A stretch of 64,000 bases of DNA from Alphaproteobacteria bacterium. Its GTDB lineage: Bacteria; Pseudomonadota; Alphaproteobacteria; SP197. The stretch is from the NCBI GenBank assembly GCA_965200745.1, contig CBDAUZ010000002.1, positions 199,165 through 263,164 of the forward strand, given 5' to 3'. The notes under the pieces were generated by a model, which had not been told where the DNA came from, searched no databases, and worked only from the letters and a program-made list of their open reading frames with translations. Made by a program: the position numbers and the translations under genes. Of this stretch, positions 1 through 64,000 are shown in pieces (positions within the stretch are counted from its first letter, which is position 1; each line of letters opens with the position of its first letter).

Positions 1-774
<774 letters not shown>

Positions 775-795
775 TTACTGTCATTCACGACAGAA

Positions 796-1587
796 CTACC
801 TGCCCTTCCAGACAGGTGCCCTGCCCTCGGCAAAGCTAGCCGGGCCCTCCTTGGCATCTTCCGAATTCAGACACGCGGCATATTGTGGAAATGCCTGGCC
901 GCGCAGAGCGCCATAGGCCTCTTCGACCGTCATACCGTCTGTTCCGTTCACGATCGCCTTGATTGCCCGGAGTGATAACGGCGCACTTTTCATGATGGAC
1001 GCAGCGAGTTCGCGTGCACCATCCATCAGTCCTTCCAGCGGCAACACCCGGCTGATCAGACCGAGTTGCATGCCCTCGTCGGCCGAAAGCCTGCGACCCG
1101 TGAACATCATCTCGACCGCGAGAGCCCGGGGAATACGTCTCTGCAACCTGACGACACCACCCCCGTCGGGAAGAATACCGATTTGTGCTTCAGGCAGCCA
1201 TAACTGCGCATTATCCGATGCAACAATCAGATCCGCTGCAAGCGCGAGTTCAAAACCGCCACCGACGGCCATTCCGTTCACGGCTGCAATGACCGGCTTG
1301 TCGAGACTCCACAATTCAGTCAGACCGGCAAATCCACCGTCGATCGCCGCGGATGCATCGGTATCCTCGTTGCCTGCGGCAGCAGCCTTCAGATCCCAGC
1401 CGGCAGAAAAGAATTTGGGGCCGCCACCGGTGATGATCGCGATCCGTGCATCATCATCGTCCCTGAATGCGCAGAATGCATCGGACAGTTCCCGGCTGAC
1501 ATCCAGGCTGATCGCATTCGCCTTGGGCCGATCCAGCGTAATCTCCCAGACACCGTCGGCCTGGTTGATGTTGACAAACTCTGCCAT
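796..1587 (-). CDS. caiD: Enoyl-CoA hydratase, crotonase fold; closely CaiD-like (carnitinyl-CoA dehydratase / crotonobetainyl-CoA hydratase).
   Basis: 263 aa. KFFSAGWDLKAAA, VIAAVNGMAVGGGFELALAAD and a C-terminus SEDAKEGPASFAEGRAPVWKGR align almost motif-for-motif with E. coli CaiD as recalled from memory. Confidence 0.7.
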   Translation of the reverse strand: MAEFVNINQADGVWEITLDRPKANAISLDVSRELSDAFCAFRDDDDARIAIITGGGPKFFSAGWDLKAAAAGNEDTDASAAIDGGFAGLTELWSLDKPVIAAVNGMAVGGGFELALAADLIVASDNAQLWLPEAQIGILPDGGGVVRLQRRIPRALAVEMMFTGRRLSADEGMQLGLISRVLPLEGLMDGARELAASIMKSAPLSLRAIKAIVNGTDGMTVEEAYGALRGQAFPQYAACLNSEDAKEGPASFAEGRAPVWKGR

Positions 1588-2762
1588 CAGGATTCTCCCC
1601 GCATTGATTCGCGGGTCCGCAGAAATGCCCGCGAGATGATGTGTCTCTGAATTTCGCTCGTACCATCCCAGATACGCTCAATCCGCGCGTCGCGCCACAA
1701 ACGCTCGACGGGCAGATCCTTGATCAAGCCCATTCCACCGTGGATCTGTAGCGTCTGATCCGTGACACGCGCAAGCATCTCGGATGCGCACAACTTGGCC
1801 ATCGCAAAGTCCTGGTCCCGGGCTGTGCCGTCGCGCTCAAGCGCTGCAGCCCGCAGGACCATCAACGTTGCAGCCTCGATCTCCGTCGCCATGTCAGCAA
1901 TCTTGAAGGATACGCCCTGGAACTTTCCGATTGTTCGACCGAACTGTTCGCGGGTCGCAGCCCATTCCAGTGCCAGGTCGAACGCCCGTCGTGCACGGCC
2001 TATGCACTGCGCAGCGACGGTCAGGCGTGTGGCTCCAAGCCACTTGTTGGCCACATCAAATCCCCGGTGTTCCCGCCCGAGAATCCTGCTCTCGTGGACC
2101 CGGCAATCGTCAAACACCAGTTCGCAGTGGTGAAATCCCCTGTGCGATACGCTTTCGGCGCCCCTTGTAACCGTCAAGCCCGGCGTTTCCTTGTCAACGA
2201 TAAAGCTCGTGATCATGGAATTGCGACCCTGCGGCACACGATCTTCATCACTCGATGCGAAGAGCAGGATGTAATCCGCGACGTCGGCGTAACTGATGAA
2301 GTGCTTCGTTCCGTTGATGACAAAGGTATCGCCGTCACGAACGGCGCGGGTTCGCATTGCCCGCAGATCCGAACCGGCGCCCGGCTCGGTCATTGCAAGG
2401 CATTCGACCTTTTCCCCGCGGATGGTCGGCAAGAGGTATTCGTCAATCTGCCAGCCATCACATGCGCGAAGAATGTTGCTCGGCCGCGCCACGATGTATT
2501 GCAGCGCAAATACGGTCGTGCCCAGTTCCATTTCCATCAACGCAATGGTCACGGCATCAAGACCGCCACCTCCCAGTTCTTCGGGCATGTTCGCCGCGTA
2601 TAGACCCAATGCGCGTGCACGGTTCCTGATACGTCGAACGAGCCATTCGGGGACCTCGTTCGTTCGCTCCACCTCGTCCTCGTGCGGTGCGAGCTCTTCA
2701 CGAACAAAACGGCGCACCGTTTCGATGATCAGGCGCTGTTCCTCGCTGGGTGTGAATTGCAT
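1587..2762 (-). CDS. Acyl-CoA dehydrogenase (CaiA-like, crotonobetainyl-CoA dehydrogenase family).
   Basis: 391 aa. ACAD fold motifs: TEPGAGSD, FGRTIGKFQG, and a C-terminal IWDGTSEIQRHIISR-type segment. Its start overlaps the stop of the downstream caiD-like gene, indicating translational coupling. Confidence 0.85.
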   Translation of the reverse strand: MQFTPSEEQRLIIETVRRFVREELAPHEDEVERTNEVPEWLVRRIRNRARALGLYAANMPEELGGGGLDAVTIALMEMELGTTVFALQYIVARPSNILRACDGWQIDEYLLPTIRGEKVECLAMTEPGAGSDLRAMRTRAVRDGDTFVINGTKHFISYADVADYILLFASSDEDRVPQGRNSMITSFIVDKETPGLTVTRGAESVSHRGFHHCELVFDDCRVHESRILGREHRGFDVANKWLGATRLTVAAQCIGRARRAFDLALEWAATREQFGRTIGKFQGVSFKIADMATEIEAATLMVLRAAALERDGTARDQDFAMAKLCASEMLARVTDQTLQIHGGMGLIKDLPVERLWRDARIERIWDGTSEIQRHIISRAFLRTRESMRGES

Positions 2763-2965
2763 GGCTGTCCACTGCGTCAGGGGCGCCTTTGATTATTACC
2801 TTGACTGCCCCTCTTCAAGCCATGAAGGAGTCTGATGGCGCATCCCGGTTATCGTTGTCGCAAGCAGATCGCACAAAGCGTGCAGTTTGCACAGATACCG
2901 ATTGATCCGGCGTGTCATGTGACACGACAATACGCTGTTCCTGCAGGCCTTGTCGGAGGAGAACT

Positions 2966-3889
2966 GTGACCCGGTTATCGAACGAACGCATAGCCTATTT
3001 CAACGGCAACTATGTCCCGGAAAGCCAGGTCCTCGTGCCGTTCCGGGATCGTGGATTTCGTTTCAGTGACGGAGCATTTGATACGGAACGGACTGTCGCC
3101 GGTCAAGTGTTCAGGCTCGAAGAACACATCACACGACTCTATCGGTCGCTCAGGTACATCGGCATCCAGATTACCGAATCGCCGGAAACCATGGCGGCGA
3201 TCACACGCGAAGTGGTTGCACGCAACCTCCATCTTCTTCCCGACGGTGAGGATTACTGGGTCTTTCAGAACATCTCGCGCGGTGCGGATTGGGTCGGGGA
3301 CGAGCCAAACATGCGGGTGGGGCCAACGGTGATTGTACATTTGCAGCCAATCCCGTTTCGACCGCGCGCCCGATTGTTCCGTGACGGCATTGATCTGGTC
3401 ATCGCGCCATTTCGGCGCACCCCGCCCGAATCACAAAGTCCGCGTGCGAAGCTCACGGACTACATGAACGTCACGCTCGCGGATATGTATGTGAAGGCGC
3501 AGAACCCCGATGCCTGGGCGGGATTGCTCGACGTGAACGGCAACCTGAACGAAGGGGCCGGACAGAACCTCTGGTTGGTTCGCGACGGCGTTCTTCATAC
3601 ACCGCAGTCCGAAATGATCCTGGAAGGCGTCAGCCGCGCGGTAGTCATGGAGATTGCCGCAGATCTGGGTATTCCGGTTCACGCGGACCGCCTCGACCTG
3701 TTCGATGCCTATACAGCCGACGAGATCTTTCTCTCTTCGACAAGTCTTTGCGTTTGTCCTGTCCGTTCAATCGACAATCGACAGCCTGCCAGCACCACCG
3801 TTCCGGGGCCCGTGACGCGGAGGATCATGGACGGATACAAGGATCTGTTGTCATTCGATTTCGAGGCACAATACCTGCAGTTTCTCTAG
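2966..3889 (+). CDS. Class IV aminotransferase (branched-chain amino acid / D-amino acid aminotransferase family).
   Basis: N-terminal AYFNGNYVPESQVLVPFRDRGFRFSDGAFDTER is the class-IV hallmark. Likely start is GTG at 2966, preceded by GGAGGAG 5 nt upstream; the tracked ORF starts earlier at 2912 in the same frame. Confidence 0.8.
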   Translation: MTRLSNERIAYFNGNYVPESQVLVPFRDRGFRFSDGAFDTERTVAGQVFRLEEHITRLYRSLRYIGIQITESPETMAAITREVVARNLHLLPDGEDYWVFQNISRGADWVGDEPNMRVGPTVIVHLQPIPFRPRARLFRDGIDLVIAPFRRTPPESQSPRAKLTDYMNVTLADMYVKAQNPDAWAGLLDVNGNLNEGAGQNLWLVRDGVLHTPQSEMILEGVSRAVVMEIAADLGIPVHADRLDLFDAYTADEIFLSSTSLCVCPVRSIDNRQPASTTVPGPVTRRIMDGYKDLLSFDFEAQYLQFL

Positions 3890-4077
3890 CAGCTGGCCAC
3901 AATGCCCGCATGGCGGACCATGGCACTGGACGTCTGACGGCTACAACGTCATTTCCGGACATCGGCCTGATGGTCACCGCGTCGGACTGTTGCGCAATTC
4001 AAAGATATCGGGGCCGGACACACTTTCGTGTCCGGCCCCGAATTCAGGAAAACCAAACTGATCCGTGTGTCGTCAGA

Positions 4078-4314
4078 TCAGCGATCAACCATCGCATCGT
4101 GGCGGCCACGATGATCCAGAGCAGCATCCAGCCCGACATCATTGTAGTGGCGAACTGCGGCATCAAGTTCCTTGTTTTCGGAGTTGATCTGCCAAAGGTG
4201 CCAGGCAACCCAGATCGCAACACCGACAATGGCAAGAAGCCACTCGGTACCGGGGAACGGGTAGATCGCACCCAGCGACGCAACATCGCTCCAGCTTTCA
4301 ACATTTGTAGACAT
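4078..4314 (-). CDS. Small (78 aa) single-pass membrane protein, hypothetical, encoded immediately downstream of amt.
   Basis: One hydrophobic helix (WLLAIVGVAIWVAWHLW). AGGAGG SD 9 nt upstream of the ATG. Codon usage is consistent with the host. Confidence 0.4.
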   Translation of the reverse strand: MSTNVESWSDVASLGAIYPFPGTEWLLAIVGVAIWVAWHLWQINSENKELDAAVRHYNDVGLDAALDHRGRHDAMVDR

Positions 4315-4342
4315 ATTCAGTTACCTCCTGATGACGGGACGC

Positions 4343-5794
4343 TTATCCCCGCGCTGTTTCACGATCAATTTCTTCCATTTTGGTATCGCGAAAGGCGTGG
4401 TACGGGAATGCATCTCCGTAGTCATGCGTATCGAGTCCGGCGAGTTCGACTTCGCGTGGAACACGCAACCAACCAAGTCCGTTGAGGATTTTCGCCAACA
4501 CATAGCAGGGAATGAATCCGAGACCCCAGAACATGATCACAGCACCCAGGAAGTTTCCGAGTGGATTGATGACCGCAACGCCATCAGCGTTGGTCCCGAA
4601 CCAGCCCGCAGCTTCACCGGCGACATTTGACGGGTAACCCCACAGCATGAACCCGGCAATGACCGTGCCGACGAATCCCGCGTAACCATGGACCGCCACA
4701 GCGCCCACTGCATCGTCGATCTTGAACTTGCGCTCGACCCAGTAGTGGAGTTTGTACGCAATCCAGACACCGATCATTGCAATGATCATGGACTCGATCG
4801 GGTGATAGAGATCGTTACCCGCCGACGCCGTAATGACACCGGCAAGTCCTCCCGAGTAACTCCAGAACGGTTGTCCGCGCGAGACGATATAACCCGCCAG
4901 GAGACCGCCTGACAGCGACATCAGGAAGTTGAAGGTGATCGCAGATAACGAGGTCGGCGTGAGATAAATGGTCGTTGCCGTGAAGAATGGTTCGCCTTCT
5001 ACACCGAGAACACCGGAAGTGTAGTCGATGATCGGGACATTGCACGCCGCGTAGAAGCCCCAGAAACCCGTGTAGATCAGGAACAGTCCGACTGTAACAA
5101 ACCACGGGTTGTTTTGCGGGATATCGCGCGGAGTGCCGTCCTTGGCAAACTTGCCCAGTCGCGGACCGAGAACAACAAGGACACCCAACGCCGAACCACC
5201 GGCGATGCCATGAACAACCGAGGATGCGTATGCATCATGGTAACCCATGAGCTGGACCATCCAGCCGTTCCAGCTCCAGCCCCATGCCGCATCAATGATC
5301 CATGTAACAGATCCAACCAGAACGACGATGATGAGGAAAGCCTGGGTCTTGATGCGCTCAATGACCGCACCAGAGACAATCGAAGCAGTTGTCCAGGAAA
5401 ACAGCAGGAACGCTGCCCAGAACACGCCGTTGATTCGTGCCCAGAACATGGTGTCAGCGGCTGTAAGGCTTCCATCCTGTACGGTGACCGAGCCACCCAT
5501 GTGTGTGCCCATGAGCTCGGACCAGGGTACAGCGAACGGTGCATCGACCAACCCGCCCATGAACGGGAAATAGGGGAACGCAAAGTAGATCCACCAGCCA
5601 AAGTAGAAAAACGTTACCGTTACGAGCGGTATCAGCATCGTGTTTTTCATCAATGTATGCTGAATGTTCTGGCGACGAGACGCGCCTACCTCGTAGACGC
5701 AGAAACCTACGTGGATCAGAAACATGATGACCACGGTGACCCAGTAGTAAAATTCCGTAAATATGACGGTCAGAGAGCCAAACTCGTCAGACAT
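4343..5794 (-). CDS. amt: Ammonium transporter (Amt/MEP family).
   Basis: About 11 predicted TM helices; Amt signature regions (YEVGASRRQN..., AVHGYAGFVGT, GLDTHD...). Start chosen at MSDEFGSL (ATG 5794, AAGGAA SD) rather than the ORF-track ATG at 5830. Confidence 0.9.
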   Translation of the reverse strand: MSDEFGSLTVIFTEFYYWVTVVIMFLIHVGFCVYEVGASRRQNIQHTLMKNTMLIPLVTVTFFYFGWWIYFAFPYFPFMGGLVDAPFAVPWSELMGTHMGGSVTVQDGSLTAADTMFWARINGVFWAAFLLFSWTTASIVSGAVIERIKTQAFLIIVVLVGSVTWIIDAAWGWSWNGWMVQLMGYHDAYASSVVHGIAGGSALGVLVVLGPRLGKFAKDGTPRDIPQNNPWFVTVGLFLIYTGFWGFYAACNVPIIDYTSGVLGVEGEPFFTATTIYLTPTSLSAITFNFLMSLSGGLLAGYIVSRGQPFWSYSGGLAGVITASAGNDLYHPIESMIIAMIGVWIAYKLHYWVERKFKIDDAVGAVAVHGYAGFVGTVIAGFMLWGYPSNVAGEAAGWFGTNADGVAVINPLGNFLGAVIMFWGLGFIPCYVLAKILNGLGWLRVPREVELAGLDTHDYGDAFPYHAFRDTKMEEIDRETARG

Positions 5795-5884
5795 CGTCCT
5801 GGTTCCTTCCGTATTTTGAAGACGCCGCAACCACCGCCAATAGCGGTCGCCCCGACATGCACATCAGTTTACGATTCAATCTCA

Positions 5885-5903
5885 ATGCTGCAAGGGCACC
5901 GGT
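5885..5903 (-). promoter_or_regulatory. Candidate sigma-54 (-24/-12) promoter upstream of amt.
   Basis: Minus-strand sequence CCGGTGCCCTTGCAGCATT has GG and GC elements at sigma-54 spacing (GG-N10-GC), about 90-110 nt upstream of the amt start. NtrC/sigma-54 control of amt genes is common. Confidence 0.25.
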
Positions 5904-5950
5904 TACGGTGTCTTGCCGGCACAATCCAATATCGGCAGGGTCCCGCGTTC

Positions 5951-6544
5951 ATGATCGAGTCGTCAGAAATGAATCACAACCATGGCGAACAATTGCGCGA
6001 ACGATTCATGGCATGGCAATGTCTTATTCGTCAGTATGCCATGCGACGCGCTGACGGGCGTCCGACAGAAGGCATGGAACCCCTTGCGGTACTTCCCGGA
6101 ATGGTGGAACTCGGACACATTCGCACGGTCATCGTGCAGAAGACACCCGAAGACTCTATCGCATTGTTCCAGCAGATTGTCCGCGGTTCACTTGACCCGC
6201 GTGAGCGACAGGAAAAGGCGCTCAGACATCTTGCGGCGTTCTATTATCAGCAACCGAAACGATTTGAACCGCGGCTGTTTGCACAGTTTCGTGCGTCTTC
6301 AACGGGCGCAGCACATCTACTTGAAGCCGGAACGTGCACGCTCCGCTTCAGTCAGGCCACACAAGAATTTGTTCTGTTCTGCGATGTCGAGAAGCTTGCC
6401 GGTAACGATCAGTTTGCGACAGCACTGACCTGGCACAATGCCTTGTTCAGCGGCGCATTGATGCCCGACTCGATACGACTTGCATTCGCGCCACAGTGGA
6501 GTCGATGCACGGCTGTACCACCGGTTCCGACCAGCACTGAATAA
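5951..6544 (+). CDS. Hypothetical protein (about 197 aa).
   Basis: This is the 3' part of the long + ORF 5114..6544 that does not overlap amt. It starts at ATG 5951 (MIESSEMNHNHGEQLRERF...). Coding-like composition, but no recognisable motif. Confidence 0.45.
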   Translation: MIESSEMNHNHGEQLRERFMAWQCLIRQYAMRRADGRPTEGMEPLAVLPGMVELGHIRTVIVQKTPEDSIALFQQIVRGSLDPRERQEKALRHLAAFYYQQPKRFEPRLFAQFRASSTGAAHLLEAGTCTLRFSQATQEFVLFCDVEKLAGNDQFATALTWHNALFSGALMPDSIRLAFAPQWSRCTAVPPVPTSTE

Positions 6545-6626
6545 TCAGCATCCCCGGTTCAAGAGAGCTGTCACACAGGATTTCCCGGGAATGCATCCAC
6601 GATTTTCTGTGTCACGATTTTGTTCA

Positions 6627-7937
6627 TCACAGGATGAACCGGCTCAGATCCACATTCTTGACAAGCTCGCCGACCCGCTCCTCCACGAATGGAGAGCTGA
6701 TAAGGATTTCGTCGCCCGGCCGATCCGGCGCGGTAAAGCTGATTTCGTCGAGAAGCTTTTCCATCACCGTGTGCAGGCGACGGGCGCCAATATTCTCGAC
6801 ATTCTCGTTGATGCGGGTTGCCAGGTCCGCAAGGGTATCGATCGCATCGTCCGTGAACTCAAGAAGCACACGCTCCGTTTTCAGAAGTTCCTTGTACTGC
6901 AGAAGGAGATTGTTGACCGGCTCTGTCAGGATGCGACGGAAATCGTCACGGGTGAGTGCATTGAGTTCGACCCTGTTTGGCAACCGGCCCTGGAGTTCCG
7001 GCAGCAGATCCGCAGGTTTTGCCAGATGGAACGCACCCGAACAGATAAAGAGGATATGGTCGGTCTTGACCGGGCCATGTTTTGTCGAGACCGTCGTGCC
7101 CTCGATGAGTGGAAGAAGGTCGCGTTGAACGCCTTCGCGTGACACATCGCCAACCATTCTGTCGTTGCGTCCGGCAATCTTGTCTATTTCGTCGATGAAG
7201 ACAATGCCGTCCTGTTCCGTGGCGTCCACGGCGCTGCGAACTACGACATCCTCGTCGAGCAATTTGTCCGATTCTTCGGCCATAAGCAGGTCGTAGCTGT
7301 CGCCGACTTTCAGCTTGCGCTTCTTGGTATTTTCGCCGAACGCCTTTCCGAAAACATCGCCGAGATTGACCATGCCCATCTGGGCACCAGGCATGCCGGG
7401 CACCTCGAAGGTCGGCATGTTCGGCGAGTTTGTGTCCTGCACGTCCAGTGTCACTTCGTGATCGTCGAGCTTCTCCTGACGCAGCAGGGTTCTGTACTTG
7501 TTGCGTGTTTCGGTACTCGCGTTCTTTCCTGCAAGCGCTTCGATCACACGATTCTCGGCGGCGAGGCGCGCCTGTGCTTCAACTTCCTTGCGCTTTTCCT
7601 CTCGCTTCTGCGTGATCGCGATCTCGACGAGGTCACGGATGATTTGCTCGACATCCCGACCGACGTAGCCGACTTCGGTGTACTTGGTTGCCTCGACCTT
7701 GAGAAATGGTGCGTTGGCCAGTTTCGCAAGCCGTCGGGCTATCTCCGTCTTGCCAACACCGGTTGGCCCGATCATCAGTATGTTCTTGGGAAGAACCTCA
7801 TCCCGCAACATGTCGTCGAGCTGCTGACGACGCCACCTGTTCCGAAGCGCAATTGCAACCGCGCGTTTGGCCGCGTTCTGGCCGATGATGAATCTGTCAA
7901 GTTCCGAGACTATCTCCCGGGGTGAGAATGAGCTCAT
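6627..7937 (-). CDS. hslU: ATP-dependent protease ATPase subunit HslU.
   Basis: 436 aa. [22 protein letters not shown], Walker [16 protein letters not shown], conserved C-terminus ...VDLSRFIL. Confidence 0.95.
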
Positions 7938-8055
7938 GTGTTCCTCAGAGAGCGACGGAAAGAAACGATCCTTACAAGACGTCGTTGTCGTCTGGAGCGA
8001 TCGATTGCAATCCGGCAGGTGCGGTTTTCATTCTAGTCTGACGCCACGCGTCGTT

Positions 8056-8610
8056 CTACCTTGTATCAAGAGACTCCACGGTAACCGCGGTATTTGTGTA
8101 CACGCAGATTTCAGCAGCAATGGCCAGGCTCTTGCGCGCGACATCTTCCGCCGAAATACCGTCAGTCGATAACAGTGCCTTTGCCGCAGCAAGCGCGAAG
8201 TTTCCACCCGATCCGATTCCGATCAAGCCGTCTTCCGGTTCCAGCACATCGCCAGTTCCGCTGATGACGAGCGAAACATTGGCATCCGCGACAGCCATGA
8301 GCGCTTCAAGTCGGCGAAGGTAACGGTCGGTCCTCCAGTCCTTCGCCAGTTCCACACACGCCCGCGCGAGTTGGCCCGGATGACGCTCAAGTTTGGCCTC
8401 CAGTCGCTCGAAGAGTGTGAAGGCATCCGCTGTTGCTCCTGCGAATCCCACCAGAATCGAACCCGATCCCAGTCGGCGCACCTTGACGGCATTTGACTTG
8501 ATCACTGACTGACCCATGGTCACCTGGCCATCACCGGCAATGACAACCTTCCCGTCCTTGCGGACGGAAAGAATGGTCGTGCCGTGCCATACGGACTCCT
8601 TCGTGTGCAT
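8056..8610 (-). CDS. hslV: ATP-dependent protease subunit HslV, with an alphaproteobacterial-type N-terminal propeptide.
   Basis: [23 protein letters not shown]hr-protease N-terminus preceded by [18 protein letters not shown] present. Lies downstream of hslU on the same strand. Confidence 0.95.
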
Positions 8611-9349
8611 TTACTGCAATCTCCTACCAACCGGTATTCAGAACAGGATCATCAATTCGATCTGTCTCGCAAAGCCGCGATCATTCGAAAAAATGAACGA
8701 TATTGTTCAAGCGAAACAACGGCAGACACACAAGCGATACCGCGATCTTGCGCTGCATGAAGATCGGGCGATCAGTCTGTCCACCGCTGCAAACTGACCT
8801 TGTCATGCGATCCCGGCAGATTCGTATATTGCGTTCTACCGGACATTCACAGGTCATGAGAACCAGAAACCGCGCCTTTGGAACCCGCTGTCTCGTTTCG
8901 ATTCCGGGACCGGTTTCACCCCTTTACTGTATCGTCGTTCAGTCATGTTTCCAGACTCAGAATATGTAGTTGATCGGCAACAATCTGCAATACCTGACGG
9001 TTTCGGCCATGAGAAATCGACGAACACGAACAGATTGGTGCGTCATTTTCGTTTGTGGGATCGCCGTAGAAGGCCCGTCGGCCAGGTTGACATGATCCGC
9101 ACACACCGCCCTGGTACCGCGGAACCCTGTCGACAGCGACGAGAAGGCAGAGATAGACGGTGAGACCAACGCCTAATTGATCGCCGTACGCGATGGCAAC
9201 CAGGCACGGGACCGCCGTGAACTGACCGTTGCACAACGGTCACATAATCGGGCGATTTACGGGCAAAGCCATATCAACGCTGCCTCCATCAACACGAGGC
9301 CTTCAGGAAACCGGTTCAACGACGGTACGCGTGGTATTGCGCCTCGGAT

Positions 9350-9652
9350 GTGATGACAAGCGCGCAGGAGGTGGAATTTCATCGGGACTTTCCGGACCAG
9401 CACGGAGTAACACACACCGCGCTCGATCCGGAAACCACGTCGGGTTACCCGGCCGGACAGCGCCGCGCTGCAGATTTTTGGAGAGAGGGGTATCGTGGAC
9501 TGGTCTACCCGTCCGTACGCCATCCCGGTGGCCGGTGTTTTGTCGCCTTCGACCCCGGTATCATCCAGAATGTTCGTCGGCGAGCAAGTTGGACGCTCGT
9601 CTGGCATGGTTCGCCAGAATTCACAATCGAGGCGTTGAGTCACCTTTCATGA
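9350..9652 (+). pseudogene. Fragment (C-terminal half only) of a RES-domain toxin (RES-Xre type TA family); apparently truncated or frameshifted.
   Basis: ...YPAGQRRAADFWREGYRGLVYPSVRHPGGRCFVAFDPGII matches the conserved C-terminal core of RES-domain proteins (G-x-G-L-x-Y/VPSA-x-PGG-x-N-x-V-x-F). The same frame is closed by a stop at 9245, so the N-terminal R-E-S motif region is missing. Confidence 0.35.
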
Positions 9653-10218
9653 TCTTGATGCGGTACTTTTATATATCGTCATAAGATAATGAAAATGCGA
9701 TATGTTTTCCTCCATGAATATCTTCACCTTCCTCTACATCATCAGCCGCGAGTCTTGCGGCGGTTTCGACTGGGCGTCTGTGGAAATCTCCTGAACGAAG
9801 TCGAAGACGCTCGCAGGTGGTCGGGCTTCCTCATCATCGTAACAGCGAAAGAGAAGGTTCAATTCGTCCGTGCTGGGCAGAGCTTCGGCCCGGTCTCCTT
9901 GCTGCGCTCGGATGGTTTCCCCGGCTCGTACAAATCGCCTATATGAAGATCGATAAGATTGCCAAAGGTCAGGAGACCAGCATGTTGATCAGTGCCGGTC
10001 CCTGATCCACAGGCGTTTCCGCCTGACGTACACAGCGATGGGAGTCGTCGTGGCGAAAAATTGTTTCGCTCGAACAGCGGCCAATTCATCGGGTCTCGAC
10101 TCGGTGGGTACCTGAAGAAAGCTCAGACGTCGGTCACCATATTCATGTGTGTACAAAGAGACGCCGTTGAGGGGCAGGTTCAAGGATTTCGGGCGTAGCA
10201 GTCGTCGTCGCCAACAGT

Positions 10219-11274
10219 TTGAAAACGCACACAATGAAAATCAGTCATGACGCCAGATTGTCCACAGCCCCGATGATGGACTGCACAGATACCTATGACC
10301 GGTCGTTTCTGCGCTGCGTCACACGACACACCTTGCTCTATTCAGAGATGATCGTTGCAGACGCAATCCTCCACGGTCCACGGAAACGATTGCTTGAAAT
10401 CGACGAAACGGAACATCCGGTTGCATTGCAGGTCGGCGGTTCGGAACCACACAAACTCGCCGATGTATCGCGTATTGCAGAAGACGCCGGTTTTGATGAA
10501 ATCAATCTCAACGTCGGCTGTCCAAGTTCCAGGGTCGGCGCCGGTCGATTTGGCGTATGTCTGATGGCCTGGCCCGACATTGTCGCGCGTTGCGTCGAGG
10601 CCATGCAGCACTCGGCGACCATTCCCGTCACCGTGAAGTGTCGTATCGGAATTGACGACATGGATGAAAACGAAACCTTGCCGGCGTTCGTGGAGGAGGT
10701 TGCCAATGCGGGGTGCAGAACATTTGTCGTCCATGCACGCAAGGCATGGTTGCACGGTCTGTCACCGAAACAGAACCGTGAAATACCGCCCTTGCGTTAC
10801 GGTGTTGTCTACGAAACAAAACGCCGTTTTCCGCATCTCGCGATCGTCATCAACGGCGGAATCCGGAACCTGGACGAAGCGAGAGGACACCTCGCTCATG
10901 TCGATGGTGCGATGATTGGCCGGGCCGCGTATCACACACCATACACGCTTGCCGACGCCGACAGGGTCATGTTCGGTGCCGAAACACCCCGGCCCAAACG
11001 CAAGGACATTGTTGAAGCCTGGTATCCGTATCTCGAACGAAAACTGGCCGCAGGCGTGCCGCTGAAGCGCATGACACGTCACATCCTGGGGCTCTACCAC
11101 GGAGAGCCCGGCGCCCGGAGCTGGCGGAGAACGCTTGTGGAAGAGGCCGCGAAATCCGGTGCAGGAATCGAGGTTATCGAAAACGCATTGCGTTTTGTCG
11201 AACAATCAGACGCTTGTGGATCACGATCAATGTCACACAGACACGAGACTCATGTCGATACAAGCGACGAATAG
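10219..11274 (+). CDS. dusA: tRNA-dihydrouridine(20/20a) synthase DusA.
   Basis: 351 aa. RLSTAPMMDCTDTYDRSFLRCVTRHTLLYSEMIV... and a TIM-barrel flavoenzyme core. Start is ambiguous: ATG 10219 or ATG 10234, and neither has a strong SD. Confidence 0.9.
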   Translation: MKTHTMKISHDARLSTAPMMDCTDTYDRSFLRCVTRHTLLYSEMIVADAILHGPRKRLLEIDETEHPVALQVGGSEPHKLADVSRIAEDAGFDEINLNVGCPSSRVGAGRFGVCLMAWPDIVARCVEAMQHSATIPVTVKCRIGIDDMDENETLPAFVEEVANAGCRTFVVHARKAWLHGLSPKQNREIPPLRYGVVYETKRRFPHLAIVINGGIRNLDEARGHLAHVDGAMIGRAAYHTPYTLADADRVMFGAETPRPKRKDIVEAWYPYLERKLAAGVPLKRMTRHILGLYHGEPGARSWRRTLVEEAAKSGAGIEVIENALRFVEQSDACGSRSMSHRHETHVDTSDE

Positions 11275-11352
11275 CCGGTGAAAAACGAGCGCGTGTGCCG
11301 CAAGTCTCTCGAATCTCCTGACATGTGCCTGTTTGGCTAAAGCCGCAATGCA

Positions 11353-11742
11353 TCACTCCGGTGCATGGCAACAGGCCTGAATCTTGTTGCCATCGGGATC
11401 ACGGGCGTATGCGCCGTAGTAATGTTCGTGATAGTGGGAACGCAGTCCGGGTCCACCCTCATCCGTACCGCCAGCTTCGATACAGGCCGCATGAAACCTG
11501 TCAACGGCATCGCGTGTCTGTGCCAGAAAGGCGACGTGTGTACCGTTTCCGGCTGTCGCGGGCGCGCGATTATAGGGCGTGACAACAAAGAGTTGTGCCG
11601 GCTGCCCTTGCGGCGAAAACCCGGCGAGCGGGATACGCGGTTCGTTTAGCGTGCAGCTGATTCCCAGCGGCTCCAGGACCCTGGTGTAGAACTTTACAGA
11701 TTTGTCGAAAGCGTTCGTGCCGAGCGTCATGTGACTGAACAT
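11353..11742 (-). CDS. VOC (glyoxalase/bleomycin-resistance/dioxygenase) family protein.
   Basis: 129 aa. Glyoxalase-like fold hallmarks (HVAF..., ...YGAYARDPDGNKIQ). GGGGAGA SD. Sits 18 nt downstream of the kinase-aminotransferase fusion gene on the same strand. Confidence 0.8.
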   Translation of the reverse strand: MFSHMTLGTNAFDKSVKFYTRVLEPLGISCTLNEPRIPLAGFSPQGQPAQLFVVTPYNRAPATAGNGTHVAFLAQTRDAVDRFHAACIEAGGTDEGGPGLRSHYHEHYYGAYARDPDGNKIQACCHAPE

Positions 11743-11759
11743 CGTGGCAATCTCCCCAC

Positions 11760-14144
11760 TCAGAGTTCCGAAACCGCCTGGTTCATTATGGCAACAAACA
11801 TGTCCGCATTTGCCTTGTCGAACACCAGTGGCGGCCGAATTTTGAAAACATTGCCATGCGGTCCCTCACGGCCAACAAGTACGCCAAGTTCCCGCATGCG
11901 ATTCTGCACCCTGTGCGTAATCTCCGGCGCCGGGGTCCTCGCACGCCGGTCGTGTACGAATTCGACGCCGGCGATCAGGCCGCACCCCCTGACATCGCCG
12001 ATGCAATCGTGCTGGTCCAGGAGCTTTTTCATCTCGTTTTTCAGATAGTCGCCCGTTTCCCGTGCATTCGACTGCAGTTCCTCGCGCTCGATGACATCGA
12101 GAACCGCGAGGCCTGCGGCACAGGCAACAGGATTGCCCCCGAATGTACTGAACAGGCCGTCCGTGGCCTCGTTGAATTCCGACAGGATCTCGCTTCGGGT
12201 CACGACAACACCGAGTGGATAACCACCGCCAACCGGTTTTCCCAATGTCACAAAGTCAGGTGTGACACCGTAGTACTCAAATCCCCACATGGTGCGCCCC
12301 GGACGGGCGAATCCGAATTGAACCTCGTCAGCCACATTCATTCCGCCGGCACGTTTGACCCGTGCAAAAACTTCTCCGAGATAGGTTGGCGGTACATCAG
12401 GGATCCCGTTCGAACAGAACGACGTATCGATCATGAAGAGCGCCGTTCCCATGCCCGTCGATTCCAGTTCGGCAATTGCCTGGTCCGCAAAGGATGCGTA
12501 CTTGCCCGCCAGATCCGGCTCATCTTCACGGTAGGGACCGCGATACGGATCCGGCGCAACAAGGGCACGTACATGTGGTGCCAGATTGGAGGAGTGTTCG
12601 GGCGAAAGATGTGCGATGGCATCCGTGATGCCGTGATATGCGTCCTTGACAATGAGGCAACCACGATTGCCCGTCAGCACATTGGCCATCCTGAAGGCCA
12701 TGTCATTCGCCTCGCTGCCGGAATTGACAAAAACACAGCGGTCGAGTTCTGCCGGCATGGTGGCGAGAAGCCTCTCCGCATAGGCAGCAAGGTTGTCGTA
12801 GAGGTAGCGCGTGTTTGTACCGAGCGCCGCAGTCTGGCGTGCTATCGCATTGACTACGTGCGGGTGGCAATGGCCGACACTGGGAACGTTGTTGTAGGCG
12901 TCCAGAAACGCCCGGCCATTGGCATCGTAGAGCCACGCTCCCCTGCCCCGTTCCACGTGTATCGGTTTCTCATAGAACAGGCTGAGGTGCTTGCCGACAA
13001 CACGGTGACGTCGTCCGAGTACATGTTCGGTGTCATCTGCTTCGGGTGTCGTGGTCGTACCGATCCTGCAGCGGGTCGGCATGCGCAGCACTTCGCGAAA
13101 CCGCTGTGTTGCCCGTTCAGGGCCGATTGATTCGAGTCGCTCCAGATCTTTGGTGATCTGTTCGAGATACAGTTCGTCGTGGGACCTTCCCGCGCGGCCC
13201 ACATGGAATCTCGACAATGTGATCACACCGGAAATCGCCAGGCGGGCAACAATGCAATCGTAGAGGACGTCGACCTCTTCCTCCTCGAGCGGAATCACCG
13301 AGTCGAATCCGACCGCAACATTTTCAAACATGCTCAGCGGATCATCAAACTCGTGGCCGTAATCGTCGCAAGCCAGTGCGAGTTCAACGGCGAGCGGACC
13401 ATGGATCATGTCGCCAAAGTCGATAATGCTGACCGGAGTCTCCGGATCGTTTTCGTCGACCAGAACATTCGAGCTGTTGGCGTCATTGTGAATGACCTGG
13501 GACCGCATGGTTTCAAGACGCGGCAAGGTTCCTTCAATGAACCGGTCCAGCACGGTCTCGATGCATTGGCGCAATGTGCGGTTCTCGAACAGACCGGTAT
13601 GAACACGCAGCGTCGGCGCCTGACGAATATCCCAGACAAGGGTATGCATGGACGATGGGTGGACAAATCCGCGCAGAGCACGATCCGTTCGCGCAACCAG
13701 CGCCCCCACACCTCTCAGTGTACGCCTCGTGTATTCAGTTTCGCCGACCGGTGTACCAGGCAACCACGAAAGGACCCTGACAATACTTGTGCGACCATCG
13801 CGAAGGGTCACGTTGCGTGACAATTCACCCGAGGTTGTCGGGACCACTTCAGGTATCTGCAGCGCACCATCTGCCTTGGCGATATGCAGCAATGCCCGCG
13901 TCTGGAAGTCGATGACGCCGGGGTCTTCTTCGGGATGGAAGTACTTCAGGATCCAGCGCCCGTTCTCACCCGTGATAGCGAAGTTGGTATCCCTGTCGGA
14001 CTTGCAGGGGGTAAATTCACCCTCCAGTCCAAAAATCCTGCTTGCGAGTTGCATCGCCTCTGCAACACTCACCTCAGGCCGGTTCGAGACGAGATACTTG
14101 ATGTTCTCGGCAAATTCACTCAATGCAACTCTCCCCCGCAGCAA
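11760..14144 (-). CDS. Bifunctional fusion. N-terminal aminoglycoside-phosphotransferase-fold kinase (hydroxylysine/ethanolamine-kinase-like, AGPHD1-like) joined to a C-terminal class-III aminotransferase-fold domain (AGXT2L/ethanolamine-phosphate phospho-lyase-like).
   Basis: 794 aa. N-terminal half has APH/ChoK motifs (VIHNDANSSNVLVD, IIDFGD). C-terminal half has class-III AT motifs (DEVQFGFARPG, TLGKPVGGG, LIGDVRGCGL). First codon is TTG. Confidence 0.85.
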   Translation of the reverse strand: MLRGRVALSEFAENIKYLVSNRPEVSVAEAMQLASRIFGLEGEFTPCKSDRDTNFAITGENGRWILKYFHPEEDPGVIDFQTRALLHIAKADGALQIPEVVPTTSGELSRNVTLRDGRTSIVRVLSWLPGTPVGETEYTRRTLRGVGALVARTDRALRGFVHPSSMHTLVWDIRQAPTLRVHTGLFENRTLRQCIETVLDRFIEGTLPRLETMRSQVIHNDANSSNVLVDENDPETPVSIIDFGDMIHGPLAVELALACDDYGHEFDDPLSMFENVAVGFDSVIPLEEEEVDVLYDCIVARLAISGVITLSRFHVGRAGRSHDELYLEQITKDLERLESIGPERATQRFREVLRMPTRCRIGTTTTPEADDTEHVLGRRHRVVGKHLSLFYEKPIHVERGRGAWLYDANGRAFLDAYNNVPSVGHCHPHVVNAIARQTAALGTNTRYLYDNLAAYAERLLATMPAELDRCVFVNSGSEANDMAFRMANVLTGNRGCLIVKDAYHGITDAIAHLSPEHSSNLAPHVRALVAPDPYRGPYREDEPDLAGKYASFADQAIAELESTGMGTALFMIDTSFCSNGIPDVPPTYLGEVFARVKRAGGMNVADEVQFGFARPGRTMWGFEYYGVTPDFVTLGKPVGGGYPLGVVVTRSEILSEFNEATDGLFSTFGGNPVACAAGLAVLDVIEREELQSNARETGDYLKNEMKKLLDQHDCIGDVRGCGLIAGVEFVHDRRARTPAPEITHRVQNRMRELGVLVGREGPHGNVFKIRPPLVFDKANADMFVAIMNQAVSEL

Positions 14145-14492
14145 TTCCGGCTGTCGTCAACACACGAACATACATGCTTGTCCGGCTCCTTGCGTAAACT
14201 ATCGAAATGATAGCAGACGCAAGAGACCATCCCGGCGTTTGACAGGATTCAAACGGGTGTCATCGAACGCGCCGAATTGCGAAACAAATCACGGTGATCG
14301 ACGTACGGCCGCGCCAACGCTTGTCAACGTCTGAACGCACGGTACAACAACAACTCTTGTATCGGTTGAACTGCTGGAGTTGCCGACATGTCGCGACGGG
14401 AACGGTCTGCTGCGGGACGGCGACGCGCCGATGCGTCCAGAAATCGCAGGCCACAATTGCCATGGGCGACCTTTCGCAATCCCTATCCGCCG

Positions 14493-15926
14493 ATGGAGAT
14501 TGCGAGTGCCGACGAGATAGAGAGCATTCATGACGCGTCGTTGACCGTACTCGAGGAGGTCGGCGTCAACATTCTGCTCGATGAGGCGCGCGACATTCTC
14601 CAGGCCGCCGGTGTTCCGACGACCAGGGGCGAAACCCGCGTTCATATGGACCGCGGATTCATCGAAAGCATGATGAAGGAGACACCTGATATCTGGACAC
14701 TCCACGCCCGAAATCCTGAACGGAACCGGGTATTCGGAGACAACCATGTCAATTTCTTTCCGGTCGCCGGCAATCCGAACGTCGCCGACCTTGAAGGTGG
14801 ACGCCGTTCCGGAACCCTCAAGGACTACCAGGACCTGCTGCGACTGGCTCAGGTCGTCAATGCGGTTCATGGATGCACGCCGATGCTTGAGCCGCTCGAT
14901 GTGCACCCGAACACGCGCTATCTCGATATCGTTGGCGAACAGCTGTTGCTTTCCGACAAGATAGCCTTCGGCTACGCAATCGGGCGACGCAAGATCCTCG
15001 ACGCAATTGAAATGGTGCGAATCGCCAGGGGAATTTCACATGAGGAACTGCAGACGCAGCCCAGCATCTGGACTGTTGTGAACTGCAACTCGCCGCTTCA
15101 GCTCGACATTCCGATGTTGCTTGGCATGATCGAGATGTCGCGGCGAAACCAGGTTATCGTCGTCACGCCATTCACCCTTGCCGGCGCCATGGCACCCGTC
15201 TCGCTGTCCGGCGCCCTGATCCAGCAAAACGCGGAGGCGATCTCCGCGTTGGCCTTCTGTCAGGCTGTCAAGCCGGGGACACCGGTAGTCTACGGCGGGT
15301 TCACGAGCAATGTTGACATGCGTTCCGGCGCACCGGCATTCGGCACGCCCGAATACGTCAAGGCCGTCCTGGTCGGTGGACAACTCGCGCGATTCTACAA
15401 ACTGCCGTACCGTTCGTCAGGTGTCAGCGCCTCGAACTGGCCCGATGCCCAGGCCACATATGAAACCTCCATGTCGCTCTGGGCGACAGTGCTCAGTCAT
15501 ACGAACATGGTCATGCACAGTTTCGGCTGGATGGAGGGCGGACTGCACGCGTCATTCGAGAAGTTCATCATCGACCTCGAAATGGTGCAGACACTCATGA
15601 AGGCCATGGAGCCCATCGATTTCAGTCAACCGGAATCTGATCTCGACGCCATTCGTGAAGTCGGACCGGGCGGACACTATTTCGGAGCGGGACAAACCCT
15701 GGAACTTTATGAAACCGCATTCTATCAACCGATCCTTTCGGACTGGCGAAACTGGCAAACCTGGAAGGACGATGGTGCGGTCGATACGACCCGGCGTGCA
15801 CAACAGGTCTACCGCGATCTTCTGAGGGAATACGAAACGCCGTTCATGGAACCGGCAATCCGGGAGGAGTTGACCGCTTTCATCGATCGACGAAAGCGTG
15901 AGGGAGGCGCAACAGCGGAAGACTGA
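14493..15926 (+). CDS. MttB-superfamily (trimethylamine-methyltransferase-like) protein, non-pyrrolysine type. Likely a quaternary-amine:corrinoid methyltransferase.
   Basis: About 478 aa from MEIASADEIESIHDASLTVLEEVGV, a typical MttB-family N-terminus. TIM-barrel MttB-like core with no in-frame amber codon. The ORF track begins earlier at 14388 in the same frame. Confidence 0.85.
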   Translation: MEIASADEIESIHDASLTVLEEVGVNILLDEARDILQAAGVPTTRGETRVHMDRGFIESMMKETPDIWTLHARNPERNRVFGDNHVNFFPVAGNPNVADLEGGRRSGTLKDYQDLLRLAQVVNAVHGCTPMLEPLDVHPNTRYLDIVGEQLLLSDKIAFGYAIGRRKILDAIEMVRIARGISHEELQTQPSIWTVVNCNSPLQLDIPMLLGMIEMSRRNQVIVVTPFTLAGAMAPVSLSGALIQQNAEAISALAFCQAVKPGTPVVYGGFTSNVDMRSGAPAFGTPEYVKAVLVGGQLARFYKLPYRSSGVSASNWPDAQATYETSMSLWATVLSHTNMVMHSFGWMEGGLHASFEKFIIDLEMVQTLMKAMEPIDFSQPESDLDAIREVGPGGHYFGAGQTLELYETAFYQPILSDWRNWQTWKDDGAVDTTRRAQQVYRDLLREYETPFMEPAIREELTAFIDRRKREGGATAED

Positions 15927-15944
15927 ACGGGAGACGCGTGTCTC

Positions 15945-16679
15945 CTATTCCTCCAGGTTTTTCGGTTCGTGGGCACATTCGCGCACGATCCCGCACTTCC
16001 AGCAGCGTGGCTTGCGGGCAAGACAGGTGTAGCGGCCATGCAGTATCAACCAGTGGTGTGCACCTTTTTTCCACTTCTTCGGCACAATCTCCTCCAGTAA
16101 CCGCTCGACCTTCTCTGGAGTCGTGCCACGCGCCAGCCCGGTTCGATTTGCAACCCGGAAGACGTGCGTGTCCACGGCAATTGTCGGTTCTCCGAACGCT
16201 TCATTCATGACGACGCTGGCCGTCTTGCGACCAACACCGGGCAAACGCTGCAGTTCCTCACGACTGTCCGGAACACGACCGCCGTACTTCTCGATCAGAA
16301 TAGTCGAGAGTGCCGCGATGTTCCTTGCCTTTGCGTTGTACAGGCCGATTGATCGAATCTTGTCGCGAATACCGTCTTCGCCGAGTTTTGCCATCCTTTC
16401 CGGCGTATCGGCTTCATCAAACAGGCCCGGTGTGACGGCGTTGACACTCTTGTCAGTTGCCTGAGCCGATAGAACAACCGAAATCAGGAGTGTGAACGGG
16501 TTGCTGTAATCCAGTTCGGTTGCAGGCGCAGGGTTTTCTCGCGACAGGATGGTGAACAGCCGGTTGGCGAGCCGGACCAACCCGTCGCGTTCAGGATCGG
16601 ACACGGTGAATTCCGTTCTTCGCCACGCGTTCCCGCTTGCGCGTCTCAGTAAACCAGTGCCACGGCACGCACCGGACAC
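15945..16679 (-). CDS. nth: Endonuclease III (Nth), base-excision-repair DNA glycosylase/AP lyase.
   Basis: ELDYSNPFTLLISVVLSAQATDKSVN, LPGVGRKTASVV, HhH-GPD and the C-terminal 4Fe-4S Cys cluster (C-x6-C-x2-C-x5-C). Start is uncertain: ATG 16679 overlaps the upstream cyclase gene by 34 nt; GTG 16604 is an alternative. Confidence 0.9.
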   Translation of the reverse strand: MSGACRGTGLLRRASGNAWRRTEFTVSDPERDGLVRLANRLFTILSRENPAPATELDYSNPFTLLISVVLSAQATDKSVNAVTPGLFDEADTPERMAKLGEDGIRDKIRSIGLYNAKARNIAALSTILIEKYGGRVPDSREELQRLPGVGRKTASVVMNEAFGEPTIAVDTHVFRVANRTGLARGTTPEKVERLLEEIVPKKWKKGAHHWLILHGRYTCLARKPRCWKCGIVRECAHEPKNLEE

Positions 16680-17332
16680 CCCGTGCCGTCACGCATCGAG
16701 AGCGGCAGGCATACAAAGTGAAATTCCTTTCCCTGCAATCGATCGAGATTGCACAATTGCTGAACCATGCAGACGCCCTGCCTGTTCCACACGGCATGCG
16801 TCGGCCACCACCATTCCGCCGGGTCATCCATTCCGATCAGATCCGTGCAGAAGAGAACGATACCGCGGTCCACAAGCCACTGTGCAACGTCTGTCGGGAC
16901 GAATGGCCGGTTCATTGTGAACCCCTCCTTCCCCCAGTCCCTGTCCGTACCGGTCCAAACGATGCACGCCGACTCACCGTTGATCGTACCGCCACTGCGT
17001 TCTTCCGCTGCTTCGAGATCCGCGATGGTGATGGCTTCACCATTCTTCCGATGGGTCAGGTCCAGCAGCAATCCCGGCAGAACCAGTTGCTCGAGCGGCA
17101 CCTGATCGACACTCTTGCCGTTGGCGTCACTGTGCCGCGGGACATCAAGATGCGTGCCGCAATGTTCGGGCATCAGGATCATGCGGCTTTCCATTGCCAT
17201 CTTTCCGCCTGTGATCTCGGACAGATACGCATGGTCGTCGAGCTGGAAGAACGTCACCTGCCCGCCGATGTTCGGCATGTTCGAATACATGGGGTGGGAC
17301 AGATCAACAATTTCCTTGATCGCTGGCAGCAT
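16646..17332 (-). CDS. Cyclase-family protein (kynurenine formamidase / arylformamidase-like, PF04199-type).
   Basis: 228 aa. HxGTHxDxPxH-like motif (HCGTHLDVPRH) and the conserved acidic C-terminal region. GGGAGTGAAG SD. Confidence 0.75.
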   Translation of the reverse strand: MLPAIKEIVDLSHPMYSNMPNIGGQVTFFQLDDHAYLSEITGGKMAMESRMILMPEHCGTHLDVPRHSDANGKSVDQVPLEQLVLPGLLLDLTHRKNGEAITIADLEAAEERSGGTINGESACIVWTGTDRDWGKEGFTMNRPFVPTDVAQWLVDRGIVLFCTDLIGMDDPAEWWWPTHAVWNRQGVCMVQQLCNLDRLQGKEFHFVCLPLSMRDGTGCPVRAVALVY

Positions 17333-17429
17333 GACTTCACTCCCGTCTGGTTGAGGCGCTACACCTTTTCAACAACTTGAATTTTCGATGATGAACGAAC
17401 CCGCGTGCACCGTGATTTCCGCAAACCCG

Positions 17430-18194
17430 TCAAACAGTCGCACGAACACCAGCATGGCTTCCGATCCAGGCCAGGACTTCCTCGATCGAATGCGCTTTCT
17501 GCCCGCTCGGGGGTTGTGGTCGCCTGATCATGATGACCGGAATCCCGCAGGTGCGTGCAGCAATGATCTTTGCTTCGGTCGCCGCTCCGCCACTGGCCTT
17601 TGTCACGAGCGCATCAACTTGAAGATCGCGAAAAAGTGCCTGTTCATCTTCCAGTCGAAACGGCCCGCGCGCCCGCAGGATCTCGATAGCGCCGATCGAT
17701 TCAATACTGACAGGCAATTCAATGACACGCGCTGTCAACCGCATGCCCTGACACTTCGAAAATGCCTCGAGACTGCGATTCCCGGTTGTCAGCAGAACCG
17801 ATGTCGGTTTCATGGAACACAGTGTTTCTGCAGCTTCCGCATAGGTATCGACCTCGATCCAGTTATCGTCTTCAACCCTTTTCCAGTGCGGTCGCACAAA
17901 CTTGATCCGCGGTGTGCCCGTGCGCGCGGCAGCAGTCTCGGCATGCCGCGCCATGATTGCGGCAAACGGATGTGTGGCGTCCACAAGCAAGCCCGTGCCC
18001 GAGTTCCGGATGTACTGCACAAGTCCATCAATACCGCCAAACACGCCACGGCGGACTTCGCCGCAAATGTTGCACGAACCGGCCGTGATACCGGCCAGTG
18101 ACGTCGTGCAGTGAACATCGGGAAACCGTTCAGCGACGGCATTCGAAATTGCCGTTCCTTCCTGTGTACCACCCAGGACCAGAAGTCTTTTCAT
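17430..18194 (-). CDS. cobK: Precorrin-6A reductase / cobalt-precorrin-6A reductase.
   Basis: MKRLLVLGGTQEG...GGFGGIDGL...LLVDATHPFAA...RP.W match the CobK/CbiJ hallmark pattern. Confidence 0.85.
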   Translation of the reverse strand: MKRLLVLGGTQEGTAISNAVAERFPDVHCTTSLAGITAGSCNICGEVRRGVFGGIDGLVQYIRNSGTGLLVDATHPFAAIMARHAETAAARTGTPRIKFVRPHWKRVEDDNWIEVDTYAEAAETLCSMKPTSVLLTTGNRSLEAFSKCQGMRLTARVIELPVSIESIGAIEILRARGPFRLEDEQALFRDLQVDALVTKASGGAATEAKIIAARTCGIPVIMIRRPQPPSGQKAHSIEEVLAWIGSHAGVRATV

Positions 18195-19282
18195 GGACCG
18201 GCCACACCGATTATGTCACCGGCGCGGTTGATGACGACCACATCTATTTCGGTCGATCCCGACAGCGTTGCGATGGCAGTTTCACGGGCGCCGGCTGCAA
18301 CGCGTTCACCCAACGGAACCATCGCTGCAGACGCAATCGCGAGTGCAGCACTTGCGCTGGTTTCATGCCTTATACGACTTTCAACTTCCCTGGACGCACC
18401 GGCATCCCGCGCAAAGGTCGCGAGCCGCGACTGATCGACCTGACTGCGGGACGAATGAAGATCCAGCGCACCCTGGGCAAGTTTTGTCATCTTGCCGATG
18501 CCTCCGGCGATCGTCACGCGTTCAACGGGATGACGCCGCAGATACTTGAGCATACCTCCGACGAAGTCGCCCATATCGATCAGTGCACCGTCACTCAGAT
18601 CGTGATACGCACGGATAACCTGTTCTGAAGTCCGTCCCGTTGAACCGGCAATGTGAGAAAGACCCTCCGCCCGGGCAACATCAATGCCCTGGTGAATTGA
18701 TGCAATCCATGCCGAACAGGAATACGGAACAACAATTCCCGTTGTGCCCAGAATCGACAGTCCACCGACGATACCCAACCGTGGATTCCATGTCTGTTGC
18801 GCCAGTTGCTCGCCATCCACCACGCCGATCGTGATCTGGAGGTCGTGCCGATGCGCGAACCGGTCGGCCAGTTCCTCGATTGCGCTTTCAATCATCCGGC
18901 GCGGACCGGGATTGATGGCCGGCTCACCCGGTTCGACCGGCAAGCCCTGTTTTGTGACGATTCCGACGCCTTCGCCGGCCCTGAATTGAACACCGGTCCC
19001 GTCATCTCCGTAGCTGATCTGGACCACAACTTCCGCGCCATTCGTCACGTCCGGATCGTCGCCTGCATCCTTGACGACTGATGCCATGGCGCACTGATGA
19101 CGGAGTTCCGATCTATGAACCTGAAACACAGGTTCCTGTCCGCGTGGCAGGGTCACGGTAACAGATCGGGGAATGTTGCCCGTCGCCAGTCCCTCATATG
19201 CGGCGGCGGCCGCCGCCATCGCACAGGCGCCTGTAGTCCAGCCCTTTCGTAAGTTCGTGGTGGCTGTCATGCGACCCACCAA
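18191..19282 (-). CDS. cbiD: Cobalt-precorrin-5B (C1)-methyltransferase CbiD. Fills the CobF role in Rhodobacter-type aerobic pathways.
   Basis: LRKGWTTGACAMAAAAAA is the CbiD signature N-terminus; 363 aa. A 4-nt overlap with cobK indicates a cbiD-cobK operon. Confidence 0.85.
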   Translation of the reverse strand: MVGRMTATTNLRKGWTTGACAMAAAAAAYEGLATGNIPRSVTVTLPRGQEPVFQVHRSELRHQCAMASVVKDAGDDPDVTNGAEVVVQISYGDDGTGVQFRAGEGVGIVTKQGLPVEPGEPAINPGPRRMIESAIEELADRFAHRHDLQITIGVVDGEQLAQQTWNPRLGIVGGLSILGTTGIVVPYSCSAWIASIHQGIDVARAEGLSHIAGSTGRTSEQVIRAYHDLSDGALIDMGDFVGGMLKYLRRHPVERVTIAGGIGKMTKLAQGALDLHSSRSQVDQSRLATFARDAGASREVESRIRHETSASAALAIASAAMVPLGERVAAGARETAIATLSGSTEIDVVVINRAGDIIGVAGP

Positions 19283-19365
19283 TCAGCAACGGAGACGACG
19301 TCGGATTGCACAACGCGCATTCTTCAACGCCATGCTGATCGGGCGAGAGTGGCCATCTGATGATG

Positions 19366-19411
19366 CGACGTCACAGGACGCCCCCGACCGACGTCACAGG
19401 ACGCCCCCGAC
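19366..19411. repeat. Perfect tandem duplication of a 23-bp unit (CGACGTCACAGGACGCCCCCGAC x2) in the cbiD/cobA divergent intergenic region.
   Basis: Read directly from the sequence: 19366-19388 equals 19389-19411. Each unit contains the palindrome GACGTC. Confidence 0.9.
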
Positions 19412-19544
19412 GTTTTGAACAATCTGCAATGTGCATGATACTTGACGTTCTCCGGGTCGTCGTATGTGTATTCGGCCACTGTACGCTATCGTGCAGAAGG
19501 AAATACAACCTTCCGGTCATGTTACATCAGTATCAGGCAGTTGC

Positions 19545-20375
19545 ATGTCCACGAACACGTTTCCACACATGCCCGAGTTCAGGCCCGGCTGGGTCTGGCT
19601 GGCAGGAGCCGGCCCCGGCGATCCCGGTCTCCTCACTCTGCTGACGCTACATGCGTTGCGTCACGCAGACTTCGTTGTGTACGACGCGCTTGTCGACCAG
19701 TGCGTCCTTGAGCTTGCCCGTCCGGTAGCCGAAAGAATTTATGCGGGAAAGCGCGGTGGCAAACCGTCGCCTGTTCAACCTGATATCTCGCGCAAGCTCG
19801 TTGAACTCGCGCGATCCCGGAAGCGCGTGCTTCGTCTGAAAGGTGGCGACCCGTTCGTTTTCGGACGCGGAGCTGAAGAGTGTCGTGCACTTGCGGAAGC
19901 CAACATTCCCTTTCGAGTCGTTCCGGGTGTGACGGCCGGGATAGGCGGACTCGCGTATGCAGGGATTGCCGCAACGGATCGGCGAACCAATCATGCGATC
20001 ACATTCGTCACAGGTCGCCTGGCAGGAGGCGCAACACCGGACGACTTGAACTGGGCAACGCTCGCTGGTGAGGGACACGCACTGGTGATCTATATGGCGC
20101 TCTCGAAACTGGCGCAGATCACACGAACACTGCTTGACGGCGGTCTGTCACCCGAAACGCCGGTTGCCATTGTCAGCCGCGCGACCACGCGTGACCAGAA
20201 GGTCATTCATACAAACCTGCATCGCGCCGCAGAGGCAGCCCGCCTCGCCGACTCTCCCGCGATTGTCGCCATTGGTGCGTTTGCACATGATCAACCTGCA
20301 CTCAACTGGTTTGACACGGTCGTGGCTACGCTGCCGGCTGATGCAAACCGCATGGAACACGGTGGGGATTCGTGA
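19545..20375 (+). CDS. cobA: Uroporphyrinogen-III C-methyltransferase (SUMT).
   Basis: VWLAGAGPGDPGLLTL, LKGGDPFVFGRGAEE, VVPGVTAG are the SUMT/CysG methyltransferase motifs. Start chosen at ATG 19545; alternatives are 19464 or 19569. Confidence 0.85.
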   Translation: MSTNTFPHMPEFRPGWVWLAGAGPGDPGLLTLLTLHALRHADFVVYDALVDQCVLELARPVAERIYAGKRGGKPSPVQPDISRKLVELARSRKRVLRLKGGDPFVFGRGAEECRALAEANIPFRVVPGVTAGIGGLAYAGIAATDRRTNHAITFVTGRLAGGATPDDLNWATLAGEGHALVIYMALSKLAQITRTLLDGGLSPETPVAIVSRATTRDQKVIHTNLHRAAEAARLADSPAIVAIGAFAHDQPALNWFDTVVATLPADANRMEHGGDS

Positions 20376-21685
20376 CCCGCGGAATCATCATCACGGCCCC
20401 TGCAAGCGGCTCGGGGAAGAGTGTCGTGACCATGGCCCTCTTGCGGGCACTGCTCCATCGCAAGCAGAGGGTTGCAGCATTCAAGACCGGCCCCGACTAC
20501 ATCGACGGTGCGTTTCATGCCGTCGCCGGCTGCCTGCGTTGTCGTTCGCTTGATCCCTGGTGCATGTCGAGATCGCGCCTGCATCATGAGTATGCGCGGT
20601 TGTCGGATGGCGCGGATATCGTTGTCGGTGAAGGAACCATGGGGTTGTTCGACAGCAGCCTGGACGGCACCGGGTCGACTGCTGATCTTGCCACAGTTCT
20701 CGGGTTGCCCTGTGTGCTTGTCGTGAACACCCGGGGTCTGGGCGCCTCCGTTGCCGCACTTGTCGAGGGTTTTCATCATCATCGAAAGCAGGTGTCGATC
20801 GCCGGCGTCATACTCAACCAGGTATCAAGCGCAAGGCATCTGAAAATTCTCGAACTGGCCATGAATGGTGTCGCACCGGTGTTCGGTCATCTCTCGAATT
20901 TGCCGGAATTTCGCCTTCCTCATCGACACCTGGGACTGGTGCAGGCCATTGAACACGAGGATCTCGAAGTCTGGCTTGAGCACGCGGCGACCAGGGTTGC
21001 CGAGACGCTCGATCTGGATGCGCTCATCAGCGTGGCCAGGGAAGCCGGCACGACAGTCGGGAATGCCGTCATGGAACCCGTATTGCCTCTCGGCCAGCGC
21101 ATATCCATTGCGCACGATTCAGCCTTCGCATTCTGTTATCCCACAATCGTCGACGACTGGCGGGACGCCGGCGCAGAAATCACCTGGTTTTCCCCGCTTG
21201 CCGATGAAGGTCCGCATCCCGAAGCCGATGCGGTTTATCTACCCGGAGGTTATCCGGAACTCCATGCAGCAACACTGTCGTCGAACCGGCGATTTCACGA
21301 CAGTCTCAGAGAGGCGGCATCACAGGGTGCGTTCGTCTACGGCGAGTGCGGTGGATACATGGCGCTTGGCGACACTCTCATTGATGCAGACGGGAACGGT
21401 CACCCGATGGCCGGGCTCCTGCCTATCTGCACATCGTTTGCAAAACCGCGTCGGCATCTGGGTTATCGACAACTGAAACTCGAAACAACATGTCAACTCG
21501 GCACCTCCGGTACGGCGTTGCGTGGCCATGAGTTTCATTACGCCACACTGGAAACACCCAGCGGACCGCATCTGTTTTCGTGCAAGGCGGCAGACGGTTC
21601 CGATCTTCCGGATGCCGGCACCGTCGTTGGCAACGTCGCAGGCTCGTTTTGCCATGTTGTCGATCGGTATGCGCCTGAATGCTGA
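20372..21685 (+). CDS. cobB: Cobyrinic acid a,c-diamide synthase (CobB/CbiA).
   Basis: 437 aa. N-terminal ATPase domain (APASGSGKSVVTMALLRAL) and C-terminal glutamine-amidotransferase domain (YGECGGYMALG). Start overlaps the cobA stop. Confidence 0.9.
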   Translation: MTRGIIITAPASGSGKSVVTMALLRALLHRKQRVAAFKTGPDYIDGAFHAVAGCLRCRSLDPWCMSRSRLHHEYARLSDGADIVVGEGTMGLFDSSLDGTGSTADLATVLGLPCVLVVNTRGLGASVAALVEGFHHHRKQVSIAGVILNQVSSARHLKILELAMNGVAPVFGHLSNLPEFRLPHRHLGLVQAIEHEDLEVWLEHAATRVAETLDLDALISVAREAGTTVGNAVMEPVLPLGQRISIAHDSAFAFCYPTIVDDWRDAGAEITWFSPLADEGPHPEADAVYLPGGYPELHAATLSSNRRFHDSLREAASQGAFVYGECGGYMALGDTLIDADGNGHPMAGLLPICTSFAKPRRHLGYRQLKLETTCQLGTSGTALRGHEFHYATLETPSGPHLFSCKAADGSDLPDAGTVVGNVAGSFCHVVDRYAPEC

Positions 21686-21872
21686 CGATCAAACCGGCAG
21701 CGGACATTTTTTCGGCGTATCACAATCTTGTCGTAACCGGTTTGCGTGTTGAAACCGTTCCGAGCTTCGAGTAATTCGTTTTCGCGTTGCTTTTCATTGC
21801 AATAGGCTCGGCATGATGCCGACACGGCCGCAAGCCAAATCATCATCTTCGAGGTGAACCATTTCAACGCAA

Positions 21873-23216
21873 GTGCAGGCAGCATCTGGCGCCTTTGACG
21901 GTTATCGCAGGACCATCAACGGTGAACACGACGAGTTTCTGGTTCGCGTCGGTCCCGGTACACCTGCTGGTGAGTATCTGCGAAGATTCTGGCACCCCGT
22001 TGCAATCAGTTCCGAGCTTGGTGACCACCCACAGGGTACGAGAATCCTCGGTGAGGATCTCGTCATCTTTCGCGATGGATCAGGCCAGGTCGGGCTGGTC
22101 CACCGCCGGTGCCCGCATCGCAGGGCCTCGCTGGAGTTCGGAATCTGCGAACGCCGTGGCATACGCTGCTGCTACCATGGATGGCTCTTTGATGTTGACG
22201 GTACCATTCTGGAAATACCGGGACAGGCCGATGGGGTCGTTTCCCGGGTATCAAGGAACACGCGTCTCGGTGCGTATCGCACGCTGGAGTACAAGGGCCT
22301 CGTATTCGCCTATCTCGGTCCACCGGAACTGGCTCCGGAGTTTCCCGTATACGATACGCTCGTCATGGACGGGCACGACATGGTTCCCTACCAGGCGCCT
22401 TTCGCCTGTAACTGGTTGCAGGTGCAGGATGCAATTCTCGATCCGCTGCATACGGCGTTTCTTCACTCGCGCGTCAGCCGGGAACAGTTTTCCAAGGGGT
22501 TTGGTGAAATTGGCGAGATGAAATTCTATGAACGCGGCAGAGGGTTTCTGGGGACTGCAACGCGTCGTGTCGGCCAGAATGTCTGGGTACGCGTGAATGA
22601 GCTTGTGCTGCCAAATTTCACGCAGGCGGGCGCAGCATTTGCGGTGGACGGCACACACCCGTGCTACTTCGGGAGATCAAGTTTCGCGCGGTGGGTTGTA
22701 CCGATTGATGACCACAACACGAACTGTCTTGCCTGGGCGATCTTTGGTGAACGCGGTGACCCGCACGCGTACAACACACCCGAAGGCCCGGAACTGATCG
22801 AACAGGGAGAACTGTTCGATCGACCCTGGCAGCAGCGCCAGCGCTTTCCGGGGGATCGTGAAGCGTGCGAGGGCATGGGCACGATCACTGAACACAGCAA
22901 GGAAAACCTTGTGCCAAGCGACAAGGGCATCCAGATGTACCGACGCCATCTGCGTCGTGAGATCCGGGCGTTGGCCGATGGCCGGGAACCGCCGAAAGTG
23001 ACGGATGCCGGTCTGAACCCGGTCCCCACCTATGGCGGCGATACGGTTCTTCAGGTTCCGCGCAGGGAAAACGATCGATCGATACTTGCGCGATACGGCA
23101 GCGCTGTGATGGACGCGCAATTCAGGTCCGAAGAGTTGCCACTGGATGAGCGGGATATGCAGATCATCGCGGATCTCAAACTGATCGAACAACGCGGGTA
23201 CCAGGCATGCGCGTAA
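21873..23216 (+). CDS. Rieske [2Fe-2S] non-heme-iron oxygenase, alpha (catalytic) subunit. No beta-subunit gene is adjacent.
   Basis: Rieske motif CPHRRASL...CCYHGW. Mononuclear iron site NWLQVQDAILDPLHTAFLH (D-x2-H-x4-H). N-terminal YLRRFWHPVAISSEL is typical of the GbcA/CntA/Stc2-like alpha3-type oxygenases. GTG start. Confidence 0.85.
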   Translation: MQAASGAFDGYRRTINGEHDEFLVRVGPGTPAGEYLRRFWHPVAISSELGDHPQGTRILGEDLVIFRDGSGQVGLVHRRCPHRRASLEFGICERRGIRCCYHGWLFDVDGTILEIPGQADGVVSRVSRNTRLGAYRTLEYKGLVFAYLGPPELAPEFPVYDTLVMDGHDMVPYQAPFACNWLQVQDAILDPLHTAFLHSRVSREQFSKGFGEIGEMKFYERGRGFLGTATRRVGQNVWVRVNELVLPNFTQAGAAFAVDGTHPCYFGRSSFARWVVPIDDHNTNCLAWAIFGERGDPHAYNTPEGPELIEQGELFDRPWQQRQRFPGDREACEGMGTITEHSKENLVPSDKGIQMYRRHLRREIRALADGREPPKVTDAGLNPVPTYGGDTVLQVPRRENDRSILARYGSAVMDAQFRSEELPLDERDMQIIADLKLIEQRGYQACA

Positions 23217-24223
23217 AGGTGCACGTCAAGAACAATCGGGCACGCCCGGGCGGGTTTCCGCCGACGCCGGAGGCAGAACCGGTCTTCACCACGACCCGCG
23301 AACGCTTCGACGCAGTGTTGTCGGAGTTTCCCGATCTTGCCGACAAGATCGACGTGTTCATTGATTGGGATGTCGACAATTTCCGGACTTCGATGCGTGA
23401 GGCCTCTGTCCTGCTGACCTGGGACCTGCCAACCGAAAACATTGCTGCCGTCGCACCGGAATTGAAATGGATTCACATCATTGGCGCAGGCGTCGAGCAC
23501 CTTTGTCCAATGAACTGGGTTCCCGACGGTGTGACCGTGACCAACAACAAGGGTGCACAGGCAGAAAAGGCGGGCGAATTTGGTGTCATGGCCGTGCTGA
23601 TGCTGAATTGCAAGATACCCGCCATCGCCTCGAACCAGAGAAAGGCACAGTGGGAATCCCTGTTCTCGACACCGGTTTCGGGCAAGACCGTCCTGATCGC
23701 CGGTGTTGGCCATCTCGGTGGCAGCGCCGCAAACCGCCTCAGGGAGATGGGCCTGAAGGTTCTCGGCATCAATCGATCGGGTCGTGCGCACGACGGGGTC
23801 GACGAAATGGGGACCTGGTCAGATCTGGAAGCATTTCTGCCTCGTGCCGACTTCTTGCTCGTCGCGCTACCTGCGACGCCATTGACCGGCAACCTGCTTG
23901 ACCGTGATCGACTGGCACTGCTGAAAGACGGCGCAGGCGTGATCAACATCGGTCGGGCTGCAACAATGGATTATGACGCGCTTTGCGACATGCTCCGCAA
24001 CGGACAACTGTCAGGTGCCATTCTCGATGTCTTCGAACCGGAACCGCTCCCTGCGGCATCACCGTTGTGGGAGACCCCGAACCTTCTGATCCTGCCACAT
24101 GTTTCGTCCGACGACGGTGACACATATGTCGAGACGACACTGAGAATATTCCTTGCAAACATGCGCCGTTTCCTTGCGGGAAACCAACTCGAAAACAGAG
24201 TTCGACCCGAACTCGGATACTGA
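23207..24223 (+). CDS. D-isomer-specific 2-hydroxyacid dehydrogenase family, NAD(P)-binding.
   Basis: Rossmann motif VLIAGVGHLGGSAANRL and catalytic-region segments RAATMDYDAL...ILDVFEPEP...LILPHVSS. Overlaps the Rieske gene stop by 10 nt. Confidence 0.85.
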   Translation: MRVKVHVKNNRARPGGFPPTPEAEPVFTTTRERFDAVLSEFPDLADKIDVFIDWDVDNFRTSMREASVLLTWDLPTENIAAVAPELKWIHIIGAGVEHLCPMNWVPDGVTVTNNKGAQAEKAGEFGVMAVLMLNCKIPAIASNQRKAQWESLFSTPVSGKTVLIAGVGHLGGSAANRLREMGLKVLGINRSGRAHDGVDEMGTWSDLEAFLPRADFLLVALPATPLTGNLLDRDRLALLKDGAGVINIGRAATMDYDALCDMLRNGQLSGAILDVFEPEPLPAASPLWETPNLLILPHVSSDDGDTYVETTLRIFLANMRRFLAGNQLENRVRPELGY

Positions 24224-24244
24224 ACCTCATTCCAGGAGAATGTC

Positions 24245-25672
24245 ATGATCCGCTATTGTGAACCACAGACCATGAAGGACGCGATTGCCTCGCCCGAACG
24301 CATTGCGGAAACCGGCGAATGGCTGAGAAAGAACGGCGTACGCTATGTCCTGTGCTGCTGGATCGACCTTTTTGGACAGCCCAAGACAAAACCCGTGCCG
24401 ATCAGCGATTGGGAGCGACTGTGTGCAGGAAACGGCCCGCAGTTTGCCGTACACTCTGTCTCATTCGTACCTGAACTCGGGCCCGCAGACCCGGACCAGA
24501 TCATGGTTCCGGATCTTGACTCCCTCCTCCTGTGTCCCTGGGACAAGTCAAGTGCGTGGGTGTTTGCCGATTTGTGGTGGCAGGACAAACCCTACAGCCA
24601 TTGTCCACGCAGCACGCTCAAACGAATACTCCGCGAATGTGAGGCACAGGGCTATCACGTCTATGCGGGTATTGAACCCGAATTCATTGTCATGCGCTGG
24701 AAGGACGGGCATCCGGTCAAGGCGATGGACAACGACCCGGCTCCTGGAGAAGGAATACGTCCACGCCGCCAGGCGTTCGGATATGACGTCGAGTACTCGA
24801 TTGATTCGATGGGTTTTCTCGGTGACATGATCGAGATTCTCGACAACGTGCTCGATTGGGATCTCCACGACGTCGTCGCCGAGGGCGCATACAGCCAGTT
24901 TGAACTCGACTTTGGCTACACCGACGCGCTGGGTATGGCCGACAGGTTGGTCTTCCTGCGCATACTTCTGAAGGAAGTCGCCAAGAAACATGGAATGTTC
25001 GTCACTTTCATGCCCAAGCCCACAATCGGCGACTGGCGTTCAGGAGCGCACATAAACGCATCCATGCGACATGTTGACACGCCGGATGAGAATCTCTTCG
25101 AAACCGCGGAAGGAAACTGGTCGAGCGAGGCACTCCACGCGGTTGGGGGACTCTTGCGGCATGGTGGCGCCTTGACCGCGATTGCCTGTTCAACGGTCAA
25201 TTCCTACAACGGACTTGTTCCGCGGGTCGGCGGATTTGAGGGTGGCACTGTCACCTGGGCGCCAACTCACATGACCTATGGCTACAACAATCGCTCGGCG
25301 ATGCTTCGCTTGCCGCAAAATCGGTTCTGTATCGAAAACCGGGCTGCCGACATGTGCATGAACCCCTATCTGTCCCTGGGCGTTACGGCTGCCAGCATGA
25401 CGCGTGGGATTGTCGAGAAACTCGATCCCGGAGCGCCGCTCAACGAGGACCTCTATTCTCTGAGCGAGGCCGATATTGCCGCGTCCGGGGCACAACGGCT
25501 GCCGCAAAACCTCCTCGAAGCCGCATTGACCTTGCGCGAAGACGATTTTGTTCGTGATACGATTGGCTCCGGAATGCACAAGTCATTCCTCGAATACAAG
25601 TTCGACGAATGGGAACGATATCACCAGGCAGTGACGGACTGGGAGGTTCAGGAATACCTGAGACTATACTGA
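24245..25672 (+). CDS. Glutamine-synthetase-family ligase (GS-like; gamma-glutamyl-amine synthetase type, as PuuA/GmaS/IpuC/AtdA1).
   Basis: 475 aa. GS catalytic-domain motifs (GIEPEFIV, ...HINAS..., NRSAMLRLP). AGGAGA SD 7 nt before ATG 24245. Confidence 0.85.
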   Translation: MIRYCEPQTMKDAIASPERIAETGEWLRKNGVRYVLCCWIDLFGQPKTKPVPISDWERLCAGNGPQFAVHSVSFVPELGPADPDQIMVPDLDSLLLCPWDKSSAWVFADLWWQDKPYSHCPRSTLKRILRECEAQGYHVYAGIEPEFIVMRWKDGHPVKAMDNDPAPGEGIRPRRQAFGYDVEYSIDSMGFLGDMIEILDNVLDWDLHDVVAEGAYSQFELDFGYTDALGMADRLVFLRILLKEVAKKHGMFVTFMPKPTIGDWRSGAHINASMRHVDTPDENLFETAEGNWSSEALHAVGGLLRHGGALTAIACSTVNSYNGLVPRVGGFEGGTVTWAPTHMTYGYNNRSAMLRLPQNRFCIENRAADMCMNPYLSLGVTAASMTRGIVEKLDPGAPLNEDLYSLSEADIAASGAQRLPQNLLEAALTLREDDFVRDTIGSGMHKSFLEYKFDEWERYHQAVTDWEVQEYLRLY

Positions 25673-26688
25673 TGGCGAACAGTTACGAGCGTTTTGATCT
25701 CGGTGATGTCACCCTCCAGTCCGGCGAGGTCATGCGAGACGCATGGCTGGCGTACAAGACATGGGGTGACCTGAATGACAGGCGGGACAACGCGGTTCTG
25801 ATACCGACCTATTTCACCGGTACGCATGAAAACAATGAAGCATATTTCGGTCGCGGACGGGCGATCGATCCAGCGCGGCACTTCGTCATTTCTGTCAACC
25901 TGTTCGGGAACGGATTTTCCAAGTCTCCCAGCAACTCCGGACAACCGGGCTGCGGCTCGGACATGCCGGCTGCCACCTACCACGACAATGTGGCTTGCCA
26001 GCATCGGCTCGTGACCGAACGATTGCGTGTACGCAAGTTCGCACTCGTCACCGGCTGGTCGATGGGTGGTTGTCAGACGTTCGAATGGGGCGTCCAGTTT
26101 CCCGACATGATGGAGGCTCTTCTGCCATTTTGCGGTTCAGCCCGAACCGCGCCACACAACAAGGTCTTTCTGGAAGGCGTCAAGGCGGCGCTGTGCGCCG
26201 ATCCCGTCTGGAATGACGGGCGCTACACCGAACAACCGATCGTCGGATTGAGGGCGTTCGCACGGGTTTATGCGGGATGGGCGTATTCCCAGACCTGGTA
26301 TCGCAATGGCCGATTTCGAGAACTCGGGCACGACACGATCGAGGACCTGTTGGTCGATTGGGAAAACGATCACGTGGACAACTGGGACGCAAACGATCTC
26401 CTTTACAAATTGAATACTTGGACGAACGGTGATGTCAGTGCCAATGCGAAACACAACGGCGATCTCAGAGGTGCCCTGGGTGCCGTCAGGGCACGGTGCA
26501 TCGTCATGCCCTGCTCTACCGATCTCTACTTTCCGCCTGAGGACAACGCGATAGAGGTTGGATACATGCCGCAGGCAGAATTGCGACCGTTTGAAACCGA
26601 GTGGGGGCACTGTGCGCCAAGCGGTACAGCGGTTCCCGCATTTCACCGCTTTTATGACGAAGCCGTGCGCGATTTACTCAACGGTTGA
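25672..26688 (+). CDS. Homoserine O-acetyltransferase (MetX)-like alpha/beta-hydrolase-fold acyltransferase/hydrolase.
   Basis: Nucleophile elbow GWSMGG, MetX-family N-terminal region (LAYKTWGDLN...AVLIPTYFTGTHE) and C-terminal His region. ATG overlaps the GS-like stop (TGATG). Confidence 0.8.
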   Translation: MANSYERFDLGDVTLQSGEVMRDAWLAYKTWGDLNDRRDNAVLIPTYFTGTHENNEAYFGRGRAIDPARHFVISVNLFGNGFSKSPSNSGQPGCGSDMPAATYHDNVACQHRLVTERLRVRKFALVTGWSMGGCQTFEWGVQFPDMMEALLPFCGSARTAPHNKVFLEGVKAALCADPVWNDGRYTEQPIVGLRAFARVYAGWAYSQTWYRNGRFRELGHDTIEDLLVDWENDHVDNWDANDLLYKLNTWTNGDVSANAKHNGDLRGALGAVRARCIVMPCSTDLYFPPEDNAIEVGYMPQAELRPFETEWGHCAPSGTAVPAFHRFYDEAVRDLLNG

Positions 26689-26878
26689 AGTTTTTAAGGG
26701 ATCACACAGGGCGATTCCGCGAGACCCTTGTGCATCGTTGACGGTCATCCGCCGATGCAGGGACATTTCTGGCTTTCTCGTGCAAAACAGTTGACCGTCT
26801 GCCGTTCGCCCCTGAATAACGAACTGCGGTTGTCGCGGAGCCTCGCAGACTTGGGCGAACTTGATGCGAACGCGTAGC

Positions 26879-27982
26879 TCACTGCCAGGACAGCGCTTCA
26901 AGATTCCGGAAATCTTCGTCTATCCCGAACGCACGTGGTCCAATGAATTCCATGGCCTCAGGGCTGCGCATGTTTGCTGTTGCAGCGATTGCGACGGCCT
27001 TTACGCGCTGACCGTAACGCAAGTTCTCGGTGGTTATGGGCTCGCCAGTTTCACGATCCAGAATTGTTATCAGGTCAGGCACGATAGCGAGTGTTTTCTC
27101 GCCAATGGAGGCCCGGGAGAATTCATTCTGGAAGGTGATCAGCATCTCCATGTTCGGATCGTCCAGCGCTGAAATCCGTGCCTTGCCCACCGCGAAGCCC
27201 GCCGTCGTCTCACGCAAGACGTCCTGAACCTTGCCATCAAAAATGACAGAGGCAAAACGCGGGGGATTGGATGTCTTGAAATATCTGACGAGGGCTTCGC
27301 AGACGTCTTCGGTTCCTGCGCTTCTGGCTTCGCGAAGGGCAGCGCCGATCTCTATGGCCAACGACACTGTTCGCGGAACACATGTGTCGCGCATCATGGG
27401 CCCGCTCATCGGATAACTTGCGCATTGTGAGATCCCGCCCATCTGCACGCAGACAGGACGGCCGTATCTTTCGGTGCGGAGGGCGGCATCGGTTTTCAAG
27501 AGCACGGTATTTCCGAAGTCGTCCGACATGACGAACGGATTTATGTCAGCACCGTAGATGTTGAAAGTCGTCATCTGGAACTCCGGGAATGCGCGCCCCA
27601 TGCCGTCCCCATCGACAACTGGCATGCCGCGACGTGCAGCAACGACCAAAGGAATTGTCGCGTTAATTCCCCCGGCTTCCAATGGAATGATGCAATTGAA
27701 TCTGCGGTCCAGTTCCTTTTCAGCTCGTTCCATTGACGTGATCATTGCCGACGCGTTGGGCAGCTTCTCGACAAAGGCCGTCGGTGCGCCCATACAAGCC
27801 AATGTTATGCCGAAGTGGTCTTCGGTCAGCTCATCGGGATCGAGCAATCTGATTTCGCCGCACTTCTCAAGTTCCTGGCTGAGCATGAGACGACCGATGT
27901 AAGGGTCGCCACCACCGCCCGTGCCCAAAAGTGCGGTGCCACGAATGAAGTCTTCCAGGTTCTCCGGGTTGATCGAGGTCAT
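26879..27982 (-). CDS. DUF917-family protein (hydantoinase-associated).
   Basis: LLGTGGGGDPYIG... is the DUF917 hallmark. 4-nt overlap with the upstream hydantoinase-like gene. Confidence 0.75.
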   Translation of the reverse strand: MTSINPENLEDFIRGTALLGTGGGGDPYIGRLMLSQELEKCGEIRLLDPDELTEDHFGITLACMGAPTAFVEKLPNASAMITSMERAEKELDRRFNCIIPLEAGGINATIPLVVAARRGMPVVDGDGMGRAFPEFQMTTFNIYGADINPFVMSDDFGNTVLLKTDAALRTERYGRPVCVQMGGISQCASYPMSGPMMRDTCVPRTVSLAIEIGAALREARSAGTEDVCEALVRYFKTSNPPRFASVIFDGKVQDVLRETTAGFAVGKARISALDDPNMEMLITFQNEFSRASIGEKTLAIVPDLITILDRETGEPITTENLRYGQRVKAVAIAATANMRSPEAMEFIGPRAFGIDEDFRNLEALSWQ

Positions 27983-29538
27983 GACGCGGTTCTCGGTTCG
28001 GCAAGGTTTCCAATGGCCTTGGCCTTGATCCTGACGGCACCACCGGGAAGATAGGCGAGCGGAACCTCTTCAAGGCTCAGGATTTCGGTGGTCTCCAGAT
28101 GAGCTCCTGCGGCAACGGCCCGTTCGACGGCTTCCTCTTTTGCCAGGCTCATTGCGTGATCTCGACCGACCTCTTCATATGAGAAGATCTTGTCGACCTC
28201 CCCTCCCACCTGAGCAAGACCTGCCCCGATTGCGTTTGCCACGCCGGCGTTCTCAGGGCGAAGAACTTCACTGGCTCCGGCAATGTTTCGGTCTACAAGG
28301 ATCGTACCGCCGCCGACCAGTATAACCGGCACTGCGCCCTGACTGGACTTTACCTTGTCGACTGTGTCTTCGAGTTTCTTGTGGATCTCGTCCAGGGTCG
28401 CGTCGATCAATTCGCAGCTCAGATGCTCAACCCTGGATCTCTCTCCAATGTCAGCCTGACCCGCCGCGACAGCGACATCGGTTGTGGTCAGCGTGTCGCC
28501 GCCAAAGACCAGGGCTTTTTCCGTCAGCTTCAAGGCAACAGAGTCCGGCCCCACGGTCACACCGTCAGGCGTTTCTCGCACGATGCTGCCACCACCAAGT
28601 CCCACGGACAGGATGTCCGGCATGCGGAAATTGGTCCGGACAGAGCCAATATCCACTGCGAGTGCGCTTTCCCGCGGGAACCCGTCCTTCAACACGCCGA
28701 CATCAGATGTGGTTCCACCAATGTCGATGACGACCCCTTCCTTTACACCGGACAGGAAGGCTGCACCGCGCATGGAATTCGTTGGACCGGAGGCGAAGGT
28801 AAGTACCGGGTACTTCTCGGCAAACTCCGCGATCATCAATGTTCCGTCATTCTGCGAGATGAAAAAGGGACATGTGAGGTTCAGGTCTGCCAGCGCCGAA
28901 CGGAAAGCGTTCACGACGATCCTTGACAGTTCTGCCAGTGACGCATTCATGATCGCAGCGTTTTCTCGTTCGATCAGCCCTACCCGCCCGATCTCACTTG
29001 AGAGGGTCAGGAGGGTATCAGGCACTTCGTCGCGAATGATCTCGGCGATACGCTTTTCGTTTGATCCGTTGATCGGTGAAAATACACCGGAGATCGCTGC
29101 GGATGTGATGCCTTTTGCCTTCATGTCGCGCGCCGCTTCGCTCACCGCGGCTTCGTCCAGAGCCCGGATCTCGCGTCCGTCGAACTCGTACCCGCCGCCG
29201 ACCAGATAGGAAACCTGGCCAATTGCAGTGCGCAGATGTGGCGGAAAATCTGCCATTGGCAGAAGGCTCTCCGTGGCGGGCAACGACGCACGAAATGTGG
29301 CGACAGGAACAAGTCGTTTGCCTTCGATAAATGCGTTCGTGAACTGGGTCGTGCCGATCATGACGCTGGAGATTCCATCCGGTTTGACACCGGATTGGAA
29401 CAAAACGCTTTGAACAGCGGCGATTACACCGGATGCGACGTCTTCAGTTGTCGGCGATTTGATGGAAGCAACAACCTTCTCCCCGTCAATCAGCGCAGCG
29501 TCAGTATTTGTGCCACCAACATCAACTCCAATGTGCAT
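27979..29538 (-). CDS. Hydantoinase/oxoprolinase-family protein (HyuA-like, ASKHA-fold ATPase).
   Basis: MHIGVDVGGTNTDAALI start, plus second sugar-kinase-like motifs VVIDIGGTTSDVG...LGGGS. GAGGAGA SD. Confidence 0.8.
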   Translation of the reverse strand: MHIGVDVGGTNTDAALIDGEKVVASIKSPTTEDVASGVIAAVQSVLFQSGVKPDGISSVMIGTTQFTNAFIEGKRLVPVATFRASLPATESLLPMADFPPHLRTAIGQVSYLVGGGYEFDGREIRALDEAAVSEAARDMKAKGITSAAISGVFSPINGSNEKRIAEIIRDEVPDTLLTLSSEIGRVGLIERENAAIMNASLAELSRIVVNAFRSALADLNLTCPFFISQNDGTLMIAEFAEKYPVLTFASGPTNSMRGAAFLSGVKEGVVIDIGGTTSDVGVLKDGFPRESALAVDIGSVRTNFRMPDILSVGLGGGSIVRETPDGVTVGPDSVALKLTEKALVFGGDTLTTTDVAVAAGQADIGERSRVEHLSCELIDATLDEIHKKLEDTVDKVKSSQGAVPVILVGGGTILVDRNIAGASEVLRPENAGVANAIGAGLAQVGGEVDKIFSYEEVGRDHAMSLAKEEAVERAVAAGAHLETTEILSLEEVPLAYLPGGAVRIKAKAIGNLAEPRTAS

Positions 29539-30089
29539 AGCGTCTCCTCAATTGGCGCATCCGGAGTTTTGACTTGAGGCGTGTCGCGTTTCAAGAATCG
29601 CAAGGGATAGTTCTTGGCTCAATCTGGAACAGACCGTGTCAGCCCACGGGCTTATGGCACGCGGCCTGACGGGGCACCGTGCAGGCACCCTTTCAGTTTT
29701 CGAAAACGAACCAACGGTCACCAGACAAGGTGGCCGTTGACCTTGTTACCACGTCAAAATGACTGCCGGGAAAGAAGAAAGAGTTCCCGAACTATCTCAC
29801 TTTGCCAACCATCAAACCGTGAAACAGTCCGGGCAGTTTACCGCCAATTACAGTGCGTTACCGTGGAACCCAACACGACGACGTGTGCCCGCCGTTGTTG
29901 TACACATTCGTTGCACAGGACCAGTCGGGTCTGCGCTATCGTGCGGCGGGTTGGTAATGCTGTCGGCAGTTGACTTCTGCACGCCGTTCCGGGGTGCACA
30001 GTCCGGTCTGGTTGAAGCCTCTGGACGCAGACTGGAAGGCCACGCTCACCCGCGAGGAGGCCCAAGTACTCGGCACTGCCAAACCGTAA

Positions 30090-30620
30090 TATTGCGACGG
30101 CGACCGGGCGCAACGGGAATTTGCCCGCAGTTCCTGCCCCGATGGCCGCATACGCCGCCGAATTGCCGCGATGGGTCAGGCGTGGCATCAGCATCCGGGC
30201 AAGCCCTTGCCGGTGATCTTTCCGCGTCCCGCAGATCAGAAGGCAGCCTATCGCCTGCTCTCGAACGAGAGGGTGAAGATGAAGCACATGTTCGAGTCGC
30301 ATTTTGAGGCGACGGTCGACCGCTGCCGGCAGGAGCGGTTTGTTCTGGCGATCCAGGACACGACGACGCTGAATTACACCAATTTGTTGACGACCCAGGG
30401 TCTCGACAAGTCCGGTGTGCGGACTCGCGGATACGCGATTACCCGGAACTCAGAAACTGTGTATCCCCTCTACCACTGTTCTGGTTGCTCCCGCTCTACA
30501 GCAAGAAACAAGGAAAACCACATGCCGTACAGTGCGCGGAATCAAGTCTGTCATATTGACAGCCCGGTATGCGGGTCGCGGATACGCTGTATTGTGTTCC
30601 TTCTGTATTGTCCGGTTTAA
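30090..30620 (+). mobile_element. Remnant of an IS4-family (IS50/Tn5-like) transposase gene. Only about the N-terminal 115 aa is recognisable, after which the reading frame degenerates; no intact IS.
   Basis: ...RIRRRIAAMGQAWHQHPGKPLPVIF..QKAAYRLLSNERVKMKHMFESHF...ERFVLAIQDTTTLNYT parallels Tn5 Tnp ...EGAYRFIRNPNVS...LLAIEDTTSLSY. Similarity is lost after about 30440. No DDE core. Followed by AT-rich DNA 30440-30730. Confidence 0.6.
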
Positions 30621-30731
30621 TTCAATTGGTCTGTTCGCTGGATATGACGTATCACAGTGATCAGCATTTATTGACGATCACCCGCTGTCAGCATGTCAGT
30701 TCAGGAGTGACACGATTGAACGGAGGAGAAC

Positions 30732-31424
30732 TTGCGCGACATACATGAACGGCTTGCCCGCGTGACAAGTGCAACCGTTTCCACGCAATTGTTCAAACGC
30801 GGATTTCGCTCAGTCTCGATTCACGGTATCGCGCCGTTGTCACCTGATCAGCCGACAATTGCCGGCCCTGTCTGGACCATGCGTTTCACGCCGTATCGTG
30901 AAGACCTCGTGGACCTTGATCACACGGCCAGCAGCAGAAGTGTCTTTCGCCAGACAATCGAGCATGCGCCGGCCGGATCAGTCGTTGTCGCCGAAACAGG
31001 TGGTGATCCCTCATCCGGTGTACTTGGCGATATCCTGTCGACCCGCCTTCGGCACCGCGGTGTTGCCGGGCTCGTGACCGATGGAACAGTACGCGACGTC
31101 AACGGTATTCTGGCAAGCGGATTTCCTGTCGTTTGTCGTGGTGGCGCAGCACCGGCAAGTGTCGTGAACTTCTATGAAGCAGGTCACAGCGAAATCATAA
31201 ACTGCGGCGGCGTAACCATCCTTCCTGGCGACAGCATCATCGCCGATTGCGATGGCGCCGTGGTAATCCCGGCATCGATTCTCGAACCGGTTGTCCAGGC
31301 CTGCGAGGAACAGGAAGCCTACGAAGCGTGGGCCCTTGCACAGGTCAAGTCTGGTCGAAGTGTGCTTGAAGTCTATCCGGGCACGGACGAATCGCGAGAG
31401 GAATTCAGGTCCAGTCGCCTGTAG
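30732..31424 (+). CDS. RraA-family protein (RraA / 4-hydroxy-4-methyl-2-oxoglutarate aldolase / oxaloacetate decarboxylase family).
   Basis: 230 aa. RraA/MenG-fold motifs (GDILSTRLRHRGVAGLVTDGTVRD, ...VIPAS...). Confidence 0.8.
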   Translation: MRDIHERLARVTSATVSTQLFKRGFRSVSIHGIAPLSPDQPTIAGPVWTMRFTPYREDLVDLDHTASSRSVFRQTIEHAPAGSVVVAETGGDPSSGVLGDILSTRLRHRGVAGLVTDGTVRDVNGILASGFPVVCRGGAAPASVVNFYEAGHSEIINCGGVTILPGDSIIADCDGAVVIPASILEPVVQACEEQEAYEAWALAQVKSGRSVLEVYPGTDESREEFRSSRL

Positions 31425-31477
31425 CGTGCCCCGACCGCTCGCCCGGCTGTTTGCAGGCGCCCGGCGAGGAACTGCCC

Positions 31478-32728
31478 TCAACCAATCGCAATCAATTCCA
31501 GCGGCGTTTCCGAGAGTATGCGGGTGCCGTCATGGCCGTACACGAGCGTGTCGATCAGATGGGTATCAAAAAGGCTTTCGTAGTTGGTCACCATGTTTTC
31601 CTGAAATACCCGATCGAGATACTTGTCATCGCCAGTATGAAAATAGAAGTCGCCCACCCAGTCCGGCGGCAAAGAGAGGCCCAGTTCATAACCCAGGCCC
31701 CAGCCACCGGTTTCGGTCCACAGTCCGGTGTCTACATAGTACTGCCGTAACAACGCATTGACCTCACCGACCGTCATCCCTGCCTTCACCTGATTGCGAA
31801 AGATCTCGAAGCTGCCAGCGGAGAGGACGTAGCGCTCCGCGAGGCGTTCAGGCGGATTACTGCCGACAAAGTAGCCGCGCAGTGCATTTGCGTGATATCG
31901 GTTGTAGACCCCGCAGAGGTCGGCACAGAGAATCTCGCCTTCGGCGATAACCTTGCGGCCAGCCATTGTGTGTCCGCTCGACATCGGCACGCCATCGACA
32001 ACGGGTGCCGTGTTGAAAATCGGAATCAACGCCGAGAACTCGCCGCCGGCAGCCATCATCGCCGCCATTACTTTCCCGAACAATGTCAGTTCGGTCATAC
32101 CGGGTTCAAGGTTTTCCATGATCGCCTTGTGTCCGATATCACAGATCTGCATCGCCCTTTCGATACAGGCGATTTCTTCAGGCGACTTTACACGTCGTGC
32201 CTGGCGTACAAGGGCACTTGAATCGCGCGGTCGACAACCGTTTGCAAGAAACGCTCCTTCAAACATGACGCTGATCGCGCGGTTCGGGAGATAACTCCAG
32301 TGTTCCATGCCAATGACACCTGAAAGCCAGCCCTCCCTCTCGAGCTCTGACATGACGAAGTGAATGTTCGGCTCGGCTTCCCGGTCCGGGAGGTATCGAT
32401 TGTCACTTGAGCAGGATGTCGCAGCCAGAACGGGTTCTTCTGTCGGATTGTCGAAATGGATGAATCGCCGCTCCCGTATGTTGACCGCCGTTCCATAACA
32501 CTGCGGATAACGCATCGGCCCCTGACCCTTGTACCAGGATGCCGTGAATCCGTGCAGCCATGCGATACCTTCCGGCGACGTGATCCAGAGCAGTTCAAAC
32601 CCTTCGTTCGCGCCAAGTTCAATGAGGCAATTCAGGCGCCTTGAATACTCCTGTTCGGTGAACGGCAGGGTGACGTCCGGCATGTATGCAGAATCAAAAT
32701 ACCCCGGTACGAGGCCTGTACGCGTCAT
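31478..32728 (-). CDS. M24-family creatinase/Xaa-Pro-peptidase-fold hydrolase (creatinase / ectoine-hydrolase-like amidinohydrolase).
   Basis: Creatinase_N-like N-terminal domain plus pita-bread M24 C-terminal domain. Start ATG 32728 (MTRTGLVPGYF...) overlaps the upstream PhyH gene stop (ATGA). The ORF track starts earlier at 32851. Confidence 0.8.
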   Translation of the reverse strand: MTRTGLVPGYFDSAYMPDVTLPFTEQEYSRRLNCLIELGANEGFELLWITSPEGIAWLHGFTASWYKGQGPMRYPQCYGTAVNIRERRFIHFDNPTEEPVLAATSCSSDNRYLPDREAEPNIHFVMSELEREGWLSGVIGMEHWSYLPNRAISVMFEGAFLANGCRPRDSSALVRQARRVKSPEEIACIERAMQICDIGHKAIMENLEPGMTELTLFGKVMAAMMAAGGEFSALIPIFNTAPVVDGVPMSSGHTMAGRKVIAEGEILCADLCGVYNRYHANALRGYFVGSNPPERLAERYVLSAGSFEIFRNQVKAGMTVGEVNALLRQYYVDTGLWTETGGWGLGYELGLSLPPDWVGDFYFHTGDDKYLDRVFQENMVTNYESLFDTHLIDTLVYGHDGTRILSETPLELIAIG

Positions 32729-33600
32729 GACGTATTCCCGAACAGTTCGACACGTCCGTCTATAGAAACTGACGGACACAGGATGCTTTGCAATGAATCT
32801 CCCGGGTGCAGGCCAATTGCATCGAATTCGGGCAGCAAGTCCGGGTTGCAACCGGCCAGTCTGTCGGTCAACCGGGAATCAAGACCCAACCATTGTGCGG
32901 AAACCGAACGGCGTCCGAGCCCGTTCGGCAGGCTCCCGGAGCCACCATGAACCGTCATCCCGTGAAAGACCAGAACATCGCCCGGCTCCATGCACCACTT
33001 GAGTATCTCGAATGACTTCTCGTCAGCGTTCGCAATGCCCTCAATTGGCGTGAAATCCTCGTACTGCTGTTCCAGGGCGCCACCAAGATTTTCCTGCTCG
33101 AAATGTGCAAGCTCCAGCGGTCTGTCCCAGAGATGGGAACCTCTTACAAACTCGAGTTCCGTTCCTGCCGGCACCGGATCAAGTGATGTCCAGACGCTCA
33201 ACGCACACGGTCCACTGGCACACCAATACGGTTGGTCCTGATGCCAGGGTGTTCGTGACCCTGTTCCGGACGACCGCACAAAGACCGACAGGTAGAAGGC
33301 GAGAGCCGTTGTCCTGCGCATCAGTGCCGCTGCAATCGGGCCGACCGGCGACATGGTCATGTAACGCATGAAACCTGGCCGCCCATTCACCAGGGATGCA
33401 TCGTAGAAAATGTGATCGCCGGTCGCCGCGTCGTTGACCCAGTCCACATGATGGCGCCCGGGTTCGTTCAACGTGTCCGCGACGGCCCGCTCCAGTTCGC
33501 TCAACCAGTCATCGCTGAGGACGCATTTCAACATGACGACTCCGTCTTGCTCAAACCTGGCGATGTCCTCGGATGTCACGGGAAATTGTTCAGCATTCAT
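32725..33600 (-). CDS. Phytanoyl-CoA dioxygenase (PhyH)-family Fe(II)/2-oxoglutarate-dependent hydroxylase (EctD-like fold).
   Basis: HQDQPYW (H-x-D facial triad) and downstream His. Start at MNAEQFPV (ATG 33600) with an AAGGAGA SD. Confidence 0.8.
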   Translation of the reverse strand: MNAEQFPVTSEDIARFEQDGVVMLKCVLSDDWLSELERAVADTLNEPGRHHVDWVNDAATGDHIFYDASLVNGRPGFMRYMTMSPVGPIAAALMRRTTALAFYLSVFVRSSGTGSRTPWHQDQPYWCASGPCALSVWTSLDPVPAGTELEFVRGSHLWDRPLELAHFEQENLGGALEQQYEDFTPIEGIANADEKSFEILKWCMEPGDVLVFHGMTVHGGSGSLPNGLGRRSVSAQWLGLDSRLTDRLAGCNPDLLPEFDAIGLHPGDSLQSILCPSVSIDGRVELFGNTS

Positions 33601-33665
33601 CGTGACAGCGTCTCCTTGTTGGCGGCGACTTGACGAACAACCCGAAACCGAAAAAACCAAGACCC

Positions 33666-34235
33666 TTACATGGACACATCGAAGCTCTGATAGGTCCGGC
33701 TGGTCTTGTCATACATCAATCGACCCTTCAGTTGCTCGAATGAACGTCCGTAGAGGTGCAGATGCATGTTGTAGACACCCTCTTCCATGTGAATTGAATG
33801 AAATTCATCCGGCATGAGCGCTACACCGGCGTTCTTCTCGACCCGTACCTCGCGTGCAATCTTGAGGGGGGCGACACCGGCGTCTCCGCCATCTCCTTCA
33901 TAAACCTTGTTGAGTTCAAGTCCGCGAATGCCAACGACAACCGCCCAGGTGGTATGATTGTGCGGAGGCGTCGTCACGTACTTGTTCGCAACTTCGATGT
34001 AGAGCTCGTAGCGACCATCATCATCAACTGAAAGAACCTTGAAAACCTCTCCACCGGATTCATCGGAAATCGGGTAATCCTCCACCGGGAACAACTCGGT
34101 CCTCGCACCCAGCGCAATCATGACGTCGCGAATGTCCTGAAGGGATTCGTGTGTGATTCCTCGTTCTGCTTCTATGGCCCGAACCTGTGACAATGCGCTT
34201 TCGATTGCCCGGTCGCGTTCCGATGAAAGTGTCAT
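33666..34235 (-). CDS. Cupin-fold protein, cysteine-dioxygenase-type-I-like (3-His thiol dioxygenase-like).
   Basis: PHNHTTWAVVVGIRG ... EFHSIHMEEG are cupin His motifs. Start ATG 34235 with GGAGGAG SD. The longer ORF from 34355 lacks an SD. Confidence 0.6.
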   Translation of the reverse strand: MTLSSERDRAIESALSQVRAIEAERGITHESLQDIRDVMIALGARTELFPVEDYPISDESGGEVFKVLSVDDDGRYELYIEVANKYVTTPPHNHTTWAVVVGIRGLELNKVYEGDGGDAGVAPLKIAREVRVEKNAGVALMPDEFHSIHMEEGVYNMHLHLYGRSFEQLKGRLMYDKTSRTYQSFDVSM

Positions 34236-34338
34236 GTTCTCCTCCGTTTTCGCCTTCCCAGTCGACCGCGTGGTCGTCATGAACTCTTGCACGATGGTAC
34301 GAAGTGGCAGGACCAACGCAACACGTTTGCTGTCCGGT

Positions 34339-35160
34339 TCACCGCCAACGTTCACGCGGTGTGCGCAGTTTGTCGTCTTCCACGAGATCTTTCACACATT
34401 CGGTGATGAGTTCTGCCCATGATCGCGCGTCGGCAGGCGATTGAACGAGGTCCTGTCGAATCTCGAACTGGAAGTGTGCCAGACCGCGACGCATGGCGTG
34501 CTCGGGAATCGTGTAGTCAATCCCCAGATCGAGTCCGTATGGCTCGTTGTCGCCGACAACCAGTGACCGGCGTGCATCCAGTCGCTCCAGAACAATCCGG
34601 GCAATACGATCATCCTGTGTCCAGCACACCGTGAATTCCTGCTTTCGGCGCGGTTGACCACGCATCTGTGGCGTCATCGTGTGTACCGAAATGACGACTG
34701 GTGAAATTGCGGCGTCCGCGAACCGCTGGATCGCCGTTTCTATGGCCGCGTGATAGGGACGCCATACATCCGAGATGCGCGCCGTCCTGTCTGTTTCGCC
34801 CAGTTCACTGTTTCCCGGAACCACAATCCCGTCACTGACCGACAGGATTGAATCAGGATCGTGCGTGTATCGATTGCAGTCGATGACAAGTCGTGAGTAG
34901 CTTGCCAGGATCGCAGGTGCGTTCAGTCCATTCGCAAGTTCCTGTGCGACGGCTTGCGCACCGATGTCCCAGGCCATGTGTTCTCGCAAGTGATCTTCGC
35001 TCAGTCCGAGCTGTGCCAGGGCGGCGGGTATGACATTCGATGCGTGATCGCAAACGATCAGACAGGGCGCACCACCGTCTGCGTTGAACTGGACAAACGG
35101 CGGTGGATCAGAATTTTCGGACAACACCGGACTACCAGCCCGCGAACTGCGCGACATCAT
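34339..35160 (-). CDS. N-formylglutamate amidohydrolase (FGase, PF05013)-family hydrolase.
   Basis: 273 aa. LIVCDHASNVIP..., ...VISVHTMTP... are FGase-family segments. Start overlaps the 3' end of the upstream aminotransferase by 29 nt. Confidence 0.7.
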   Translation of the reverse strand: MMSRSSRAGSPVLSENSDPPPFVQFNADGGAPCLIVCDHASNVIPAALAQLGLSEDHLREHMAWDIGAQAVAQELANGLNAPAILASYSRLVIDCNRYTHDPDSILSVSDGIVVPGNSELGETDRTARISDVWRPYHAAIETAIQRFADAAISPVVISVHTMTPQMRGQPRRKQEFTVCWTQDDRIARIVLERLDARRSLVVGDNEPYGLDLGIDYTIPEHAMRRGLAHFQFEIRQDLVQSPADARSWAELITECVKDLVEDDKLRTPRERWR

Positions 35161-36451
35161 CGTCGCTCACACGTCCTTGTTCCACGTCGTCGATGGCCTG
35201 CACAAGAATCTCGCCGGCGGTGCGTGCCTCGTCCTCACTCAGCGTCAGAGGTGGCGTGAGTTCCGGAACGTTGGAATGCAGTCCGACATAGGTCAGGAAC
35301 ACGCCAAGTTCATACGCCCGATAAACAACCTTGGCCGCCTCGGATGTGGCCGGTGATCTGGAATTGCGATCACGAACCAGTTCAATACCGATTGCGAGTC
35401 CCCGACCGCGTACGTCACCGATCAATGGATGACGGTCTTGCTGATCACGCAGGTAATTGACGATCTGTCTGCCGCGCGCCTGTGCGTTTACGGCAAGATT
35501 CTCTCGTTCCAGTGTTTCGAGAACAGCCTTCGCCACCGTCGCCGAAACCGAGTTTCCGGTCGTCGTGATCAGTGCAAAGGCACTCTGGAAATCCATGACT
35601 GCGCACGGTGCAATGACAGCCGAGACAGGTACACCGCTGCCCAAACCCTTGCCGAGCACAACGACGTCCGGAACAAAACCCTCAGCCAGATAACAGTGCA
35701 TGACTCCAGGTCGGCCGAGACCGACCTTCACCTCGTCGCTGACGATCAGAATCCCGTGTTGACGGCAACGCCGCGCAAGTTCACGGAGAAACCCGTCCGG
35801 AGGCACAATCATCCCGCCGTCGGACTGCAGCGGCTCAATGAAGATTGCACCGATATCAGAGGGATCGACGGCACTGCTGAACAGGAAGTCAAGGTACGTG
35901 AGTACATCCTCACCGGGATTGTTCTGCGACAACGGGCGGTATGGGTTCGGGTACGGCAATTGCAGCAACCCCGCGGACGGCAAGGCGTGTTGCTGTGACG
36001 GGTGGCTCGAGATCGACATGGAGCCTGCAACACCGCCATGATAGGCTCCGAAGAAACTCAGGAACCTGCGGCGTCCCGTAGCTGCGGCGATGGTGCGCAT
36101 CGCCGTGTCGTTCGCATCAGAACCACTGTGCCCAAGCCAGACCTTGTGATCGCGGGCCTCCGGAATGATCGACAAGAGGTGTTCCGCCAGCGAAACAGCT
36201 GCTTCCGACGAACCGAACAGGTCCGCTGCGTTGGCATACTCCTCGAGACCGCGCTGCGCCGCTTCAACCACCGCAGGATGTCGATAACCCAGGGATGCCG
36301 CGCCTGCCGCACCGGACATGTCAAGAACCCTGCGGCCGTCCTCTTCAATCAGGTAGTTGCCGATGCCGCCACGAATTGTCAGCGGGCAGGTCCGGAGCTT
36401 GCCGATGTTCGCCATGGACCTGGCATCGCGTTCGATGAGCGAATTCACCAT
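35132..36451 (-). CDS. Class-III (omega) aminotransferase, PLP-dependent.
   Basis: SGSDANDTA, DEVKVGLGRPG (catalytic Lys region), LGKGLGSG, IGDVRGRGL. Start ATG 36451 with AGGAGAA SD. Confidence 0.85.
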   Translation of the reverse strand: MVNSLIERDARSMANIGKLRTCPLTIRGGIGNYLIEEDGRRVLDMSGAAGAASLGYRHPAVVEAAQRGLEEYANAADLFGSSEAAVSLAEHLLSIIPEARDHKVWLGHSGSDANDTAMRTIAAATGRRRFLSFFGAYHGGVAGSMSISSHPSQQHALPSAGLLQLPYPNPYRPLSQNNPGEDVLTYLDFLFSSAVDPSDIGAIFIEPLQSDGGMIVPPDGFLRELARRCRQHGILIVSDEVKVGLGRPGVMHCYLAEGFVPDVVVLGKGLGSGVPVSAVIAPCAVMDFQSAFALITTTGNSVSATVAKAVLETLERENLAVNAQARGRQIVNYLRDQQDRHPLIGDVRGRGLAIGIELVRDRNSRSPATSEAAKVVYRAYELGVFLTYVGLHSNVPELTPPLTLSEDEARTAGEILVQAIDDVEQGRVSDDDVAQFAGW

Positions 36452-36461
36452 GCCTGTTCTC

Positions 36462-37346
36462 CTATCGAATTGCCTCACGGCGACCAAGCAAGCCTTCAGG
36501 TCGAACCAGAAGCAGGAGAATCACAAGTGTCAGTGTGATCGACTCGCGAAACGGTAACCAGGCGTCGGGCAGGAATGCCCGCAAGGTCACCTCGATGAAT
36601 GCAAGCGCAAATCCGCCCACGACCGCACCGGAAAGACTGCCCAATCCGCCAAGAACCACCGCAATGAACGCCTTCAGGACAGGCAGGAATCCCATGAGCG
36701 GGTCGACAGATCCGCGTTGCGCGAGCCAGAGTACGCCAGCCACGCCGGCAAGTAATCCGGATATGCCGAATGCGGTTGCAATGACGGCGTTGGCATTGAT
36801 TCCCATCAGGCGTGTCACCGGAAAATCGAGTGCCGCGGCACGCATGGCCAGTCCGAGAATGGAACGTTTGAGAAACACCGTCAGGGCAAACAACAGCAAT
36901 GCCGTCGCCGAGATCGAAAGCGCCTGAATGACACCGATGCTCAATCCTCCGATCTCGATTGCACCGATCATCCACGAGGGAACCGGGATCGCTCTCGGGC
37001 GGGCCGAAATGAGATTCTGAAACAACATGTGAAGGATTGTGCTGACCGCAAAGCTGGTAAGCAGCATGGTCGCGGTATTGGCGTTTCGAACGGGTCGAAA
37101 GGCAATCCGCTCCATCAGAACGGCTGATATGGTCGCAAGCGCGATGCCCAGGGCAACCGCCGCCGCGAACCCGAGGCCGGCGCCAATGGCAAAGAACATC
37201 GTGTAACCCGTGATCGTCATCAGTTCGCCATGCGCGAAGTTGATGAGACCGAGTACGGAAAAGACCATGGCGAGCCCCAACGCCAGCAGCGCATAGGTGC
37301 CGCCAAGCGACAAGGCGTTCACGAATTGCTGAAACAGGATTTCCAA
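36462..37346 (-). CDS. Branched-chain-amino-acid-type ABC transporter permease (LivH-like).
   Basis: 294 aa. Polytopic LivH-family permease (GLINFAHGELMTITGY...). Confidence 0.85.
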   Translation of the reverse strand: MEILFQQFVNALSLGGTYALLALGLAMVFSVLGLINFAHGELMTITGYTMFFAIGAGLGFAAAVALGIALATISAVLMERIAFRPVRNANTATMLLTSFAVSTILHMLFQNLISARPRAIPVPSWMIGAIEIGGLSIGVIQALSISATALLLFALTVFLKRSILGLAMRAAALDFPVTRLMGINANAVIATAFGISGLLAGVAGVLWLAQRGSVDPLMGFLPVLKAFIAVVLGGLGSLSGAVVGGFALAFIEVTLRAFLPDAWLPFRESITLTLVILLLLVRPEGLLGRREAIR

Positions 37347-37355
37347 CGCGTGACC

Positions 37356-38087
37356 TCAGTGAACCCCGAGATAGGCGTGTTCAATTTCCGTTGACTGGCG
37401 CAACTCTGCAGCACTGCCAGACAACCGGATGGCGCCCGTACTCAGGACATATCCACGGTCGGCGATCTCGAGTGCCAGATCGACATTCTGTTCGACGAGA
37501 AGAATCGTCACGCCGCGTTGCTTCAATTGAACAATTAGATCGAAGATTGTCTCAACGACCTGCGGCGCCAGCCCGAGAGACGGTTCGTCGAGAAGGAGAA
37601 TTCGGGGACCCGACATCATGGCGCGGGCAAGCGCCAGCATCTGCTGCTCCCCGCCTGACAGTGTTCCGGCGACCTGTTCCCGCCTCTCGGAGAGAATGGG
37701 AAACAGGCCGAGCATGTCGGCCCTGAGGCTGTCCTCTTCACCACCCTTGCCACGAGTCAGTGCGGCACCGATTGCCAGATTTTCAAGTACAGTCAGGTTC
37801 GAAAATATTCGCCGTCCTTCAGGACATAATGTCATGCCACGCCGGACGATCTTCTCCGGCGGCAAGCCCGTCACATTATCCTGTTCAAGATAAACCGAGC
37901 CCGACTGCACCGGCACAAGTCCCATGATGGCATTGAGATACGAACTCTTCCCGGCACCATTGGCGCCGAGAAGAGTTACGATCTCACCCTTACCGATGAC
38001 GAGGCTCGCGCCTCGCACTGCTTCTACCGGTCCGTATCGGACGACAAGATCCTCAACGGAGAGCAGATGCGTCGCATCAGTTATCAC
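37356..38087 (-). CDS. ABC transporter ATP-binding protein (LivF-like).
   Basis: Walker A GANGAGKSS, signature LSGGEQQML, Walker B ILLLDEPSLGL. Confidence 0.9.
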   Translation of the reverse strand: MITDATHLLSVEDLVVRYGPVEAVRGASLVIGKGEIVTLLGANGAGKSSYLNAIMGLVPVQSGSVYLEQDNVTGLPPEKIVRRGMTLCPEGRRIFSNLTVLENLAIGAALTRGKGGEEDSLRADMLGLFPILSERREQVAGTLSGGEQQMLALARAMMSGPRILLLDEPSLGLAPQVVETIFDLIVQLKQRGVTILLVEQNVDLALEIADRGYVLSTGAIRLSGSAAELRQSTEIEHAYLGVH

Positions 38088-39253
38088 GGAGCCGGAATCG
38101 AAGCGGGATCCGGGGAAAAGTCACCGACATGGGCGCGTTCACCATTCGAGACCATGTTCAGGGCAACAACCCGGACCGGAACACGATTCTGGTCCTTGTA
38201 GGTGATGGAACCCGTTGCAACCTCGACATTCTCGAGATTGTCCCACGCATCGCGAATATCCGAACCCATGGTTGAACCTGCTGCCTCGATCGCCGCGGCA
38301 ATAACCATCATGAGGTCATACCCGGTTGCCGTGAAAATCGTGTCGTTCTTTTCGCCGTACTTGGCTTCATATGCCATCTCGTATGCTTCGAGTGCACTGC
38401 CCGGGGAGGCAAAACCCGCATTCGAGAAAACAACCCCTTCGGCAACTTCGCCAAGACCAAATGTTGTCGGTGAATCAATTCCGTCACTGCCGAGAACGGG
38501 TGTGGTGATTCCTGCCGCCCGCAACTGCTTGAGGAATGCCGGAAAGTCCGGCTCATAAGCCGACGTCTGGATCACGTCCGGCTGGGGATCGAGGCCCTTG
38601 ATGTTCGTGACCTCGGCAGAGAAGTCCTGTTGCCCCATCGTGTACTCGCCAACGGCAACGACGTTTCCACCCGCATTCTCGAATGCTTCGGCGAAATACT
38701 CGGGCAATTTCTCCGTATAGGGCGTATCGCGTGACAGAAGCACATAGGCATTTTCGTAGCCTTGCTCGCGTGCATACTGCGCCAGAACAGCACCCTGGAT
38801 ATTGTCAGCCGTGTAGTTCGAGAACATGTACGGACCAACGGCCGCCGGCAGCGTTGGTGTCGACGCACACGAACTCGCGGCAGGAATCTCCGATGCCTGT
38901 GCGATCACGCCTGATGCCACCGCGGGGTCCACGTCACATGAAACAATCATCGCGACAACGCCCTCGTCAACGAGCTCCTGCGCAACTGTCGCGGCTTGCG
39001 CTGTGTCGGAGCGCGTATCCTTGACGATCAGTTCCACTGGCATGCCCATGATGCCGCCTGCTGCGTTGATCTCGTCAACAGCGAGCTGGACACCCTTGAG
39101 CGATGGCTGGTCGTATGGTGCCAGATAACCGGTGAACCCACCGGCGTACCCGATCTTGAGGCCATGGCCATCCGCCAGCCCTGTTCCAGTCATGCCCATC
39201 GTGCCTGCAACGAACGCAGCAGCGATGACCATCCGGTTTAAAACATGTCTCAC
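38084..39253 (-). CDS. ABC transporter periplasmic substrate-binding protein (LivJ/LivK-type, amino acid / amide / urea-like ligand).
   Basis: 389 aa. Signal peptide (MRHVLNRMVIAAAFVAGTMGMTG), type-I PBP fold. Start overlaps the livMG-fusion stop. Confidence 0.85.
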   Translation of the reverse strand: MRHVLNRMVIAAAFVAGTMGMTGTGLADGHGLKIGYAGGFTGYLAPYDQPSLKGVQLAVDEINAAGGIMGMPVELIVKDTRSDTAQAATVAQELVDEGVVAMIVSCDVDPAVASGVIAQASEIPAASSCASTPTLPAAVGPYMFSNYTADNIQGAVLAQYAREQGYENAYVLLSRDTPYTEKLPEYFAEAFENAGGNVVAVGEYTMGQQDFSAEVTNIKGLDPQPDVIQTSAYEPDFPAFLKQLRAAGITTPVLGSDGIDSPTTFGLGEVAEGVVFSNAGFASPGSALEAYEMAYEAKYGEKNDTIFTATGYDLMMVIAAAIEAAGSTMGSDIRDAWDNLENVEVATGSITYKDQNRVPVRVVALNMVSNGERAHVGDFSPDPASIPAP

Positions 39254-41130
39254 AATCCATTCCTCCTTGGTTGAAGTCCCGGGTTTCCCGGATCCTTGTG
39301 TCGCGTTCCGAGATACGCCTCGATGACATCCGGGTTCGATTGTGTCTCCTGGGGCGTACCAGACGCAATGACTTGCCCCTTGTTCAGTACGACAACGCGA
39401 TCACACAAGCGCATGATCAGGCGCAAGTCATGATCAACGACGAGTAATCCCAGGTGACGCTTTGCCCTCAGGGCAAAGAGTATATCAAGCAGTTCATCCG
39501 ATTCAGCGTCGTTCATGCCTGCTGCAGGCTCATCCAACAGAAGATATCTTGGATCCAGTGCGAGTGCGCGGGCGATTTCCAGACGACGCTGTGATCCATA
39601 GGCAAGCGTACCGGCGCGCCGCTCCCCATACGAACTGATGCCGAGTTCGCCAAGCAGCGCATCGGTGCGTTCCTCGAGGACGGCAGTCGAGTACTTCTTT
39701 CCACCCGCAGCAAGCGCTGCCGTGACGTTTTCGCGACAAGTCAGGTTTTCGAACAGCCTGACATTCTGGAATGTCCGGCCCAGGCGGCGGCGCGCGATCA
39801 GATGTGTGTCGAGTCCTGTCACGTCCGCATCGTCCAGCAGAACGCGTCCGGACGAGAGATCCAGCGCACCGGAAATGCACCCCAACAGGGTGGTCTTTCC
39901 GGAACCGTTCGGTCCGATCAGACCGAGAATCTCACCGCACTGGAGCGTCAGGCTGACGTCGTCCACGGCGCGAACGCCCCCGAAGTTCTTTGCGACATGT
40001 TCAATCCTGAGGGATCCGCTCCGTACACCGGTTCCCACCGTTTCCTGCAGAGTCCCGGAAACCGGTACAGGCGCGCGCTTGCGCCAGGCCTCGGGAAGAA
40101 ACTCCTCGATTTCACGAAATCCGAGCAGACCGTTTCGTCGCCAGACAAAAACCGCAATGATCGCAAGACTGAGTCCGATGTCCGTCAAGCCGAAGACCGT
40201 CGGTTCGTCAAAGTAGGTGGTGTTGATCGTCTCTTCGGCACCGCGCAACACTTCGATCAGGACCGTGACGAGAACTGCGCCCGCGACAGCCCCCGTAACA
40301 CTGGACATACCGCCGACAATGAGCATCACCAGCATTGCGAACGTGATCTGGAAATAGAACTCGCGCGGCGAATAGACGCCCAGGTAATGCGCAAGAAGCA
40401 CGCCGGCGACCGCGGCAATTGCCGCACTGATTGTCCATGAAACAAGGCGTTCCCTTTGGACGTCGACGCCGATGGCGCGCGCGCCCGCCTCGTCCTCGCG
40501 TGCGGCACGCAACCTGAGGCCGGAACGGGAGTCCCTGTAGAATCGCGCAGCCAGGAGGGCAAGGATGAGAAAGACAAGTGCAACGGGAATATCGACAGTC
40601 TTCGGAACGCCGATCAGCGCCTGGCTCCCGCGGGTGAAATCCCGCGCACCCACAACCACGCCATAGGCGATGATGAGGAGACCAAGCGTCGCAATCGCAG
40701 CCGAGGCGCCACCAAGGCGACTGATCGGAATGCCAACCAGGAAACCCAGAACGGTCACGATCGCCACAGCGATCATCCCGGCGACAAGGAAATGCAGTTC
40801 GACAGTCGCCAGCCAAGGGGGAAGATCCGCCAGAAAGAAGGCCTTCTGCTGGACCGGAATCGTCAGGACACCGGTGATATGTGCAGCAATTCCCATGAAT
40901 GCCGCATGCCCGAAACTCAGAATTCCCGAGTTGCCGGTGAATACGCATACGGCAATGACCGCGGTCGAGAGCACCAGCCAGTGAGTCACTGTACCCTGGA
41001 GGGCAGCACCGGCTGTTGTCCAGAACACCATCGCAATGACGACAATCGGAACGAGCAGTACGACGCAGCCAAACAGTGCGTTTCGGGTGACATCGATGCC
41101 GGACATCAGCTCCGTTACTGGAAGTCGCAT
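39250..41130 (-). CDS. Fused ABC permease (LivM-like) and ATP-binding (LivG-like) protein.
   Basis: 626 aa. N-terminal polytopic permease; C-terminal ATPase with Walker A GPNGSGKTT, LAYGSQRRLEIARAL, LLLDEPAAGM. Confidence 0.85.
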   Translation of the reverse strand: MRLPVTELMSGIDVTRNALFGCVVLLVPIVVIAMVFWTTAGAALQGTVTHWLVLSTAVIAVCVFTGNSGILSFGHAAFMGIAAHITGVLTIPVQQKAFFLADLPPWLATVELHFLVAGMIAVAIVTVLGFLVGIPISRLGGASAAIATLGLLIIAYGVVVGARDFTRGSQALIGVPKTVDIPVALVFLILALLAARFYRDSRSGLRLRAAREDEAGARAIGVDVQRERLVSWTISAAIAAVAGVLLAHYLGVYSPREFYFQITFAMLVMLIVGGMSSVTGAVAGAVLVTVLIEVLRGAEETINTTYFDEPTVFGLTDIGLSLAIIAVFVWRRNGLLGFREIEEFLPEAWRKRAPVPVSGTLQETVGTGVRSGSLRIEHVAKNFGGVRAVDDVSLTLQCGEILGLIGPNGSGKTTLLGCISGALDLSSGRVLLDDADVTGLDTHLIARRRLGRTFQNVRLFENLTCRENVTAALAAGGKKYSTAVLEERTDALLGELGISSYGERRAGTLAYGSQRRLEIARALALDPRYLLLDEPAAGMNDAESDELLDILFALRAKRHLGLLVVDHDLRLIMRLCDRVVVLNKGQVIASGTPQETQSNPDVIEAYLGTRHKDPGNPGLQPRRNGL

Positions 41131-41502
41131 GACCTATGTCTTTCCGGCCCGGTTACGCAAAACGATGTCCTTTCAGTCCATAGCCCGGATTGCGTGACAA
41201 AATCCAGTTTCGACAGCGTCACTCAACCACGGACTCCCGGCGGCGACAACCTTGCCGCATCGGGCAAACCGGGTTGCTCAACGATACCCGACCGGCTTCA
41301 CGCGGAGTCAGTGGTGCTCCACAGGGGATCGTCGAATCATGCGCGTCCGATGGACGCACGCAGTCTGCGTATCCCTGTTTGCGATCCGTCGACCGGATTT
41401 CTGTTCGGGTTCAATTGTCCCGATTGCATGTGTTGACGCTGCATGCCCTGCTGCAAGATAGTGCCAACCGCATGGCATTTCTGCGACCTGAACGGTGATT
41501 CA

Positions 41503-42822
41503 ATGGCAATGAGCAACCTTATCAACCTTGTGTGGAACGATCTCGTCGGGATTACCCGGACGCGCGGTGTCATTGACGACGAGTTTCACCGTTTCAGGAC
41601 CCATGGACTGGGCTGGGCCATGGCCGGACAGTCTCTGACGCCTTTCGAGGATATTGCCGATAATCCGTGGGGGCCCATGGGAGAGGTTCGTCAGGTTCCC
41701 GATGAATCCACGATGATCGACATCGAGGTTCATTATGATCAGCCCATGTTGCGCCTCGTGTTCTGTGACAGCATGACCGCGGACGGCGAGCCATGGGAAT
41801 GTTGCACCCGCAGCTTTCTCAAACGCGCTTTGCACGATTTCAGGAATGAAACCGGGTTCGATCTACTCATCGCCTACGAGAATGAGTTTTCGCTGGTTGA
41901 CGAATTCGGCAAGCCGCGATGGGCGTCGCCTTTTTCACTGGATTCAATTCGGCTCGTTTCAAGGTTTGTCGAGGATTGCATCTACGCCTTGAAAGATGCC
42001 AGGGTCGGGCTGGAGACATTTGAACCCGAATATGGAGTCGGACAGTACGAGGTCAGTTGCGCTCCCGCAATCGGTGTTGCCGGTGCCGATCGCGTCATCA
42101 TCACGCGCGAGGTGATCCGCGACATGGCGCGGGTCGCAGGAGCCGTTGCAACCTTCAGTCCCAAACCGACTGCCGATGGCGTTGGAAACGGCTGTCATCT
42201 TCACATGAGTTTCCGTGACGCCCACGGTGGTAACGCGACAGTCGACGAGTCTCGTCCCGGTCATCTGAGCCGGGTCGCAGAACAGTTCGTTTCCGGCATT
42301 CAGAAACACATGAACGCATTGCTCGCGTTCACCGCACCCTCACCTGTTTCCTATCTCAGACTCGGGCCGCATCACTGGTCTTGCGGGTACAATGCGGTGG
42401 GCGTCCAGAACCGCGAAGCAGCGATCAGGATCTGTACATCACCTGGGCGGGCACCGGCCGAACGAAGCGCATCATACAATCTGGAGTTTCGGGCAACCGA
42501 TGCGACAGCCAGTCCCTATCTCACGATTGGAGTCCTCGTACGCGCAGGACTTGAAGGCATTCGTGCCAACCTGCCGGCACCCCGTCTGATCGAACAGGAC
42601 CCGGATGCGTTCAGTCCTGCCGAACGGGAGAAACTCGGGATCACCGCTCTGCCGGACGGACTCGAAATCGCGCTTGATGCGTTCCGGAATGACACGGTGG
42701 TCAGCAGCTGGTTCACACCGACAATGCGTGAAGCGTATCTGGCATTGAAGGAAACCGAAAAGGACATGGCTATCCGTCAGGATCCGTCGACAATTTGTGA
42801 AAGATATATCTGTGCCTACTGA
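41503..42822 (+). CDS. Glutamine-synthetase-family ligase (GS-like, second copy).
   Basis: GS catalytic-domain segments (YENEFSLV, GCHLHMSF, NREAAIRI...). Start at MAMSNLINLVW (ATG 41503); the ORF track starts at 41443. Confidence 0.8.
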   Translation: MAMSNLINLVWNDLVGITRTRGVIDDEFHRFRTHGLGWAMAGQSLTPFEDIADNPWGPMGEVRQVPDESTMIDIEVHYDQPMLRLVFCDSMTADGEPWECCTRSFLKRALHDFRNETGFDLLIAYENEFSLVDEFGKPRWASPFSLDSIRLVSRFVEDCIYALKDARVGLETFEPEYGVGQYEVSCAPAIGVAGADRVIITREVIRDMARVAGAVATFSPKPTADGVGNGCHLHMSFRDAHGGNATVDESRPGHLSRVAEQFVSGIQKHMNALLAFTAPSPVSYLRLGPHHWSCGYNAVGVQNREAAIRICTSPGRAPAERSASYNLEFRATDATASPYLTIGVLVRAGLEGIRANLPAPRLIEQDPDAFSPAEREKLGITALPDGLEIALDAFRNDTVVSSWFTPTMREAYLALKETEKDMAIRQDPSTICERYICAY

Positions 42823-43987
42823 TCATCCGGAGACGGATGTCGGGATCGACCTGATCGATCATCACTGTCATGGAGTCGTCACACACGATCTGGAACATGA
42901 CGCCTTCGAGCAATTGCTCAGCGAAAGCTACCGTCCACCGCCTGCGGGTACATCGCAGTTTGACAAGCCTCTCGGTCTCATGGTGCGCCGGTATTGCGCA
43001 CCACTGCTGGATCTTGAACCGCTGGTGTCAGGTCAACGATATGTGGAGCGCCGGCGCGAACTTGGTGCATTGGAGGTCAACCGCCGACTGCTGAGGGACT
43101 GCGGACTTGCCTGCCTTGTCGTTGATACCGGTCATCGCGGTGGCGAAATCGCCGATGTGCCGGAAATGTCCGACTTGAGCGCCAAACCGGCATTCGAGGT
43201 CGTTCGCATCGAAGCTGTGGCTGAAGAGGTGAAACGGAACGGGGCGACGGCTGAATCGTTTGCACGGGATTTTGCTGACGAGCTCGATAGGCGGTCCGTC
43301 CATGCCGCCGGTCTGAAAACCATCGCCGCGTATCGCGTTACATTCCGCATTGATCAGACAGCACCAACCGAAACGGAAGTTTCCCGTGGTATCGAGGACT
43401 GGTACCGGAAGTGCGACGAACACGGTGCCGTACGTATGGACAACGTCGACCTTGTCCGTTTCGGACTCTGGCGTGGTGCCGAGTTATGTCAGGACAGGAA
43501 ATTTCCCCTGCAAATTCATGTCGGATTCGGCGATCCGGACATCTACATGCAGGCATGCGACCCGACCTGCTTCACGGATTTTCTTCGAAGCATGGAGGAA
43601 CTCGGTGTCGATTGCACTCTCCTGCACAACTACCCGTTTCAGCGTCAGGCAGCCTGGCTCGCGGAAATATTCCGCAACGTCTATTTTGATGTCGGTGTGA
43701 TCCTGAACTTTGCCGGACCCCAGGCTCAATCAGTCATGGGTGAGGGCCTGGAGATCGGGCCGTTCTTCAAACAACTCTACAGTTCCGATGCGTTCGGCCT
43801 CGCCGAACTGTACTACCTCGGCCAATTCCAGTTCCGGCGCACGCTCAAGGCGTGTCTCGACAGCTGGATTGCCAACGACATGTGCAACACCCGCGAAGCG
43901 GACCGAATCGTCGCGATGATTGCGCGTGGAAACGCGATGCGCATCTATGACCAAAGCCTCGGGGACCTGAATGCTGGTCATACCTGA
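42797..43987 (+). CDS. Metal-dependent amidohydrolase-superfamily protein (amidohydrolase_2-like TIM barrel).
   Basis: N-terminal IDHHCHG (H-x-H metal ligands), later His/Asp positions. Start overlaps the 3' end of the GS-like gene, so the exact start is uncertain. Confidence 0.7.
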   Translation: MKDISVPTDHPETDVGIDLIDHHCHGVVTHDLEHDAFEQLLSESYRPPPAGTSQFDKPLGLMVRRYCAPLLDLEPLVSGQRYVERRRELGALEVNRRLLRDCGLACLVVDTGHRGGEIADVPEMSDLSAKPAFEVVRIEAVAEEVKRNGATAESFARDFADELDRRSVHAAGLKTIAAYRVTFRIDQTAPTETEVSRGIEDWYRKCDEHGAVRMDNVDLVRFGLWRGAELCQDRKFPLQIHVGFGDPDIYMQACDPTCFTDFLRSMEELGVDCTLLHNYPFQRQAAWLAEIFRNVYFDVGVILNFAGPQAQSVMGEGLEIGPFFKQLYSSDAFGLAELYYLGQFQFRRTLKACLDSWIANDMCNTREADRIVAMIARGNAMRIYDQSLGDLNAGHT

Positions 43988-44056
43988 TGAAACGCATCCA
44001 TCTCCCTGGCTTCAGTCATCCACGTTCACCAGACAACGGGGCCAATAGCGTAACGT

Positions 44057-44995
44057 TCAGGTTTCTTCGTCAGGGTCTTCAAGAACGGCCTGAAGTTCAT
44101 TCCATTTTCGGGTGGAAAGACCACTTGCCTGCTGGGAAACAGTTTCTCCCTTGATCATCCTTCGTATGACGTCCAACTGTTGCGCCGTCAGCTCGGCACC
44201 ATCGAGTTTTGCGTCTTCAAATGCGGCAAAAGCCAGAGGCACCCATGCCCGCACGGTTTCCATCATAGCCTGTGCATAGCATCGTATCTCATATTGCGCA
44301 TGAGGATCCGCGCGTAACGACAGGAATTGAAAAAGATTATGTAGATCTGTCTTCCAATACCACTGGGTATAGATGTTGACAGGCAGGTTCATCCGGGCGA
44401 GTTCACGCGCCAGTCCGCGTCGCGAGTCATCCCGATGCGGACCCTCGTTCAGCATCTGCTCGTAGTGGTCGTACGCGGTCGCCGCATCCTGCCGTAACAT
44501 GTCGAGGACCCACCGCGCCTCGTCGTTCGCAAGAACATCACCGCGTCCCTGGCGGTTCTGGGACGTCTGCGCGGCAAGATTCTCCGGTTTCGGCACATAG
44601 AATTCCCGGTCAAGGATCGAATAGCGTGCAGAGTACTCGTTGACGTTTGCGGTACGGTGCCTGATCCACTGGCGCGCAACAAAAACCGGCAGCTTTACGT
44701 GGTACTTGATCTCGCACATTTCGAATGGCGTCGAATGACGATGTCGCATGAGGTAGTCGATGAGCGCTGCATCGCCTCTGAGTGATTTTGTACCTCGGCC
44801 ATATGAGACACGCGCAGCCTGCACAATTGCAGCGTCGTTGCCCATGTAATCGACAACACGTATGAACCCATGATCAAGGACCGGTATCGCCGTATGCAGG
44901 ATCTTCTCCAGTTCCGGACTGCACGTACGTGCGGTCTGCGAGGTTTCCGCGCGCTGTTCGGCGATCTCACCTTGCTGTTCAGCGGTCAGTCGCAT
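44057..44995 (-). CDS. thyX: Flavin-dependent thymidylate synthase ThyX.
   Basis: ThyX motif [15 protein letters not shown] (RHR-x7-S) and [15 protein letters not shown]. Start chosen at MRLTAEQQ (ATG 44995); the ORF track gives 45067. Confidence 0.9.
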
Positions 44996-45098
44996 TCGGA
45001 AGTTTCCGTGTTGGCCCGAACAGGTTGATGCGCAAACAACCCCGGTTTCGACGCCGGGATTGGACAACTGCTATCCGGGTGAATGCCAAAAATTGATA

Positions 45099-45995
45099 TC
45101 AACATCTTCTGAAGTACTCGTTTCTGTGCCAGCGGACATATACGGGGTCGGGCGTCCACTCCGGACGCCTTGGTGAACGTATCGGTTCTCCTGTCAAACC
45201 CAGCAAGGTTTCTCGCGAATCTCCCTGCACGCTATCGGATACGAGGACGGTGTAGTCACTTTGGTGCTTTTCAAGGCTGATCGCACCGGCATCGAATGCC
45301 TTGTGGTGCAGAACACACAATGCCAGTCCGTTGTTGTTCGTATCAGGTCCATTGTCGCAAACAGGCTTGATATGTGCCGCCTCCAGCGAAAAAAATTCTG
45401 AATCGATGCTCAGGTCAAGGCCGCAAATTGCACAGGATGCGCGATAGGCATCGAGTATCCTGTCGCGAAAATCACTGCTGCGTCGAAGCACTGTGCGACG
45501 ATACCGCATCGGGCTGATTTCCCGATTGAATCCCACGTCGCTCAGGATCCGTTCGTGCCAGGTCTCCGGAAAGAACCTCTCGAGAAGATGGTCCACAACC
45601 TCTGCGACCAGACTGACGTCGTTTTGCAGCATCTCATGGACCTCGATCGGTAAACCACCCGCGACATGGTGTTCTTTCATTTGCGGAACACTGAAAGTGC
45701 CATCGCTCAGAACCTTCAGGTTATCGCACCCTGGTACATCCCAAAGGGAATCGGAACGAAGAAACGAGAATGGAAACTGCGGGCGTCTTCTTGAAGCAAT
45801 ACGCGGGCCGAATTTATTCAGTAGAGATTCCAGCGGTTGCTCCATCTCGGCGTAACGCACAAGTCTATCGGCGCCGTCCTGGAGTTTTGCCAACATGTAT
45901 AGAAGGAGCAGCGCCTTGTGTGGGCTTCGCCTTCCTTTCCGCGTATGAGGATTGAGGTTTTTGAACCGCTCCAGAACTTCCGCTCGATCCATCAT
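45099..45995 (-). CDS. HNH-endonuclease-family protein with an N-terminal DNA-recognition-like domain (possible stand-alone modification-dependent / type IV restriction nuclease).
   Basis: Complete HNH motif CAICGLDL...LEAAHIKP...NNNGLALCVLHHKAFD (C-x2-C, His, Asn, HH). The N-terminal PHKALLLLYMLAKL segment resembles the DNA-binding domains that precede HNH in such nucleases. Local GC (~50%) is lower than the surroundings. Confidence 0.7.
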   Translation of the reverse strand: MMDRAEVLERFKNLNPHTRKGRRSPHKALLLLYMLAKLQDGADRLVRYAEMEQPLESLLNKFGPRIASRRRPQFPFSFLRSDSLWDVPGCDNLKVLSDGTFSVPQMKEHHVAGGLPIEVHEMLQNDVSLVAEVVDHLLERFFPETWHERILSDVGFNREISPMRYRRTVLRRSSDFRDRILDAYRASCAICGLDLSIDSEFFSLEAAHIKPVCDNGPDTNNNGLALCVLHHKAFDAGAISLEKHQSDYTVLVSDSVQGDSRETLLGLTGEPIRSPRRPEWTPDPVYVRWHRNEYFRRC

Positions 45996-46597
45996 GCGTC
46001 AAATCTTACGGCACGGCAGGCAAGATTGCCTATAGGTCCAACGATCGGACTTGTGAAAACGACCGATGCCGTGTGTTCGTTTCGTGGCCAACCGGACGGA
46101 TCGCCGCAAGGGTCACGCAACGACCCGAACGGAATTCAACCGACGATCTGCTTGTTCCCGTTATCAAACTGACAAGACCAGCCAGCCGATTGCCAGAGAA
46201 CCGGCTCATACACGATCGGGTTCGCGTCGTTGATTGGAGGAATCAATAGCTGGAAACCACCCTTGATACCCTGAGCGCTGCGCGTGCCATCTCGGCATCT
46301 GGTGTTGTGCGACAACAAGCCGAGGCTATCGCAAGCGCAATCGGCGACGTGAATTGAAAACATCCACGAGCGTCGCAACGGTCAGGGCCGACATTTCGGT
46401 CCTTGGATCGGACGTTGCTTTCCTTGAATGGGTCGGCGGGTTCAACATCGTTCTCTCACTTGCAGTCTTGATGATTGTCGCTACAGAACGCCTTCGAGAA
46501 TTCGACCAGGTCACGTGATCAGTTCTGAAACCACGAACCGTAAGCATGTCGAAACGCGCCATTCTGTTGCCTATCTGCCACCAATGGTTTAGATAAG

Positions 46598-46868
46598 GGT
46601 TGTCCGATTCATCGGACTATGGCGATAAACGCAGTACGGAATAGACGTTACGGACGCGGGGGCAGTACCCGCCGCCTCCACCAGTAATCTGAGGGGGCGA
46701 TACAGGTTCGACGTGCGTGGTAAAGGTCCTGTTTTTGCCCGGCATGATACCGCCGTTATCGGGTCAAAATCACAATCGCCAACGATAACGAGGCGTACGC
46801 TCTCGCTGCTTAAGCGGAAAGCGCGGTTCGGAGGGCACCGGGCAACAGAAGCCCTCCATGATTTCGCG
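46598..46868 (+). ncRNA. ssrA: tmRNA (ssrA), circularly permuted two-piece alphaproteobacterial type. Acceptor piece about 46598-46683, short linker, coding piece from about 46693; boundaries approximate.
   Basis: T-arm plus 3' acceptor strand ...GGACGCGGGGGCAGTACCCGCCGCCTCCACCA (ends 46683). The 5' acceptor strand GGGGGCGAUACAGGUUCGACG restarts at 46693, giving a G3:U pair with the 3' strand. Tag reading frame GCC AAC GAT AAC GAG GCG TAC GCT CTC GCT GCT TAA (46778-46813) encodes ANDNEAYALAA. Confidence 0.65.
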
Positions 46869-46885
46869 GAAGGAGCCGACAACCG

Positions 46886-47350
46886 ATGGACTACCGCGTA
46901 CTGGTCGAGGAAGCGCTTCGCGGTGTGATGATCCAGGCCCTGCGTCAGGTCGAACATCATGGACTTTCCGGAGAACATCACTTTTTCATTACATTTCGCA
47001 CCGACTATCCCGGCACCGGAATCAGCAAGGATCTCAAGGCGCGCTATCCCGAGGAAATTACAATCGTCCTGCAGAACCAGTTCTGGGGACTGAGAACTGA
47101 CTCCTCCGGTTTTTCTGTCAGTCTGTCCTTCAGTCGCAAGCCGCAGACCCTGCGTATCCCCTATGATGCCGTGACGTCATTTGTTGATCCCAGTGTCTCG
47201 TTTGCACTGCGGTTTGATTCCCATGGTGAAAGTGCGGACGAACAGATCGAAAGTCCCGGTTCAGGCAGCGTTGGTGTGGAACCTGTGGCGGTGAAAAGTC
47301 CCGATGAAACCTCCAAGGTCATATCGCTCGACGCATTTCGAAAGAAATAG
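46886..47350 (+). CDS. sspB: SspB-family ClpXP adaptor (stringent starvation protein B, alpha-type) for ssrA-tagged substrates.
   Basis: 154 aa. YRVLVEEALRGV...HHFFITFRTDYPGTGIS...YPEEITIVLQNQF...FSVSLSF...PYDAVTSFVDPSVSFALRF is the SspB fold pattern. AAGGAG SD. Directly downstream of ssrA. Confidence 0.75.
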   Translation: MDYRVLVEEALRGVMIQALRQVEHHGLSGEHHFFITFRTDYPGTGISKDLKARYPEEITIVLQNQFWGLRTDSSGFSVSLSFSRKPQTLRIPYDAVTSFVDPSVSFALRFDSHGESADEQIESPGSGSVGVEPVAVKSPDETSKVISLDAFRKK

Positions 47351-47450
47351 CTTCACTCCGCCGGCCGTCTCATCATCATCGGTTTTCGTTCCGCGCGTTT
47401 AGAGCGCCGTCACCCGACAGTTCAGAAACAGACATCAAGGTGAAACAGCC

Positions 47451-48851
47451 ATGAGCGAATTCCGGGTCGAAAATGACACTCTTGGTGACGTCAACGTACC
47501 GGCGGACCGGTACTGGGGCGCACAGACGCAGCGTTCACTGGAGAACTTCAGGATCGGTGGCACTGCAGAGCGTATGCCACCACCGCTGATCTGCGCCTAC
47601 GGCTGCGTCAAACTGGCCGCCGTGCGAACCAACGCAAAGGCTGGAAGAATTTCCGGCACGTTGGCAGCAGCCATCGAACAGGCCGCACACGAAGTCATGG
47701 AAGGTCGTCTCATGGACCACTTTCCACTTGTTGTCTGGCAAACCGGTTCGGGAACGCAAACAAACATGAACGTCAACGAAGTCATCGCCAATCGTGCGAT
47801 CGAACTTCTCGGCGGCATTCCGGGCTCGAAAGATCCGGTTCACCCGAACGATCACGTGAACATGAGCCAGTCGTCGAATGACAGTTTTCCGACCGCCATG
47901 CATATCGCTGTGACAAGTGAGATCACGGACCGGCTCCTGCCATCTCTGGACCGGCTGCATGGCGCCCTGGCGGAGCGCGCACATGCGTTCCGGGAAATCG
48001 TGAAAATCGGCCGGACTCACCTGCAGGACGCCGTGCCTCTCACACTCGGTCAGGAGTTTTCAGGGTATGCACGGCAGGTCGAACTCGCGATCGCGCGGGT
48101 CCATACTGCAATGCCAACCTTGCTCGAACTCGCCATGGGCGGAACGGCTGTCGGTACGGGACTGAACAGCCCCGGCAGTTTCGGAAAGGACTTTGCCGAT
48201 GAGGTTGCAAACATCCGGGGAATTCCGTTTGTCACGGCAGTCAACAAATTCGAGGCGCTGGCCGCCCACGATGCATGTGTCGCGGTCTCGGGTGTACTGA
48301 ATGTCATCGCAGTCAGTCTCAACAAGATCGCCAACGACATACGTCTGCTCGGTTCCGGTCCACGCAGCGGTATTGGCGAGCTCGTGCTCCCGGCTAACGA
48401 ACCGGGAAGTTCAATCATGCCCGGAAAGGTCAATCCGACCCAGTGTGAAGCGCTGACAATGGTCTGTGCCGAAGTCATGGGCAACCACACGGCCGTGACG
48501 ATCGCCGGTGCGCAGGGCCATTTCGAACTGAACGTGTTCAAGCCCGTCATCGTGTTCAACGTACTGCGCTCGATCAGGTTGCTGTCCGATGCAATGGAGA
48601 GCTTCGCAGACCGATGCGTCAGCGGAATTCAGGCTGATGAATCCCGTGTTTCAGAGATGATGCAGCGGTCATTGATGCTCGTCACCGCCCTCAACCCGCA
48701 TGTCGGATACGACAATGCGGCACGGATCGCAAAAAAGGCACATGCAGACGGAACGACGCTGAAAGAGGCCGCGGGTTCCCTGGGACTGGTCACTGAAGAG
48801 GAATTCGACCGCCTGGTCGTACCGGCAGACATGGTCAGCCCCGGGGACTAG
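47451..48851 (+). CDS. fumC: Class II fumarate hydratase.
   Basis: 466 aa. [16 protein letters not shown] signature and conserved N-terminus [29 protein letters not shown]. Confidence 0.95.
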
Positions 48852-48853
48852 AC

Positions 48854-50572
48854 ATGCGGGAGTACTTTCGCCGCTTGGGAAGACTCCTCCGGTTTCGGCA
48901 ACCACCGTCATTCTTGTTGATCGCGACATGCGTTATCGCATTCATCGTCATGTTGCCAATCGTGGCGGTCGTCTCGCGGGTCGGTGCAGACAGCGGCGGT
49001 GTCTGGTCAGAAATTGCGCCACGCGTCCTTGATGTCTACCTGATCAACACTGTGATCTTGCTGGCCGGTGTTGCCGTTCTGGCCGGCACAATTGGTACCG
49101 TCACGGCCTGGCTCATCACAATGTACGAGTTTCCAGGCCGCCGCGTGATGGAAATACTTCTGCTTCTGCCATTTGCGGTGCCGGCGTTTGTGCTCGCCTA
49201 TGTCTACACGGACCTTCTCGAGTTCGCCGGGCCTGTCCAGACCCTGCTGCGCGATACATTCGGCTGGACACGCCATGACTATTTCTTCCCGTCAATCCGG
49301 TCGACGACAGGCGCGATCCTCATGCTTTCGTTCGTGCTCTATCCATATGTTTACCTGTTGGGACGTGCGTCATTTCTCATGCAGCCGGTCAAGGCTTCCG
49401 AGGTTGCACGGATTCACGGATACGGATCATGGCACAGATTCTTCCGCGTCTGTCTTCCAATGGCTCGCCCCGGCCTGCTCGCAGGTCTGGCGCTGGCACT
49501 CATGGAAACACTCGCTGATTTCGGAACCGTCGAGTACTTCGGTGTCCAGACCTTCACGACCGGTATCTATCGCGCATGGTTCCTTCGCGGATCGCCGGAA
49601 ACCGCGGCGCAACTCTCGAGCATCCTGATGCTCTTCGTACTCGTCGTGATCCTTCTGGAACAGCATTCCCGTCGCGAAAGGCGTTTTGCAAGTGCGTCCG
49701 ATATGCTCTCACCATTGCGACGGACGAAACTCGCAGGAGTAGCAGGCTGGACAGCATTCGTTATTACACTTCTGCCTGTCATCGTCGGCTTCGCCATTCC
49801 CGGATCGGTTCTCCTGAATTACACACTTGAACAGGGAATCGGCGATTCAAGTTTCCTTACCTACGCCGGAAACTCGCTCCTCATTGCGACCCTCGGCGCC
49901 CTGGCGACAATCGGTGCAGCTGCCATTCTTGCCTACGGCGCACACAGTTCGCGGCACACGGTGGTGCGTTTCGCCGTACGGCTCTCAACCATGGGCTACG
50001 CAATTCCGGGATCGGTCATTGCCGTCGGCGTATTGATCCCGCTGACGACTCTGGACGACGCCATAAACCGGTTGACCATGGAGTTTCTGGGTGTATCGGT
50101 CGGGCTTGTACTGACCGGGTCGCTCTTTGCCCTGGTCTTTGCATACATGGTCAGATTTCTGGTCATCGCCTTCAACACGGTCGATTCCGGTTTTACGCGG
50201 TTGACACCGGAACTGAACGGCGCGGCCCGAACACTGGGGCACGGACAGTGGTCGGTGTTTCTGCGGATTCACGCACCGCTTCTGCGCGGCAGCCTGTTCA
50301 CGGGTGCCCTGCTCGTGTTTGCGGATATCATGAAGGAACTACCGGCCACACTGCTTGTGCGGCCGTTCAATTTCGAAACACTGGCGACGCGGGTCTACAG
50401 GTTGGCTTCTGATGAAAGACTCGCAGAGTCCGCGGCGCCGGCGCTTCTTATCGTCCTGGTTGGACTGATTCCGATCCTGATCCTGTCACGGCTGACGACG
50501 CGCACACGCCAATCGACCCGGGATCAGGAGTATGAACTGCCGTCCGTCACTTCCAGCCGTTACTCTCCATGA
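48854..50572 (+). CDS. Iron(III)-type ABC transporter permease, duplicated (two-domain) FbpB-like.
   Basis: 572 aa with two repeated MetI-like permease domains, each with an EAA-like loop. Its 3' end overlaps the convergent SBP gene by 26 nt. Confidence 0.85.
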   Translation: MREYFRRLGRLLRFRQPPSFLLIATCVIAFIVMLPIVAVVSRVGADSGGVWSEIAPRVLDVYLINTVILLAGVAVLAGTIGTVTAWLITMYEFPGRRVMEILLLLPFAVPAFVLAYVYTDLLEFAGPVQTLLRDTFGWTRHDYFFPSIRSTTGAILMLSFVLYPYVYLLGRASFLMQPVKASEVARIHGYGSWHRFFRVCLPMARPGLLAGLALALMETLADFGTVEYFGVQTFTTGIYRAWFLRGSPETAAQLSSILMLFVLVVILLEQHSRRERRFASASDMLSPLRRTKLAGVAGWTAFVITLLPVIVGFAIPGSVLLNYTLEQGIGDSSFLTYAGNSLLIATLGALATIGAAAILAYGAHSSRHTVVRFAVRLSTMGYAIPGSVIAVGVLIPLTTLDDAINRLTMEFLGVSVGLVLTGSLFALVFAYMVRFLVIAFNTVDSGFTRLTPELNGAARTLGHGQWSVFLRIHAPLLRGSLFTGALLVFADIMKELPATLLVRPFNFETLATRVYRLASDERLAESAAPALLIVLVGLIPILILSRLTTRTRQSTRDQEYELPSVTSSRYSP

Positions 50573-51572
50573 TACTGAGGGCCGTGCCACGATGGGCACC
50601 AATGGTCTGAAGGTTGATCGAGTCAGTCTTGAATTCCCCGTAGAGGTCATCGAGAACCGATGCACGCGCAACACCTTCCAGTACTGGCCACTCGTTGTTT
50701 CGGTCGGCAAACACGGCCTGTGCTTCTGCACTTGCCAGGAACTCGAGAAAGGCAACCGCGTTTTCTGCATTGGGCGAATACGCAACCACGCCTGCACCGG
50801 AAATGTTGATGTGGGTTCCCCTGTCGCCCTGATTGGGTAGCACAGGGACAATGGCCTCGGCGACCGCCACGTCTTCCTCTTTCGAGGATCGCATCAGACG
50901 GGCGAGATAGTACGAATTGGCGACGGCAATCTCGCACTCACCGGCGGCAACCGCCTTGATCTGACCCGTATCGTTTGATTCGGGTTCCCGCGCCATGTTT
51001 GCAACCAGACCTTTCACCCACTCGGTCGTTGCTTCCTCACCGTTCGCATTGATGAGTGAAGACACAAGCGACTGATTGTAGACGTTGCCGGATGAACGAA
51101 TGCAGATCATGTCTGCGTACCTGGGATCGGCCAGATCTTCGTAGCGCTCCGGATGATCAATGTCCGCATCCCTGTGAACCATGATGATTCGTGCACGGCG
51201 CGTAAACGCATACCACATGCCCTCGGGATGTCTGAGTTCCGACGGAATGCTGTTGTTGAGTGTATCGGACGCTGTTGACTGAAGCAGCCCGTCAGCGGCC
51301 GCACGCTCGAGATTCCCTACGTCCGCCGCAAGGAACACGTCTGCCGGACTGTTCTCCCCTTCACTCCTGATCCGCTCAAGCAACGCGCCTGCCTTGTCTT
51401 CGATGACGTTGACGACGATGCCGGTCTGTTCGGTAAAACGCTCGTAGAGAATGATATCGGTGTCGTAATGCCGCGACGTGTAGAGGTTGACCTCGTTCGC
51501 CATGGCAAGACTGCCCGCCATGACACACGGAATTGAAAATGCGGCGGCCGCCGCAAGTACTCGCGTGTACAT
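50547..51572 (-). CDS. Fe(3+)-type ABC transporter periplasmic substrate-binding protein (FbpA/AfuA-like).
   Basis: 341 aa. Signal peptide MYTRVLAAAAAFSIPCVMAGSLAMA; SBP-fold segments typical of the ferric-binding-protein family. Confidence 0.85.
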   Translation of the reverse strand: MYTRVLAAAAAFSIPCVMAGSLAMANEVNLYTSRHYDTDIILYERFTEQTGIVVNVIEDKAGALLERIRSEGENSPADVFLAADVGNLERAAADGLLQSTASDTLNNSIPSELRHPEGMWYAFTRRARIIMVHRDADIDHPERYEDLADPRYADMICIRSSGNVYNQSLVSSLINANGEEATTEWVKGLVANMAREPESNDTGQIKAVAAGECEIAVANSYYLARLMRSSKEEDVAVAEAIVPVLPNQGDRGTHINISGAGVVAYSPNAENAVAFLEFLASAEAQAVFADRNNEWPVLEGVARASVLDDLYGEFKTDSINLQTIGAHRGTALSIMESNGWK

Positions 51573-51950
51573 GTGAAATTACCCTTAGTTGCGAATGATT
51601 ATACCTAGCATTCGCATATACATGGCACATGAAATGTCGTCAACAACCAATGGACCACTCCAACCGGAAGCGACCCGGCATTGGCCACGCTTTCGACATG
51701 TCCTGCCGATGTGACCGAGAATCTCTCAGGTCAGAAAACAAACGACGATTTCTATGGTGTTCTTTCGTTCCGTCTGGATGTCGGGCCTCACGGGAGTATG
51801 ATCGGTCAACCAACATTCAGTGGTCGCGCGCATGTCGCGAGACCGGGCCAGACATCAGAGATTTCTCGAACCTCGATAGCAGCATTGCCGCGCGAACTGT
51901 GTGGATATTACCGGTCAAGTCGACCGAGAATGTGGTAGTTTCCGCGTCAC

Positions 51951-54218
51951 ATGGACATCGCCCCGAACAATTCAGGCAGCCATAAAGAGGATGCCGCCAG
52001 CCTTCTCGATCTCTTGAATGAAACGCAGCGCCATGCGGTTGTGGCGACCGAAGGCCCCGTACTGGTACTTGCCGGTGCCGGCACAGGCAAAACCCGGACA
52101 CTGACCGTCCGCATTGCACATCTCATAGCTGCGCGGCTCGCCTACCCCGGACAGATTCTCGCCGTCACGTTCACGAACAAGGCGGCAGCAGAGATGTCGA
52201 TGCGTATTGGAGAATTGATCGACCACCGCACCGACGGGCTCTGGTTCGGAACCTTTCACGCGATCGGAGCCAGGATTCTCCGACGTCACGCCGAACTCGC
52301 CGGCCTTAAACCAGGGTTCGTGATCGCGAACACGGATGACCAGCTTCAGCTTGCGAAGCAGGTACTCGAAGAGTCCAGCGTGGACAACAAGAGGTGGCCT
52401 GCGCGTGAACTTGTTGCGTACATCCAGAGATGGAAAGACAAGGGGTGGATGCCGGAGCAGGTACCCGCAGACCAGATTCCGGACTATGCCAACGGTTCGG
52501 CCGTCACGCTTTACCACGCGTACCAGGCGTTGCTCCAACGATTGAATGTCGCGGATTTCGGAGACTTGCTGCTTCTGACACTGGAACTGTTCCAGCGTCA
52601 TCCCGATGTGCTCGCAAACTATCACCGGATGTTTCGCTACATCCTCGTTGACGAGTATCAGGATTCCAATGTCGCGCAGTACCTCTGGTTGCGCCTGCTG
52701 GCGCAGGCCAGCGGGAATATCTGCTGTGTAGGCGACGACGATCAGTCCATATATGGCTGGCGTGGTGCTGAAGTGGGAAACATCCTGCGATTCGAAACCG
52801 ATTATCCCGGCGCAACGGTCGTGCGACTGGAGAGAAACTATCGCTCGACCCGCCACATACTCGGCGCAGCCTCCGGATTGATCTCAAACAATCAGGTCCG
52901 TCTGGGTAAGACACTTTGGACCGACACCGAATTCGAGGGGGAAGGCATACCGGTACAGATCCGCCCTGCCTACGATGATGGAGAAGAGGCGCGTACCGTG
53001 GCCAACGAGATCGAGAGACTTCAGAGCAAGAAGGTACCACTCGAGGAGATAGGAATCCTTGTGCGCGCAGGACATCAGTTTCGCGCATTCGAGGAACGAT
53101 TCAGCACATTGGATATTCCCTATCGGATTGTCGGGGGTCTGAGATACTTCGAGCGCGCGGAAATACGCGATACCTGTGCGTATCTCCGTCTGGTGAGTCA
53201 ACCGCATGACGATCTCGCCTTTCAACGGATCGTCAACAAACCCAAACGCGGAGTCGGACCGAAAACATTGCAGCAAATCAGCGCGCGTGCTTTCAAGGAC
53301 GATATCTCCTGTTTCGAGGCCACAGAGCGGCTTGCGACGGAAGGCGGATTGTCCTTGACGGCCCGAAAGTCCTTGAAGGAATTCATCCAATCAATCTGGC
53401 GCTGGCGGTCACGTGCAGGAGACGTTCCGCTTTCAGGACTGACACGGACCATTCTCCACGAGTCGGGCTACGAGCAGATGTGCATCGACGACAATTCGGT
53501 GCAAAGTCGTTCACGCGTCGACAATTTGCGCGATTTCGTTTCGTGGATCGACAGTTTGGGCAACCTGGCCGAATTTCTTGATCACGTCAGTCTGACCATG
53601 GATGCAGACAGTGATCCGGAGACCGATAGGGTCAACCTGATGACTCTCCACAGCGCAAAGGGACTTGAGTTTCGCCACGTATTTCTTCCCGGTTGGGAAG
53701 AATCCGTGTTTCCGAACTGGAACGCACTGAACAGCGGTGGGAATTCCGCTGTGGAGGAAGAACGCAGACTCGCATATGTCGGCATCACAAGGGCGCGCCA
53801 GACTGCGACTATTCTCTACGCAGGAAGCCGTTTCACTCATGGACAGCGGTCATCTAATCCACCATCGCGTTTTTTGAACGAACTTCCCATGGAACATGTA
53901 GAATACGCCGATAGTGCGGGATTTGTGCCACGATTGAATTCGCGCATCCTGCCGGATTTTGGTGGACCTCGCCGATACACGTCCAGACACAAGCCGGCGC
54001 AAGATTCTTCTGTCGAACTGATCGAAGACGACCATGCACGGATTTCACGCAACGAGAACCGCCGGGCACATCTGACGACCCTCAAGACTGGCGCGCGAAT
54101 CTTCCACGACAAGTTCGGGTACGGCCGGATCATCAATGTTGATGGCAAGAAACTCGAGATTGATTTCGAACACACGGGAACCAAGAAAATTCTGGCAGAA
54201 TATGTTCAACCCGCATGA
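51951..54218 (+). CDS. uvrD: UvrD/Rep-family ATP-dependent DNA helicase (DNA helicase II-like).
   Basis: 755 aa. Motif I LVLAGAGTGKTRTL, II VDEYQDSN, III, and C-terminal motifs (...VGITRARQ...). Confidence 0.9.
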   Translation: MDIAPNNSGSHKEDAASLLDLLNETQRHAVVATEGPVLVLAGAGTGKTRTLTVRIAHLIAARLAYPGQILAVTFTNKAAAEMSMRIGELIDHRTDGLWFGTFHAIGARILRRHAELAGLKPGFVIANTDDQLQLAKQVLEESSVDNKRWPARELVAYIQRWKDKGWMPEQVPADQIPDYANGSAVTLYHAYQALLQRLNVADFGDLLLLTLELFQRHPDVLANYHRMFRYILVDEYQDSNVAQYLWLRLLAQASGNICCVGDDDQSIYGWRGAEVGNILRFETDYPGATVVRLERNYRSTRHILGAASGLISNNQVRLGKTLWTDTEFEGEGIPVQIRPAYDDGEEARTVANEIERLQSKKVPLEEIGILVRAGHQFRAFEERFSTLDIPYRIVGGLRYFERAEIRDTCAYLRLVSQPHDDLAFQRIVNKPKRGVGPKTLQQISARAFKDDISCFEATERLATEGGLSLTARKSLKEFIQSIWRWRSRAGDVPLSGLTRTILHESGYEQMCIDDNSVQSRSRVDNLRDFVSWIDSLGNLAEFLDHVSLTMDADSDPETDRVNLMTLHSAKGLEFRHVFLPGWEESVFPNWNALNSGGNSAVEEERRLAYVGITRARQTATILYAGSRFTHGQRSSNPPSRFLNELPMEHVEYADSAGFVPRLNSRILPDFGGPRRYTSRHKPAQDSSVELIEDDHARISRNENRRAHLTTLKTGARIFHDKFGYGRIINVDGKKLEIDFEHTGTKKILAEYVQPA

Positions 54219-55111
54219 CAGGTGATCAGATTGTCTGGCAGGTATCTTTCGACGTCCCCGAAGCCCTTGTTGAATGCGCGGAGTTCTGTCTCGAAGAACA
54301 CGGTGCCATTTCTGTTTCGGTCTTCGAGAACCCGCATGACATGCGAAACATTTCGGCGGTATTCGAGTCCGAACCCGATCTGAACCGGATTGGTACAACC
54401 GACAGCGTCTTGTTGCCGTCACAATACCTGGCGACCGCCACACTCAAGCGACTTCAGAACATCGATTGGGTTGCACAAACCAATCGCCTTGATTCGCCGC
54501 GACGGATCGGTCCGTTCATTGTTCGCAGTCGTACATGCGCGCCGCGCGGACGCGCAGGAATTCACATCATTGTTGATGCAGGTACCGCATTCGGAACCGG
54601 CGAACATGGCACGACAGCGGGCTGTTTGCTCGCACTTACAGATCTGCAACGATGCGGTTTTGTCGCGGACCATGTGATCGATATGGGTTGTGGAACGGGT
54701 ATCCTTTCCATTGCGGCATCGTACCTCTGGAATTGTCCGATTCTGGCCGTCGATAACGATCGCGATGCGGTCCTGTTCGCACAGGAAGCCGTTCGTGTGA
54801 ATCAGCAGGATTGCCTTGTCGGCGTCACGGAAAGCACAGGATTTCGCGATCTCGATCTTTCACACAACCCGCCAACCAACCTGGTCATTGCAAATATCCT
54901 CGCGCAATCGCTTGTTGACATGGCGTCGGGAATTTATGAGGTGCTGCGACCGGGTGGTTGTGTGATCCTGTCAGGGATTCTCGGAACACAGGTCAGTTGG
55001 GTTATGCGAGCATTTGGAGAAGCGGGATTTTCACTTCTCGCGAGTCGAGCGATCGATGACTGGGTGACGATAACCCTTGCCCGGAATTACGATTACATGG
55101 ATCGTCCTTGA
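54215..55111 (+). CDS. prmA: Ribosomal protein L11 methyltransferase.
   Basis: FGTGEHGTTAGCL and SAM-binding DMGCGTGILSIAA. ATGA overlap with uvrD. Confidence 0.9.
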   Translation: MTGDQIVWQVSFDVPEALVECAEFCLEEHGAISVSVFENPHDMRNISAVFESEPDLNRIGTTDSVLLPSQYLATATLKRLQNIDWVAQTNRLDSPRRIGPFIVRSRTCAPRGRAGIHIIVDAGTAFGTGEHGTTAGCLLALTDLQRCGFVADHVIDMGCGTGILSIAASYLWNCPILAVDNDRDAVLFAQEAVRVNQQDCLVGVTESTGFRDLDLSHNPPTNLVIANILAQSLVDMASGIYEVLRPGGCVILSGILGTQVSWVMRAFGEAGFSLLASRAIDDWVTITLARNYDYMDRP

Positions 55112-55326
55112 GAGTTTGCACTGTCGGAGGCGAGTTTGTTCAGGTTGTCACCACGGCGGACCGAGTTTTGAATCAGAGTGAACCCACCAGAAGATCCCGA
55201 TACGGCGGTGATGCCAGACTTGCCGTACTGCTGGCCAATGAACGAACCGGTCAAACGGTTGCGCAAACCCGGGAAATTGTCGCCGGTGTGATTGCGGCTC
55301 CCGGACATCCGGACCCATGTCACTGG

Positions 55327-57225
55327 ATGAACATGATTTCAGCTGCGTGCAGCCCTGAGCTGTCTCGTGAACTCGCGGCGCTTCAAGGCGATCTTTCGGA
55401 TCGGGCGGCCAACAGTTCGCAGGTTGTGTCTCCAGCACCCGCGTGGCGACTCAAGGCGTTGCGCCGCGAGATGGCCGCGCGGTCGCTCGACGGGTTCATC
55501 GTACCGCACGATGATGAACACCAGGGTGAATTCCTGCCCTTGCGCAGTGAGCGACTACGCTGGTTAACCGGCTTTACAGGGTCGGCAGGTGTTGCCGTCA
55601 TTCTCGAATCGGATGCTGCCATCTTCGTCGACGGACGCTACACGCTGCAGGTCCGAATGCAGGTCTCGGAACACGACTATGAAATCCGCCATCTGATGCG
55701 CGAACCGGTCGATGAATGGCTTGCAACGAAATCCGCCGGTCTGCGTATCGGATTCGATCCCTGGCTGCACATTGAGGCCGATGTCGAAAAACTGCGAACT
55801 GCCGTTGCGAAGGCGGGTGGCGAAATCGTCGCGTGCGGCAGCAACCCCATCGACGTCATCTGGTCCAATCAACCGGCAAGGCCGCTGTCGCCAATCGTGC
55901 CCCATGAACTCCAGTTCGCAGGCCAGCCGTCGTCGGAGAAACTGCTGGAAATTGCCGGGTTTCTCGAAACGGAAAACCTGGCCGCGGCTGTCATTTCCGA
56001 TCCCGCCTCGTTGGCCTGGCTCTTCAACATTCGCGGTGGCGATGTCGCGGATATTCCTGTCTCGCTGGGTTTCGCGCTGGTCGAGCAGAACGGTCGTGCG
56101 ACCATTTTCACGGATTTGTACAAGGTGACCGCATCGCTGTCTGACTGGTTGCCCGAAAACGTCGTGGTCAAGAGCACGGATCTCATGGGCAGCATCCTTG
56201 ACAGGATCTCCGCAGACGGCGCACGGGTTCTGGTTGACCATCAAACCGGTGCACACTGGTTTGTGCAGCGAATTCGTGATGCAGGAGGCGTACCCCGACT
56301 TGCACGTGACCCCTGTGCGCTGCCAAAGGCACGCAAGAATGCAATCGAGATTGCCGGGACGCGCAACGCCCACAAGCGCGATGGCGTTGCGTTGACCAGG
56401 TTTCTGGCATGGCTCGACTCCGCCACGGCAGCCGGCAGCAATGTTCAGCTGGATGAACTGGGTGCGGTGGAAAAACTTTTCGAGTTTCGCAGTGAGATCG
56501 CGGAGTTCAGGGGCAACAGCTTCGATACGATCTCCGGTGCCGGACCCAACGGCGCCATCGTCCACTACAGGGCAACGCCGGAGACAAACCGGGCATTCGA
56601 ATCCGGGTCGATGTATCTGGTGGATTCAGGAGGGCAGTATCTGGACGGTACAACTGACGTCACCCGAACAATCGCCATCGGTCAACCTGACGATGACATG
56701 AAACGCCATTTCACTGCAGTACTCAAAGGGCATATTGCGATCGCGACCGCACGATTCCCCAAGGGAACAACCGGTGTTGCCCTTGACGCGCTGGCGCGTG
56801 CGCCGTTGTGGCGTATTGGCGTCGATTTCGACCACGGGACCGGACACGGTGTCGGTAGCTACCTCGGAGTCCATGAAGGACCCCAGTCCATTTCTCCTCG
56901 CTCCGGCATTCCCCTGGAACCCGGCATGATCGTGTCCAATGAACCCGGATACTACCGTGCGGATGGCTGGGGTATTCGTATCGAGAACCTTGTCGTGGTC
57001 GAAGAGGATCCGCGTGAGAGTGAACGCGAGATGCTTCGATGTTCAACGCTCACCATGGCACCAATTGATCTCCGGCTTGTGGATGTTGATGCGTTGACCA
57101 GGGACGAAATCTCGTGGCTTGATGCGTACCACAGCCAGGTTCGTGAAACTCTGGAACCTCACCTTGATCAGGAATGTCGCGCCTGGCTTGAGTCTGCAAC
57201 GCGTCCGGTGGCGTCAACGCGCTGA
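55327..57225 (+). CDS. pepP: Xaa-Pro aminopeptidase (aminopeptidase P, M24B).
   Basis: Creatinase_N-like N-terminus (LDGFIVPHDDEHQGEFL) and M24 C-terminal domain with metal ligands (...HGTGHGVGSYLGVHE..., ...EPGYY...). Start chosen at MNMIS (ATG 55327); the ORF track starts at 55108. Confidence 0.85.
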   Translation: MNMISAACSPELSRELAALQGDLSDRAANSSQVVSPAPAWRLKALRREMAARSLDGFIVPHDDEHQGEFLPLRSERLRWLTGFTGSAGVAVILESDAAIFVDGRYTLQVRMQVSEHDYEIRHLMREPVDEWLATKSAGLRIGFDPWLHIEADVEKLRTAVAKAGGEIVACGSNPIDVIWSNQPARPLSPIVPHELQFAGQPSSEKLLEIAGFLETENLAAAVISDPASLAWLFNIRGGDVADIPVSLGFALVEQNGRATIFTDLYKVTASLSDWLPENVVVKSTDLMGSILDRISADGARVLVDHQTGAHWFVQRIRDAGGVPRLARDPCALPKARKNAIEIAGTRNAHKRDGVALTRFLAWLDSATAAGSNVQLDELGAVEKLFEFRSEIAEFRGNSFDTISGAGPNGAIVHYRATPETNRAFESGSMYLVDSGGQYLDGTTDVTRTIAIGQPDDDMKRHFTAVLKGHIAIATARFPKGTTGVALDALARAPLWRIGVDFDHGTGHGVGSYLGVHEGPQSISPRSGIPLEPGMIVSNEPGYYRADGWGIRIENLVVVEEDPRESEREMLRCSTLTMAPIDLRLVDVDALTRDEISWLDAYHSQVRETLEPHLDQECRAWLESATRPVASTR

Positions 57226-57267
57226 TTTGAGTGCTCGGGTCTTTCGCATGCAACATGGAACCACAAG

Positions 57268-57546
57268 ATGAAACACGCCGGACCTGATGCACTGGAGGCT
57301 CTGGACGGCGTGATCTTCCGGTTACGGGAACTCGTTGAACTCAAGGAACGCAAGCCGGGTGTATTCTATCGAAATTCCCGTGCCTTCCTGCATTTTCATG
57401 AGGACCCGGCAGGCTTGTTCTGTGACGTTCGTCTTGACACGGCAGGCGCGTTCACACGGGTCCCCGTCAACACACCCGACGAACAGGAGCGCTTGCTTGC
57501 CCGGGTGCGCCGGTCGGTTTCCCGAGACGTAAACAACAGTCGTTGA
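57268..57546 (+). CDS. Hypothetical small protein (92 aa).
   Basis: Host-like codon usage; no recognisable motif; weak SD. Confidence 0.4.
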   Translation: MKHAGPDALEALDGVIFRLRELVELKERKPGVFYRNSRAFLHFHEDPAGLFCDVRLDTAGAFTRVPVNTPDEQERLLARVRRSVSRDVNNSR

Positions 57547-57674
57547 GGATACGGCCGGATCATGACTGAAAGTTCGCTGCTTCAGACTCCCTCAGGCCGT
57601 CCCGAGCCCGGGCGCTTGGAATCCCTTTTGATGGCATACCGGGAAAGAACAACGCCATTACCGATGTTCCAGGT

Positions 57675-58709
57675 GTGGAAATTGGCTACTGCACCCTGAT
57701 CGAGGGTACAGGTCCACTTGTGGTGGGCCAAGGGCCGGTTCGAACAGGCGTGACTGCAGTGATTCCCCGTGGACGGGAGCACGCCGCAGAACCGGTCATG
57801 GCAGCACAGTTCAGCCTGAACGGAAACGGTGAACTTACCGGTAGTTGGTGGATTGAGGAAAGCGGCCAGTGCGACGGGCCGATCACGATCACGAACACGC
57901 ATTCATGCGGCGTTACACGCGATGCCACCATCGAATGGCTGAACCAGCGATTTGCCAACTATACGGAGAGCCCTTCTTGGGGGTTGCCAGTGTCGGGAGA
58001 GACCTACGACGGCTGGCTGAACGACATCAACGGCTTTCATGTCACGCGGGAACATGTCTTTCAGGCGATCGAGTCCGCGTCGGCTGGTCCCATCGAAGAA
58101 GGCAGTGTTGGTGGCGGGACGGGCATGATGCTTTACGGACACAAGGGTGGATCAGGTACTGCCTCGCGCGTCGTTGACTACGGCGCACGATCCTTTGTCG
58201 TCGGGGCTTTCGTTCAGGCAAACTTCGGACTTCGCGCGCAATTGACAATCGCCGGAATCCCCATGGCTGAACATTTACCCGGGCCCGAACCGTACGGCGA
58301 GGATACGGGATCGATTATTGCCATCGTCGGAACGGATGCGCCGTTGCTCCCTCACCAATGCAAAAGGCTTGCGCGTCGAATTTCGCTCGGGATTGCGAAA
58401 GGCGGATCAATTTCGGGCACGGGTTCCGGCGATATCTTTCTCGCATTCTCCACCGCGTCATCCGGACAACTGATCTCCGACAATCCCTTCCTTCAGATCG
58501 AGGCCATCAGGGACCACCGCATTGATCCGTTTTTTGAAGCAGTCATCCAGGCCGTTGATGAAGCGATCATGAATGTTCTTGCCGTAAGCGAGTCAATGAC
58601 CGGAGTGAACGGGAACACTGCCGAACCGCTTGATCGAAAAAAGGTCACGCAGGTGCTGAAACAATACGGTCGATATCGCGAACCGCCGGGTGTACCACTG
58701 CCGTCTTGA
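57675..58709 (+). CDS. P1-family peptidase (DmpA/S58 L-aminopeptidase D-Ala-esterase/amidase-like). The 5' end is probably longer than called; see findings.
   Basis: NAITDVPGVEIGYCTLIEG N-terminal hallmark (in-frame residues just upstream of the GTG at 57675), then the GG/T self-processing region (...GSVGGGTGMM...). The in-frame extension back to 57567 lacks a canonical start, and an ATG at 57562 is in another frame. Confidence 0.75.
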   Translation: MEIGYCTLIEGTGPLVVGQGPVRTGVTAVIPRGREHAAEPVMAAQFSLNGNGELTGSWWIEESGQCDGPITITNTHSCGVTRDATIEWLNQRFANYTESPSWGLPVSGETYDGWLNDINGFHVTREHVFQAIESASAGPIEEGSVGGGTGMMLYGHKGGSGTASRVVDYGARSFVVGAFVQANFGLRAQLTIAGIPMAEHLPGPEPYGEDTGSIIAIVGTDAPLLPHQCKRLARRISLGIAKGGSISGTGSGDIFLAFSTASSGQLISDNPFLQIEAIRDHRIDPFFEAVIQAVDEAIMNVLAVSESMTGVNGNTAEPLDRKKVTQVLKQYGRYREPPGVPLPS

Positions 58710-58807
58710 GCGTTTATGCTGTTCACAAACACGGGAACGGGCATCGGGTACCTTGATCCCTACGGGTCCATGCCTGTTCTGTATGCGTGAAGACCGCCAG
58801 GACATTC

Positions 58808-60055
58808 TCATGCCGACAAGGAGGTCTCAACACCGAAGAACCGCGCAATCTGCGCATCGTCTTCCTTGTCCAGTATCGCATCGGAATCGGGCATCGGGTA
58901 CTTCAATCCTGTCGCACAATTGAACAGTACGACACGGTCACGAACACTGACACGTCGTTCTTCAACTGATTTGCGCCATGCCGCGACAGTTGCAGCACCT
59001 TCCGGACACATCAGCAATCCGTCACTTGTCGCGACGTTATCGCGTTCAGACTGTATCTCCCGATCCGTCACCGAAACTGCAAAACCTCCGGATTCCCGCA
59101 AGGCGCGCAAGATCAGGAAATCACCAATCGACTTTTCAACCCGGATTCCGGCCGCAATCGTTTCTTCATTCCGGTCAAGTACACCGTGATCCAGTCCCTG
59201 CTTCCATGCGTTGACAATTGGTGCACATGCATCCGACTGGACAGCGACCATTCGCGGCAATTCGCCGTCGGCCCACCCGATTTCCTTGAGTTCGTTGAAA
59301 ACCTTCCACATTCCGATCAGTCCGGTACCGCCGCCCGTCGGGTAGAAAATCACATCCGGCAATTGCCAGTCGAATTGCTCAGCGAGTTCCAGCCCCATCG
59401 TCTTTTTTCCTTCAATTCGATAGGGCTCCCGCAAGGTCGCGACGCTGAACAATCCCGCCAGTCCCTTCAGCCGTTCAATCAATGCACCGCACTCGACAAT
59501 CGATCCGTTGACACGTGCGACACGCGCGCCGTGGACACGGCATTCCTGCAGACAGATGTCAGGAGCATCGGACGAACACAGTACTGTCGCTTCGAGTCCG
59601 GCACTTGCGGCATATGCCGCAAGTGCGGCGCCTGCATTACCATTCGTTGGCAACACAAGTTTCTGCAGACCCAGTTGTCGCGCCATGGAAACAGCAAGGC
59701 AAAGACCGCGCGCCTTGAATGAACCGGTCGGTAGTCGACTCTCATCCTTCACAAGGACGCAGCCCGGCGCTTCCACATGGGTTGCAACACTTCGCACCAA
59801 TGACAGAAGCGGTGTTACAACCTCTCCAAGCGAAATCCGGTGTGGACCATCGACCGGGAGAAACGGTGCGTAGCGCCAGAAACCCGGCACGCGAGATTGT
59901 GAAATGTCAGATCGCGAAAGGTATCGCGCGATGCGCTCGAGATCCAGACGAACCAGTAGCGGGTATCCGTCACGGGACATGTTGAGGACGCTGTTTGCCT
60001 CGTAATGCTCCCCTGTTTTCGAGCATTCAAGATGACTTGTGTAGGTGCCGGTCAA
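58808..60055 (-). CDS. thrC: Threonine synthase (PLP fold type II).
   Basis: PLP-lysine motif PTGSFKARG. N-terminal Y/C-rich region then ...VTPLL... typical of long-form TS. First codon is TTG. Confidence 0.85.
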   Translation of the reverse strand: MTGTYTSHLECSKTGEHYEANSVLNMSRDGYPLLVRLDLERIARYLSRSDISQSRVPGFWRYAPFLPVDGPHRISLGEVVTPLLSLVRSVATHVEAPGCVLVKDESRLPTGSFKARGLCLAVSMARQLGLQKLVLPTNGNAGAALAAYAASAGLEATVLCSSDAPDICLQECRVHGARVARVNGSIVECGALIERLKGLAGLFSVATLREPYRIEGKKTMGLELAEQFDWQLPDVIFYPTGGGTGLIGMWKVFNELKEIGWADGELPRMVAVQSDACAPIVNAWKQGLDHGVLDRNEETIAAGIRVEKSIGDFLILRALRESGGFAVSVTDREIQSERDNVATSDGLLMCPEGAATVAAWRKSVEERRVSVRDRVVLFNCATGLKYPMPDSDAILDKEDDAQIARFFGVETSLSA

Positions 60056-60239
60056 GATCCGGTCCTGTTCGCTGCCACGACGATCAGCAACGCCGTGTTG
60101 ATGACAGGTATTCGTCCATCCGGACGCTCATCAGATCGGGATTCCTGTCGTTTTGTTGAACACCATGTCCTATGCCACCGGTGACCACATTTGAAGAAAG
60201 CGGCAGTTCAACGGCCGCATGTTCCACCGTGGTCTGTGC

Positions 60240-60938
60240 TCAGGCCGTTGCCTGACTGGAAACCGGTACCGAATTCCGTGACATTCGATTGAAAAACCAG
60301 CCCGTCAACGTTCCCAGCAAAATCCAGAACACGGCATTGACGGCAATGGTCGTATAGATGAACGACGTCAACAGTTCATCAGGAACCAGACTATCGCCAC
60401 CGCCGGACACTGGTGCACCCCACACATGCGGAGCGACGAGGAGCACGACGCCTGTGGCTTTCCAATACCGCCTGGAATACACCAGAATCGCAATTCCGCC
60501 GGCCGTGGCGAGAGCCGTTGAAATCCACCAGATTTGGCGAAGCTCGATTGCAGTCCTGTCTGCTCCGGGGAGTTCAGGCGGCAATCCAAGCGCCGGTGCA
60601 ACCTGAAATGCAGCAAATCCTGCGAGACCCCAAAGAATACCGCTACGCCAGGTCACGCCACCACGCAACGCGTAGCACGCCGAAAGCATGAGAGCGAAAC
60701 CGATGGCGGTCAGCGTACAACTGAGAACGGTGTAGAAAGTTCGTTCCGATCCGTCTTCCGGAGCCCAGGCTTCGTGATCGTGTGCGTCTTCGCTGCCATG
60801 ATCGTGGGCGGATGCAGCCACTTCGAGTACTTCCGCGTCCAGGATCAGGGGAACCACAAGGACCTGCTGTCCCGCGGACAGCGCCAATCCAGCAAGAACA
60901 CCGCCGAATAATGCCGCAAGGAAGATTCGCGAAATCAT
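60240..60938 (-). CDS. cbtA: Cobalt transporter subunit CbtA.
   Basis: 232 aa polytopic membrane protein with His-rich loop HDHGSEDAHDHEAW, the CbtA family hallmark. Downstream of cbtB. Confidence 0.85.
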   Translation of the reverse strand: MISRIFLAALFGGVLAGLALSAGQQVLVVPLILDAEVLEVAASAHDHGSEDAHDHEAWAPEDGSERTFYTVLSCTLTAIGFALMLSACYALRGGVTWRSGILWGLAGFAAFQVAPALGLPPELPGADRTAIELRQIWWISTALATAGGIAILVYSRRYWKATGVVLLVAPHVWGAPVSGGGDSLVPDELLTSFIYTTIAVNAVFWILLGTLTGWFFNRMSRNSVPVSSQATA

Positions 60939-60968
60939 CTGTGAACTCCGAGTACCACCCGTCGTGGA

Positions 60969-61166
60969 TCAGTGGCAGGGGAACGTCAGACCGTGTCGCA
61001 TGTCGTGCGCGGCATTGTGCAGCACATCGGCACCGGCAAATCCCGTTGCCAGAATGATCAGTGACCCGAACAGAATCGCCAACGTCACACCAATGATGGT
61101 TGCGGCGCTGTGCTGATCAGTTACCGCCGCAGACAAGGCAGAACGATCTTGGTTGATCATCTTCAT
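60969..61166 (-). CDS. cbtB: Cobalt transporter subunit CbtB (small, single TM).
   Basis: MKMINQDR...IIGVTLAILFGSLIILATGFAGAD...HDMRHGLTFPCH. TM helix plus conserved C-terminal His/Cys motif typical of CbtB. GGGAG SD. The ORF track extends it to 61328, probably artefactually. Confidence 0.75.
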   Translation of the reverse strand: MKMINQDRSALSAAVTDQHSAATIIGVTLAILFGSLIILATGFAGADVLHNAAHDMRHGLTFPCH

Positions 61167-61767
61167 ACTCCCGAACGAATAACAAAGTCGCTTCAAGCAA
61201 GCGGCGCTTGTTCTATCACAAAATACCGGGAGATCACGTATATTCCGGTGATACGATCGATGGAGCACTCGGAATATGTCGTTCTGGTCCGAAATGCATG
61301 ATCGTCCGGTTTTCTCCGCGAGAAGCAATGCTCGAGTCGTTTGGGACCTGTCCCGGTCGAGACGGTCATTCCAGCATTGGAGTATCGCCGTGCAGTCTGA
61401 ATTTCAGCGAAACAATATTCTTGACTCCATGCGACTATCAGATTGTTTTTCCGCGTTATTTTTTCCACCCGCGGCACATCCGTCGTCAGGGGTTTGAAAC
61501 CGGGATCCGGCGCGTTCCGGTGACGCAGAGTTCCGCCAAGCCTGATGGTACGGCGACGCTCTCTCGAAGTAGCGTGGCCTGTCAAATGACATGAAAACAG
61601 GTGTCGTTCATGTGGTAACAGGGAATGTGTAATTGAAAATTCTGTCAGACAGTGAGAGAAATCATGCACTGTGGCTGCCGCCAGTCGTAACTGCAACCGA
61701 AAGTCCGATGCGCCGGTCCTGACAAACAATTCTCGATTCAGTTTCCTGACCCAGCTCGGAATCAACC

Positions 61768-63666
61768 ATGCTTGTCCTTGGCAATCTGACCGTACGCCTC
61801 GGCGGCCACACGGTCCTTGATCGCGTATCTCTCAATATCACGCAGAACAAACGCGTTGGTCTTGTCGGTCGAAACGGCGCTGGAAAATCGACTCTCATCA
61901 ATGTGGTAGCCGGACTTCTTGACGCTGACGACGGGGTTGTGGAAACGCCCCGTAACACGCGCATCGGATATGTCGCCCAACATGCCCCGGGCGGAACACA
62001 AACACCGGTCGAGCGTGTACTGGCCGCAGATCAGGAACGAACACATCTGCTCAATCAGGAAGTAGCGCTTCGAAACACGCCGGAAATTGCTGAGGTGCAC
62101 GAGCGTCTGAACGCAATCGATGCACACAGTGCGCCTGCCCGTGCGTCCAGCATCCTGGCCGGCCTGGGTTTCACGCAGGAGCAGCAACAACAGGAACTTG
62201 AGGTCTTTTCGGGTGGGTGGCGCATGCGCGTTGCGCTGGCTGCCGTACTCTTCTCCCGACCCGATCTCCTTCTTCTGGACGAACCCAGCAACTACCTTGA
62301 TCTCGAGGCAGCCCTGTGGCTCGAGGCGTTTCTCAGGTCCTATCAGGGTACATTCCTGGTGATCAGCCACGAGCGAACACTGCTGAATTCGGTTACCGAA
62401 CAGATACTTCACCTCGAGGACGGCAGGGCCACGCTTTACAACGGCAACTATGACTCGTTCGAGCACCAGCGGCGCGAACGCTTGCGCCAGCTTGAATCAA
62501 TGCGGGTCCGTGAAGTACGCCAGCGTGCACACCTGCAGGCCTATGTAGACCGCTGGCGATACAAGGCCCACACAGCGCGTCAGGCACAAAGTCGTCTCAA
62601 GGCAATTGCTCGACTCGAACCGGTTGCCGAAGCCATTGCGGACACGAGCCTGACATTCGATTTCCCGTCGCCCGACCGGTTGCGACCACCTCTGGTTGTC
62701 CTTGATTCGGTTGACGTTGGTTACAACGATGATCCGTCCGTTCTCACAGACCTGAATCTGCGACTGGATCCCGAAGACCGCGTTGCATTCGTCGGCCGCA
62801 ACGGCAACGGAAAGACAACATTGGCGCGACTTCTGTCGGGTCGCCTTCAACCAAGATCAGGCGAGATTGTCGCCAGCTCCAGATTACGGGTTGGCTACTT
62901 TGCACAAAACGAGATTGACGAACTTGATATTGAGGAGACACCGCTTCAGCACATGACGCGCCTCATGCCCACTGCCCCGCCGCGTGCTGTAAGGGCGCAG
63001 TTGGGACGCTTCGGCTTTTCCGGAGACAAGGTAGCCGTCAAGGCCAAGAATCTCTCGGGCGGTGAACGGGCACGACTCGCACTGGCTCTTGTGACCCGGT
63101 CGGCACCGCATCTGCTCATCCTCGACGAACCCACCAATCACCTTGATGTCGATGCACGCAATGCCCTGGTGCAGGCACTCAACGGATTCAGCGGTGCCGT
63201 CATCGTGATTACGCACGATCGATACCTCGTGGAACTGAGTGCCGACCGTCTTGTACGTGTTGCCGATGGGACTGCGTCGGAATTTGACGGAAACATCGAC
63301 GACTACCAGAACATGGTGCTTTCCAGGAGAGAACGGCGTCCGGAGAAGCGCACACCAAAGCAGCATGGGCAGTCGGCAAAGGCACGCAAGGAAGAACGCC
63401 GTATTCAGGCTTTGAAGCGTCAGGAAAACCAGTCGTTGCGCAACGCGGCAAAGGCCGCGGAAAACGACGTCAACCGGTTGCTTGCGACACGCAGGGCGAT
63501 CGATCACGCGTTGTTTGACCCGGATACGCACAACGGGCCGGAAAGTCACATGACCACGGGTGACCTGATGAAAAAACGTGCGGCTGTCGAACAGGAACTT
63601 GGCCGCGCGGAAGCACGGTGGGTTGATGCCGTTCACGCACTTGAATCGGCGGATCAGTCCACGTGA
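61768..63666 (+). CDS. ABC-F family ATPase (Uup/YheS/EttA-type; two ABC domains, no TMD).
   Basis: 632 aa. Two Walker A motifs (GRNGAGKST, GRNGNGKTT), two LSGG signatures, an inter-domain linker and a charged C-terminal coiled-coil tail. Confidence 0.9.
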   Translation: MLVLGNLTVRLGGHTVLDRVSLNITQNKRVGLVGRNGAGKSTLINVVAGLLDADDGVVETPRNTRIGYVAQHAPGGTQTPVERVLAADQERTHLLNQEVALRNTPEIAEVHERLNAIDAHSAPARASSILAGLGFTQEQQQQELEVFSGGWRMRVALAAVLFSRPDLLLLDEPSNYLDLEAALWLEAFLRSYQGTFLVISHERTLLNSVTEQILHLEDGRATLYNGNYDSFEHQRRERLRQLESMRVREVRQRAHLQAYVDRWRYKAHTARQAQSRLKAIARLEPVAEAIADTSLTFDFPSPDRLRPPLVVLDSVDVGYNDDPSVLTDLNLRLDPEDRVAFVGRNGNGKTTLARLLSGRLQPRSGEIVASSRLRVGYFAQNEIDELDIEETPLQHMTRLMPTAPPRAVRAQLGRFGFSGDKVAVKAKNLSGGERARLALALVTRSAPHLLILDEPTNHLDVDARNALVQALNGFSGAVIVITHDRYLVELSADRLVRVADGTASEFDGNIDDYQNMVLSRRERRPEKRTPKQHGQSAKARKEERRIQALKRQENQSLRNAAKAAENDVNRLLATRRAIDHALFDPDTHNGPESHMTTGDLMKKRAAVEQELGRAEARWVDAVHALESADQST

Positions 63667-63822
63667 ACGACGACGGACCTGCTTTTGTCGTTTTCCTCAC
63701 CCAACCGTTTGTTGATACAGAAATGAACAGATGGCATCGACGGTGCAGTAACAGTTCGCTGCTGTACAATCGCAATCGGCGTGATAGTCGATCAGCCCGG
63801 GAACATGAAAAACGGAAACAGT

Positions 63823-64000
63823 ATGGTTGAACAAACCAGATTTACGGGCGTCGTGTTCGATCTTGACGGGACACTCGTCAACAGTGCACCGGATATCGCT
63901 GACGCCTTGAACATGGTTCTGGCAGACCTTGGACGCACGGCGCAGACAGAAAAAACCCTTCACGATCAGATTGCCCGCGGGTGGGGCGGCCTGCTTGTCC
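63823..64000 (+). CDS. HAD-superfamily hydrolase (phosphoglycolate-phosphatase-like). Partial: 5' end only; runs off the window end.
   Basis: GVVFDLDGTLVNS is HAD motif I (DxDGT). Confidence 0.6.
   Translation, partial: MVEQTRFTGVVFDLDGTLVNSAPDIADALNMVLADLGRTAQTEKTLHDQIARGWGGLLV

Follow-up and report, generated by a model that had tools for sequence, protein, structure and literature searches.

The 1.6-kb stretch between hslV and dusA of this alphaproteobacterium is, for the most part and with high confidence, the dead remains of a mobile genomic island once inserted at the start of dusA. About 1.1 kb of dead island DNA is left (positions 9054-10140 of the window, by which we mean the whole 64,000-nucleotide stretch of DNA that was analysed), containing in this order a RES-family toxin pseudogene on the plus strand, and the C-terminal end of a DUF932-like gene and fragments of an integrase gene, both on the minus strand. 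The order and orientation of these three remnants match those of an intact island found at dusA in another alphaproteobacterium (L017, see below), and this bears out the sequence-only reading, which had taken the region for the scar left by an element that had integrated at the 5' end of dusA. These results support the view that the feature is a decayed and immobilised dusA-specific integrative element, a class of element that is already known. The scar accounts for the gene-free gap in an otherwise dense genome, and the annotation can be corrected accordingly, with three pseudogenes added and the dusA start placed at 10234 (Table 1).

That the stretch holds no intact gene, as had been noted from the letters alone, was confirmed in two ways. 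The longest open reading frames in 8611-10233, which do not exceed 151 amino acids, are off-frame readings of the RES remnant, and gene callers left the gap empty on each of five independent metagenome contigs (L004-L008). These contigs align to the window at ~99.3% identity and without gaps, and their scar structure is identical. Since the same scar structure is present in five other assemblies, the gap is real and does not stem from an assembly error, and according to these related contigs the scar is fixed in this population. The GC content is 54% across the gap, as compared to 57% for the whole window. Rfam returned zero matches over 8400-10500 at E <= 1, and the sole match in a plasmid collection, searched in distant mode, was to one RES gene.

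Table 1. Features of the hslV-dusA gap and of dusA, in window coordinates
Feature	Position	Strand	Basis or remark
Probable native hslV 5' region	8611..8715	-	Read from sequence
Anonymous non-coding DNA from the hslV side to the island remnant, with a rearrangement or deletion junction	8716..9053	.	
RES-family toxin pseudogene, nearly full length	9054..9652	+	Pfam, tblastn, hand alignment
AT-rich spacer between the convergent RES and DUF932-like remnants	9653..9706	.	30% GC
C-terminal remnant of DUF932-like gene, residues 354-395 of 396 aa	9707..9832	-	tblastn
Tyrosine-integrase pseudogene, dusA-associated type, N-terminal part only	9827..10140	-	tblastn
Island-derived spacer between integrase and dusA; presumed current dusA promoter and 5' UTR	10141..10233	+	Alignment
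Island-derived dusA 5' end (MKISHDARLSTAPMMDCTD), core around CCGATGATGGACTGCACAGA (10269-10288)	10234..10290	+	
Native body of dusA (tRNA-dihydrouridine synthase A), intact	10291..11274	+	ORF, homologues

An intact island carrying an integrase at dusA, which the sequence-only reading had suggested looking for in other genomes, was found on a Jannaschia helgolandensis-type contig (L017; contigs L017-L020 are of this type and encode the intact RES homologue P0123). The gene order on L017 is ParB-like (-), Xre (+), RES (+), a 396-aa gene (-), a 362-aa tyrosine integrase (-) and dusA (+), with DUF7146/Toprim and YAcAr genes (Pfam) farther out. In Pfam searches its antitoxin shows an Xre-like-HTH plus a toxin-binding domain, its integrase a Phage_integrase domain at residues 175-341, and the 396-aa protein a weak match to DUF932. 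The idea that the RES gene travelled as cargo of a dusA island is likewise upheld, with a RES remnant in the window and both Xre and RES on L017. The two hosts are distantly related, since their dusA bodies are only ~51% identical. Only one island type, that of L017-L020, offers the full arrangement in intact form, and it belongs to another order of Alphaproteobacteria.

RES/Xre pairs are not limited to this setting, and L021-L023 show them in unrelated contexts. On L021 (7741-20690), a pair 83-84% identical to that of L017 lies beside HipBA, TIR-domain and patatin-like genes, in what looks like a defence island. In Saliniramus fredricksonii (L022, 11281-11490), a truncated DUF932-like fragment (residues 296-369) comes after an intact Xre-RES pair; this relic has the same module in part and is distant from dusA.

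The toxin remnant was characterised by domain search, translated alignment and hand alignment. The open reading frame at 9350-9652 matches the Pfam RES domain (PF08808) with E = 6e-12, and the two RES frames, when joined, match it with E = 1e-18; the PF08808 score of 68 bits compares with a cut-off of 23.2. The joined 159-aa sequence is ~61% identical (E = 1e-61) to intact 229-aa proteins annotated as 'RES family NAD+ phosphorylase'. Using the intact homologue as a tblastn query, residues 20-101 were located at 9102-9335, in another frame than the 9350-9652 reading frame, and residues 100-229 at 9323-9637, while hand alignment of the frame traces the N-terminal part back to ~9054. The pseudogene is therefore nearly full length. 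The earlier description of this remnant as the C-terminal half of a RES toxin was right as to the homology, which the PF08808 model confirms, but the N-terminal part that it took to be missing is present at 9102-9335.

No intact toxin reading frame is left. The RES gene has lost its start codon and carries in-frame stops at 9093-9095 (TGA) and 9174-9176 (TAA). It is also short of 4 codons near 9150 and of 25 codons after 9385, and a deletion of ~7 nt near 9330 shifts the frame. Hand alignment, not a tool, is the source for the 5' limit at ~9054, the loss of the start codon, the TGA stop (9093-9095) and the size of the ~7-nt deletion. Differences at second codon positions amount to 0.17 between the remnant and its intact homologue, about threefold the 0.06 seen among intact homologues, with third codon positions equally saturated in both comparisons. 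The raised second-position differences would fit relaxed constraint on the RES gene after its inactivation.

The AT-rich patch that had been pointed out at 9640-9720 is real (32% GC against 57% for the window) and corresponds to the spacer that separates the convergent RES and DUF932-like remnants. The equivalent spacer of L017 (6691-6764) is also AT-rich, with 40% GC as compared to 65%.

Beyond this spacer, tblastn with the 396-aa protein of L017 recovered the last ~42 codons of the DUF932-like gene at 9832-9707 (60% identity, E = 4e-12), with a premature stop at 9734-9736. The integrase of L017 in turn matched three segments on the same strand (E = 2e-16 jointly, and 6e-6): residues 5-49 at 10127-9993, with an in-frame stop inside, residues 58-83 at 9975-9898, in another frame, and residues 166-190 at 9901-9827. 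Integrase residue 190 is followed directly, without a change of frame, by residue 354 of the DUF932-like protein, and this fusion points to a single deletion of ~1.66 kb, a size estimated relative to L017. The deletion took away most of the DUF932-like gene as well as integrase residues 191-362 and with them the catalytic domain; with the domain gone and a stop and frameshifts in what is left, the intact catalytic RHRH/Y set and the ability to excise are lost. The further pseudogene fragments that the sequence-only reading expected in the region thus do exist in the form of these DUF932-like and integrase pieces, but a fragment of the Xre antitoxin, which it had named as an example, does not.

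The integrase remnant, on the minus strand, ends 93 bp from the ATG of dusA, on the plus strand, so that the two are divergent and the integrase lies at the dusA 5' end. The same integrase/dusA arrangement is seen in L017 and in two further loci (L026 and L027), whose integrases are 37-39% identical to that of L017 and have the 5' end of dusA immediately upstream and divergent. Both come from a set of 8 IMG/VR loci whose integrases share 35-40% identity with that of L017, and they are the only 2 of the set that extend past the integrase. In a phage collection the L017 integrase matched, over its full length, the integrases of phages BcepMigl, BcepIL02, mEp460 and H66 at 34-36% identity (E = 1e-51 to 1e-61), one of its phage matches being annotated as 'shufflon-specific DNA recombinase'. 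Farrugia et al. (2015, PMC4482086) name these four phages among the carriers of homologues of the dusA-associated integrases (DAIs), a group that they relate to Rci, the shufflon recombinase. By way of its L017 homologue, the integrase of the window can be assigned to the DAI family of Rci-related tyrosine recombinases.

Parts of the island that might have been expected were sought and are absent. The best tblastn match of the Xre antitoxin in the region has E = 0.88, Pfam found no Xre fragment in the gap, DNA alignments with four intact Xre genes and their upstream regions scored at the shuffle mean, and a six-frame protein search gave no Xre fragment either, against the expectation that an Xre/DUF2384 piece would be found. 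Since Xre is 83-92% conserved among the intact modules, an Xre remnant of the same age should have shown. No cognate antitoxin gene therefore lies upstream of the toxin, and with the antitoxin wholly absent and the RES gene carrying multiple lesions, no toxin-antitoxin function is left. The scar shows a toxin gene that was inactivated and whose antitoxin was lost.

The second attachment site could not be detected either. DAI islands carry a semi-conserved 21-bp direct repeat at either end, attL and attR (PMC4482086). The sequence-only reading had looked to such a repeat of the dusA 5' sequence; it is absent from the whole 64-kb window. No dusA-5' 21-mer was present at >=16/21 in 8401-10200, a 27-mer from the dusA 5' sequence had no second copy with 3 mismatches, and blastn-short, tblastn with DusA N-termini and a repeat search found neither a second att nor an orphaned dusA 5' end in the window. 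Only the integrase-proximal junction of the pair survives. The other island genes (ParB-like, Toprim/DUF7146 and YAcAr) went undetected by tblastn in the 64 kb. With no Xre, att or other island gene, it follows that the distal part of the island was removed, the island-side end of this loss lying at or very near the RES start.

We compared the region upstream of dusA with that of the L017 island and with that of the nearest DusA relatives. In a local alignment the 93-bp spacer scored 33 against the L017 island spacer as compared to 7.9 ± 1.1 for shuffles (z = 21.9), with 66 identities in 97 columns, or 66 of the 86 aligned bases (~77%); taken whole, the integrase-dusA spacers of the window and of L017 are 74.5% identical. 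No similarity was seen (z <= 0.8) when this spacer of the window was aligned with the sequences upstream of dusA in L015 and L014, the nearest DusA relatives. A global alignment of the dusA upstream region gave 66% identity to both L017 and L015, with 6 and 22 gap columns, respectively; it was the local alignment of the non-coding part against shuffles that settled the affinity.

The similarity to the island extends into the coding sequence. The leader of DusA (MKISHDARLS) aligns with the island leader of L017 (MQINQHARLS; MQINQHARLSCAPMMDWTD), and the alignment puts the dusA start at the ATG at 10234 rather than at the TTG at 10219. Past the ATGATGGA core at 10273 the affinity switches, with 82/120 and 75/120 identities to the relatives versus 58/120 to L017, and sliding identity to L017 falls at ~10290. 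This switch after the core places the crossover at ~10267-10290, in the region coding for APMMDxTD. The earlier proposal of a rebuilt dusA 5' end is thereby borne out by the spacer, the homologous leader and the switch at the core. The atypical N-terminus on which that proposal drew needs amendment: RLSTAPMMDCTDTYDRSFLRC is typical for the clade, its relatives having RLSVAPMMDCTDRYDRAFLRC, but the leader and the upstream DNA are indeed island-like. Together, the spacer and the switch in affinity indicate a replacement of the dusA 5' end by the element, with a predicted promoter, and we conclude from these alignments that the dusA promoter region and the first 13-18 codons derive from the island. 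By analogy with the elements described by Durand et al. (2021, PMC8409611), 10141-10233 would serve as the dusA promoter; a scan of this spacer with the sigma-70 consensus gave zero sites.

The closest DusA homologue is 70% identical to that of the window, and the nearest homologues range from 65 to 70%. A DusA scan of genome contigs returned no close relatives and three distant loci (two Lachnospiraceae and one Akkermansiaceae; 25-37% identical). Downstream of dusA, synteny is kept in L014-L016 (glyoxalase, then APH/aminotransferase), whereas upstream of dusA the content differs in every relative examined. L015 and L016 (1-7350; DusA 67% identical) have a different, mobile-looking region there, with a 740-765-aa HTH/Transposase_29 protein in both; L015 further has many small open reading frames, a NikA-like gene and SIR2_2. 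Upstream of dusA in L014-L016, neither a DAI integrase nor a remnant of one is present. In this clade the 5' flank of dusA seems to attract insertions repeatedly.

At the other end of the gap, hslV occupies 8056-8610 on the minus strand and has an AGGAG ribosome-binding site (complement of 8621-8625) and a CTTGAA hexamer ~97 nt upstream of its ATG (complement of 8706-8711). Many HslV relatives have motifs resembling CTTGAC-N16-17-CCACAT at a similar distance; the downstream hexamer of the window matches these poorly. The ~100 bp beside hslV are probably its native ribosome-binding site and promoter, the latter being marked by the CTTGAA hexamer alone. A sigma-32-type promoter was considered and is not claimed here, the window offering just this hexamer with a weak downstream element.

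The anonymous DNA next to it (8716-9053) had no match in Pfam, Rfam or the plasmid collection, and no similarity to the Xre gene or upstream region of four intact modules. A six-frame search of 8611-9075 against 5.8 billion proteins gave nothing at E <= 10, and RNA folding of 8716-9055 was not significant on either strand (z = 0.0 and -1.0). In 45 of the 47 metagenome loci of HslV relatives with enough upstream sequence, hisB is divergent from hslV, mostly across a gap of 104-284 bp; hisB is absent from the whole 64-kb window. With synteny kept downstream of dusA and different upstream of it, and with the hisB-hslV pair broken, the gap must hold a synteny breakpoint.

Elsewhere in the window, ARAGORN predicted a tmRNA gene at 46587-46904 with the tag ANDNEAYALAA, the asterisk in its output being taken to denote the permuted (two-piece) form, and a 23-bp unit (CGACGTCACAGGACGCCCCCGAC) is present in perfect tandem duplication at 19366-19411. 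In 5000-14500, SNPs relative to related metagenome strains cluster at 5500-8978 and 13000-13500, with 0 in 8979-10500, a distribution that suggests patchy recombination and not uniform divergence.

The best explanation of the scar, and in our judgement very probably the correct one, is that a dusA-specific DAI element inserted, rebuilt the dusA 5' end, and was then immobilised and eroded. The element would have entered by site-specific recombination in the APMMDxTD-coding region of dusA and exchanged the dusA promoter and first 13-18 codons for its own copy, bringing as cargo beside the integrase a DUF932-like gene and an Xre/RES toxin-antitoxin pair. A deletion of ~1.66 kb then fused integrase codon 190 to DUF932-like codon 354 at the cost of the catalytic domain, while two stops, one frameshift and two in-frame deletions accumulated in the RES toxin. 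Beyond the RES start nothing of the element is left here, neither Xre, the rest of the island and the far att nor the orphaned original 5' end of dusA; a deletion or rearrangement, with its other end upstream of hslV, removed them and also broke the hisB-hslV linkage. The order of these events, like the promoter function of 10141-10233, is inferred.

The manner of the distal loss is where an alternative deserves most attention. In place of a deletion, an inversion or translocation with a breakpoint between Xre and RES could have separated the two halves of the island, the rest of which would now lie elsewhere in the genome, perhaps beside hisB. We consider this unlikely, though with some evidence behind it: hisB, the divergent neighbour of hslV in nearly all relatives, is missing from the window, and since hisB is normally required for histidine synthesis, it has probably not been deleted but lies in some other part of the genome. 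A rearrangement also fits the left junction, which falls at the RES start or very close to it, within the uncertainty of the hand alignment, and has no trace of Xre. Against it stand the failure to detect any of the ParB-like, Toprim/DUF7146 and YAcAr genes in the 64 kb, and the fusion of the integrase and DUF932-like genes, a true internal deletion which shows that deletional decay operates at this locus.

Two other readings would do away with the dusA island altogether. If the gap were a functional non-coding region, regulatory or an RNA gene, and conserved as such, one would expect what is in fact seen in the five related contigs, namely the same structure and no SNPs in 8979-10500. These contigs are strains of one species (~99.3%) and dusA is equally free of SNPs, so that they are uninformative on constraint; moreover, Rfam gave no match, folding of 8716-9055 showed no excess of RNA structure, and 9054-10140 is occupied by pseudogene fragments with stops and frameshifts. 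This makes a conserved functional gap very unlikely. Even less credible, by a little, is an independent toxin-antitoxin cassette that came to lie beside dusA by coincidence. Intact Xre-RES pairs 84-94% identical to that of L017 do occur in three unrelated contexts, but here DUF932-like (E = 4e-12) and integrase (E = 2e-16) remnants lie between RES and dusA in the order of L017, and the spacer upstream of dusA is island-like (z = 21.9).

On the reading of a decayed dusA-specific element, the functional parts of the gap are likely confined to 10141-10290 and the ~100 bp beside hslV, and within the scar itself likely only the last ~150 bp function, as the present 5' end of dusA. These ~150 bp (10141-10290) could not be lost, since dusA has its predicted promoter, start codon and N-terminus there. 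That the scar is more than debris, in that ~150 bp have become a permanent and indispensable part of the housekeeping gene dusA and that the neighbourhood was re-wired, with hslVU next to dusA and hisB split off, is a wider claim that we think improbable. If true, an island promoter that altered dusA regulation, or expression of the 100-codon reading frame at 9350-9652 (the C-terminal half of RES), would give the relic a present-day function.

RES/Xre pairs are type II toxin-antitoxin systems, examples being MbcT/MbcA, ParT/ParS and PrsT-type pairs. The remnant of the window resembles them in its PF08808 domain and in having 229-aa proteins, annotated at NCBI as RES family NAD+ phosphorylases, as its nearest homologues. 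Every intact homologue that was inspected has an Xre-like antitoxin gene overlapping the RES start, whereas in the window the toxin is a multi-lesion pseudogene and the antitoxin is completely gone. With the island of L017-L020 the region shares the gene order and orientation from RES to dusA, the surviving pieces being 52-70% identical at the protein level. Unlike L017, it is without Xre, residues 1-353 of the DUF932-like protein, residues 84-165 and 191-362 of the integrase, and the distal ParB-like, DUF7146/Toprim and YAcAr genes.

In dusA-specific islands at large, a tyrosine integrase adjoins the 5' end of dusA in divergent orientation (Farrugia 2015, PMC4482086; Durand 2021, PMC8409611). 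The scar differs from them in size, with ~1.25 kb left as compared to the typical 30-60 kb, and in lacking the catalytic domain of the integrase, the second att repeat and an orphaned 5' end of dusA. It agrees with them in the divergent integrase adjoining dusA, in the crossover within the APM(M/L)DxTD-coding region, in toxin-antitoxin genes as cargo, and in its alphaproteobacterial host, one of the three classes reported to have these integrases. Nothing in the scar challenges the current understanding of such elements. Since the remnant is unable to excise, the island-derived 5' end of dusA is now permanent, and the locus is a clean example of a host gene that keeps an island's N-terminus and predicted promoter after the island itself has decayed and excision has become impossible.

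Follow-up and report, generated by a model that had tools for sequence, protein, structure and literature searches.

The window, a stretch of 64,000 nucleotides from an alphaproteobacterium, carries on its minus strand an open reading frame (ORF) that runs without interruption over 11760..14144 and counts 794 aa from its most upstream TTG. This ORF matched the Pfam families APH (PF01636; E 3.5e-23, 83 bits against a cut-off of 23.2) at residues 44-269 and Aminotran_3 (PF00202; E 2.1e-73) at residues 394-791, both numbered on the 794-aa ORF, and these matches, like the agreement of the fusion in length with its homologues, are far beyond chance. The domain HMM search thus confirmed the original prediction of a single intact ORF in which an APH-fold kinase is fused to a domain of the class-III aminotransferase fold. 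A small gene follows directly downstream, and the features of the locus are listed below.

11353..11742, minus strand: VOC/glyoxalase-fold protein, 129 aa (Pfam PF00903, E 1.3e-11)
11743..11759, minus strand: 17-nt spacer between the stop of the fusion and the start of the VOC gene, with a Shine-Dalgarno-like GGGGAG at 11752-11757; neither a terminator nor a promoter motif was found within it
11760..14123, minus strand: gene for the bifunctional protein, 787 aa, from TTG (14123-14121) to TGA (11762-11760), placed by ORF, Pfam, homologue N-termini and codon map
14129..14137, minus strand: Shine-Dalgarno-like run GGGGGAGAG, with the TTG at 14123 following after 5 nt, read directly from the sequence
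13086..14123, minus strand: N-terminal APH-fold kinase domain, residues 1-346 (Pfam, invariant residues, AF2 model with pLDDT 89.8, solved relatives)
13944-13946, minus strand: kinase residue K60 (codons verified)
13467-13490, minus strand: kinase residues H212/D214/N219 (codons verified)
13410-13421, minus strand: kinase motif D235-F-G-D238 (codons verified)
13032..13085, minus strand: short inter-domain linker, residues 347-364 (full-length AF2 model, 5g4i alignment)
11763..13031, minus strand: C-terminal PLP-dependent phospho-lyase-type domain, residues 365-787 (Pfam, PDB matches, alignments, fold)
12885-12893, minus strand: lyase-signature N411-N412-V413; further signature residues are R439, P630 and N758
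12237-12239, minus strand: PLP lysine K629; other PLP-site residues are D599 and Q602
11841-11843, minus strand: lyase-signature K761 (codon map)
11835-11837, minus strand: lyase-signature R763 (codon map)

The start of the fusion appears best placed at the TTG at 14123 rather than at 14144, because the identical database protein (P0001) has 787 aa, a start seven codons downstream of 14144 fits the N-termini of the aligned homologues, the GGGGGAGAG run lies immediately upstream, and use of the next in-frame ATG would cost K9, L11 and P16, which are nearly invariant in the family alignment. The expected TTG initiation therefore stood, while the coordinate given for it, 14144, was 21 nt off. The protein agrees in length with 120 homologues of 771-843 aa, indicating that it is intact. 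In the full-length AF2 model, the final helix of the kinase ends at residue 346 and the first helix of the lyase starts at residue 365, and the alignment of 5g4i to the fusion starts at about residue 356. No promoter motif came out of a scan for promoters and terminators, in which terminator-like sites were fewer than in shuffled controls, and Rfam and tRNA searches gave no matches. An imperfect palindrome upstream of the fusion gene was marginal, its score being reached by 16 of 300 shuffles.

The catalytic set of the kinase half comprises the ATP-binding lysine K60, the H212-x-D214-x4-N219 loop and the Mg-binding aspartate in D235-F-G-D238. K60, D214, N219, D235, G237 and D238 were invariant, and H212 invariant or nearly so, in two alignments, one of 35 family members (46-60% identity) and the other of 27 more divergent kinase halves, indicating that the kinase residues are present and conserved throughout the family. 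A single-sequence search of the PDB with this half gave no match, and the 27-sequence profile found its best match in 6ef6, a microcompartment-associated aminopropanol kinase (E 6.5e-18), with which the Brenner and DFG-like motifs align. The AF2 model of the kinase was compared with type-II homoserine kinase (2ppq), AmiN, NahK and the aminopropanol kinase, with TM scores of 0.67-0.76; the best solved relatives are 6ef6, AmiN and the type-II homoserine kinase, although 6ef6 ranked only ninth by fold, with 16% identity in the structural alignment. Choline and ethanolamine kinases scored TM 0.45-0.55, against 0.67-0.73 for the homoserine and aminopropanol kinases. In structure, the kinase half is thus closer to the kinases of homoserine, aminopropanol and amicoumacin than to those of choline and ethanolamine, a placement that says little about its substrate.

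In the lyase half, D599, Q602 and K629 are invariant among the 35 aligned family members, and K629, the Schiff-base lysine, and D599, which pairs with the pyridine nitrogen, align with their counterparts in 5g4i, 6tor and DGD. Its best match, by both sequence and fold, is A1RDF1 of Arthrobacter aurescens TC1 (5g4i/5g4j), a PLP-dependent O-phosphoethanolamine phospho-lyase; in the PDB sequence search it scored 369 bits, followed by human ETNPPL (6tor) at 358 and then DGD at 212. By fold, both solved lyases gave TM 0.91 at 42% identity, against 0.85 at 30% for DGD and no higher value for other enzymes of the fold, and in the alignment the identity was 41-42% to the characterised lyases (42% to ETNPPL) versus 33-34% to AGXT2 and DGD. 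A1RDF1 and the lyase half share the PLP lysine, D-E-V-Q, N-N-V, R439, K-P, N758 and K-x-R, and the signature is also common to ETNPPL. A1RDF1 differs from the fusion in being a stand-alone protein of about 446 aa without a kinase domain.

These signature columns were derived in this analysis as those whose residue the two solved lyases share and AGXT2, DGD, OAT and omega-transaminases lack. Each of the 48 lyase-clade sequences, like the two solved lyases, has N411, N412, V413, R439, P630 and K761, and most have N758 and R/K763. AGXT2 (alanine-glyoxylate / beta-aminoisobutyrate-pyruvate aminotransferase 2), which has the same fold, is 33% identical to the lyase half and stands nearest to it among true transaminases, carries S-G-I plus two extra residues in place of N-N-V, V/A at 439, G at 630 (K-G for K-P), Q at 758, R at 761 and A at 763; the AGXT2 sequences aligned are proteins so named by their source, an approximate human AGXT2 having been used as a search seed and left out of the alignment. 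Differences at the signature columns were likewise seen in DGD, OAT and omega-transaminases, the one exception being the Arg that OAT shares at 439. The fusion has the lyase-type residue at every column separating the solved lyases from these transaminases. In a neighbour-joining tree with DGD, OAT and omega-transaminases as transaminase references (AGXT2 left out), the family and the lyases formed one clade apart from the references. Within it the fused family is its own subclade, apart from both characterised phosphoethanolamine enzymes, suggesting that the substrate may differ. It also departs from both enzymes at ten positions that are fixed within it.

It is highly improbable that the C-terminal half is a true transaminase to which an unrelated kinase has been joined. 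Its database name, 'aminotransferase class III-fold PLP-dependent enzyme', and a fold common to many transaminases would fit such an enzyme. However, K761 is a lysine where DGD, OAT and AGXT2 have the carboxylate-binding arginine, the S-G-x loop is replaced by N-N-V with a two-residue deletion, and K-G/T/A by K-P; these changes match two enzymes deposited as phospho-lyase structures, and the protein falls under every NCBIfam transaminase cut-off. Taken together, the invariant kinase and PLP residues and the closeness to the solved lyases in both sequence and fold bear out the proposed pairing of an APH-fold kinase with an AGXT2L-type phospho-lyase, as does the retention, in the alignment with ETNPPL, of the PLP lysine and the lyase-specific residues, with no transaminase-type active site found.

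Fusions of this kind were known before: the protein is one more member of a large bacterial family, recognised earlier and spread across many phyla. The best NCBIfam matches were PRK06148 and PRK06149, bacterial fusions of about 1000 aa in the order APH, Peptidase_M23 and class-III domain, whose curated cut-offs were missed (758.5 bits versus 1128, and 622.3 versus 973). The kinase half corresponds to PRK06148 profile positions 5-340 and the lyase half to 581-1009, while positions 341-580 are unmatched; this middle segment of about 240 residues, with the Peptidase_M23 domain found at locus L064, is absent from the present protein. Besides this short fusion and the longer form with the Peptidase_M23 insert, some genomes encode the kinase and the lyase as separate adjacent genes, for example Pseudomonas nitroreducens (L075), where the two overlap by 4 nt, which shows that the two modules work as a pair. 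The fold search found no solved structure of the fused architecture (query-normalised TM <=0.50).

Based on fold, homology and conserved residues, we propose, with a probability of roughly 0.8, that the gene product is a self-contained two-step catabolic enzyme that would break down a vicinal amino alcohol, yielding an aldehyde along with ammonia and phosphate. In the first step, the APH-fold domain would transfer phosphate from ATP to the hydroxyl group of a vicinal (1,2-) amino alcohol, K60 positioning the ATP, D214 of the H-x-D-x4-N loop acting as the catalytic base and D235 binding Mg2+. In the second step, by homology to A1RDF1 and human ETNPPL, the O-phospho-amino alcohol would form an external aldimine on PLP, displacing K629; the proton beside the amine would be removed and phosphate eliminated, and the enamine/imine released would be hydrolysed to the aldehyde (or ketone) and ammonia. 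The predicted net reaction is amino alcohol + ATP + H2O -> aldehyde + NH3 + Pi + ADP. K761, at the site of the carboxylate-binding arginine, together with R763 and R439 may, by their position, bind the phosphate as it leaves. Oxidation of the aldehyde would fall to a dehydrogenase whose gene lies elsewhere; in a few genomes, genes for an aldehyde dehydrogenase or an SDR lie immediately beside the fusion. A like two-step logic, phosphorylation and then PLP-dependent elimination, is seen in vertebrates, where ETNPPL (AGXT2L1) and PHYKPL (AGXT2L2) act with ethanolamine kinase and HYKK (AGPHD1), respectively, although there, unlike in the fusion, kinase and lyase are made as two proteins. Literature searches returned no experimental characterisation of any bacterial fusion of this type, the present protein included.

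The neighbourhood of the fusion had been read in the original prediction as a link to choline/ethanolamine/carnitine headgroup salvage, through an MttB-like gene and caiD/caiA-like genes, with the VOC protein handling the aldehyde or 2-oxo product. The VOC gene is probably co-transcribed with the fusion, as had been suggested, judging from the short spacer, its own Shine-Dalgarno-like motif and the lack of a terminator in the scan. Moreover, MttB is the divergent neighbour of the fusion at a distance of 264 bp and lies within 10 kb of it at L001 and L005, and cobalamin-synthesis genes 3-7 kb from the fusion would suit a corrinoid-dependent MttB. However, in neighbour-linkage counts over 83 loci from an all-ORF analysis, MttB was found within 10 kb in only 4, and VOC directly downstream in only 5, these being the five closest relatives, which also keep Dus synteny (and HslVU in L001, the one examined). 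The ECH and ACAD genes, at 796-2762, lie 9-13 kb from the fusion beyond the ammonium transporter (Amt), HslU, HslV and DusA. The upstream Pfam census of about 70 loci counted 121 families, none in more than 3 loci, and no broadly conserved neighbour family emerged from unbiased clustering, from this census or, downstream, from clustering and jackhmmer counts. The nearest PDB entries of the VOC protein, 4z04 and 4qb5, are uncharacterised, and its C-terminal motif DGNK[IL]Q, aligned in all five orthologues, has a Gln at the place of the usual C-terminal Glu metal ligand of glyoxalase I. Glyoxalase I itself was rejected as its identity (NF050074, 17.3 bits against a cut-off of 165). A salvage pathway made up of the fusion, VOC, MttB-like and ECH/ACAD proteins therefore appears improbable, and neither the neighbourhood link nor the role given to the VOC protein was borne out.

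Given that the mechanism would accept a vicinal amino alcohol, several substrates were weighed. Small amino alcohols, namely ethanolamine and 1-amino-2-propanol, are the most likely, 5-hydroxylysine is possible, and another vicinal amino alcohol is also a candidate. Ethanolamine is a tentative choice, by which one polypeptide would combine ethanolamine kinase and ETNPPL activities to yield acetaldehyde and allow B12-independent ethanolamine use: the solved lyase relatives, A1RDF1 and human ETNPPL, act on O-phosphoethanolamine and have the whole lyase signature in common with the fusion. However, the fused family is a subclade separate from both enzymes with its ten fixed differences, TM scores set the kinase half apart from choline/ethanolamine kinases, and neither an ethanolamine transporter nor a eut gene was found nearby. 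Rather unlikely is 1-amino-2-propanol, reached by an aminoacetone/threonine-derived route and converted to propionaldehyde, which would make the fusion a counterpart of the kinase and class-III 'aminotransferase' of the mycobacterial RMM/AAUM microcompartment. The kinase profile found its best solved match in (S)-1-amino-2-propanol kinase 6ef6 of the Mycobacterium smegmatis RMM/AAUM microcompartment, an amino-alcohol kinase encoded beside a class-III 'aminotransferase', and SDR genes, the class of aminopropanol dehydrogenase, abut the fusion at actinobacterial loci L028, L031 and L053. According to PMC4207490, RMM loci for amino-alcohol degradation unite a phosphotransferase, an SDR and an aminotransferase. 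Against this stand the low rank of 6ef6 by fold and its identity of about 16%, the abundance of SDRs everywhere, with none adjoining the fusion in the window, and the absence of microcompartment shell genes here. The RMM/AAUM proteins, unlike the fusion, are separate and associated with a microcompartment.

5-Hydroxy-L-lysine, which a fused HYKK and PHYKPL would turn into 2-aminoadipate semialdehyde, is possible, if unlikely. Modules of this type, fused or adjacent in bacteria, reportedly gave Veiga-da-Cunha in 2012 the clue to vertebrate hydroxylysine kinase and the two ammoniophospholyases. However, free hydroxylysine derives from collagen and would hardly be a main nutrient of a free-living alphaproteobacterium, and no lysine-catabolism genes were found nearby. 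A 2025 review (PMC12138971) cites that 2012 work to illustrate how a gene fusion can reveal what an enzyme does. Quite unlikely, finally, is that the short fused clade uses neither phosphoethanolamine nor phosphohydroxylysine and closes an undescribed route running from an agmatinase-family ureohydrolase to the fusion. Acting on a hydroxylated guanidino compound, the ureohydrolase would liberate a vicinal amino alcohol, which the fusion would turn into an aldehyde; candidate steps lead from gamma-hydroxyarginine to 4-hydroxyornithine, from 4-guanidino-3-hydroxybutyrate to 4-amino-3-hydroxybutyrate, and from guanidinoethanol to ethanolamine. In 8 of the 83 loci, from about five separate lineages, a gene of the agmatinase family was found no more than 10 kb from the fusion, where a rough back-of-envelope estimate of chance gives about 1 in 83; it is directly adjacent and divergent at L001 and L005, immediately downstream on the same strand next to P0046, and absent from the present window.

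In databases, this protein and thousands of relatives bear the name 'aminotransferase class III-fold PLP-dependent enzyme', and the evidence points to bifunctional enzymes made of a kinase and a phospho-lyase, with the predicted function of spending one ATP to turn amino alcohols into an aldehyde and ammonia. Biochemical work on a single member would annotate a very large family. Nothing known is overturned by this reading, and corrected naming would improve the metabolic reconstructions of many soil and marine bacteria.

Pfam searches bore out the original prediction of a single reading frame that joins an APH kinase to a class-III aminotransferase domain and is followed by a VOC (glyoxalase-fold) gene. 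The two open reading frames are:

11760-14144, minus strand: fusion ORF, uninterrupted, 794 aa when counted from the furthest-upstream TTG
11353-11742, minus strand: VOC ORF, 129 aa (PF00903, E 1.3e-11)

The large ORF matched PF01636 (APH phosphotransferase, E 3.5e-23) over its N-terminal third and PF00202 (class-III aminotransferase, E 2.1e-73) over its C-terminal half. The TTG start codon predicted originally was retained, while its position was corrected by 21 nt, from 14144 to 14123, because the identical database protein (P0001) has 787 aa, aligned homologues start at the equivalent position, GGGGGAGAG precedes the TTG at 14123 by 5 nt, and a start at the next in-frame ATG would lead to loss of nearly invariant N-terminal residues. 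Residues are numbered on the 787-aa protein, with codon positions verified. In the predicted full-length model (pLDDT 87) the two halves are connected by a linker of about 18 residues (347-364), and no solved structure covering both halves was retrieved by a fold search with this model.

We found that K60, H212, D214, N219, D235, G237 and D238 of the kinase half are invariant in 35 full-length relatives, and that in 27 more divergent kinase halves, split and long forms included, all are again invariant except H212, which is nearly so. The APH/protein-kinase-like fold is marked by an ATP-binding lysine, an H-x-D-x4-N loop and a D-F-G-like Mg2+ site, which we take to be K60, the catalytic loop H212/D214/N219 and D235/G237/D238, respectively. 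The catalytic residues, which aligned with the same motifs of 6ef6 in a profile alignment, are thus present rather than missing. The PDB gave no match to the kinase half as a single sequence; with a family profile, the search retrieved 6ef6 (E 6.5e-18), titled "microcompartment-associated aminopropanol kinase", together with the amicoumacin kinase 6sui and the type-II homoserine kinase 2ppq. An AlphaFold2 model of residues 1-352 (pLDDT 89.8, pTM 0.88) was structurally closest to 2ppq, AmiN, N-acetylhexosamine kinase and 6ef6 (TM 0.67-0.76), whereas choline and ethanolamine kinases reached only 0.45-0.55. Given the conserved catalytic residues and these profile and structural matches, the kinase half is an intact predicted small-molecule hydroxyl kinase.

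For the PLP half, the top solved sequence matches were phospholyase A1RDF1 (5g4i, 369 bits) and human ethanolamine-phosphate phospho-lyase (ETNPPL; 6tor, 358 bits), followed by dialkylglycine decarboxylase (DGD, 212 bits). The fold matches ran in parallel, with TM 0.91 and 42% identity for 5g4i and 6tor against 0.85 and 30% for DGD. True AGXT2-type transaminases are also fairly close to 5g4i (about 36% identity, PMC6750192), and we therefore built an explicit column test. The lyase clade comprised 48 sequences (the query, 34 fused homologues, 6 split forms, 5 solo forms, 5g4i and 6tor), and the transaminase-side references were DGD, one ornithine transaminase (OAT) passing TIGR01885, three omega-transaminases (omega-TA) passing PRK07480 and four AGXT2 proteins so named by their source. 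Columns were retained when one residue was common to both solved lyases and to 44-48 of the 48 lyase-clade sequences while all references differed, with R439 a partial exception.

Columns distinguishing the lyase clade from the references (query numbering)
411-413: lyase clade N-N-V; references S/A-G/A-x, all with two extra residues after the motif
439: lyase clade R; AGXT2 V/A, DGD and omega-TA E or T, OAT also R
630, after the PLP lysine K629: lyase clade P; references G, T or A
758: lyase clade N; AGXT2 Q, other references G, H or D
761: lyase clade K; AGXT2, DGD and OAT R, omega-TA V or G
763: lyase clade R/K; references A (omega-TA also S or M)

The aligned query carried the lyase-type residue at every one of these columns, and K629, D599, Q602 and T660 are conserved as across the whole fold. 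The result speaks against a transaminase-type active site, which had been set as the refutation test of the original prediction, and we conclude from the alignment that the PLP half has a predicted lyase-type active site. Judging from position and charge, K761, R763 and R439 would bind the phosphate leaving group. In a neighbour-joining tree without bootstrap, with DGD, OAT and omega-TA but no AGXT2 as references, all lyase-like sequences formed one clade apart from the references; the short fusions grouped in a subclade of their own, with 5g4i and 6tor placed nearer the split and solo forms. The window also holds a second class-III fold paralogue (35132-36487, minus strand, 451 aa), which shares 31% identity with the lyase half, reaches no NCBIfam cut-off (best hit PRK08360) and has Glu at the position of K761.

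The kinase/phospho-lyase reading of the fusion is well supported by sequence and fold, and we give this predicted chemistry a probability of roughly 0.8. In the proposed mechanism, the kinase domain would phosphorylate the hydroxyl of a 1,2-amino alcohol; the PLP domain would then form the external aldimine, abstract the alpha-proton and eliminate phosphate, and hydrolysis of the enamine/imine would yield an aldehyde and ammonia. This would be the chemistry of ETNPPL and PHYKPL, for which phosphate elimination followed by release of aldehyde and ammonia is established. Fusion or adjacency of both modules in bacteria was reportedly the clue by which hydroxylysine kinase was identified in 2012. 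ETNPPL and PHYKPL are documented as the eliminating lyases of their subgroup (PMC8154272), and the 2012 work is cited as a gene-fusion example (PMC12138971).

We then considered the gene neighbourhood, which is arranged as follows:

796-1587: ECH
1587-2762: ACAD
between ACAD and Amt: class-IV aminotransferase
4343-5830: Amt
6627-7937: HslU
8056-8610: HslV
10219-11274: DusA, convergent, then VOC and the fusion
14388-15926, plus strand: MttB-family gene, divergent, 264 bp from the fusion
beyond MttB: Nth, a cyclase, then the cobalamin genes CobK, CbiD, tetrapyrrole methylase and CobB

As this order indicates, ECH and ACAD are separate units, far from the fusion. MttB occurred within 10 kb of the fusion in only 4 of 83 loci, and the choline/ethanolamine/carnitine headgroup salvage proposed originally finds no support in conservation. 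In unbiased clustering, every neighbour family was confined to at most 11 loci, and the 121 Pfam families seen in upstream ORFs were each present in at most 3 of about 70 loci. We therefore regard the fusion as a self-sufficient module; an SDR or aldehyde dehydrogenase gene directly adjoins it in a few loci. Agmatinase-family genes passing TIGR01230 lay within 10 kb in 8 of the 83 loci, from several lineages; they are adjacent and divergent to the fusion in L001 and L005. In addition to these 8 loci, one lies directly downstream of the homologue P0046, and none occurs anywhere in the window.

Agmatinase-family ureohydrolase genes in related loci
L001, 8913-9872, minus strand
L005, 8916-9986, minus strand
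L004, about 7296-8816, minus strand

The spacer between the fusion and VOC is 17 nt long, contains GGGGAG and showed no terminator, so the co-transcription proposed for the pair is likely. Among the 83 loci, VOC directly follows the fusion in just five, the window and the four most closely related loci (56-60% identity), all of which share the convergent Dus gene, and this restricted pairing lends no support to the suggested role of VOC in handling the aldehyde or 2-oxo product. VOC fails the NCBIfam glyoxalase I model, and its nearest solved relatives are uncharacterised proteins. Common to the orthologues in the window, L001, L002, L004 and L005 are H4, H79, the motif HYHEHYYGAY and, at the C-terminus, DGNK[IL]QACCH, where a Gln followed by two Cys stands in place of the glyoxalase I-type metal-site Glu. 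They make up an uncharacterised VOC subfamily.

Other features of the window were also recorded. The MttB-family methyltransferase is full-length and non-pyrrolysine (PF06253, E 3e-186) and does not reach the cut-off of TIGR02369, which is specific for trimethylamine; with the cobalamin-biosynthesis cluster 3-7 kb away (17430-21685), it would suit the demethylation of some quaternary amine by a corrinoid-dependent route. An imperfect palindrome, CTTGCGTAAACTATC-N5-GATAGCAGACGCAAG (14189-14223, 12 of 15 positions complementary), lies 66-100 nt ahead of the fusion start, in the divergent region that the fusion and MttB have in common; it is only marginally unusual, as 16 of 300 shuffles reached the same score. 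The HslV-DusA interval of about 1.6 kb (8610-10219) contains no long ORF, Rfam match or tRNA, and looks like an insertion because in L001 Dus directly adjoins HslV and HslU. Its 100-aa ORF (9350-9652, plus strand) matched the RES toxin domain over its C-terminal part alone (PF08808 positions 90-157 of 157, E 6e-12) and hence looks like a decayed RES/Xre toxin-antitoxin remnant. Further on, 21873-29538 encodes a Rieske oxygenase, a D-2-hydroxyacid dehydrogenase, a glutamine-synthetase-like protein (possibly a gamma-glutamylation enzyme), an alpha/beta hydrolase, an S-Me-THD/DUF917 protein and hydantoinase A, and resembles a cluster for the catabolism of amines or N-heterocycles that has no relation to the fusion.

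Three amino alcohols are candidate substrates. Ethanolamine is the specificity of both solved lyase relatives, but the fused subclade is distinct from these phosphoethanolamine enzymes in the tree and has ten fixed differences from them. 1-Amino-2-propanol is suggested by 6ef6, the best profile match of the kinase half, and by SDR genes beside the fusion in some actinobacteria. 5-Hydroxylysine has the 2012 precedent. The recurrent agmatinase-family neighbour may be a further clue, weakly suggesting that a guanidino compound is the source of the amino alcohol.

We searched a 5.8-billion-protein collection, and the 120 matches listed were all 771-843 aa long with both Pfam domains and 47-60% identity to the query; they came from Rhodospirillales, Rhodobacteraceae, Chloroflexota, Deltaproteobacteria and others, and were nameless or called "aminotransferase class III-fold PLP-dependent enzyme". 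A one-genome-per-species scan gave at least 600 stretches with at least 597 confirmed relatives, the best 80 of which spanned Proteobacteria, Actinomycetota, Chloroflexota, Bacteroidota, Acidobacteriota, Planctomycetota and more. Mesorhizobium huakuii (L018) and Marinomonas spartinae (L027) are among the culturable species with the gene, as is Pseudomonas nitroreducens with its split version. Architectures were assigned for 82 loci:

64 loci: short fusion like that of the window, including L020, broken by an in-frame stop
8 loci: long fusion of about 1000 aa (L059, L064, L072-L074, L076-L078)
4 loci: kinase and lyase encoded by separate adjacent genes that differ in frame, as in L075 (Pseudomonas nitroreducens, 4-nt overlap)
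1 locus: reverse gene order
5 loci: lyase-type gene only

In the long form, the two halves flank a LytM-type Peptidase_M23 domain (residues 436-534 in L064, gene 10001-13018); this form corresponds to NCBIfam PRK06148 and PRK06149, whereas the query matched both ends of these models, left positions 341-580 unmatched and scored below the cut-offs. In Woeseia-like and other Gammaproteobacteria, stand-alone lyase-type genes adjoin a predicted protein of about 820 aa with an HExxH-type motif noted by eye (L068 11293-13728, L070 11289-13751, L080 6552-9002). The searchable literature yielded no experimental study of any bacterial fusion. Taken together, the fusion belongs to a known, very large and under-annotated family.

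Follow-up and report, generated by a model that had tools for sequence, protein, structure and literature searches.

A recurrent marine gene group of a Rieske oxygenase, a D-2-hydroxyacid dehydrogenase, a glutamine-synthetase-like ligase and a MetX-fold hydrolase with a probable role in degrading a small nitrogen-bearing acid

In the aniline and 1-naphthylamine dioxygenase systems, the amine is first made into an amide that serves as the oxygenase substrate, with the ligase and hydrolase pairs AtdA1/AtdA2 and NpaA1/NpaA2, and aniline dioxygenase provides a precedent for Rieske oxygenation of a gamma-glutamyl amide (PMC11335346). These gene sets (AtdA1-A5, TdnQTA1A2B and NpaA1-A5) encode a glutamine-synthetase (GS)-like ligase beside a Rieske oxygenase and a hydrolase, the oxygenase being of the alpha+beta naphthalene family with a dedicated reductase, the hydrolase of GATase type and the substrates aromatic amines. 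In ethanolamine gamma-glutamylation, a GS-like ligase attaches the tag, two oxidations follow and an amidohydrolase removes the tag, with a TRAP transporter encoded beside the genes in marine bacteria (PMC10132767). An alcohol dehydrogenase catalyses one oxidation and an aldehyde dehydrogenase the other, with gamma-glutamylglycine amidohydrolase acting as the hydrolase; carriers include the marine alphaproteobacterium Phaeobacter (MED193_10026-10056) and Chromohalobacter, and Streptomyces has GlnA4. The operon described here shares the GS-like ligase, Rieske oxygenase and hydrolase with the arylamine systems but has an alpha-only, phthalate/LigXa-type oxygenase, no reductase gene, a hydrolase of MetX fold and an added D-2-hydroxyacid dehydrogenase (HADH), and its predicted end product is aliphatic, at the level of glycerate. 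Where the ethanolamine pathway has alcohol and aldehyde dehydrogenases and an amidohydrolase, it has a Rieske monooxygenase, a putatively NADP-type HADH and the MetX-fold hydrolase; this replacement of the dehydrogenases suggests a substrate without a pre-existing hydroxyl, or C-N cleavage. The literature searched yielded no description of the four-gene combination or its function, in keeping with an initial annotation that had called it undescribed.

The window (the whole 64-kb stretch of DNA analysed) encodes the Rieske oxygenase, HADH, GS-like ligase and MetX-fold alpha/beta hydrolase (ABH) at positions 21873-26688, all in the same direction and closely packed in the manner of one transcription unit (Table 1). 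The HADH gene starts with ATG at 23207, before the Rieske gene ends with TAA at 23214-23216, so that the two overlap by 10 nt; a 21-nt gap containing AGGAGA separates the HADH TGA (24221-24223) from the GS-like ATG at 24245; and TGATG at 25670-25674 joins the GS-like and ABH genes with a 1-nt overlap. No terminator signal in the operon exceeded the shuffled background, and the identical operon was recovered on the same contig from three sequencing runs. The initial annotation had reported this tight co-directional arrangement, and its reading frames, domain identities (matches to Pfam Rieske, 2-Hacid_dh_C and Gln-synt_C and to NCBIfam PRK07581), overlap and TGATG junction all stand; only its 22-nt gap required correction. 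Catalytic residues are retained in all four proteins. The leader, presumably the promoter and regulatory region, gave no match to a promoter-like site on the plus strand or to Rfam; it adjoins no LysR or AsnC regulator, in contrast to other genomes, where such genes lie divergently upstream (loci L094, L095, L099 and L023).

Table 1. Features of the operon and its leader in the window.
Feature	Coordinates	Strand	Description
Leader	21686..21872	+	187-nt intergenic region, cobB to operon; presumed promoter and regulatory region
Rieske oxygenase	21873..23216	+	GTG start, 447 aa; alpha-only, non-haem-iron, phthalate/LigXa type
HADH	23207..24223	+	338 aa; D-isomer-specific 2-hydroxyacid dehydrogenase family; translationally coupled to the Rieske gene
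GS-like ligase	24245..25672	+	475 aa; divergent glutamine-synthetase-like, ATP-dependent
ABH	25672..26688	+	338 aa; MetX/HTA-fold alpha/beta serine hydrolase or acyltransferase, NCBIfam subfamily PRK07581

The Rieske oxygenase (Pfam Rieske, 2.2e-17; LigXa_C, 26.5 bits, slightly below the cutoff of 27) carries the cluster ligands C80-x-H82...C99-x-x-H102 and the iron motif D190-x2-H193-x4-H198, which are kept in 69-70 of 70 family members. Its homologues number in the thousands, the best 120 at 61% identity or more. Among solved structures it is closest to alpha-only oxygenases of the phthalate-4,5-dioxygenase type (PDB 7fhr, 3e-47; 7fjl, 1e-40), while CntA matches at 2e-8 in the Rieske domain only and Stc2 is not among the PDB matches listed, so the resemblance to GbcA, CntA and Stc2 proposed initially does not hold. 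With phthalate 4,5-dioxygenase, LigXa, DdmC and VanA it shares top sequence matches, an alpha-only build and the Rieske and 2-His-1-carboxylate motifs, but the alignment covers just its N-terminal 200-290 residues, a partner reductase gene is missing and the genes around it belong to the catabolism of aliphatic N/S-osmolytes, not of aromatic acids. No gene for a Rieske beta subunit, reductase or ferredoxin was found among the window's scanned open reading frames, as had been noted for the beta subunit and reductase in the immediate surroundings.

HADH (Pfam 2-Hacid_dh_C, 4.9e-47; PDB 3hg7, 5e-40) falls below all NCBIfam equivalog cutoffs, the best being Dhydh_Halo at 173 against 400. It has the triad R250/E279/H298 and a GVGHLG motif followed by N-R-S-G-R, without Asp; the [NS]-[RK]-x-G pattern is kept across the family, and the motif predicts an NADP-type enzyme.

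The GS-like ligase matches Pfam Gln-synt_C at 7e-79 but stays under the cutoffs for TIGR03105 (348.5 against 469.6) and GlnA (264 against 429). Residue mapping showed the metal and ATP ligands to be intact and the ammonium site to be replaced (D50A, Y179G); with these results the earlier view of a non-canonical GS is confirmed, and the substitutions make an amine ligase a reasonable reading. Its best PDB matches are the glutamate-methylamine ligase GmaS (9qur, 9e-66; 7cql, 5e-60), in which ammonium-site residues are likewise altered, and it is closer to GmaS than to 8wwu (2e-36), which we suspect is an NpaA1-type ligase. The family nevertheless differs from GmaS at the residues that in GS bind the alpha-carboxylate and alpha-amino groups of glutamate: K320-R321 is replaced (NSYKRL to NSYNGL) and N264-G265 has become W-R (GDWRSGAHIN), whereas GmaS keeps these sites, with NSYKR and a T/P-G pair. 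All 38 family members have both altered motifs; GmaS-like paralogues in the same genomes, at about 33% identity, retain NSYKR. The loss of R321 and N264-G265 puts glutamate as acyl donor in doubt, and these substitutions suggest that the donor may be another acid. The gamma-glutamylation proposed at the outset therefore survives in part: the lost ammonium site fits an amine ligase, but with the glutamate-backbone residues replaced the donor is unproven.

For ABH, the longest reading frame begins at 25609, and homologues fit the ATG at 25672. With 433 bits the protein passes the cutoff (332) of PRK07581, a subfamily of MetX-like proteins named 'hypothetical protein', and it scores 150 against 500 with the true MetX model TIGR01392; its nucleophile elbow is GWSMGG, and all 29 sequences compared carry GWSM[AG]G. 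The PDB matches are 5d6o (3e-66), 5e4y (2.5e-58) and 2vat (3e-30). We take the first two to be the acetyl esterases CgHle and MekB, although their depositors' name is homoserine O-acetyltransferase; they share the Ser nucleophile elbow with ABH, which differs in belonging to an uncharacterised subfamily. The MetX fold suggested initially is thus upheld, with presumed esterases as nearest solved relatives of this 'acyltransferase/hydrolase', and amidase activity is not known in the subfamily.

Of the related loci, 45 extend for at least 8 kb to either side of the Rieske gene. HADH is next to it in 40 of these, the GS-like gene is present in 24, ABH in 23 and both of the latter in 21, so that ABH accompanies the GS-like gene in 21 of the 24 fully flanked loci that carry it. 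At least 12 gene orders occur, and the hosts, abundant bacteria of the ocean, include Pelagibacteraceae (SAR11), SUP05/Thioglobus, Arenicellales, sponge symbionts and Rhodobacterales (roseobacters); Alisedimentitalea scapharcae KCTC 42119 is a carrier in culture. This joint recurrence in shuffled order across distant marine lineages bears out the functional module postulated before: the four-gene grouping is a genuine conserved functional group, not chance. In relatives, GS-ABH adjoins the same cob cluster as in the window with Rieske-HADH missing there, and in one such genome the chromosome carries Rieske-HADH at another place; the window therefore represents a union of two gene pairs. In many genomes an extended module also encodes a cupin, glyoxalase I and a second, CntA-like Rieske oxygenase of 371 aa, whose match to CntA spans residues 21-350 (9e-30); a true glyoxalase I (1f9z, 3e-39) is encoded with the module at 14 of the 45 loci. 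A tartronate-semialdehyde reductase (TSR) gene directly follows HADH in L099, L048, L060 and L033 and a glycerate kinase gene follows it in nine SUP05 loci, which points to a C2/C3 acid as end product, something the initial annotation had not foreseen. Together with the D-specific HADH, these neighbours liken the module to the glyoxalase and glycerate pathways (GlxR/GarR, GlxK), in which ABH, as a putative thioesterase of a thioester-handling fold, could replace glyoxalase II; the window differs in that neither gloA, TSR and glycerate kinase genes nor a CntA-like second Rieske gene was found in it.

We tentatively favour, at a probability of roughly one in three (0.35), a single operon that tags, oxidises and untags a small amine-bearing C2-C3 compound and ends at glycerate. 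The GS-like ligase would spend ATP to couple an acid to the amino group of the substrate, masking the amine as an amide; glutamate would be this acid if the enzyme works like GmaS, PuuA, AtdA1 and the ethanolamine gamma-glutamylase, although its glutamate-backbone site is remodelled. The Rieske monooxygenase, reduced by an unlinked general reductase, would then hydroxylate the carbon adjoining the substituted nitrogen, and collapse of the hemiaminal would release the nitrogen as an amide, which with a glutamate tag would be glutamine, and leave a reactive carbonyl of 2-oxoaldehyde, glyoxylate or tartronate semialdehyde level. The translationally coupled HADH would at once reduce the adjacent 2-oxo group; elsewhere TSR and glycerate kinase would take the product to phosphoglycerate, and glyoxalase I would process a 2-oxoaldehyde in genomes with the second Rieske oxygenase. 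Finally ABH, the ligase's fixed partner, would remove the tag or hydrolyse a (thio)ester intermediate in place of the GATase-type hydrolases of known gamma-glutamylation pathways. Support comes from the junctions, the linkage, the independent assembly of the pairs, the lost ammonium site, the NADP-type HADH motif, the glycerate genes and glyoxalase I, and from a ligase-hydrolase pairing like those of the arylamine and ethanolamine systems. Against it count the absence of GS-ABH within 10 kb of about half of the Rieske-HADH loci, the lack of a linked reductase in any locus examined and of a GATase-type gamma-glutamyl hydrolase with the operon, and Leisingera thetidis, where GS-ABH shares an operon with a CntA-like Rieske oxygenase, gloA and a cupin but not with the Rieske-HADH pair.

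That the operon consists of two two-gene units sharing an island and regulon is a reading we consider unlikely but worth serious attention. Rieske-HADH would oxidatively cleave the C-N (or C-O) bond of an untagged N-substituted C2/C3 acid to glyoxylate or tartronate semialdehyde and a free small amine, which the GS-like ligase downstream would trap as an amide, as GmaS does with methylamine, for processing by ABH. Consistent with this, Rieske-HADH occurs without GS-ABH in 27 loci, GS-ABH stands without it beside MetY, TauD and MTTB in L010 and L096, and the ligase's nearest solved relatives are GmaS. Frequent neighbours are methylated-amine and betaine genes (MTTB, OpuAC/ProVWX, DMGDH and carnitine dehydrogenase); in SUP05, gmaS-mgsABC of the N-methylglutamate pathway is inserted between ABH and GS, and a GmaS-like gene lies near the Pontibaca module. 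However, the presence of both GmaS-like and GS-like genes in SUP05 indicates that they are not redundant, Mgs/Mgd-type amide-recycling enzymes are missing from the window's minimal operon, and the pairs have come together in one operon repeatedly and independently, which suggests a tie beyond common regulation.

Oxygenolytic desulfonation of C3 (or C2) sulfonates by Rieske-HADH appears improbable. In this scheme cysteate would give 3-sulfopyruvate, HADH would reduce it to (R)-sulfolactate, the oxygenase would hydroxylate C3 to yield sulfite and tartronate semialdehyde and hence glycerate, and an amino-sulfonate (taurine or cysteinolic acid, for instance) would have its amino group processed by GS-ABH. 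Removal of sulfonate groups is known for Rieske oxygenases, methanesulfonate monooxygenase and 4-sulfobenzoate dioxygenase among them, and the downstream TSR and glycerate kinase would fit. Two loci, L070 and L095, have sulfite-exporter TauE genes beside the module, three (L010, L096 and L062) have TauD-family genes, an aminotransferase gene adjoins HADH in SAR11, and thiamine-diphosphate (TPP) enzymes near GS-ABH in SAR11 and L010 have sulfoacetaldehyde acetyltransferase (Xsc) as best or near-best NCBIfam match, below cutoff. Yet these neighbours are sporadic, with none in the window, and the ligase has no clear role in the minimal operon. The adjoining TRAP, TTT, NMT1-type ABC and MFS transporters belong to families known for sulfonates, but TRAP does not prove an anionic substrate, given that EtoX, a binding protein of a TRAP system, has ethanolamine as its ligand (PMC10132767).

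A biosynthetic or tailoring role, with hydroxylation by the Rieske oxygenase, O-acylation from acyl-CoA by ABH, amide formation by the ligase and a 2-hydroxy stereocentre set by HADH, seems very improbable. CefF and CefG act in this way in cephalosporin synthesis, hydroxylation preceding O-acylation, and the third-best solved relative of ABH, 2vat, is deacetylcephalosporin C acetyltransferase; in L010 and L096, GS-ABH also adjoins the gene of a genuine O-acetylhomoserine aminocarboxypropyltransferase (784 bits, cutoff 636). Against this, uptake transporters, LysR/AsnC regulators and glycerate-pathway and glyoxalase neighbours in streamlined SAR11 and SUP05 form a catabolic signature, and no further biosynthetic genes recur with the module. 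Chance adjacency of a housekeeping GS isoenzyme and MetX to an unrelated oxygenase and dehydrogenase, compatible with the generic annotations 'glutamine synthetase' and 'homoserine O-acetyltransferase', can practically be discounted, being contradicted by the sub-cutoff equivalog scores of both proteins, the lost ammonium site and a linkage that 21 of the 45 loci keep, in different classes and with shuffled gene order.

The probable function of the operon is to break down a small nitrogen-bearing acid in the direction of glycerate. In the tagging route that we favour, candidate substrates are alpha-aminoketone/isoserine-type amines such as 3-aminopyruvate/isoserine, aminoacetone and 5-aminolevulinate.

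The Rieske oxygenase, D-2-hydroxyacid dehydrogenase (HADH), divergent glutamine-synthetase-family (GS-like) ligase and MetX-fold alpha/beta hydrolase (ABH) genes form a conserved four-gene operon, all four enzymes of which are predicted to be catalytically competent. Open reading frames (ORFs) called across the 64 kb bear out the tight packing at 21873-26688 described in the initial annotation, together with its 10-nt overlap between the Rieske and HADH genes and its TGATG junction between ligase and ABH genes (an overlap of 1 nt); the HADH/ligase gap, given there as 22 nt, is 21 nt and includes AGGAGA. A leader of 187 nt separates the operon from cobB, and its 3′ neighbours, on the opposite strand, are a DUF917/S-Me-THD-like gene and a hydantoinase-A gene. 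An Rfam scan upstream of and within the operon returned no riboswitch or other RNA element at an E value of 1 or better, and promoter and terminator scans of the operon gave nothing above shuffled background.

Coordinates of the operon genes, of other features in the window and of features in homologous loci of other genomes (L handles).
Feature	Locus	Coordinates	Strand	Remarks
Rieske oxygenase, 447 aa	Window	21873-23216	+	ORF call; GTG start
HADH, 338 aa	Window	23207-24223	+	ORF call
GS-like ligase, 475 aa	Window	24245-25672	+	ORF call
ABH, MetX-fold, 338 aa	Window	25672-26688	+	Start at the ATG in TGATG, chosen to match homologue starts; mechanical ORF from 25609
APH-type kinase/class-III aminotransferase fusion, 794 aa	Window	11760-14144	-	
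Non-pyrrolysine MTTB-family methyltransferase	Window	14388-15926	+	Pfam MTTB 620 bits; below the TMA-specific equivalog
cbiJ, cbiD, cobA, cobB	Window	17430-21685		Cobalamin synthesis; adjoin the MTTB gene
DUF917/S-Me-THD-like protein and hydantoinase-A-only protein (519 aa)	Window	26879-29538	-	Convergent pair without hydantoinase B; weak match to thiohydantoin desulfurase models
Genes grouped with the second GS-like gene	Window	35132-41130	-	Neighbours of that gene include a branched-chain-type ABC transporter and a class-III aminotransferase
Second GS-like gene and Amidohydro_2 gene	Window	41443-43987	+	GS-like: Gln-synt_N_2 + Gln-synt_C; the two genes overlap
ThyX (flavin-dependent thymidylate synthase) and HNH endonuclease genes	Window	44057-45995	-	Adjacent; HNH protein of 298 aa
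CbtA cobalt transporter	Window	60240-60938		
gmaS + mgsABC inside the module	L023 (also L022, L032, L033)	1465-5722		SUP05/Pseudothioglobus
Conserved SAR11 block beyond ABH	L075 (also L063, L071, L072, L074)	1140-5365		
Reverse transcriptase (RVT_1) beside a bAvd gene	L007	14639-16259		About 3 kb from Rieske-HADH
ABH split in two ORFs (169 + 185 aa)	L070	5534-6548		SAR11 single-cell genome

The Rieske protein (Pfam Rieske domain, 2.2e-17) falls with the alpha-only oxygenases of the phthalate family: its best PDB relatives (7fhr, 3e-47; 7fjl, 1e-40; 9ina, 1e-40) are of the phthalate-4,5-dioxygenase type, with weaker matches to DdmC, NdmA and carbazole dioxygenase (about 1e-13), and both the Rieske motif CxH...CxxH (C80/H82/C99/H102) and the mononuclear-iron motif D-x2-H-x4-H (D190/H193/H198) are present, intact in 69-70 of 70 homologues. 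A LigXa_C domain scores 26.5 bits against a Pfam gathering cutoff of 27, and PF19301 stands in the precomputed Pfam lists for most homologues, which number in the thousands, the best 120 being at least 61% identical. The N terminus had been likened to the GbcA/CntA/Stc2 clade. CntA, however, matches at 2e-8 over residues 38-148 alone, that is, in the Rieske domain only, Stc2 (3vca) is missing from the PDB matches at an E value of 0.01 or better, and there is no GbcA-type NCBIfam match; the resemblance is therefore wrong, and membership of that clade is rejected because full-length similarity to any characterised member is lacking. Pfam scans of the window ORFs found no Rieske beta subunit, reductase or ferredoxin, consistent with the earlier remark that neither a beta subunit nor a reductase adjoins the gene; an orphan reductase was likewise sought and not found among these ORFs, and no cognate FNR-type/[2Fe-2S] reductase is conserved in the related loci.

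Nor is the HADH the missing reductase, an idea rejected on first principles because the protein has neither a flavin nor an iron-sulfur domain. It carries the hallmarks of D-isomer-specific 2-hydroxyacid dehydrogenases, namely the 2-Hacid_dh_C domain (Pfam, 4.9e-47), the GxGxxG motif (GVGHLG) and an Arg-Glu-His triad read off the sequence as R250, E279 and H298, and it scores below every NCBIfam equivalog cutoff (best 173.5 versus 400) among the named enzymes compared (GhrA, GhrB, SerA, LdhA, PdxB, FDH and Ddh). After the GxGxxG strand the family has [NS]-[RK]-x-G without Asp, and in Rossmann folds of the GhrA/GhrB type such a motif signals NADP(H). We infer that the HADH probably uses NADP(H) and acts in vivo as a reductase; D-lactate oxidation as its role is weakened by the same motif.

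The third protein is almost certainly, on the evidence of its sequence, an ATP-dependent ligase and not a glutamine synthetase. It lies below the cutoffs for type III (TIGR03105, 348.5 versus 469.6) and type I GS (TIGR00653, 264 versus 429), and among solved structures the glutamate-methylamine ligases 9qur (9e-66) and 7cql (5e-60) lie nearest to it. The metal ligands E129, E131, E212, E220, H269 and E357 and the phosphate/ATP arginines R339, R344 and R359 are all conserved, and the ammonium site is replaced (D50 to A, Y179 to G) in this and all aligned family members. These residues (D50', Y179) follow S. typhimurium GS numbering; the alignment used PDB sequences and an E. coli GlnA reference sequence, on which D50 and Y179 rest, the PDB cross-check covering the 264/265 and 320/321 motifs. 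At those motifs the glutamate-backbone residues are replaced as well, N264-G265 by W-R (GDWRSGAHIN) and K320-R321 by N-G (NSYNGL), and all 38 family members from the loci retrieved carry both NSYNGL and GDWRSG. With the ligands kept and the ammonium and glutamate-backbone sites replaced, a ligase is therefore indicated; canonical glutamine synthetase (GlnA/GlnT) is rejected on both the equivalog scores and the ammonium site.

The same replacements bear on what is ligated. GmaS, PuuA, AtdA1 and GlnA3/4 (‘GoaS’) bind L-glutamate through R321 and the 264-265 pair, whereas the GS-like family has neither, and the signature of gamma-glutamyl-amine ligases (R321 of NSYKR, N/T-G at 264-265) is absent from the protein; NSYKR is retained in the GmaS structures 9qur and 7cql and in GmaS-like paralogues of the same loci. 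Of the initial proposal of gamma-glutamylation, the divergence from canonical GlnA/GlnT stands, and L-glutamate is only a candidate substrate. The best 120 homologues are 69-81% identical, above those of the Rieske protein, and identity across Pelagibacteraceae, SUP05/Thioglobus, Arenicellales, sponge symbionts and roseobacters is 62-81%; some homologue clusters have hundreds of metagenomic members, Tara samples among them, and nearly all listed members of the large clusters are metagenome sequences. The second GS-like gene of the window is unrelated to the first, at 25% identity, and also has genes for an N-formylglutamate amidohydrolase, a PhyH dioxygenase and an M24 peptidase beside it. With the neighbouring transporter and aminotransferase genes it looks like another ligase/hydrolase amine-catabolism cluster.

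The fourth protein passes the NCBIfam model PRK07581, a MetX-like ‘hypothetical protein’ subfamily (433 versus 332), and fails the MetX models TIGR01392 (150.5 versus 500) and PRK00175 (140 versus 331), so that canonical homoserine O-acetyltransferase is rejected. The nucleophile elbow G-x-S-x-G/A of HTA-fold alpha/beta serine hydrolases is present as GWSM[AG]G in 29 of 29 sequences, and among solved structures the protein comes closest to 5d6o and 5e4y, which we take to be the HTA-like acetyl esterases CgHle and MekB. A frameshift or else an assembly error accounts for the split ABH of a SAR11 single-cell genome (L070), in which genes for a TauE sulfite exporter and an MFS transporter come next.

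Searching annotated contigs and 80 genome loci with the window's proteins showed that the grouping is conserved in at least 12 gene orders. Where the Rieske gene is flanked by at least 8 kb on both sides (45 loci), it is accompanied by HADH in 40, by the ligase in 24 and by ABH in 23; ligase and ABH occur together in 21. The MetX-fold hydrolase is the ligase's travelling partner, and the view of the four genes as a unit is upheld. The coupling of the Rieske-HADH pair is established as tight. Hosts include Pelagibacteraceae single-cell genomes, SUP05/Thioglobus/Pseudothioglobus, Arenicellales, sponge symbionts (Poriferihabitaceae, Spongiihabitans) and Rhodospirillales metagenome-assembled genomes (MAGs), with Leisingera thetidis BMJM1 (plasmid NZ_CP109788.1), Alisedimentitalea scapharcae KCTC 42119 (plasmid NZ_CP123586.1), Ruegeria lacuscaerulensis and Pontibaca salina as cultured carriers.

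In one 4.2-Mb genome the Rieske-HADH and ligase-ABH pairs lie 1.7 Mb apart (loci L007 and L010). L010 and a locus of another handle, L096, have the ligase-ABH pair beside cob-cluster genes like those of the window but on the opposite strand, with Rieske-HADH not adjacent; in L096 these are cobB, cobA, cbiD, cbiJ, a cyclase and HhH-GPD (compare window 15945-26688). Set against the window, the two loci are a snapshot of operon assembly, so that two pairs have been fused in the window operon. That the pairs have been fused in several arrangements argues for a shared function, and chance adjacency of the four genes is barely credible. In L096 and L010 the ligase-ABH pair also adjoins a bona fide O-acetylhomoserine aminocarboxypropyltransferase, a small PcaD-like hydrolase, TauD and MTTB. 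The reverse transcriptase and bAvd genes of L007 are apparently a diversity-generating retroelement.

Clustering the ORFs of all loci revealed an extended module with three further recurrent genes, encoding a 371-aa second Rieske protein (Rieske2) that aligns with CntA over its whole length (9e-30), a 140-aa VOC protein that is a genuine glyoxalase I (1f9z, 3e-39; 4mtq, 2e-40) and a EutQ-like cupin of 135 aa; regulators of the AsnC or LysR type recur too. In SAR11 the genes canonically run <ABH <GS <cupin <GloA <Rieske2 >Rieske >HADH. One operon of Leisingera thetidis runs Rieske2-gloA-cupin-GS-(NMT1-type ABC transporter)-ABH and does not include the LigXa-type Rieske/HADH pair. A glycerate kinase gene comes after HADH in nine SUP05 loci, and a 2-hydroxy-3-oxopropionate (tartronate semialdehyde) reductase (TSR) gene stands directly after it in four, namely Alisedimentitalea scapharcae (PGAP annotation), Ruegeria lacuscaerulensis, Pontibaca salina and one SUP05 MAG. 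The window has none of the extended-module genes (Rieske2, gloA, cupin, gmaS-mgsABC, TSR, glycerate kinase).

Transporters adjoining the module belong to the TRAP, TAXI-TRAP, TTT, NMT1-type and peptide-type ABC and MFS families, with binding proteins of the NMT1-type ABC kind in L098 and L099, of the TAXI kind in SAR11 locus L075 and of the DctP kind in L008 and L098; the argument that TRAP, TTT and TAXI neighbours prove an anionic substrate was dropped, since the TRAP binding protein EtoX binds ethanolamine (PMC10132767). Wider islands hold methylated-amine/betaine genes (MTTB, OpuAC/ProVWX, DMGDH/Sox, carnitine dehydrogenase, FMN/FAD demethylase-like enzymes), guanidino-compound hydrolases and sulfonate-related genes (TauE, TauD, Xsc-like TPP enzymes), none of them constant and all only hints. 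The SAR11 block just beyond ABH comprises a luciferase-like monooxygenase, an Xsc/acetolactate-synthase-like TPP enzyme, PF06684 ‘AA_synth’ and a small PcaD-like hydrolase; in L010, too, ligase-ABH is flanked by a small hydrolase and by a TPP enzyme related to that of SAR11 (41%). MTTB genes lie near the module in six other loci (L010, L096, L097 with two copies, L098, L019 and L089). The 794-aa fusion of the window resembles in architecture the pairs of amino-alcohol kinase and O-phospho-amino-alcohol phospho-lyase.

Our preferred reading, at a probability of about 0.35, is a tag, oxidise and untag route for an amine. The ligase would convert the amino group to an amide, masking it, and the Rieske oxygenase would hydroxylate the carbon adjoining the masked nitrogen; collapse of the hemiaminal would release the nitrogen as the amide and leave a dicarbonyl or semialdehyde, whose 2-oxo group the HADH would reduce. 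TSR and glycerate kinase, or glyoxalase I if the product is a 2-oxoaldehyde, could finish the route, and ABH, as the ligase's partner, may untag the product or cleave a thioester. Such logic has precedents in the aniline, isopropylamine, putrescine and ethanolamine pathways. The aniline-dioxygenase system clusters a GS-like ligase with a GATase-like hydrolase, both Rieske subunits (alpha and beta) and a reductase. Of this set the window has no more than a GS-like ligase, together with a Rieske protein that is alpha-only and from a different family.

Alternatively, and this we entertain as a tentative possibility, the ligase may capture an amine released by the oxygenase: gmaS and mgsABC of the N-methylglutamate pathway are embedded between ABH and the ligase gene in Pseudothioglobus and three SUP05 MAGs, and many Rieske-HADH loci are solitary. 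That Rieske-HADH is an oxygenolytic desulfonation route via sulfolactate is unlikely, and a biosynthetic module that hydroxylates and then acylates is very improbable; functions beyond these readings take the remaining probability. Homarine catabolism was set aside because the published homABCDER operon consists of different genes and its paper mentions no Rieske or GS enzyme, and leads to methanesulfonate monooxygenase and sulfoquinovose proved irrelevant. A bolder proposal, itself unlikely, is a previously unknown route present across the ocean: its GS-fold ligase, whose acid site is remodelled (W-R/N-G replacing N-G/K-R), would not handle L-glutamate in canonical fashion, and a C3 osmolyte-like compound, such as an amino-sulfonate, a diaminopropionate/BMAA-type amino acid or a betaine-lipid head group, would be turned into glycerate or a D-2-hydroxyacid. 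One or two Rieske oxygenases would oxidatively strip its nitrogen or sulfur substituent, and the NADP-type HADH, glyoxalase I and a MetX-fold thioesterase would handle the reactive dicarbonyl. If this is true, a substrate new to SAR11, SUP05 and sponge symbionts would be defined.

The initial annotation regarded the combination of Rieske, GS-like, HADH and MetX-like genes as undescribed, and the full-text literature searched likewise held no description of it. Genuinely new are a predicted GS-fold ligase with a rebuilt glutamate site, the predicted coupling of an alpha-only phthalate-type Rieske oxygenase to an NADP-type 2-hydroxyacid reductase, and a MetX-fold hydrolase as the partner of a ligase. 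That SAR11, with its streamlined genomes, has kept a conserved module of five to seven genes implies a substrate of importance in the ocean, and because cultured carriers exist the question is directly testable; presence in SAR11 and SUP05 together with these carriers makes the lead a worthwhile one. Identification of the substrate would add to the few nutrients known for SAR11 and SUP05, show by what means nitrogen and perhaps sulfite or methylamine are released from it, and reveal the roles of a GS-fold enzyme with a rebuilt glutamate site and of the PRK07581 MetX-like subfamily.

Follow-up and report, generated by a model that had tools for sequence, protein, structure and literature searches.

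Within a 64,000-nucleotide stretch of alphaproteobacterial DNA (the window), nine minus-strand genes run from position 41130 down to 31478 and join a Liv-type importer to an unusual set of enzymes, which raises the question of which of these genes act together and on what compound. A sequence-only reading had described the nine genes as one operon, and all nine ORFs are present where it placed them, with Pfam confirming eight of its nine family calls; the exception is the cupin. Shine-Dalgarno-like motifs precede the likely true starts of the racemase (36451), cupin (34235), PhyH (33600), and M24 (32728) genes, and with the likely starts the successive junctions, from LivM/G to M24, measure -4, -4, +9, +10, -29, +103, +65, and -4 bp. 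The tight junctions, and with them the coupling of a Liv-type (HAAT) importer with a fused LivM/G to this enzyme set, are thus borne out. The widest gaps flank the cupin, with +103 bp before it and +65 bp before PhyH, and both could hold internal promoters. The RraA-like gene reported to converge on the 3' end of the operon is also real (30732-31424).

The importer is encoded by the first four genes. The first (39250-41130, minus strand) fuses a LivM-type permease (Pfam BPD_transp_2, residues 51-297) to a LivG-type ATPase (ABC_tran, residues 390-536, plus BCA_ABC_TP_C); annotations of pOANT01, Shinella, Maritalea, and Sulfitobacter show the equivalent fusion, and MAG orthologs share 66-70% identity with it. 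There follow, on the same strand, a periplasmic SBP of the HAAT (amino acid/amide) family (38084-39253; Pfam Peripla_BP_6), whose top PDB matches, LIV-type binding proteins, reach no more than 124 bits, a LivF-type ATPase (37356-38087; ABC_tran) that scores 234 bits against its NCBIfam model, under the cut-off, and a LivH-type permease (36462-37346; BPD_transp_2) that is 84-88% identical to MAG orthologs. SBP identity is 87-91% to the MAG orthologs, 66-68% to Chachezhania and Dongia, and 60% to pOANT01 and Shinella, with no homolog falling between 77% and 72%.

Gene order is kept for seven of the nine operon genes in 16 of the loci fetched, all of which lie on marine alphaproteobacterial MAG contigs, two of them from the same chromosome. 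Conservation of this order (transporter, racemase, FGase, in some cases a DSD-like gene, then cupin) across the 16 loci far exceeds what chance would give. None of the 16 contains PhyH or M24. Co-occurrence outside this genome, which the sequence-only reading had named as its own test, therefore holds for seven genes and fails for the PhyH and M24 genes. The conserved core is 33666-43987 and includes a divergent ligase/amidohydrolase pair. That the gene set fits none of the ectoine eut/doe, creatine, hut, taurine, or hydroxyproline pathways is upheld, as every NCBIfam equivalog score was far below its cut-off; nor was a published assignment for the set found in the literature.

The divergent pair, which had been overlooked, occupies 41503-43987. 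Its first gene (41503-42822, plus strand; longest ORF from 41443, likely start 41503; Pfam Gln-synt_N_2 and Gln-synt_C) encodes a predicted GS-like gamma-glutamyl-amine ligase resembling PA5508/PauA7 and the C-terminal half of FluG. The protein matches PDB 4hpp (PA5508) with 302 bits and true glutamine synthetases with ≤154 bits; its top NCBIfam model is gamma-glutamylputrescine synthetase (295 bits versus a cut-off of 650). The second gene (42797-43987, plus strand; Pfam PF04909) overlaps the stop of the first and encodes an Amidohydro_2 TIM-barrel hydrolase resembling the N-terminal half of FluG, with 2qpx ('predicted metal-dependent hydrolase of the TIM-barrel fold') as its sole PDB match (128 bits). 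The GS-like gene lies divergently upstream of the operon in 10 of the 16 MAG loci and the Amidohydro_2 gene lies beyond it in 6, where the orthologs adjoining the operon are 67-69% identical to that of the window; identity to Chachezhania and Dongia is 50-56%. An Amidohydro_2 domain and a GS-like ligase are likewise combined in FluG of Aspergillus nidulans and in the split bacterial pair SCO6961/SCO6962. In contrast to FluG, the window proteins are separate polypeptides, encoded by adjacent, overlapping genes within an operon of transporter and hydrolase genes. The two divergent units are separated by ~370 bp (41131-41502), which presumably hold promoters and regulatory sites. This region matched no Rfam family, gave no more consensus promoter matches than chance, and contains no regulator gene, while relatives place an RpiR gene at the equivalent position.

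The FGase-family amidohydrolase (34339-35160, minus strand; Pfam PF05013, 152 bits) had been assigned a deformylation or deacylation. It scores just 31.5 bits against the HutG equivalog (cut-off 279) and 135 bits against PDB 2odf (Atu2144), and a GS-like gene is its regular neighbor across the loci inspected. Family members in GS-like ethanolamine operons are named gamma-glutamylglycine amidohydrolase (PMC6529630, PMC10132767). Because the FGase gene belongs with the GS-like ligase and the FluG-N-like amidohydrolase, its linkage points to gamma-glutamyl chemistry, with gamma-glutamyl-amino acid hydrolysis as the predicted reaction, rather than to deformylation. A known parallel in logic is the gamma-glutamyl ethanolamine pathway (the Eto operon of Phaeobacter sp. 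MED193; also C. salexigens and A. tumefaciens C58), in which a glutamate tag is placed on the amine, an acid function is made, and the glutamate is taken off. It has in common with the window a GS-like amine gamma-glutamylase, an FGase-family gamma-glutamyl-amino-acid amidohydrolase, and a dedicated SBP-dependent importer, and shares an RpiR regulator with the relatives of the window but not with the window itself. However, the ethanolamine pathway imports through a TRAP transporter and includes alcohol and aldehyde dehydrogenases. The present cluster has no dehydrogenases; its importer is a Liv-type ABC system, and it has a racemase, a thiol dioxygenase, and an Amidohydro_2 hydrolase instead. 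Its GS-like protein is just 25% identical to that of a Ruegeria ethanolamine-type cluster.

The PLP enzyme encoded at 35132-36451 (minus strand; ORF to 36487; Pfam Aminotran_3) matches the amino acid amide racemase 6gio with 500 bits (E 3.5e-149) and the alpha-amino-epsilon-caprolactam (ACL) racemase 3dxw/2zuk with 485 bits. The window enzyme shares the motifs DEVKVG, GKGLGSG, GAYHG, and EPLQSDGG with every MAG ortholog; a class-III paralog elsewhere in the window has DEVQ in place of DEVK. On the strength of the racemase matches and the DEVK signature, the class-III aminotransferase reading of 35132-36487 was rejected, and since the protein is a homolog of the ACL and amino-acid-amide racemases, the transamination step proposed for it is left without evidence. 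The likeness to the ACL racemase of Achromobacter obae and the amino acid amide racemase of Ochrobactrum anthropi extends over the full length (485-500 bits) and includes the PLP lysine, the DEVK lysine, the GAYHG tyrosine, and the SDGG aspartate. Identity to these enzymes is nonetheless ~50-55%, and racemase activity is a prediction from homology. ACL racemase accepts alpha-amino lactams as well as amides, and homocysteine thiolactone is a further substrate in vitro (PMC11391342); a physiological role for the characterized ACL or amino acid amide racemases was not found in the literature.

The cupin (33666-34235, minus strand; ORF to 34355) matched no Pfam family, PF05995 included. Its family profile, however, matches PDB 8vni, the mercaptosuccinate dioxygenase (MSDO) of Variovorax paradoxus B4, with an E value of 1e-36, and its AlphaFold model (pLDDT 93.7) superimposes on this structure with a TM score of 0.89. 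The earlier call of a CDO-like 3-His cupin thus stands, as a thiol dioxygenase of the MSDO lineage. Identity to MSDO is 34%, gap-free across the N-terminal 110 residues, and the 3-His iron site, H161/H163/Y165, and R175, which in MSDO holds the iron-chelating carboxylate, are all kept. By contrast, the MSDO distal-carboxylate binders Q64/R66/N82 are replaced by E/F/E in the window cupin and in 22 of 22 close cupins (the window's own not counted), but in none of ~60 more distant ones. This replacement makes mercaptosuccinate an unlikely substrate, and because the pocket is now anionic E/F/E rather than carboxylate-binding Q/R/N, the substrate would be expected to carry a thiol, a carboxylate, and a cationic amine.

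The final two genes behave differently. The first (32725-33600, minus strand; ORF to 33660; Pfam PhyH, 68 bits) encodes a PhyH-family Fe/2-oxoglutarate oxygenase with HxD (WHQDQ) and a distal His, the best PDB match of which is MysH (80 bits, residues 27-182 only). The second (31478-32728, minus strand; ORF to 32851; Pfam Peptidase_M24), whose start overlaps the PhyH stop by 4 bp and whose homologs additionally match Creatinase_N, encodes a DoeA-like M24 'pita-bread' hydrolase. Its best PDB match is DoeA (6twk, 86 bits), and with DoeA/EutD, the ectoine hydrolase of the doe/eut pathway, it shares the fold, the GY..G.S.PPDW motif, and the loss of canonical metal ligands (second Asp ligand to Asn and GHG to GYE in the alignment with prolidase 1pv9). 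Identity to DoeA is just ~26%, however, the NCBIfam DoeA scores of 91-93 bits are ~15% of the cut-offs (575-613), and no gene of the cluster matches DoeB-, DoeC-, or DoeD-type NCBIfam models. Unlike the doe/eut gene, the window M24 gene belongs to a cassette: PhyH lies directly upstream of M24 orthologs in six other loci (L088, L095, L096, L097, L110, L119), never with operon genes there, and outside the window the cassette adjoins a class-III-type alcohol dehydrogenase. Only in this window is it joined to the operon, where it fills the slot of the rhodanese in relatives. The two genes are co-oriented and probably co-transcribed with the operon, yet they form a separate cassette that, on our reading, acts on another substrate and supplies no steps of the operon pathway.

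Plasmids of Brucella, Shinella, Sinorhizobium, Maritalea, Sulfitobacter, and Klebsiella, six genera in all, carry a cupin-less version of the core. These modules contain a GS-like ligase, an FGase enzyme, a racemase, an amidase (usually isochorismatase-type), an RpiR regulator, and a transporter, either a fused-LivMG ABC system or an APC permease. One example of this 'ACL racemase module', that of Brucella anthropi pOANT01, has the fused-LivMG system and is 60% (SBP), 43% (GS-like), 37% (FGase), and 54% (racemase; 52-54% when Shinella is included) identical to the window. Where the plasmid modules have an isochorismatase-type cysteine hydrolase and an RpiR regulator, the window and MAG loci have the Amidohydro_2 gene and the cupin and no isochorismatase gene. 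A minimal version in Chachezhania comprises RpiR, GS-like, Amidohydro_2, Liv ABC, and FGase genes, and that of Dongia holds both amidase types. The absence of a thiol dioxygenase from the plasmid modules tells against the model given below, as does the absence of both an RpiR regulator and a rhodanese from the window.

From homology and gene linkage, we tentatively favor, at somewhat less than even chances, gamma-glutamyl 'tagging' catabolism of a small imported thiol-bearing compound of the amino-amide or lactam type. The compound would enter via the HAAT-family ABC importer, the ACL-racemase-like PLP enzyme would swap D and L forms at the carbon beside the amide, and the PA5508-like GS-family ligase would join glutamate to the free amine at the expense of ATP. 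The FluG-N-like amidohydrolase, in a role that is a guess, may then hydrolyze or open an amide, lactam, or thiolactone, after which the FGase-family enzyme would cut off the glutamate, yielding glutamate and an amino acid, and the MSDO-like dioxygenase would convert the thiol to a sulfinate, from which sulfite would be lost. The order of these steps is likewise a guess. The compound itself may be an amide, peptide, or thiolactone derived from cysteine or homocysteine.

The place of the cupin in such a pathway is where a second reading, which we consider rather unlikely, finds its ground. Here the locus would be a mosaic of three functionally independent, merely co-oriented units: the gamma-glutamyl module and racemase, whose substrate, as on the plasmids, would be an amino-acid amide or alpha-amino lactam free of sulfur; a stand-alone thiol dioxygenase, normally with a rhodanese, that detoxifies or desulfurizes a free thiol; and the PhyH-M24 cassette, which is demonstrably independent, in another role. 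Indeed, in 74 of 83 loci the cupin is paired with a rhodanese of ~520 aa, irrespective of the operon, and in three loci (L008, L012, L022) an E/F/E cupin has no operon within 10 kb, although the L008 contig does encode an 86%-identical SBP more than 10 kb from the cupin. Because the pairing is operon-independent and these three cupins lack a nearby operon, the cupin could be an autonomous module; its absence from the plasmid modules and the large gaps on either side of it agree with this. Moreover, since the E/F/E cupins all belong to one alphaproteobacterial lineage, shared ancestry, and not a common function, may explain their association with the operon. Against the mosaic, the cupin is the next gene 3' of FGase on the same strand in the 16 MAG loci, with at most a DSD-like gene inserted between them, the window cupin has held this position despite losing the adjoining rhodanese, and the E/F/E pocket, fit for an amino-thiol acid, is confined to the lineage that shows the linkage.

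Improbable, in our judgment, is a non-catabolic role like that of fungal FluG: the ligase and amidohydrolase would either synthesize a gamma-glutamylated compound or recycle one, such as a gamma-glutamyl thiol or sulfinate serving as redox buffer, osmolyte, or signal, and the transporter would salvage its precursor. The best bacterial surrogates for both FluG halves are indeed found here (4hpp ligase, 2qpx hydrolase), and FluG itself has been proposed to use a gamma-glutamylated intermediate (PMC6478659), but a high-affinity-type importer, an RpiR-type repressor (in the relatives), and a glutamate-releasing amidohydrolase are hallmarks of catabolic gamma-glutamyl systems, and related modules reside on catabolic plasmids. 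Least probable of all is the single pathway first proposed for a guanidino or cyclic-amidine osmolyte (taurocyamine-, hypotaurocyamine-, or ectoine-like), with amidine hydrolysis by M24, deacylation by the FGase enzyme, oxygenation by cupin and PhyH, and class-III transamination: the nine genes are co-oriented with short gaps, the cupin is a thiol dioxygenase, PhyH is plausible as a hydroxylase or N-dealkylase, and M24 has DoeA active-site motifs without peptidase metal ligands, but M24 and PhyH, the very basis for such substrates, co-occur with the rest nowhere else, the supposed aminotransferase bears a racemase signature, the DoeA equivalog scores are low, and the conserved ligase/amidohydrolase pair is left out. 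The observation behind the sequence-only reading is therefore confirmed and its interpretation partly supported. On the tagging model that we favor, the cluster would be an uncharacterized marine variant of the known glutamate-tagging amine route, joined to a racemase and a sulfur-oxidizing enzyme.

Nine co-directional open reading frames occupy the minus strand from 41130 down to 31478, confirming the layout that a sequence-only reading of this DNA had described. In order, they encode a fused LivM-type permease/LivG-type ATPase (LivMG, 39250-41130), a periplasmic binding protein of the Peripla_BP_6 family (SBP, 38084-39253), a LivF-type ATPase (37356-38087), a LivH-type permease (36462-37346), a class-III PLP enzyme (35132-36487, start revised to 36451), an FGase-family protein (PF05013, 34339-35160), a cupin (33666-34355, start revised to 34235), a PhyH protein (32725-33660, start revised to 33600) and a Peptidase_M24 protein (M24, 31478-32851, start revised to 32728). 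The four revised starts are sites behind Shine-Dalgarno-like motifs, and with them the successive junctions measure -4, -4, +9, +10, -29, +103, +65 and -4 bp. The RraA-like gene that converges on the operon (30732-31424) is also real. Pfam assigned every protein except the cupin, which was recognized by profile search against the PDB and by its structure model. The PF05013, PhyH and Peptidase_M24 calls of the sequence-only reading therefore stood, while the CDO_I family (PF05995) that it had proposed for the cupin did not; the protein had no Pfam match even at E ≤ 1, and the precomputed Pfam field was blank for 120 of 120 cupin homologs.

None of the nine operon proteins reached the curated cut-off of any NCBIfam model. 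The N-formylglutamate deformylase equivalog HutG (TIGR02017) scored 31.5 bits on the FGase-family gene against a cut-off of 278.75, and the DoeA/EutD equivalogs TIGR02993 and NF038259 scored 90.7 bits (cut-off 613) and 92.9 bits (cut-off 575) on M24; on scores this far under cut-off, the ectoine, hut and creatine pathways were rejected. Consensus scans for promoters and terminators returned no more sites than shuffled sequence did, and an Rfam scan found no regulatory RNA within or near the operon, its sole match being an alphaproteobacterial (permuted) tmRNA (RF01849, 251 bits) at 46563-46859 on the plus strand, a gene that establishes to which class the organism belongs.

The gene set is larger than these nine. 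Two plus-strand genes missed by the sequence-only reading, encoding a GS-family protein (41503-42822) and an Amidohydro_2 protein (42797-43987), overlap at 42797-42822 and diverge from the operon across a gap of ~370 bp. The GS-like protein matched the γ-glutamyl-amine ligase PA5508 (PDB 4hpp) with 302 bits and true glutamine synthetases with at most 154 bits; its best NCBIfam match, under cut-off, was gamma-glutamylputrescine synthetase. Judged by its sequence, it is of the γ-glutamyl-amine ligase type, distinct from true glutamine synthetase, and is a predicted ligase. The Amidohydro_2 protein had a sole PDB match, 2qpx (128 bits), which we take to be the structure of LSEI_0440. If so, the pair is a split FluG: its Amidohydro_2 and GS-like parts match both halves of FluG, here as adjoining but separate genes. 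PA5508 can replace the C-terminal half of FluG, and the Lactobacillus paracasei amidohydrolase LSEI_0440 can replace the N-terminal half (PMC6478659).

The FGase-family protein likewise had a sole PDB match, Atu2144 (2odf, 135 bits). Streptomyces SCO1615, of the same family, is a predicted γ-glutamyl-amino-acid amidohydrolase in a GS-like amine pathway (PMC6529630), and a family member in the ethanolamine operon of Phaeobacter MED193, an operon with relatives in C. salexigens and A. tumefaciens whose pathways were demonstrated by experiment, was named γ-glutamylglycine amidohydrolase (PMC10132767). The FGase-family gene was linked to GS-like genes in every related locus examined. Identity between the window protein and those encoded in GS-like clusters is ~37-44%, and glutamate release is its predicted activity. 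In Puu/Pau/Eto-type operons the tagged amine is converted to an acid by an oxidase or dehydrogenase, whereas Pfam and sequence inspection revealed no alcohol dehydrogenase, aldehyde dehydrogenase or amine oxidase in the present unit. The amidohydrolase and the thiol dioxygenase described below are candidates for creating the acid function instead.

The class-III PLP enzyme, previously read as an aminotransferase that would supply a transamination step, is a close homolog of α-amino-ε-caprolactam (ACL) and amino-acid-amide racemases, and its predicted activity is racemization. It matched the amino-acid-amide racemase 6gio with 500 bits (E 3.5e-149) and the ACL racemase 3dxw/2zuk with 485 bits; the next-best family, alanine/serine racemase (9wqz), reached 289 bits, and other families scored no higher. 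The window protein and all of its orthologs from metagenome-assembled genomes (MAGs) carry the motifs DEVKVG, GKGLGSG, GAYHG and EPLQSDGG, and the required PLP lysine (GKGLG), Tyr137 (GAYHG) and Asp210 (SDGG) are all in place. DEVK occurs in every ortholog, where ordinary class-III transaminases have DEVQ. The lysine that replaces this glutamine (Lys241 of the A. obae ACL racemase) is presumably diagnostic of ACL racemases. As an internal control for the signature, the second class-III PLP enzyme of the window (11748-12965, minus strand), which is 33-35% identical to the racemase homolog, carries DEVQFG. The A. obae enzyme acts on α-amino lactams and amides and racemizes homocysteine thiolactone in vitro (PMC11391342). 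Our literature search, with most subscription journals outside its scope, found no physiological role for ACL or amino-acid-amide racemases.

For the cupin, a profile built from 24 homologs was searched against the PDB, where it matched mercaptosuccinate dioxygenase (MSDO, 8vni) at E 1e-36 and cysteine and 3-mercaptopropionate dioxygenases only at E > 0.003. The pairwise identity to MSDO is 34%, and the N-terminal half aligns free of gaps. The AlphaFold model (pLDDT 93.7) superposes on 8vni with a TM score of 0.89, and the 50 best Foldseek matches in the PDB, headed by 8vni, were all thiol dioxygenases, ergothioneine dioxygenase or close homologues. The cupin is accordingly a member of the thiol dioxygenases, with a 3-His iron site. 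In MSDO the iron ligands are H93, H95 and H149, the second sphere comprises H161, H163 and Y165, R175 holds the iron-chelating (proximal) carboxylate, and Q64, R66 and N82 hold the distal carboxylate of mercaptosuccinate (bioRxiv 10.64898/2026.05.19.726356). Residues H92, H94 and H146 of the window cupin align with the three iron ligands. H161, H163, Y165 and R175 are kept in the window cupin and all 22 close homologs, and the latter three in 83 of 83 loci, H161 being variable among distant cupins.

The window cupin thus has in common with MSDO the cupin fold, the 3-His iron site, the second-sphere residues and R175, but it lacks the distal-carboxylate residues Q64/R66/N82, which are replaced by E63/F65/E81, and it has no adjoining multi-rhodanese gene. 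The E/F/E triad was found in 22 of the 22 cupins with at least 51% identity (the window protein excluded) and in none of ~60 family members at greater distance, whose triads differ. By this alignment the pocket is shifted from cationic to anionic, which argues for a substrate that would combine a thiol and a proximal carboxylate with a positively charged group.

To examine neighbourhood conservation, we used the cupin profile to scan a single genome of each species, fetched 80 loci and searched them by tblastn with window and reference proteins. The order LivMG, SBP, LivF, LivH, racemase, FGase, cupin was kept in 16 fetched loci (named L001, L002, L004-L007, L009-L011, L013-L016, L018 and L019), all of them marine alphaproteobacterial or Rhodospirillaceae-type MAG contigs, with L005 on the same chromosome as L001. 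The neighbourhood is therefore conserved from LivMG to the cupin; the two remaining genes of the proposed nine are absent, as no PhyH or M24 homolog was found in these 16 loci. The GS-like gene lies divergently upstream in 10 of the 16, with the Amidohydro_2 gene beyond it in six of those; elsewhere the fetched DNA ends at that point or an RpiR gene takes the position. An RpiR ortholog is found upstream of LivMG in four MAG loci.

Identities between the window proteins and their MAG orthologs are 87-91% for SBP, 84-88% for LivH, 64-70% for LivMG, 66-73% for LivF, 66-74% for the racemase, 54-60% for the FGase-family protein and 60-68% for the cupin. Constraint is uneven even within the transporter: LivF, encoded between SBP and LivH, falls with all the other operon genes in the range of just 54-74%, compared to 84-91% for its two neighbours. 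Among SBP homologs from all databases, ~40 clusters lie at 77-89% identity and the rest at or below 72%, with none between. That SBP is ~90% identical across genomes while its neighbours are 55-74% identical suggests a specific dissolved substrate under strong selection.

Beyond these MAGs, a cupin-less set of transporter, ligase, FGase and racemase genes is borne by plasmids in Brucella anthropi (pOANT01), Shinella, Sinorhizobium, Maritalea and Sulfitobacter, accompanied by an RpiR regulator and an isochorismatase-type cysteine hydrolase. The window proteins share with their pOANT01 counterparts 60% identity for SBP, 67% for LivH, 64% for LivF, 47% for LivMG, 43% for the GS-like protein, 37% for the FGase-family protein and 54% for the racemase. 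Klebsiella plasmids carry an APC permease in place of the ABC system. A minimal version in Chachezhania sediminis consists of RpiR, GS-like, Amidohydro_2, Liv ABC and FGase genes, and the version in Dongia mobilis has, in addition, genes for a DEVK-type PLP enzyme, an isochorismatase and two DAO-type oxidases. The invariant core comprises the transporter, the γ-glutamyl ligase and the FGase-family hydrolase, to which an amidase or amidohydrolase is usually joined. The racemase and the thiol dioxygenase are lineage-specific additions to it.

From the observed family memberships, conserved linkage and pocket substitutions, and by analogy with the ethanolamine and polyamine γ-glutamyl pathways, we infer the following steps. 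The free amine of an imported compound would be tagged with glutamate by the ligase, an amide, lactam or thiolactone would be converted to a carboxylate by the amidohydrolase (in the plasmid versions, by the isochorismatase-type amidase), and the FGase-family enzyme would then free glutamate and an amino acid. The racemase would open both enantiomers of an α-amino amide or lactam to use. In the marine lineage the compound would carry a thiol, which the E/F/E dioxygenase would oxidize to a sulfinate, with subsequent loss of sulfite. As candidate substrates we consider amides, peptides or thiolactones derived from cysteine or homocysteine, among which we make no choice. It is a tentative proposal, and one we hold to be rather improbable in its entirety, that marine alphaproteobacteria assimilate a thiol-bearing α-amino amide, lactam or thiolactone by an unrecognized route of racemization, ATP-dependent γ-glutamyl tagging, ring or amide hydrolysis, glutamate removal and thiol dioxygenation; the compound might be homocysteine thiolactone, a cysteinyl amide or peptide, or some other aminothiol that is abundant in the sea. 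Gamma-glutamyl-dependent amine catabolism is of a kind already known, and this variant of it is undescribed in the searchable literature. Our searches on γ-glutamyl-cysteamine or -hypotaurine, on cysteinamide catabolism and on this gene combination returned nothing relevant in that same literature.

The main rival to the inferred pathway is that the cupin is an autonomous thiol-detoxifying unit and merely a neighbour of the module. It draws on the near-universal pairing of cupin and rhodanese: a multi-rhodanese gene (~520 aa) adjoins the cupin downstream in 74 of 83 loci, whether or not the operon is present. The common ancestry of all E/F/E cupins also speaks for it. In this window a tblastn search for the rhodanese across the 64 kb gave no match. 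If the cupin acts instead in the proposed assimilation, the sulfur products in the relatives would be handled by the rhodanese and, in some, also by a D-specific PLP lyase. A D-serine-dehydratase-like PLP gene lies immediately 5′ of the cupin, or of an intervening short rhodanese gene, in 11 E/F/E loci, which represent ten different places as L001 and L005 share a chromosome. Some relatives carry a bicupin downstream of the cupin as well: a 260-aa protein with two Cupin_3/Cupin_2 domains is encoded 3′ of the rhodanese in L004, L007-L009, L011-L014 and L017, followed in some loci by DUF692 (MbnB-like), DUF2063 and DoxX genes, and none of these genes was found in the window.

The sequence-only reading, in which the nine genes formed a single pathway for a guanidino or cyclic-amidine osmolyte, is supported only in part; that pathway relies on PhyH and M24, which are not conserved with the rest, and its transamination step falls to a racemase homolog. 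The rhodanese slot is filled by PhyH-M24 in this window alone. The genome of L007 encodes a PhyH-M24 pair (L088) 1.7 Mb from its operon, the two genes overlapping by 4 bp as they do in the window, with a divergent class-III-type alcohol dehydrogenase gene alongside. This arrangement is repeated in L095 and L097, and L096, L110 and L119 contain the pair itself. None of these six loci contains an operon gene. Because the pair occurs elsewhere in this way, PhyH-M24 is an independent cassette. Genomes of the same kind commonly encode M24 homologs with 55-75% identity. Per-gene GC and GC3 gave no sign of foreign composition for PhyH-M24, and across the operon the cupin alone is slightly GC-poorer (52.8% GC).

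The closest PDB resemblance of M24 is to the ectoine hydrolase DoeA (86 bits), with ~26% identity to DoeA proteins encoded by plasmid doeA genes. In an alignment to prolidase, two metal ligands, the second Asp and the His, are missing from M24, which has a GY..G.S.PPDW motif in common with DoeA. M24 is predicted from these features to be a DoeA- or creatinase-like hydrolase, neither a peptidase nor a DoeA ortholog. DddP structures are in the PDB, and a DddP-type DMSP lyase was rejected as no DddP chain appeared among the PDB matches of M24. PhyH retains an HxD...H motif; its best PDB match, to the MAA-modifying oxygenase MysH, reaches only 80 bits and spans residues 27-182, and a MysH-like role in mycosporine catabolism was set aside with the match covering just half of the protein. 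The alcohol dehydrogenase beside the pair in L088, L095 and L097, a class-III (S-hydroxymethyl-glutathione/mycothiol-type) enzyme by a match of ~310 bits that lies under cut-off, hints that PhyH may be an oxidative N-dealkylase releasing an aldehyde. This formaldehyde-type neighbour is also suggestive of PhyH-M24 as a candidate for creatine or guanidinoacetate demethylation and hydrolysis.

Between the hydantoinase-like and RraA-like genes sits an ORF (30171-30620, plus strand) that weakly matches a transposase DNA-binding domain (Tnp_DNA_bind, E 2e-4). As it adjoins the rearranged 3′ end of the operon, it may be a scar left by the arrival of PhyH-M24. Farther along, at 26879-29538 on the minus strand, a translationally coupled pair consists of an S-Me-THD-like (DUF917) and a hydantoinase/oxoprolinase-A-like gene. 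The best NCBIfam matches of the S-Me-THD-like gene, S-methyl thiohydantoin desulfurase and thiohydantoin desulfurase, scored 78-93 bits against cut-offs of 440-450, and the two may be another sulfur- or nitrogen-heterocycle catabolic pair. A plus-strand run at 21873-26688 encodes a Rieske oxygenase, a protein resembling a 2-hydroxyacid dehydrogenase by eye, a second GS-like protein (type III-like, scoring 348 bits where the cut-off is 470) and an alpha/beta hydrolase, and could represent another cluster for amine catabolism.

Biocatalysis has drawn on ACL and amino-acid-amide racemases for decades, and we found no description of their natural role. Here and on several plasmids, racemase homologs share a conserved module with a γ-glutamyl ligase and a predicted γ-glutamyl-amino-acid hydrolase, which provides a concrete hypothesis for their cellular job. 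The same module contains, as separate genes, both halves of FluG, a fungal developmental regulator. Three features should interest specialists: ACL racemases are seen in a native context, the two FluG-like parts occur as a split pair inside a pathway, and one subfamily of thiol dioxygenases has its pocket remodelled. If the proposed route is true, it would give these industrially used racemases their first physiological role, provide a bacterial pathway context for both FluG halves and define a new substrate class for small thiol dioxygenases, amino-thiol acids bound in an anionic E/F/E pocket. Only a handful of substrates is known for that family, to which the marine version may add a new specificity, and the substrate of SBP, once identified, would add a route to marine organic nitrogen and sulfur cycling.
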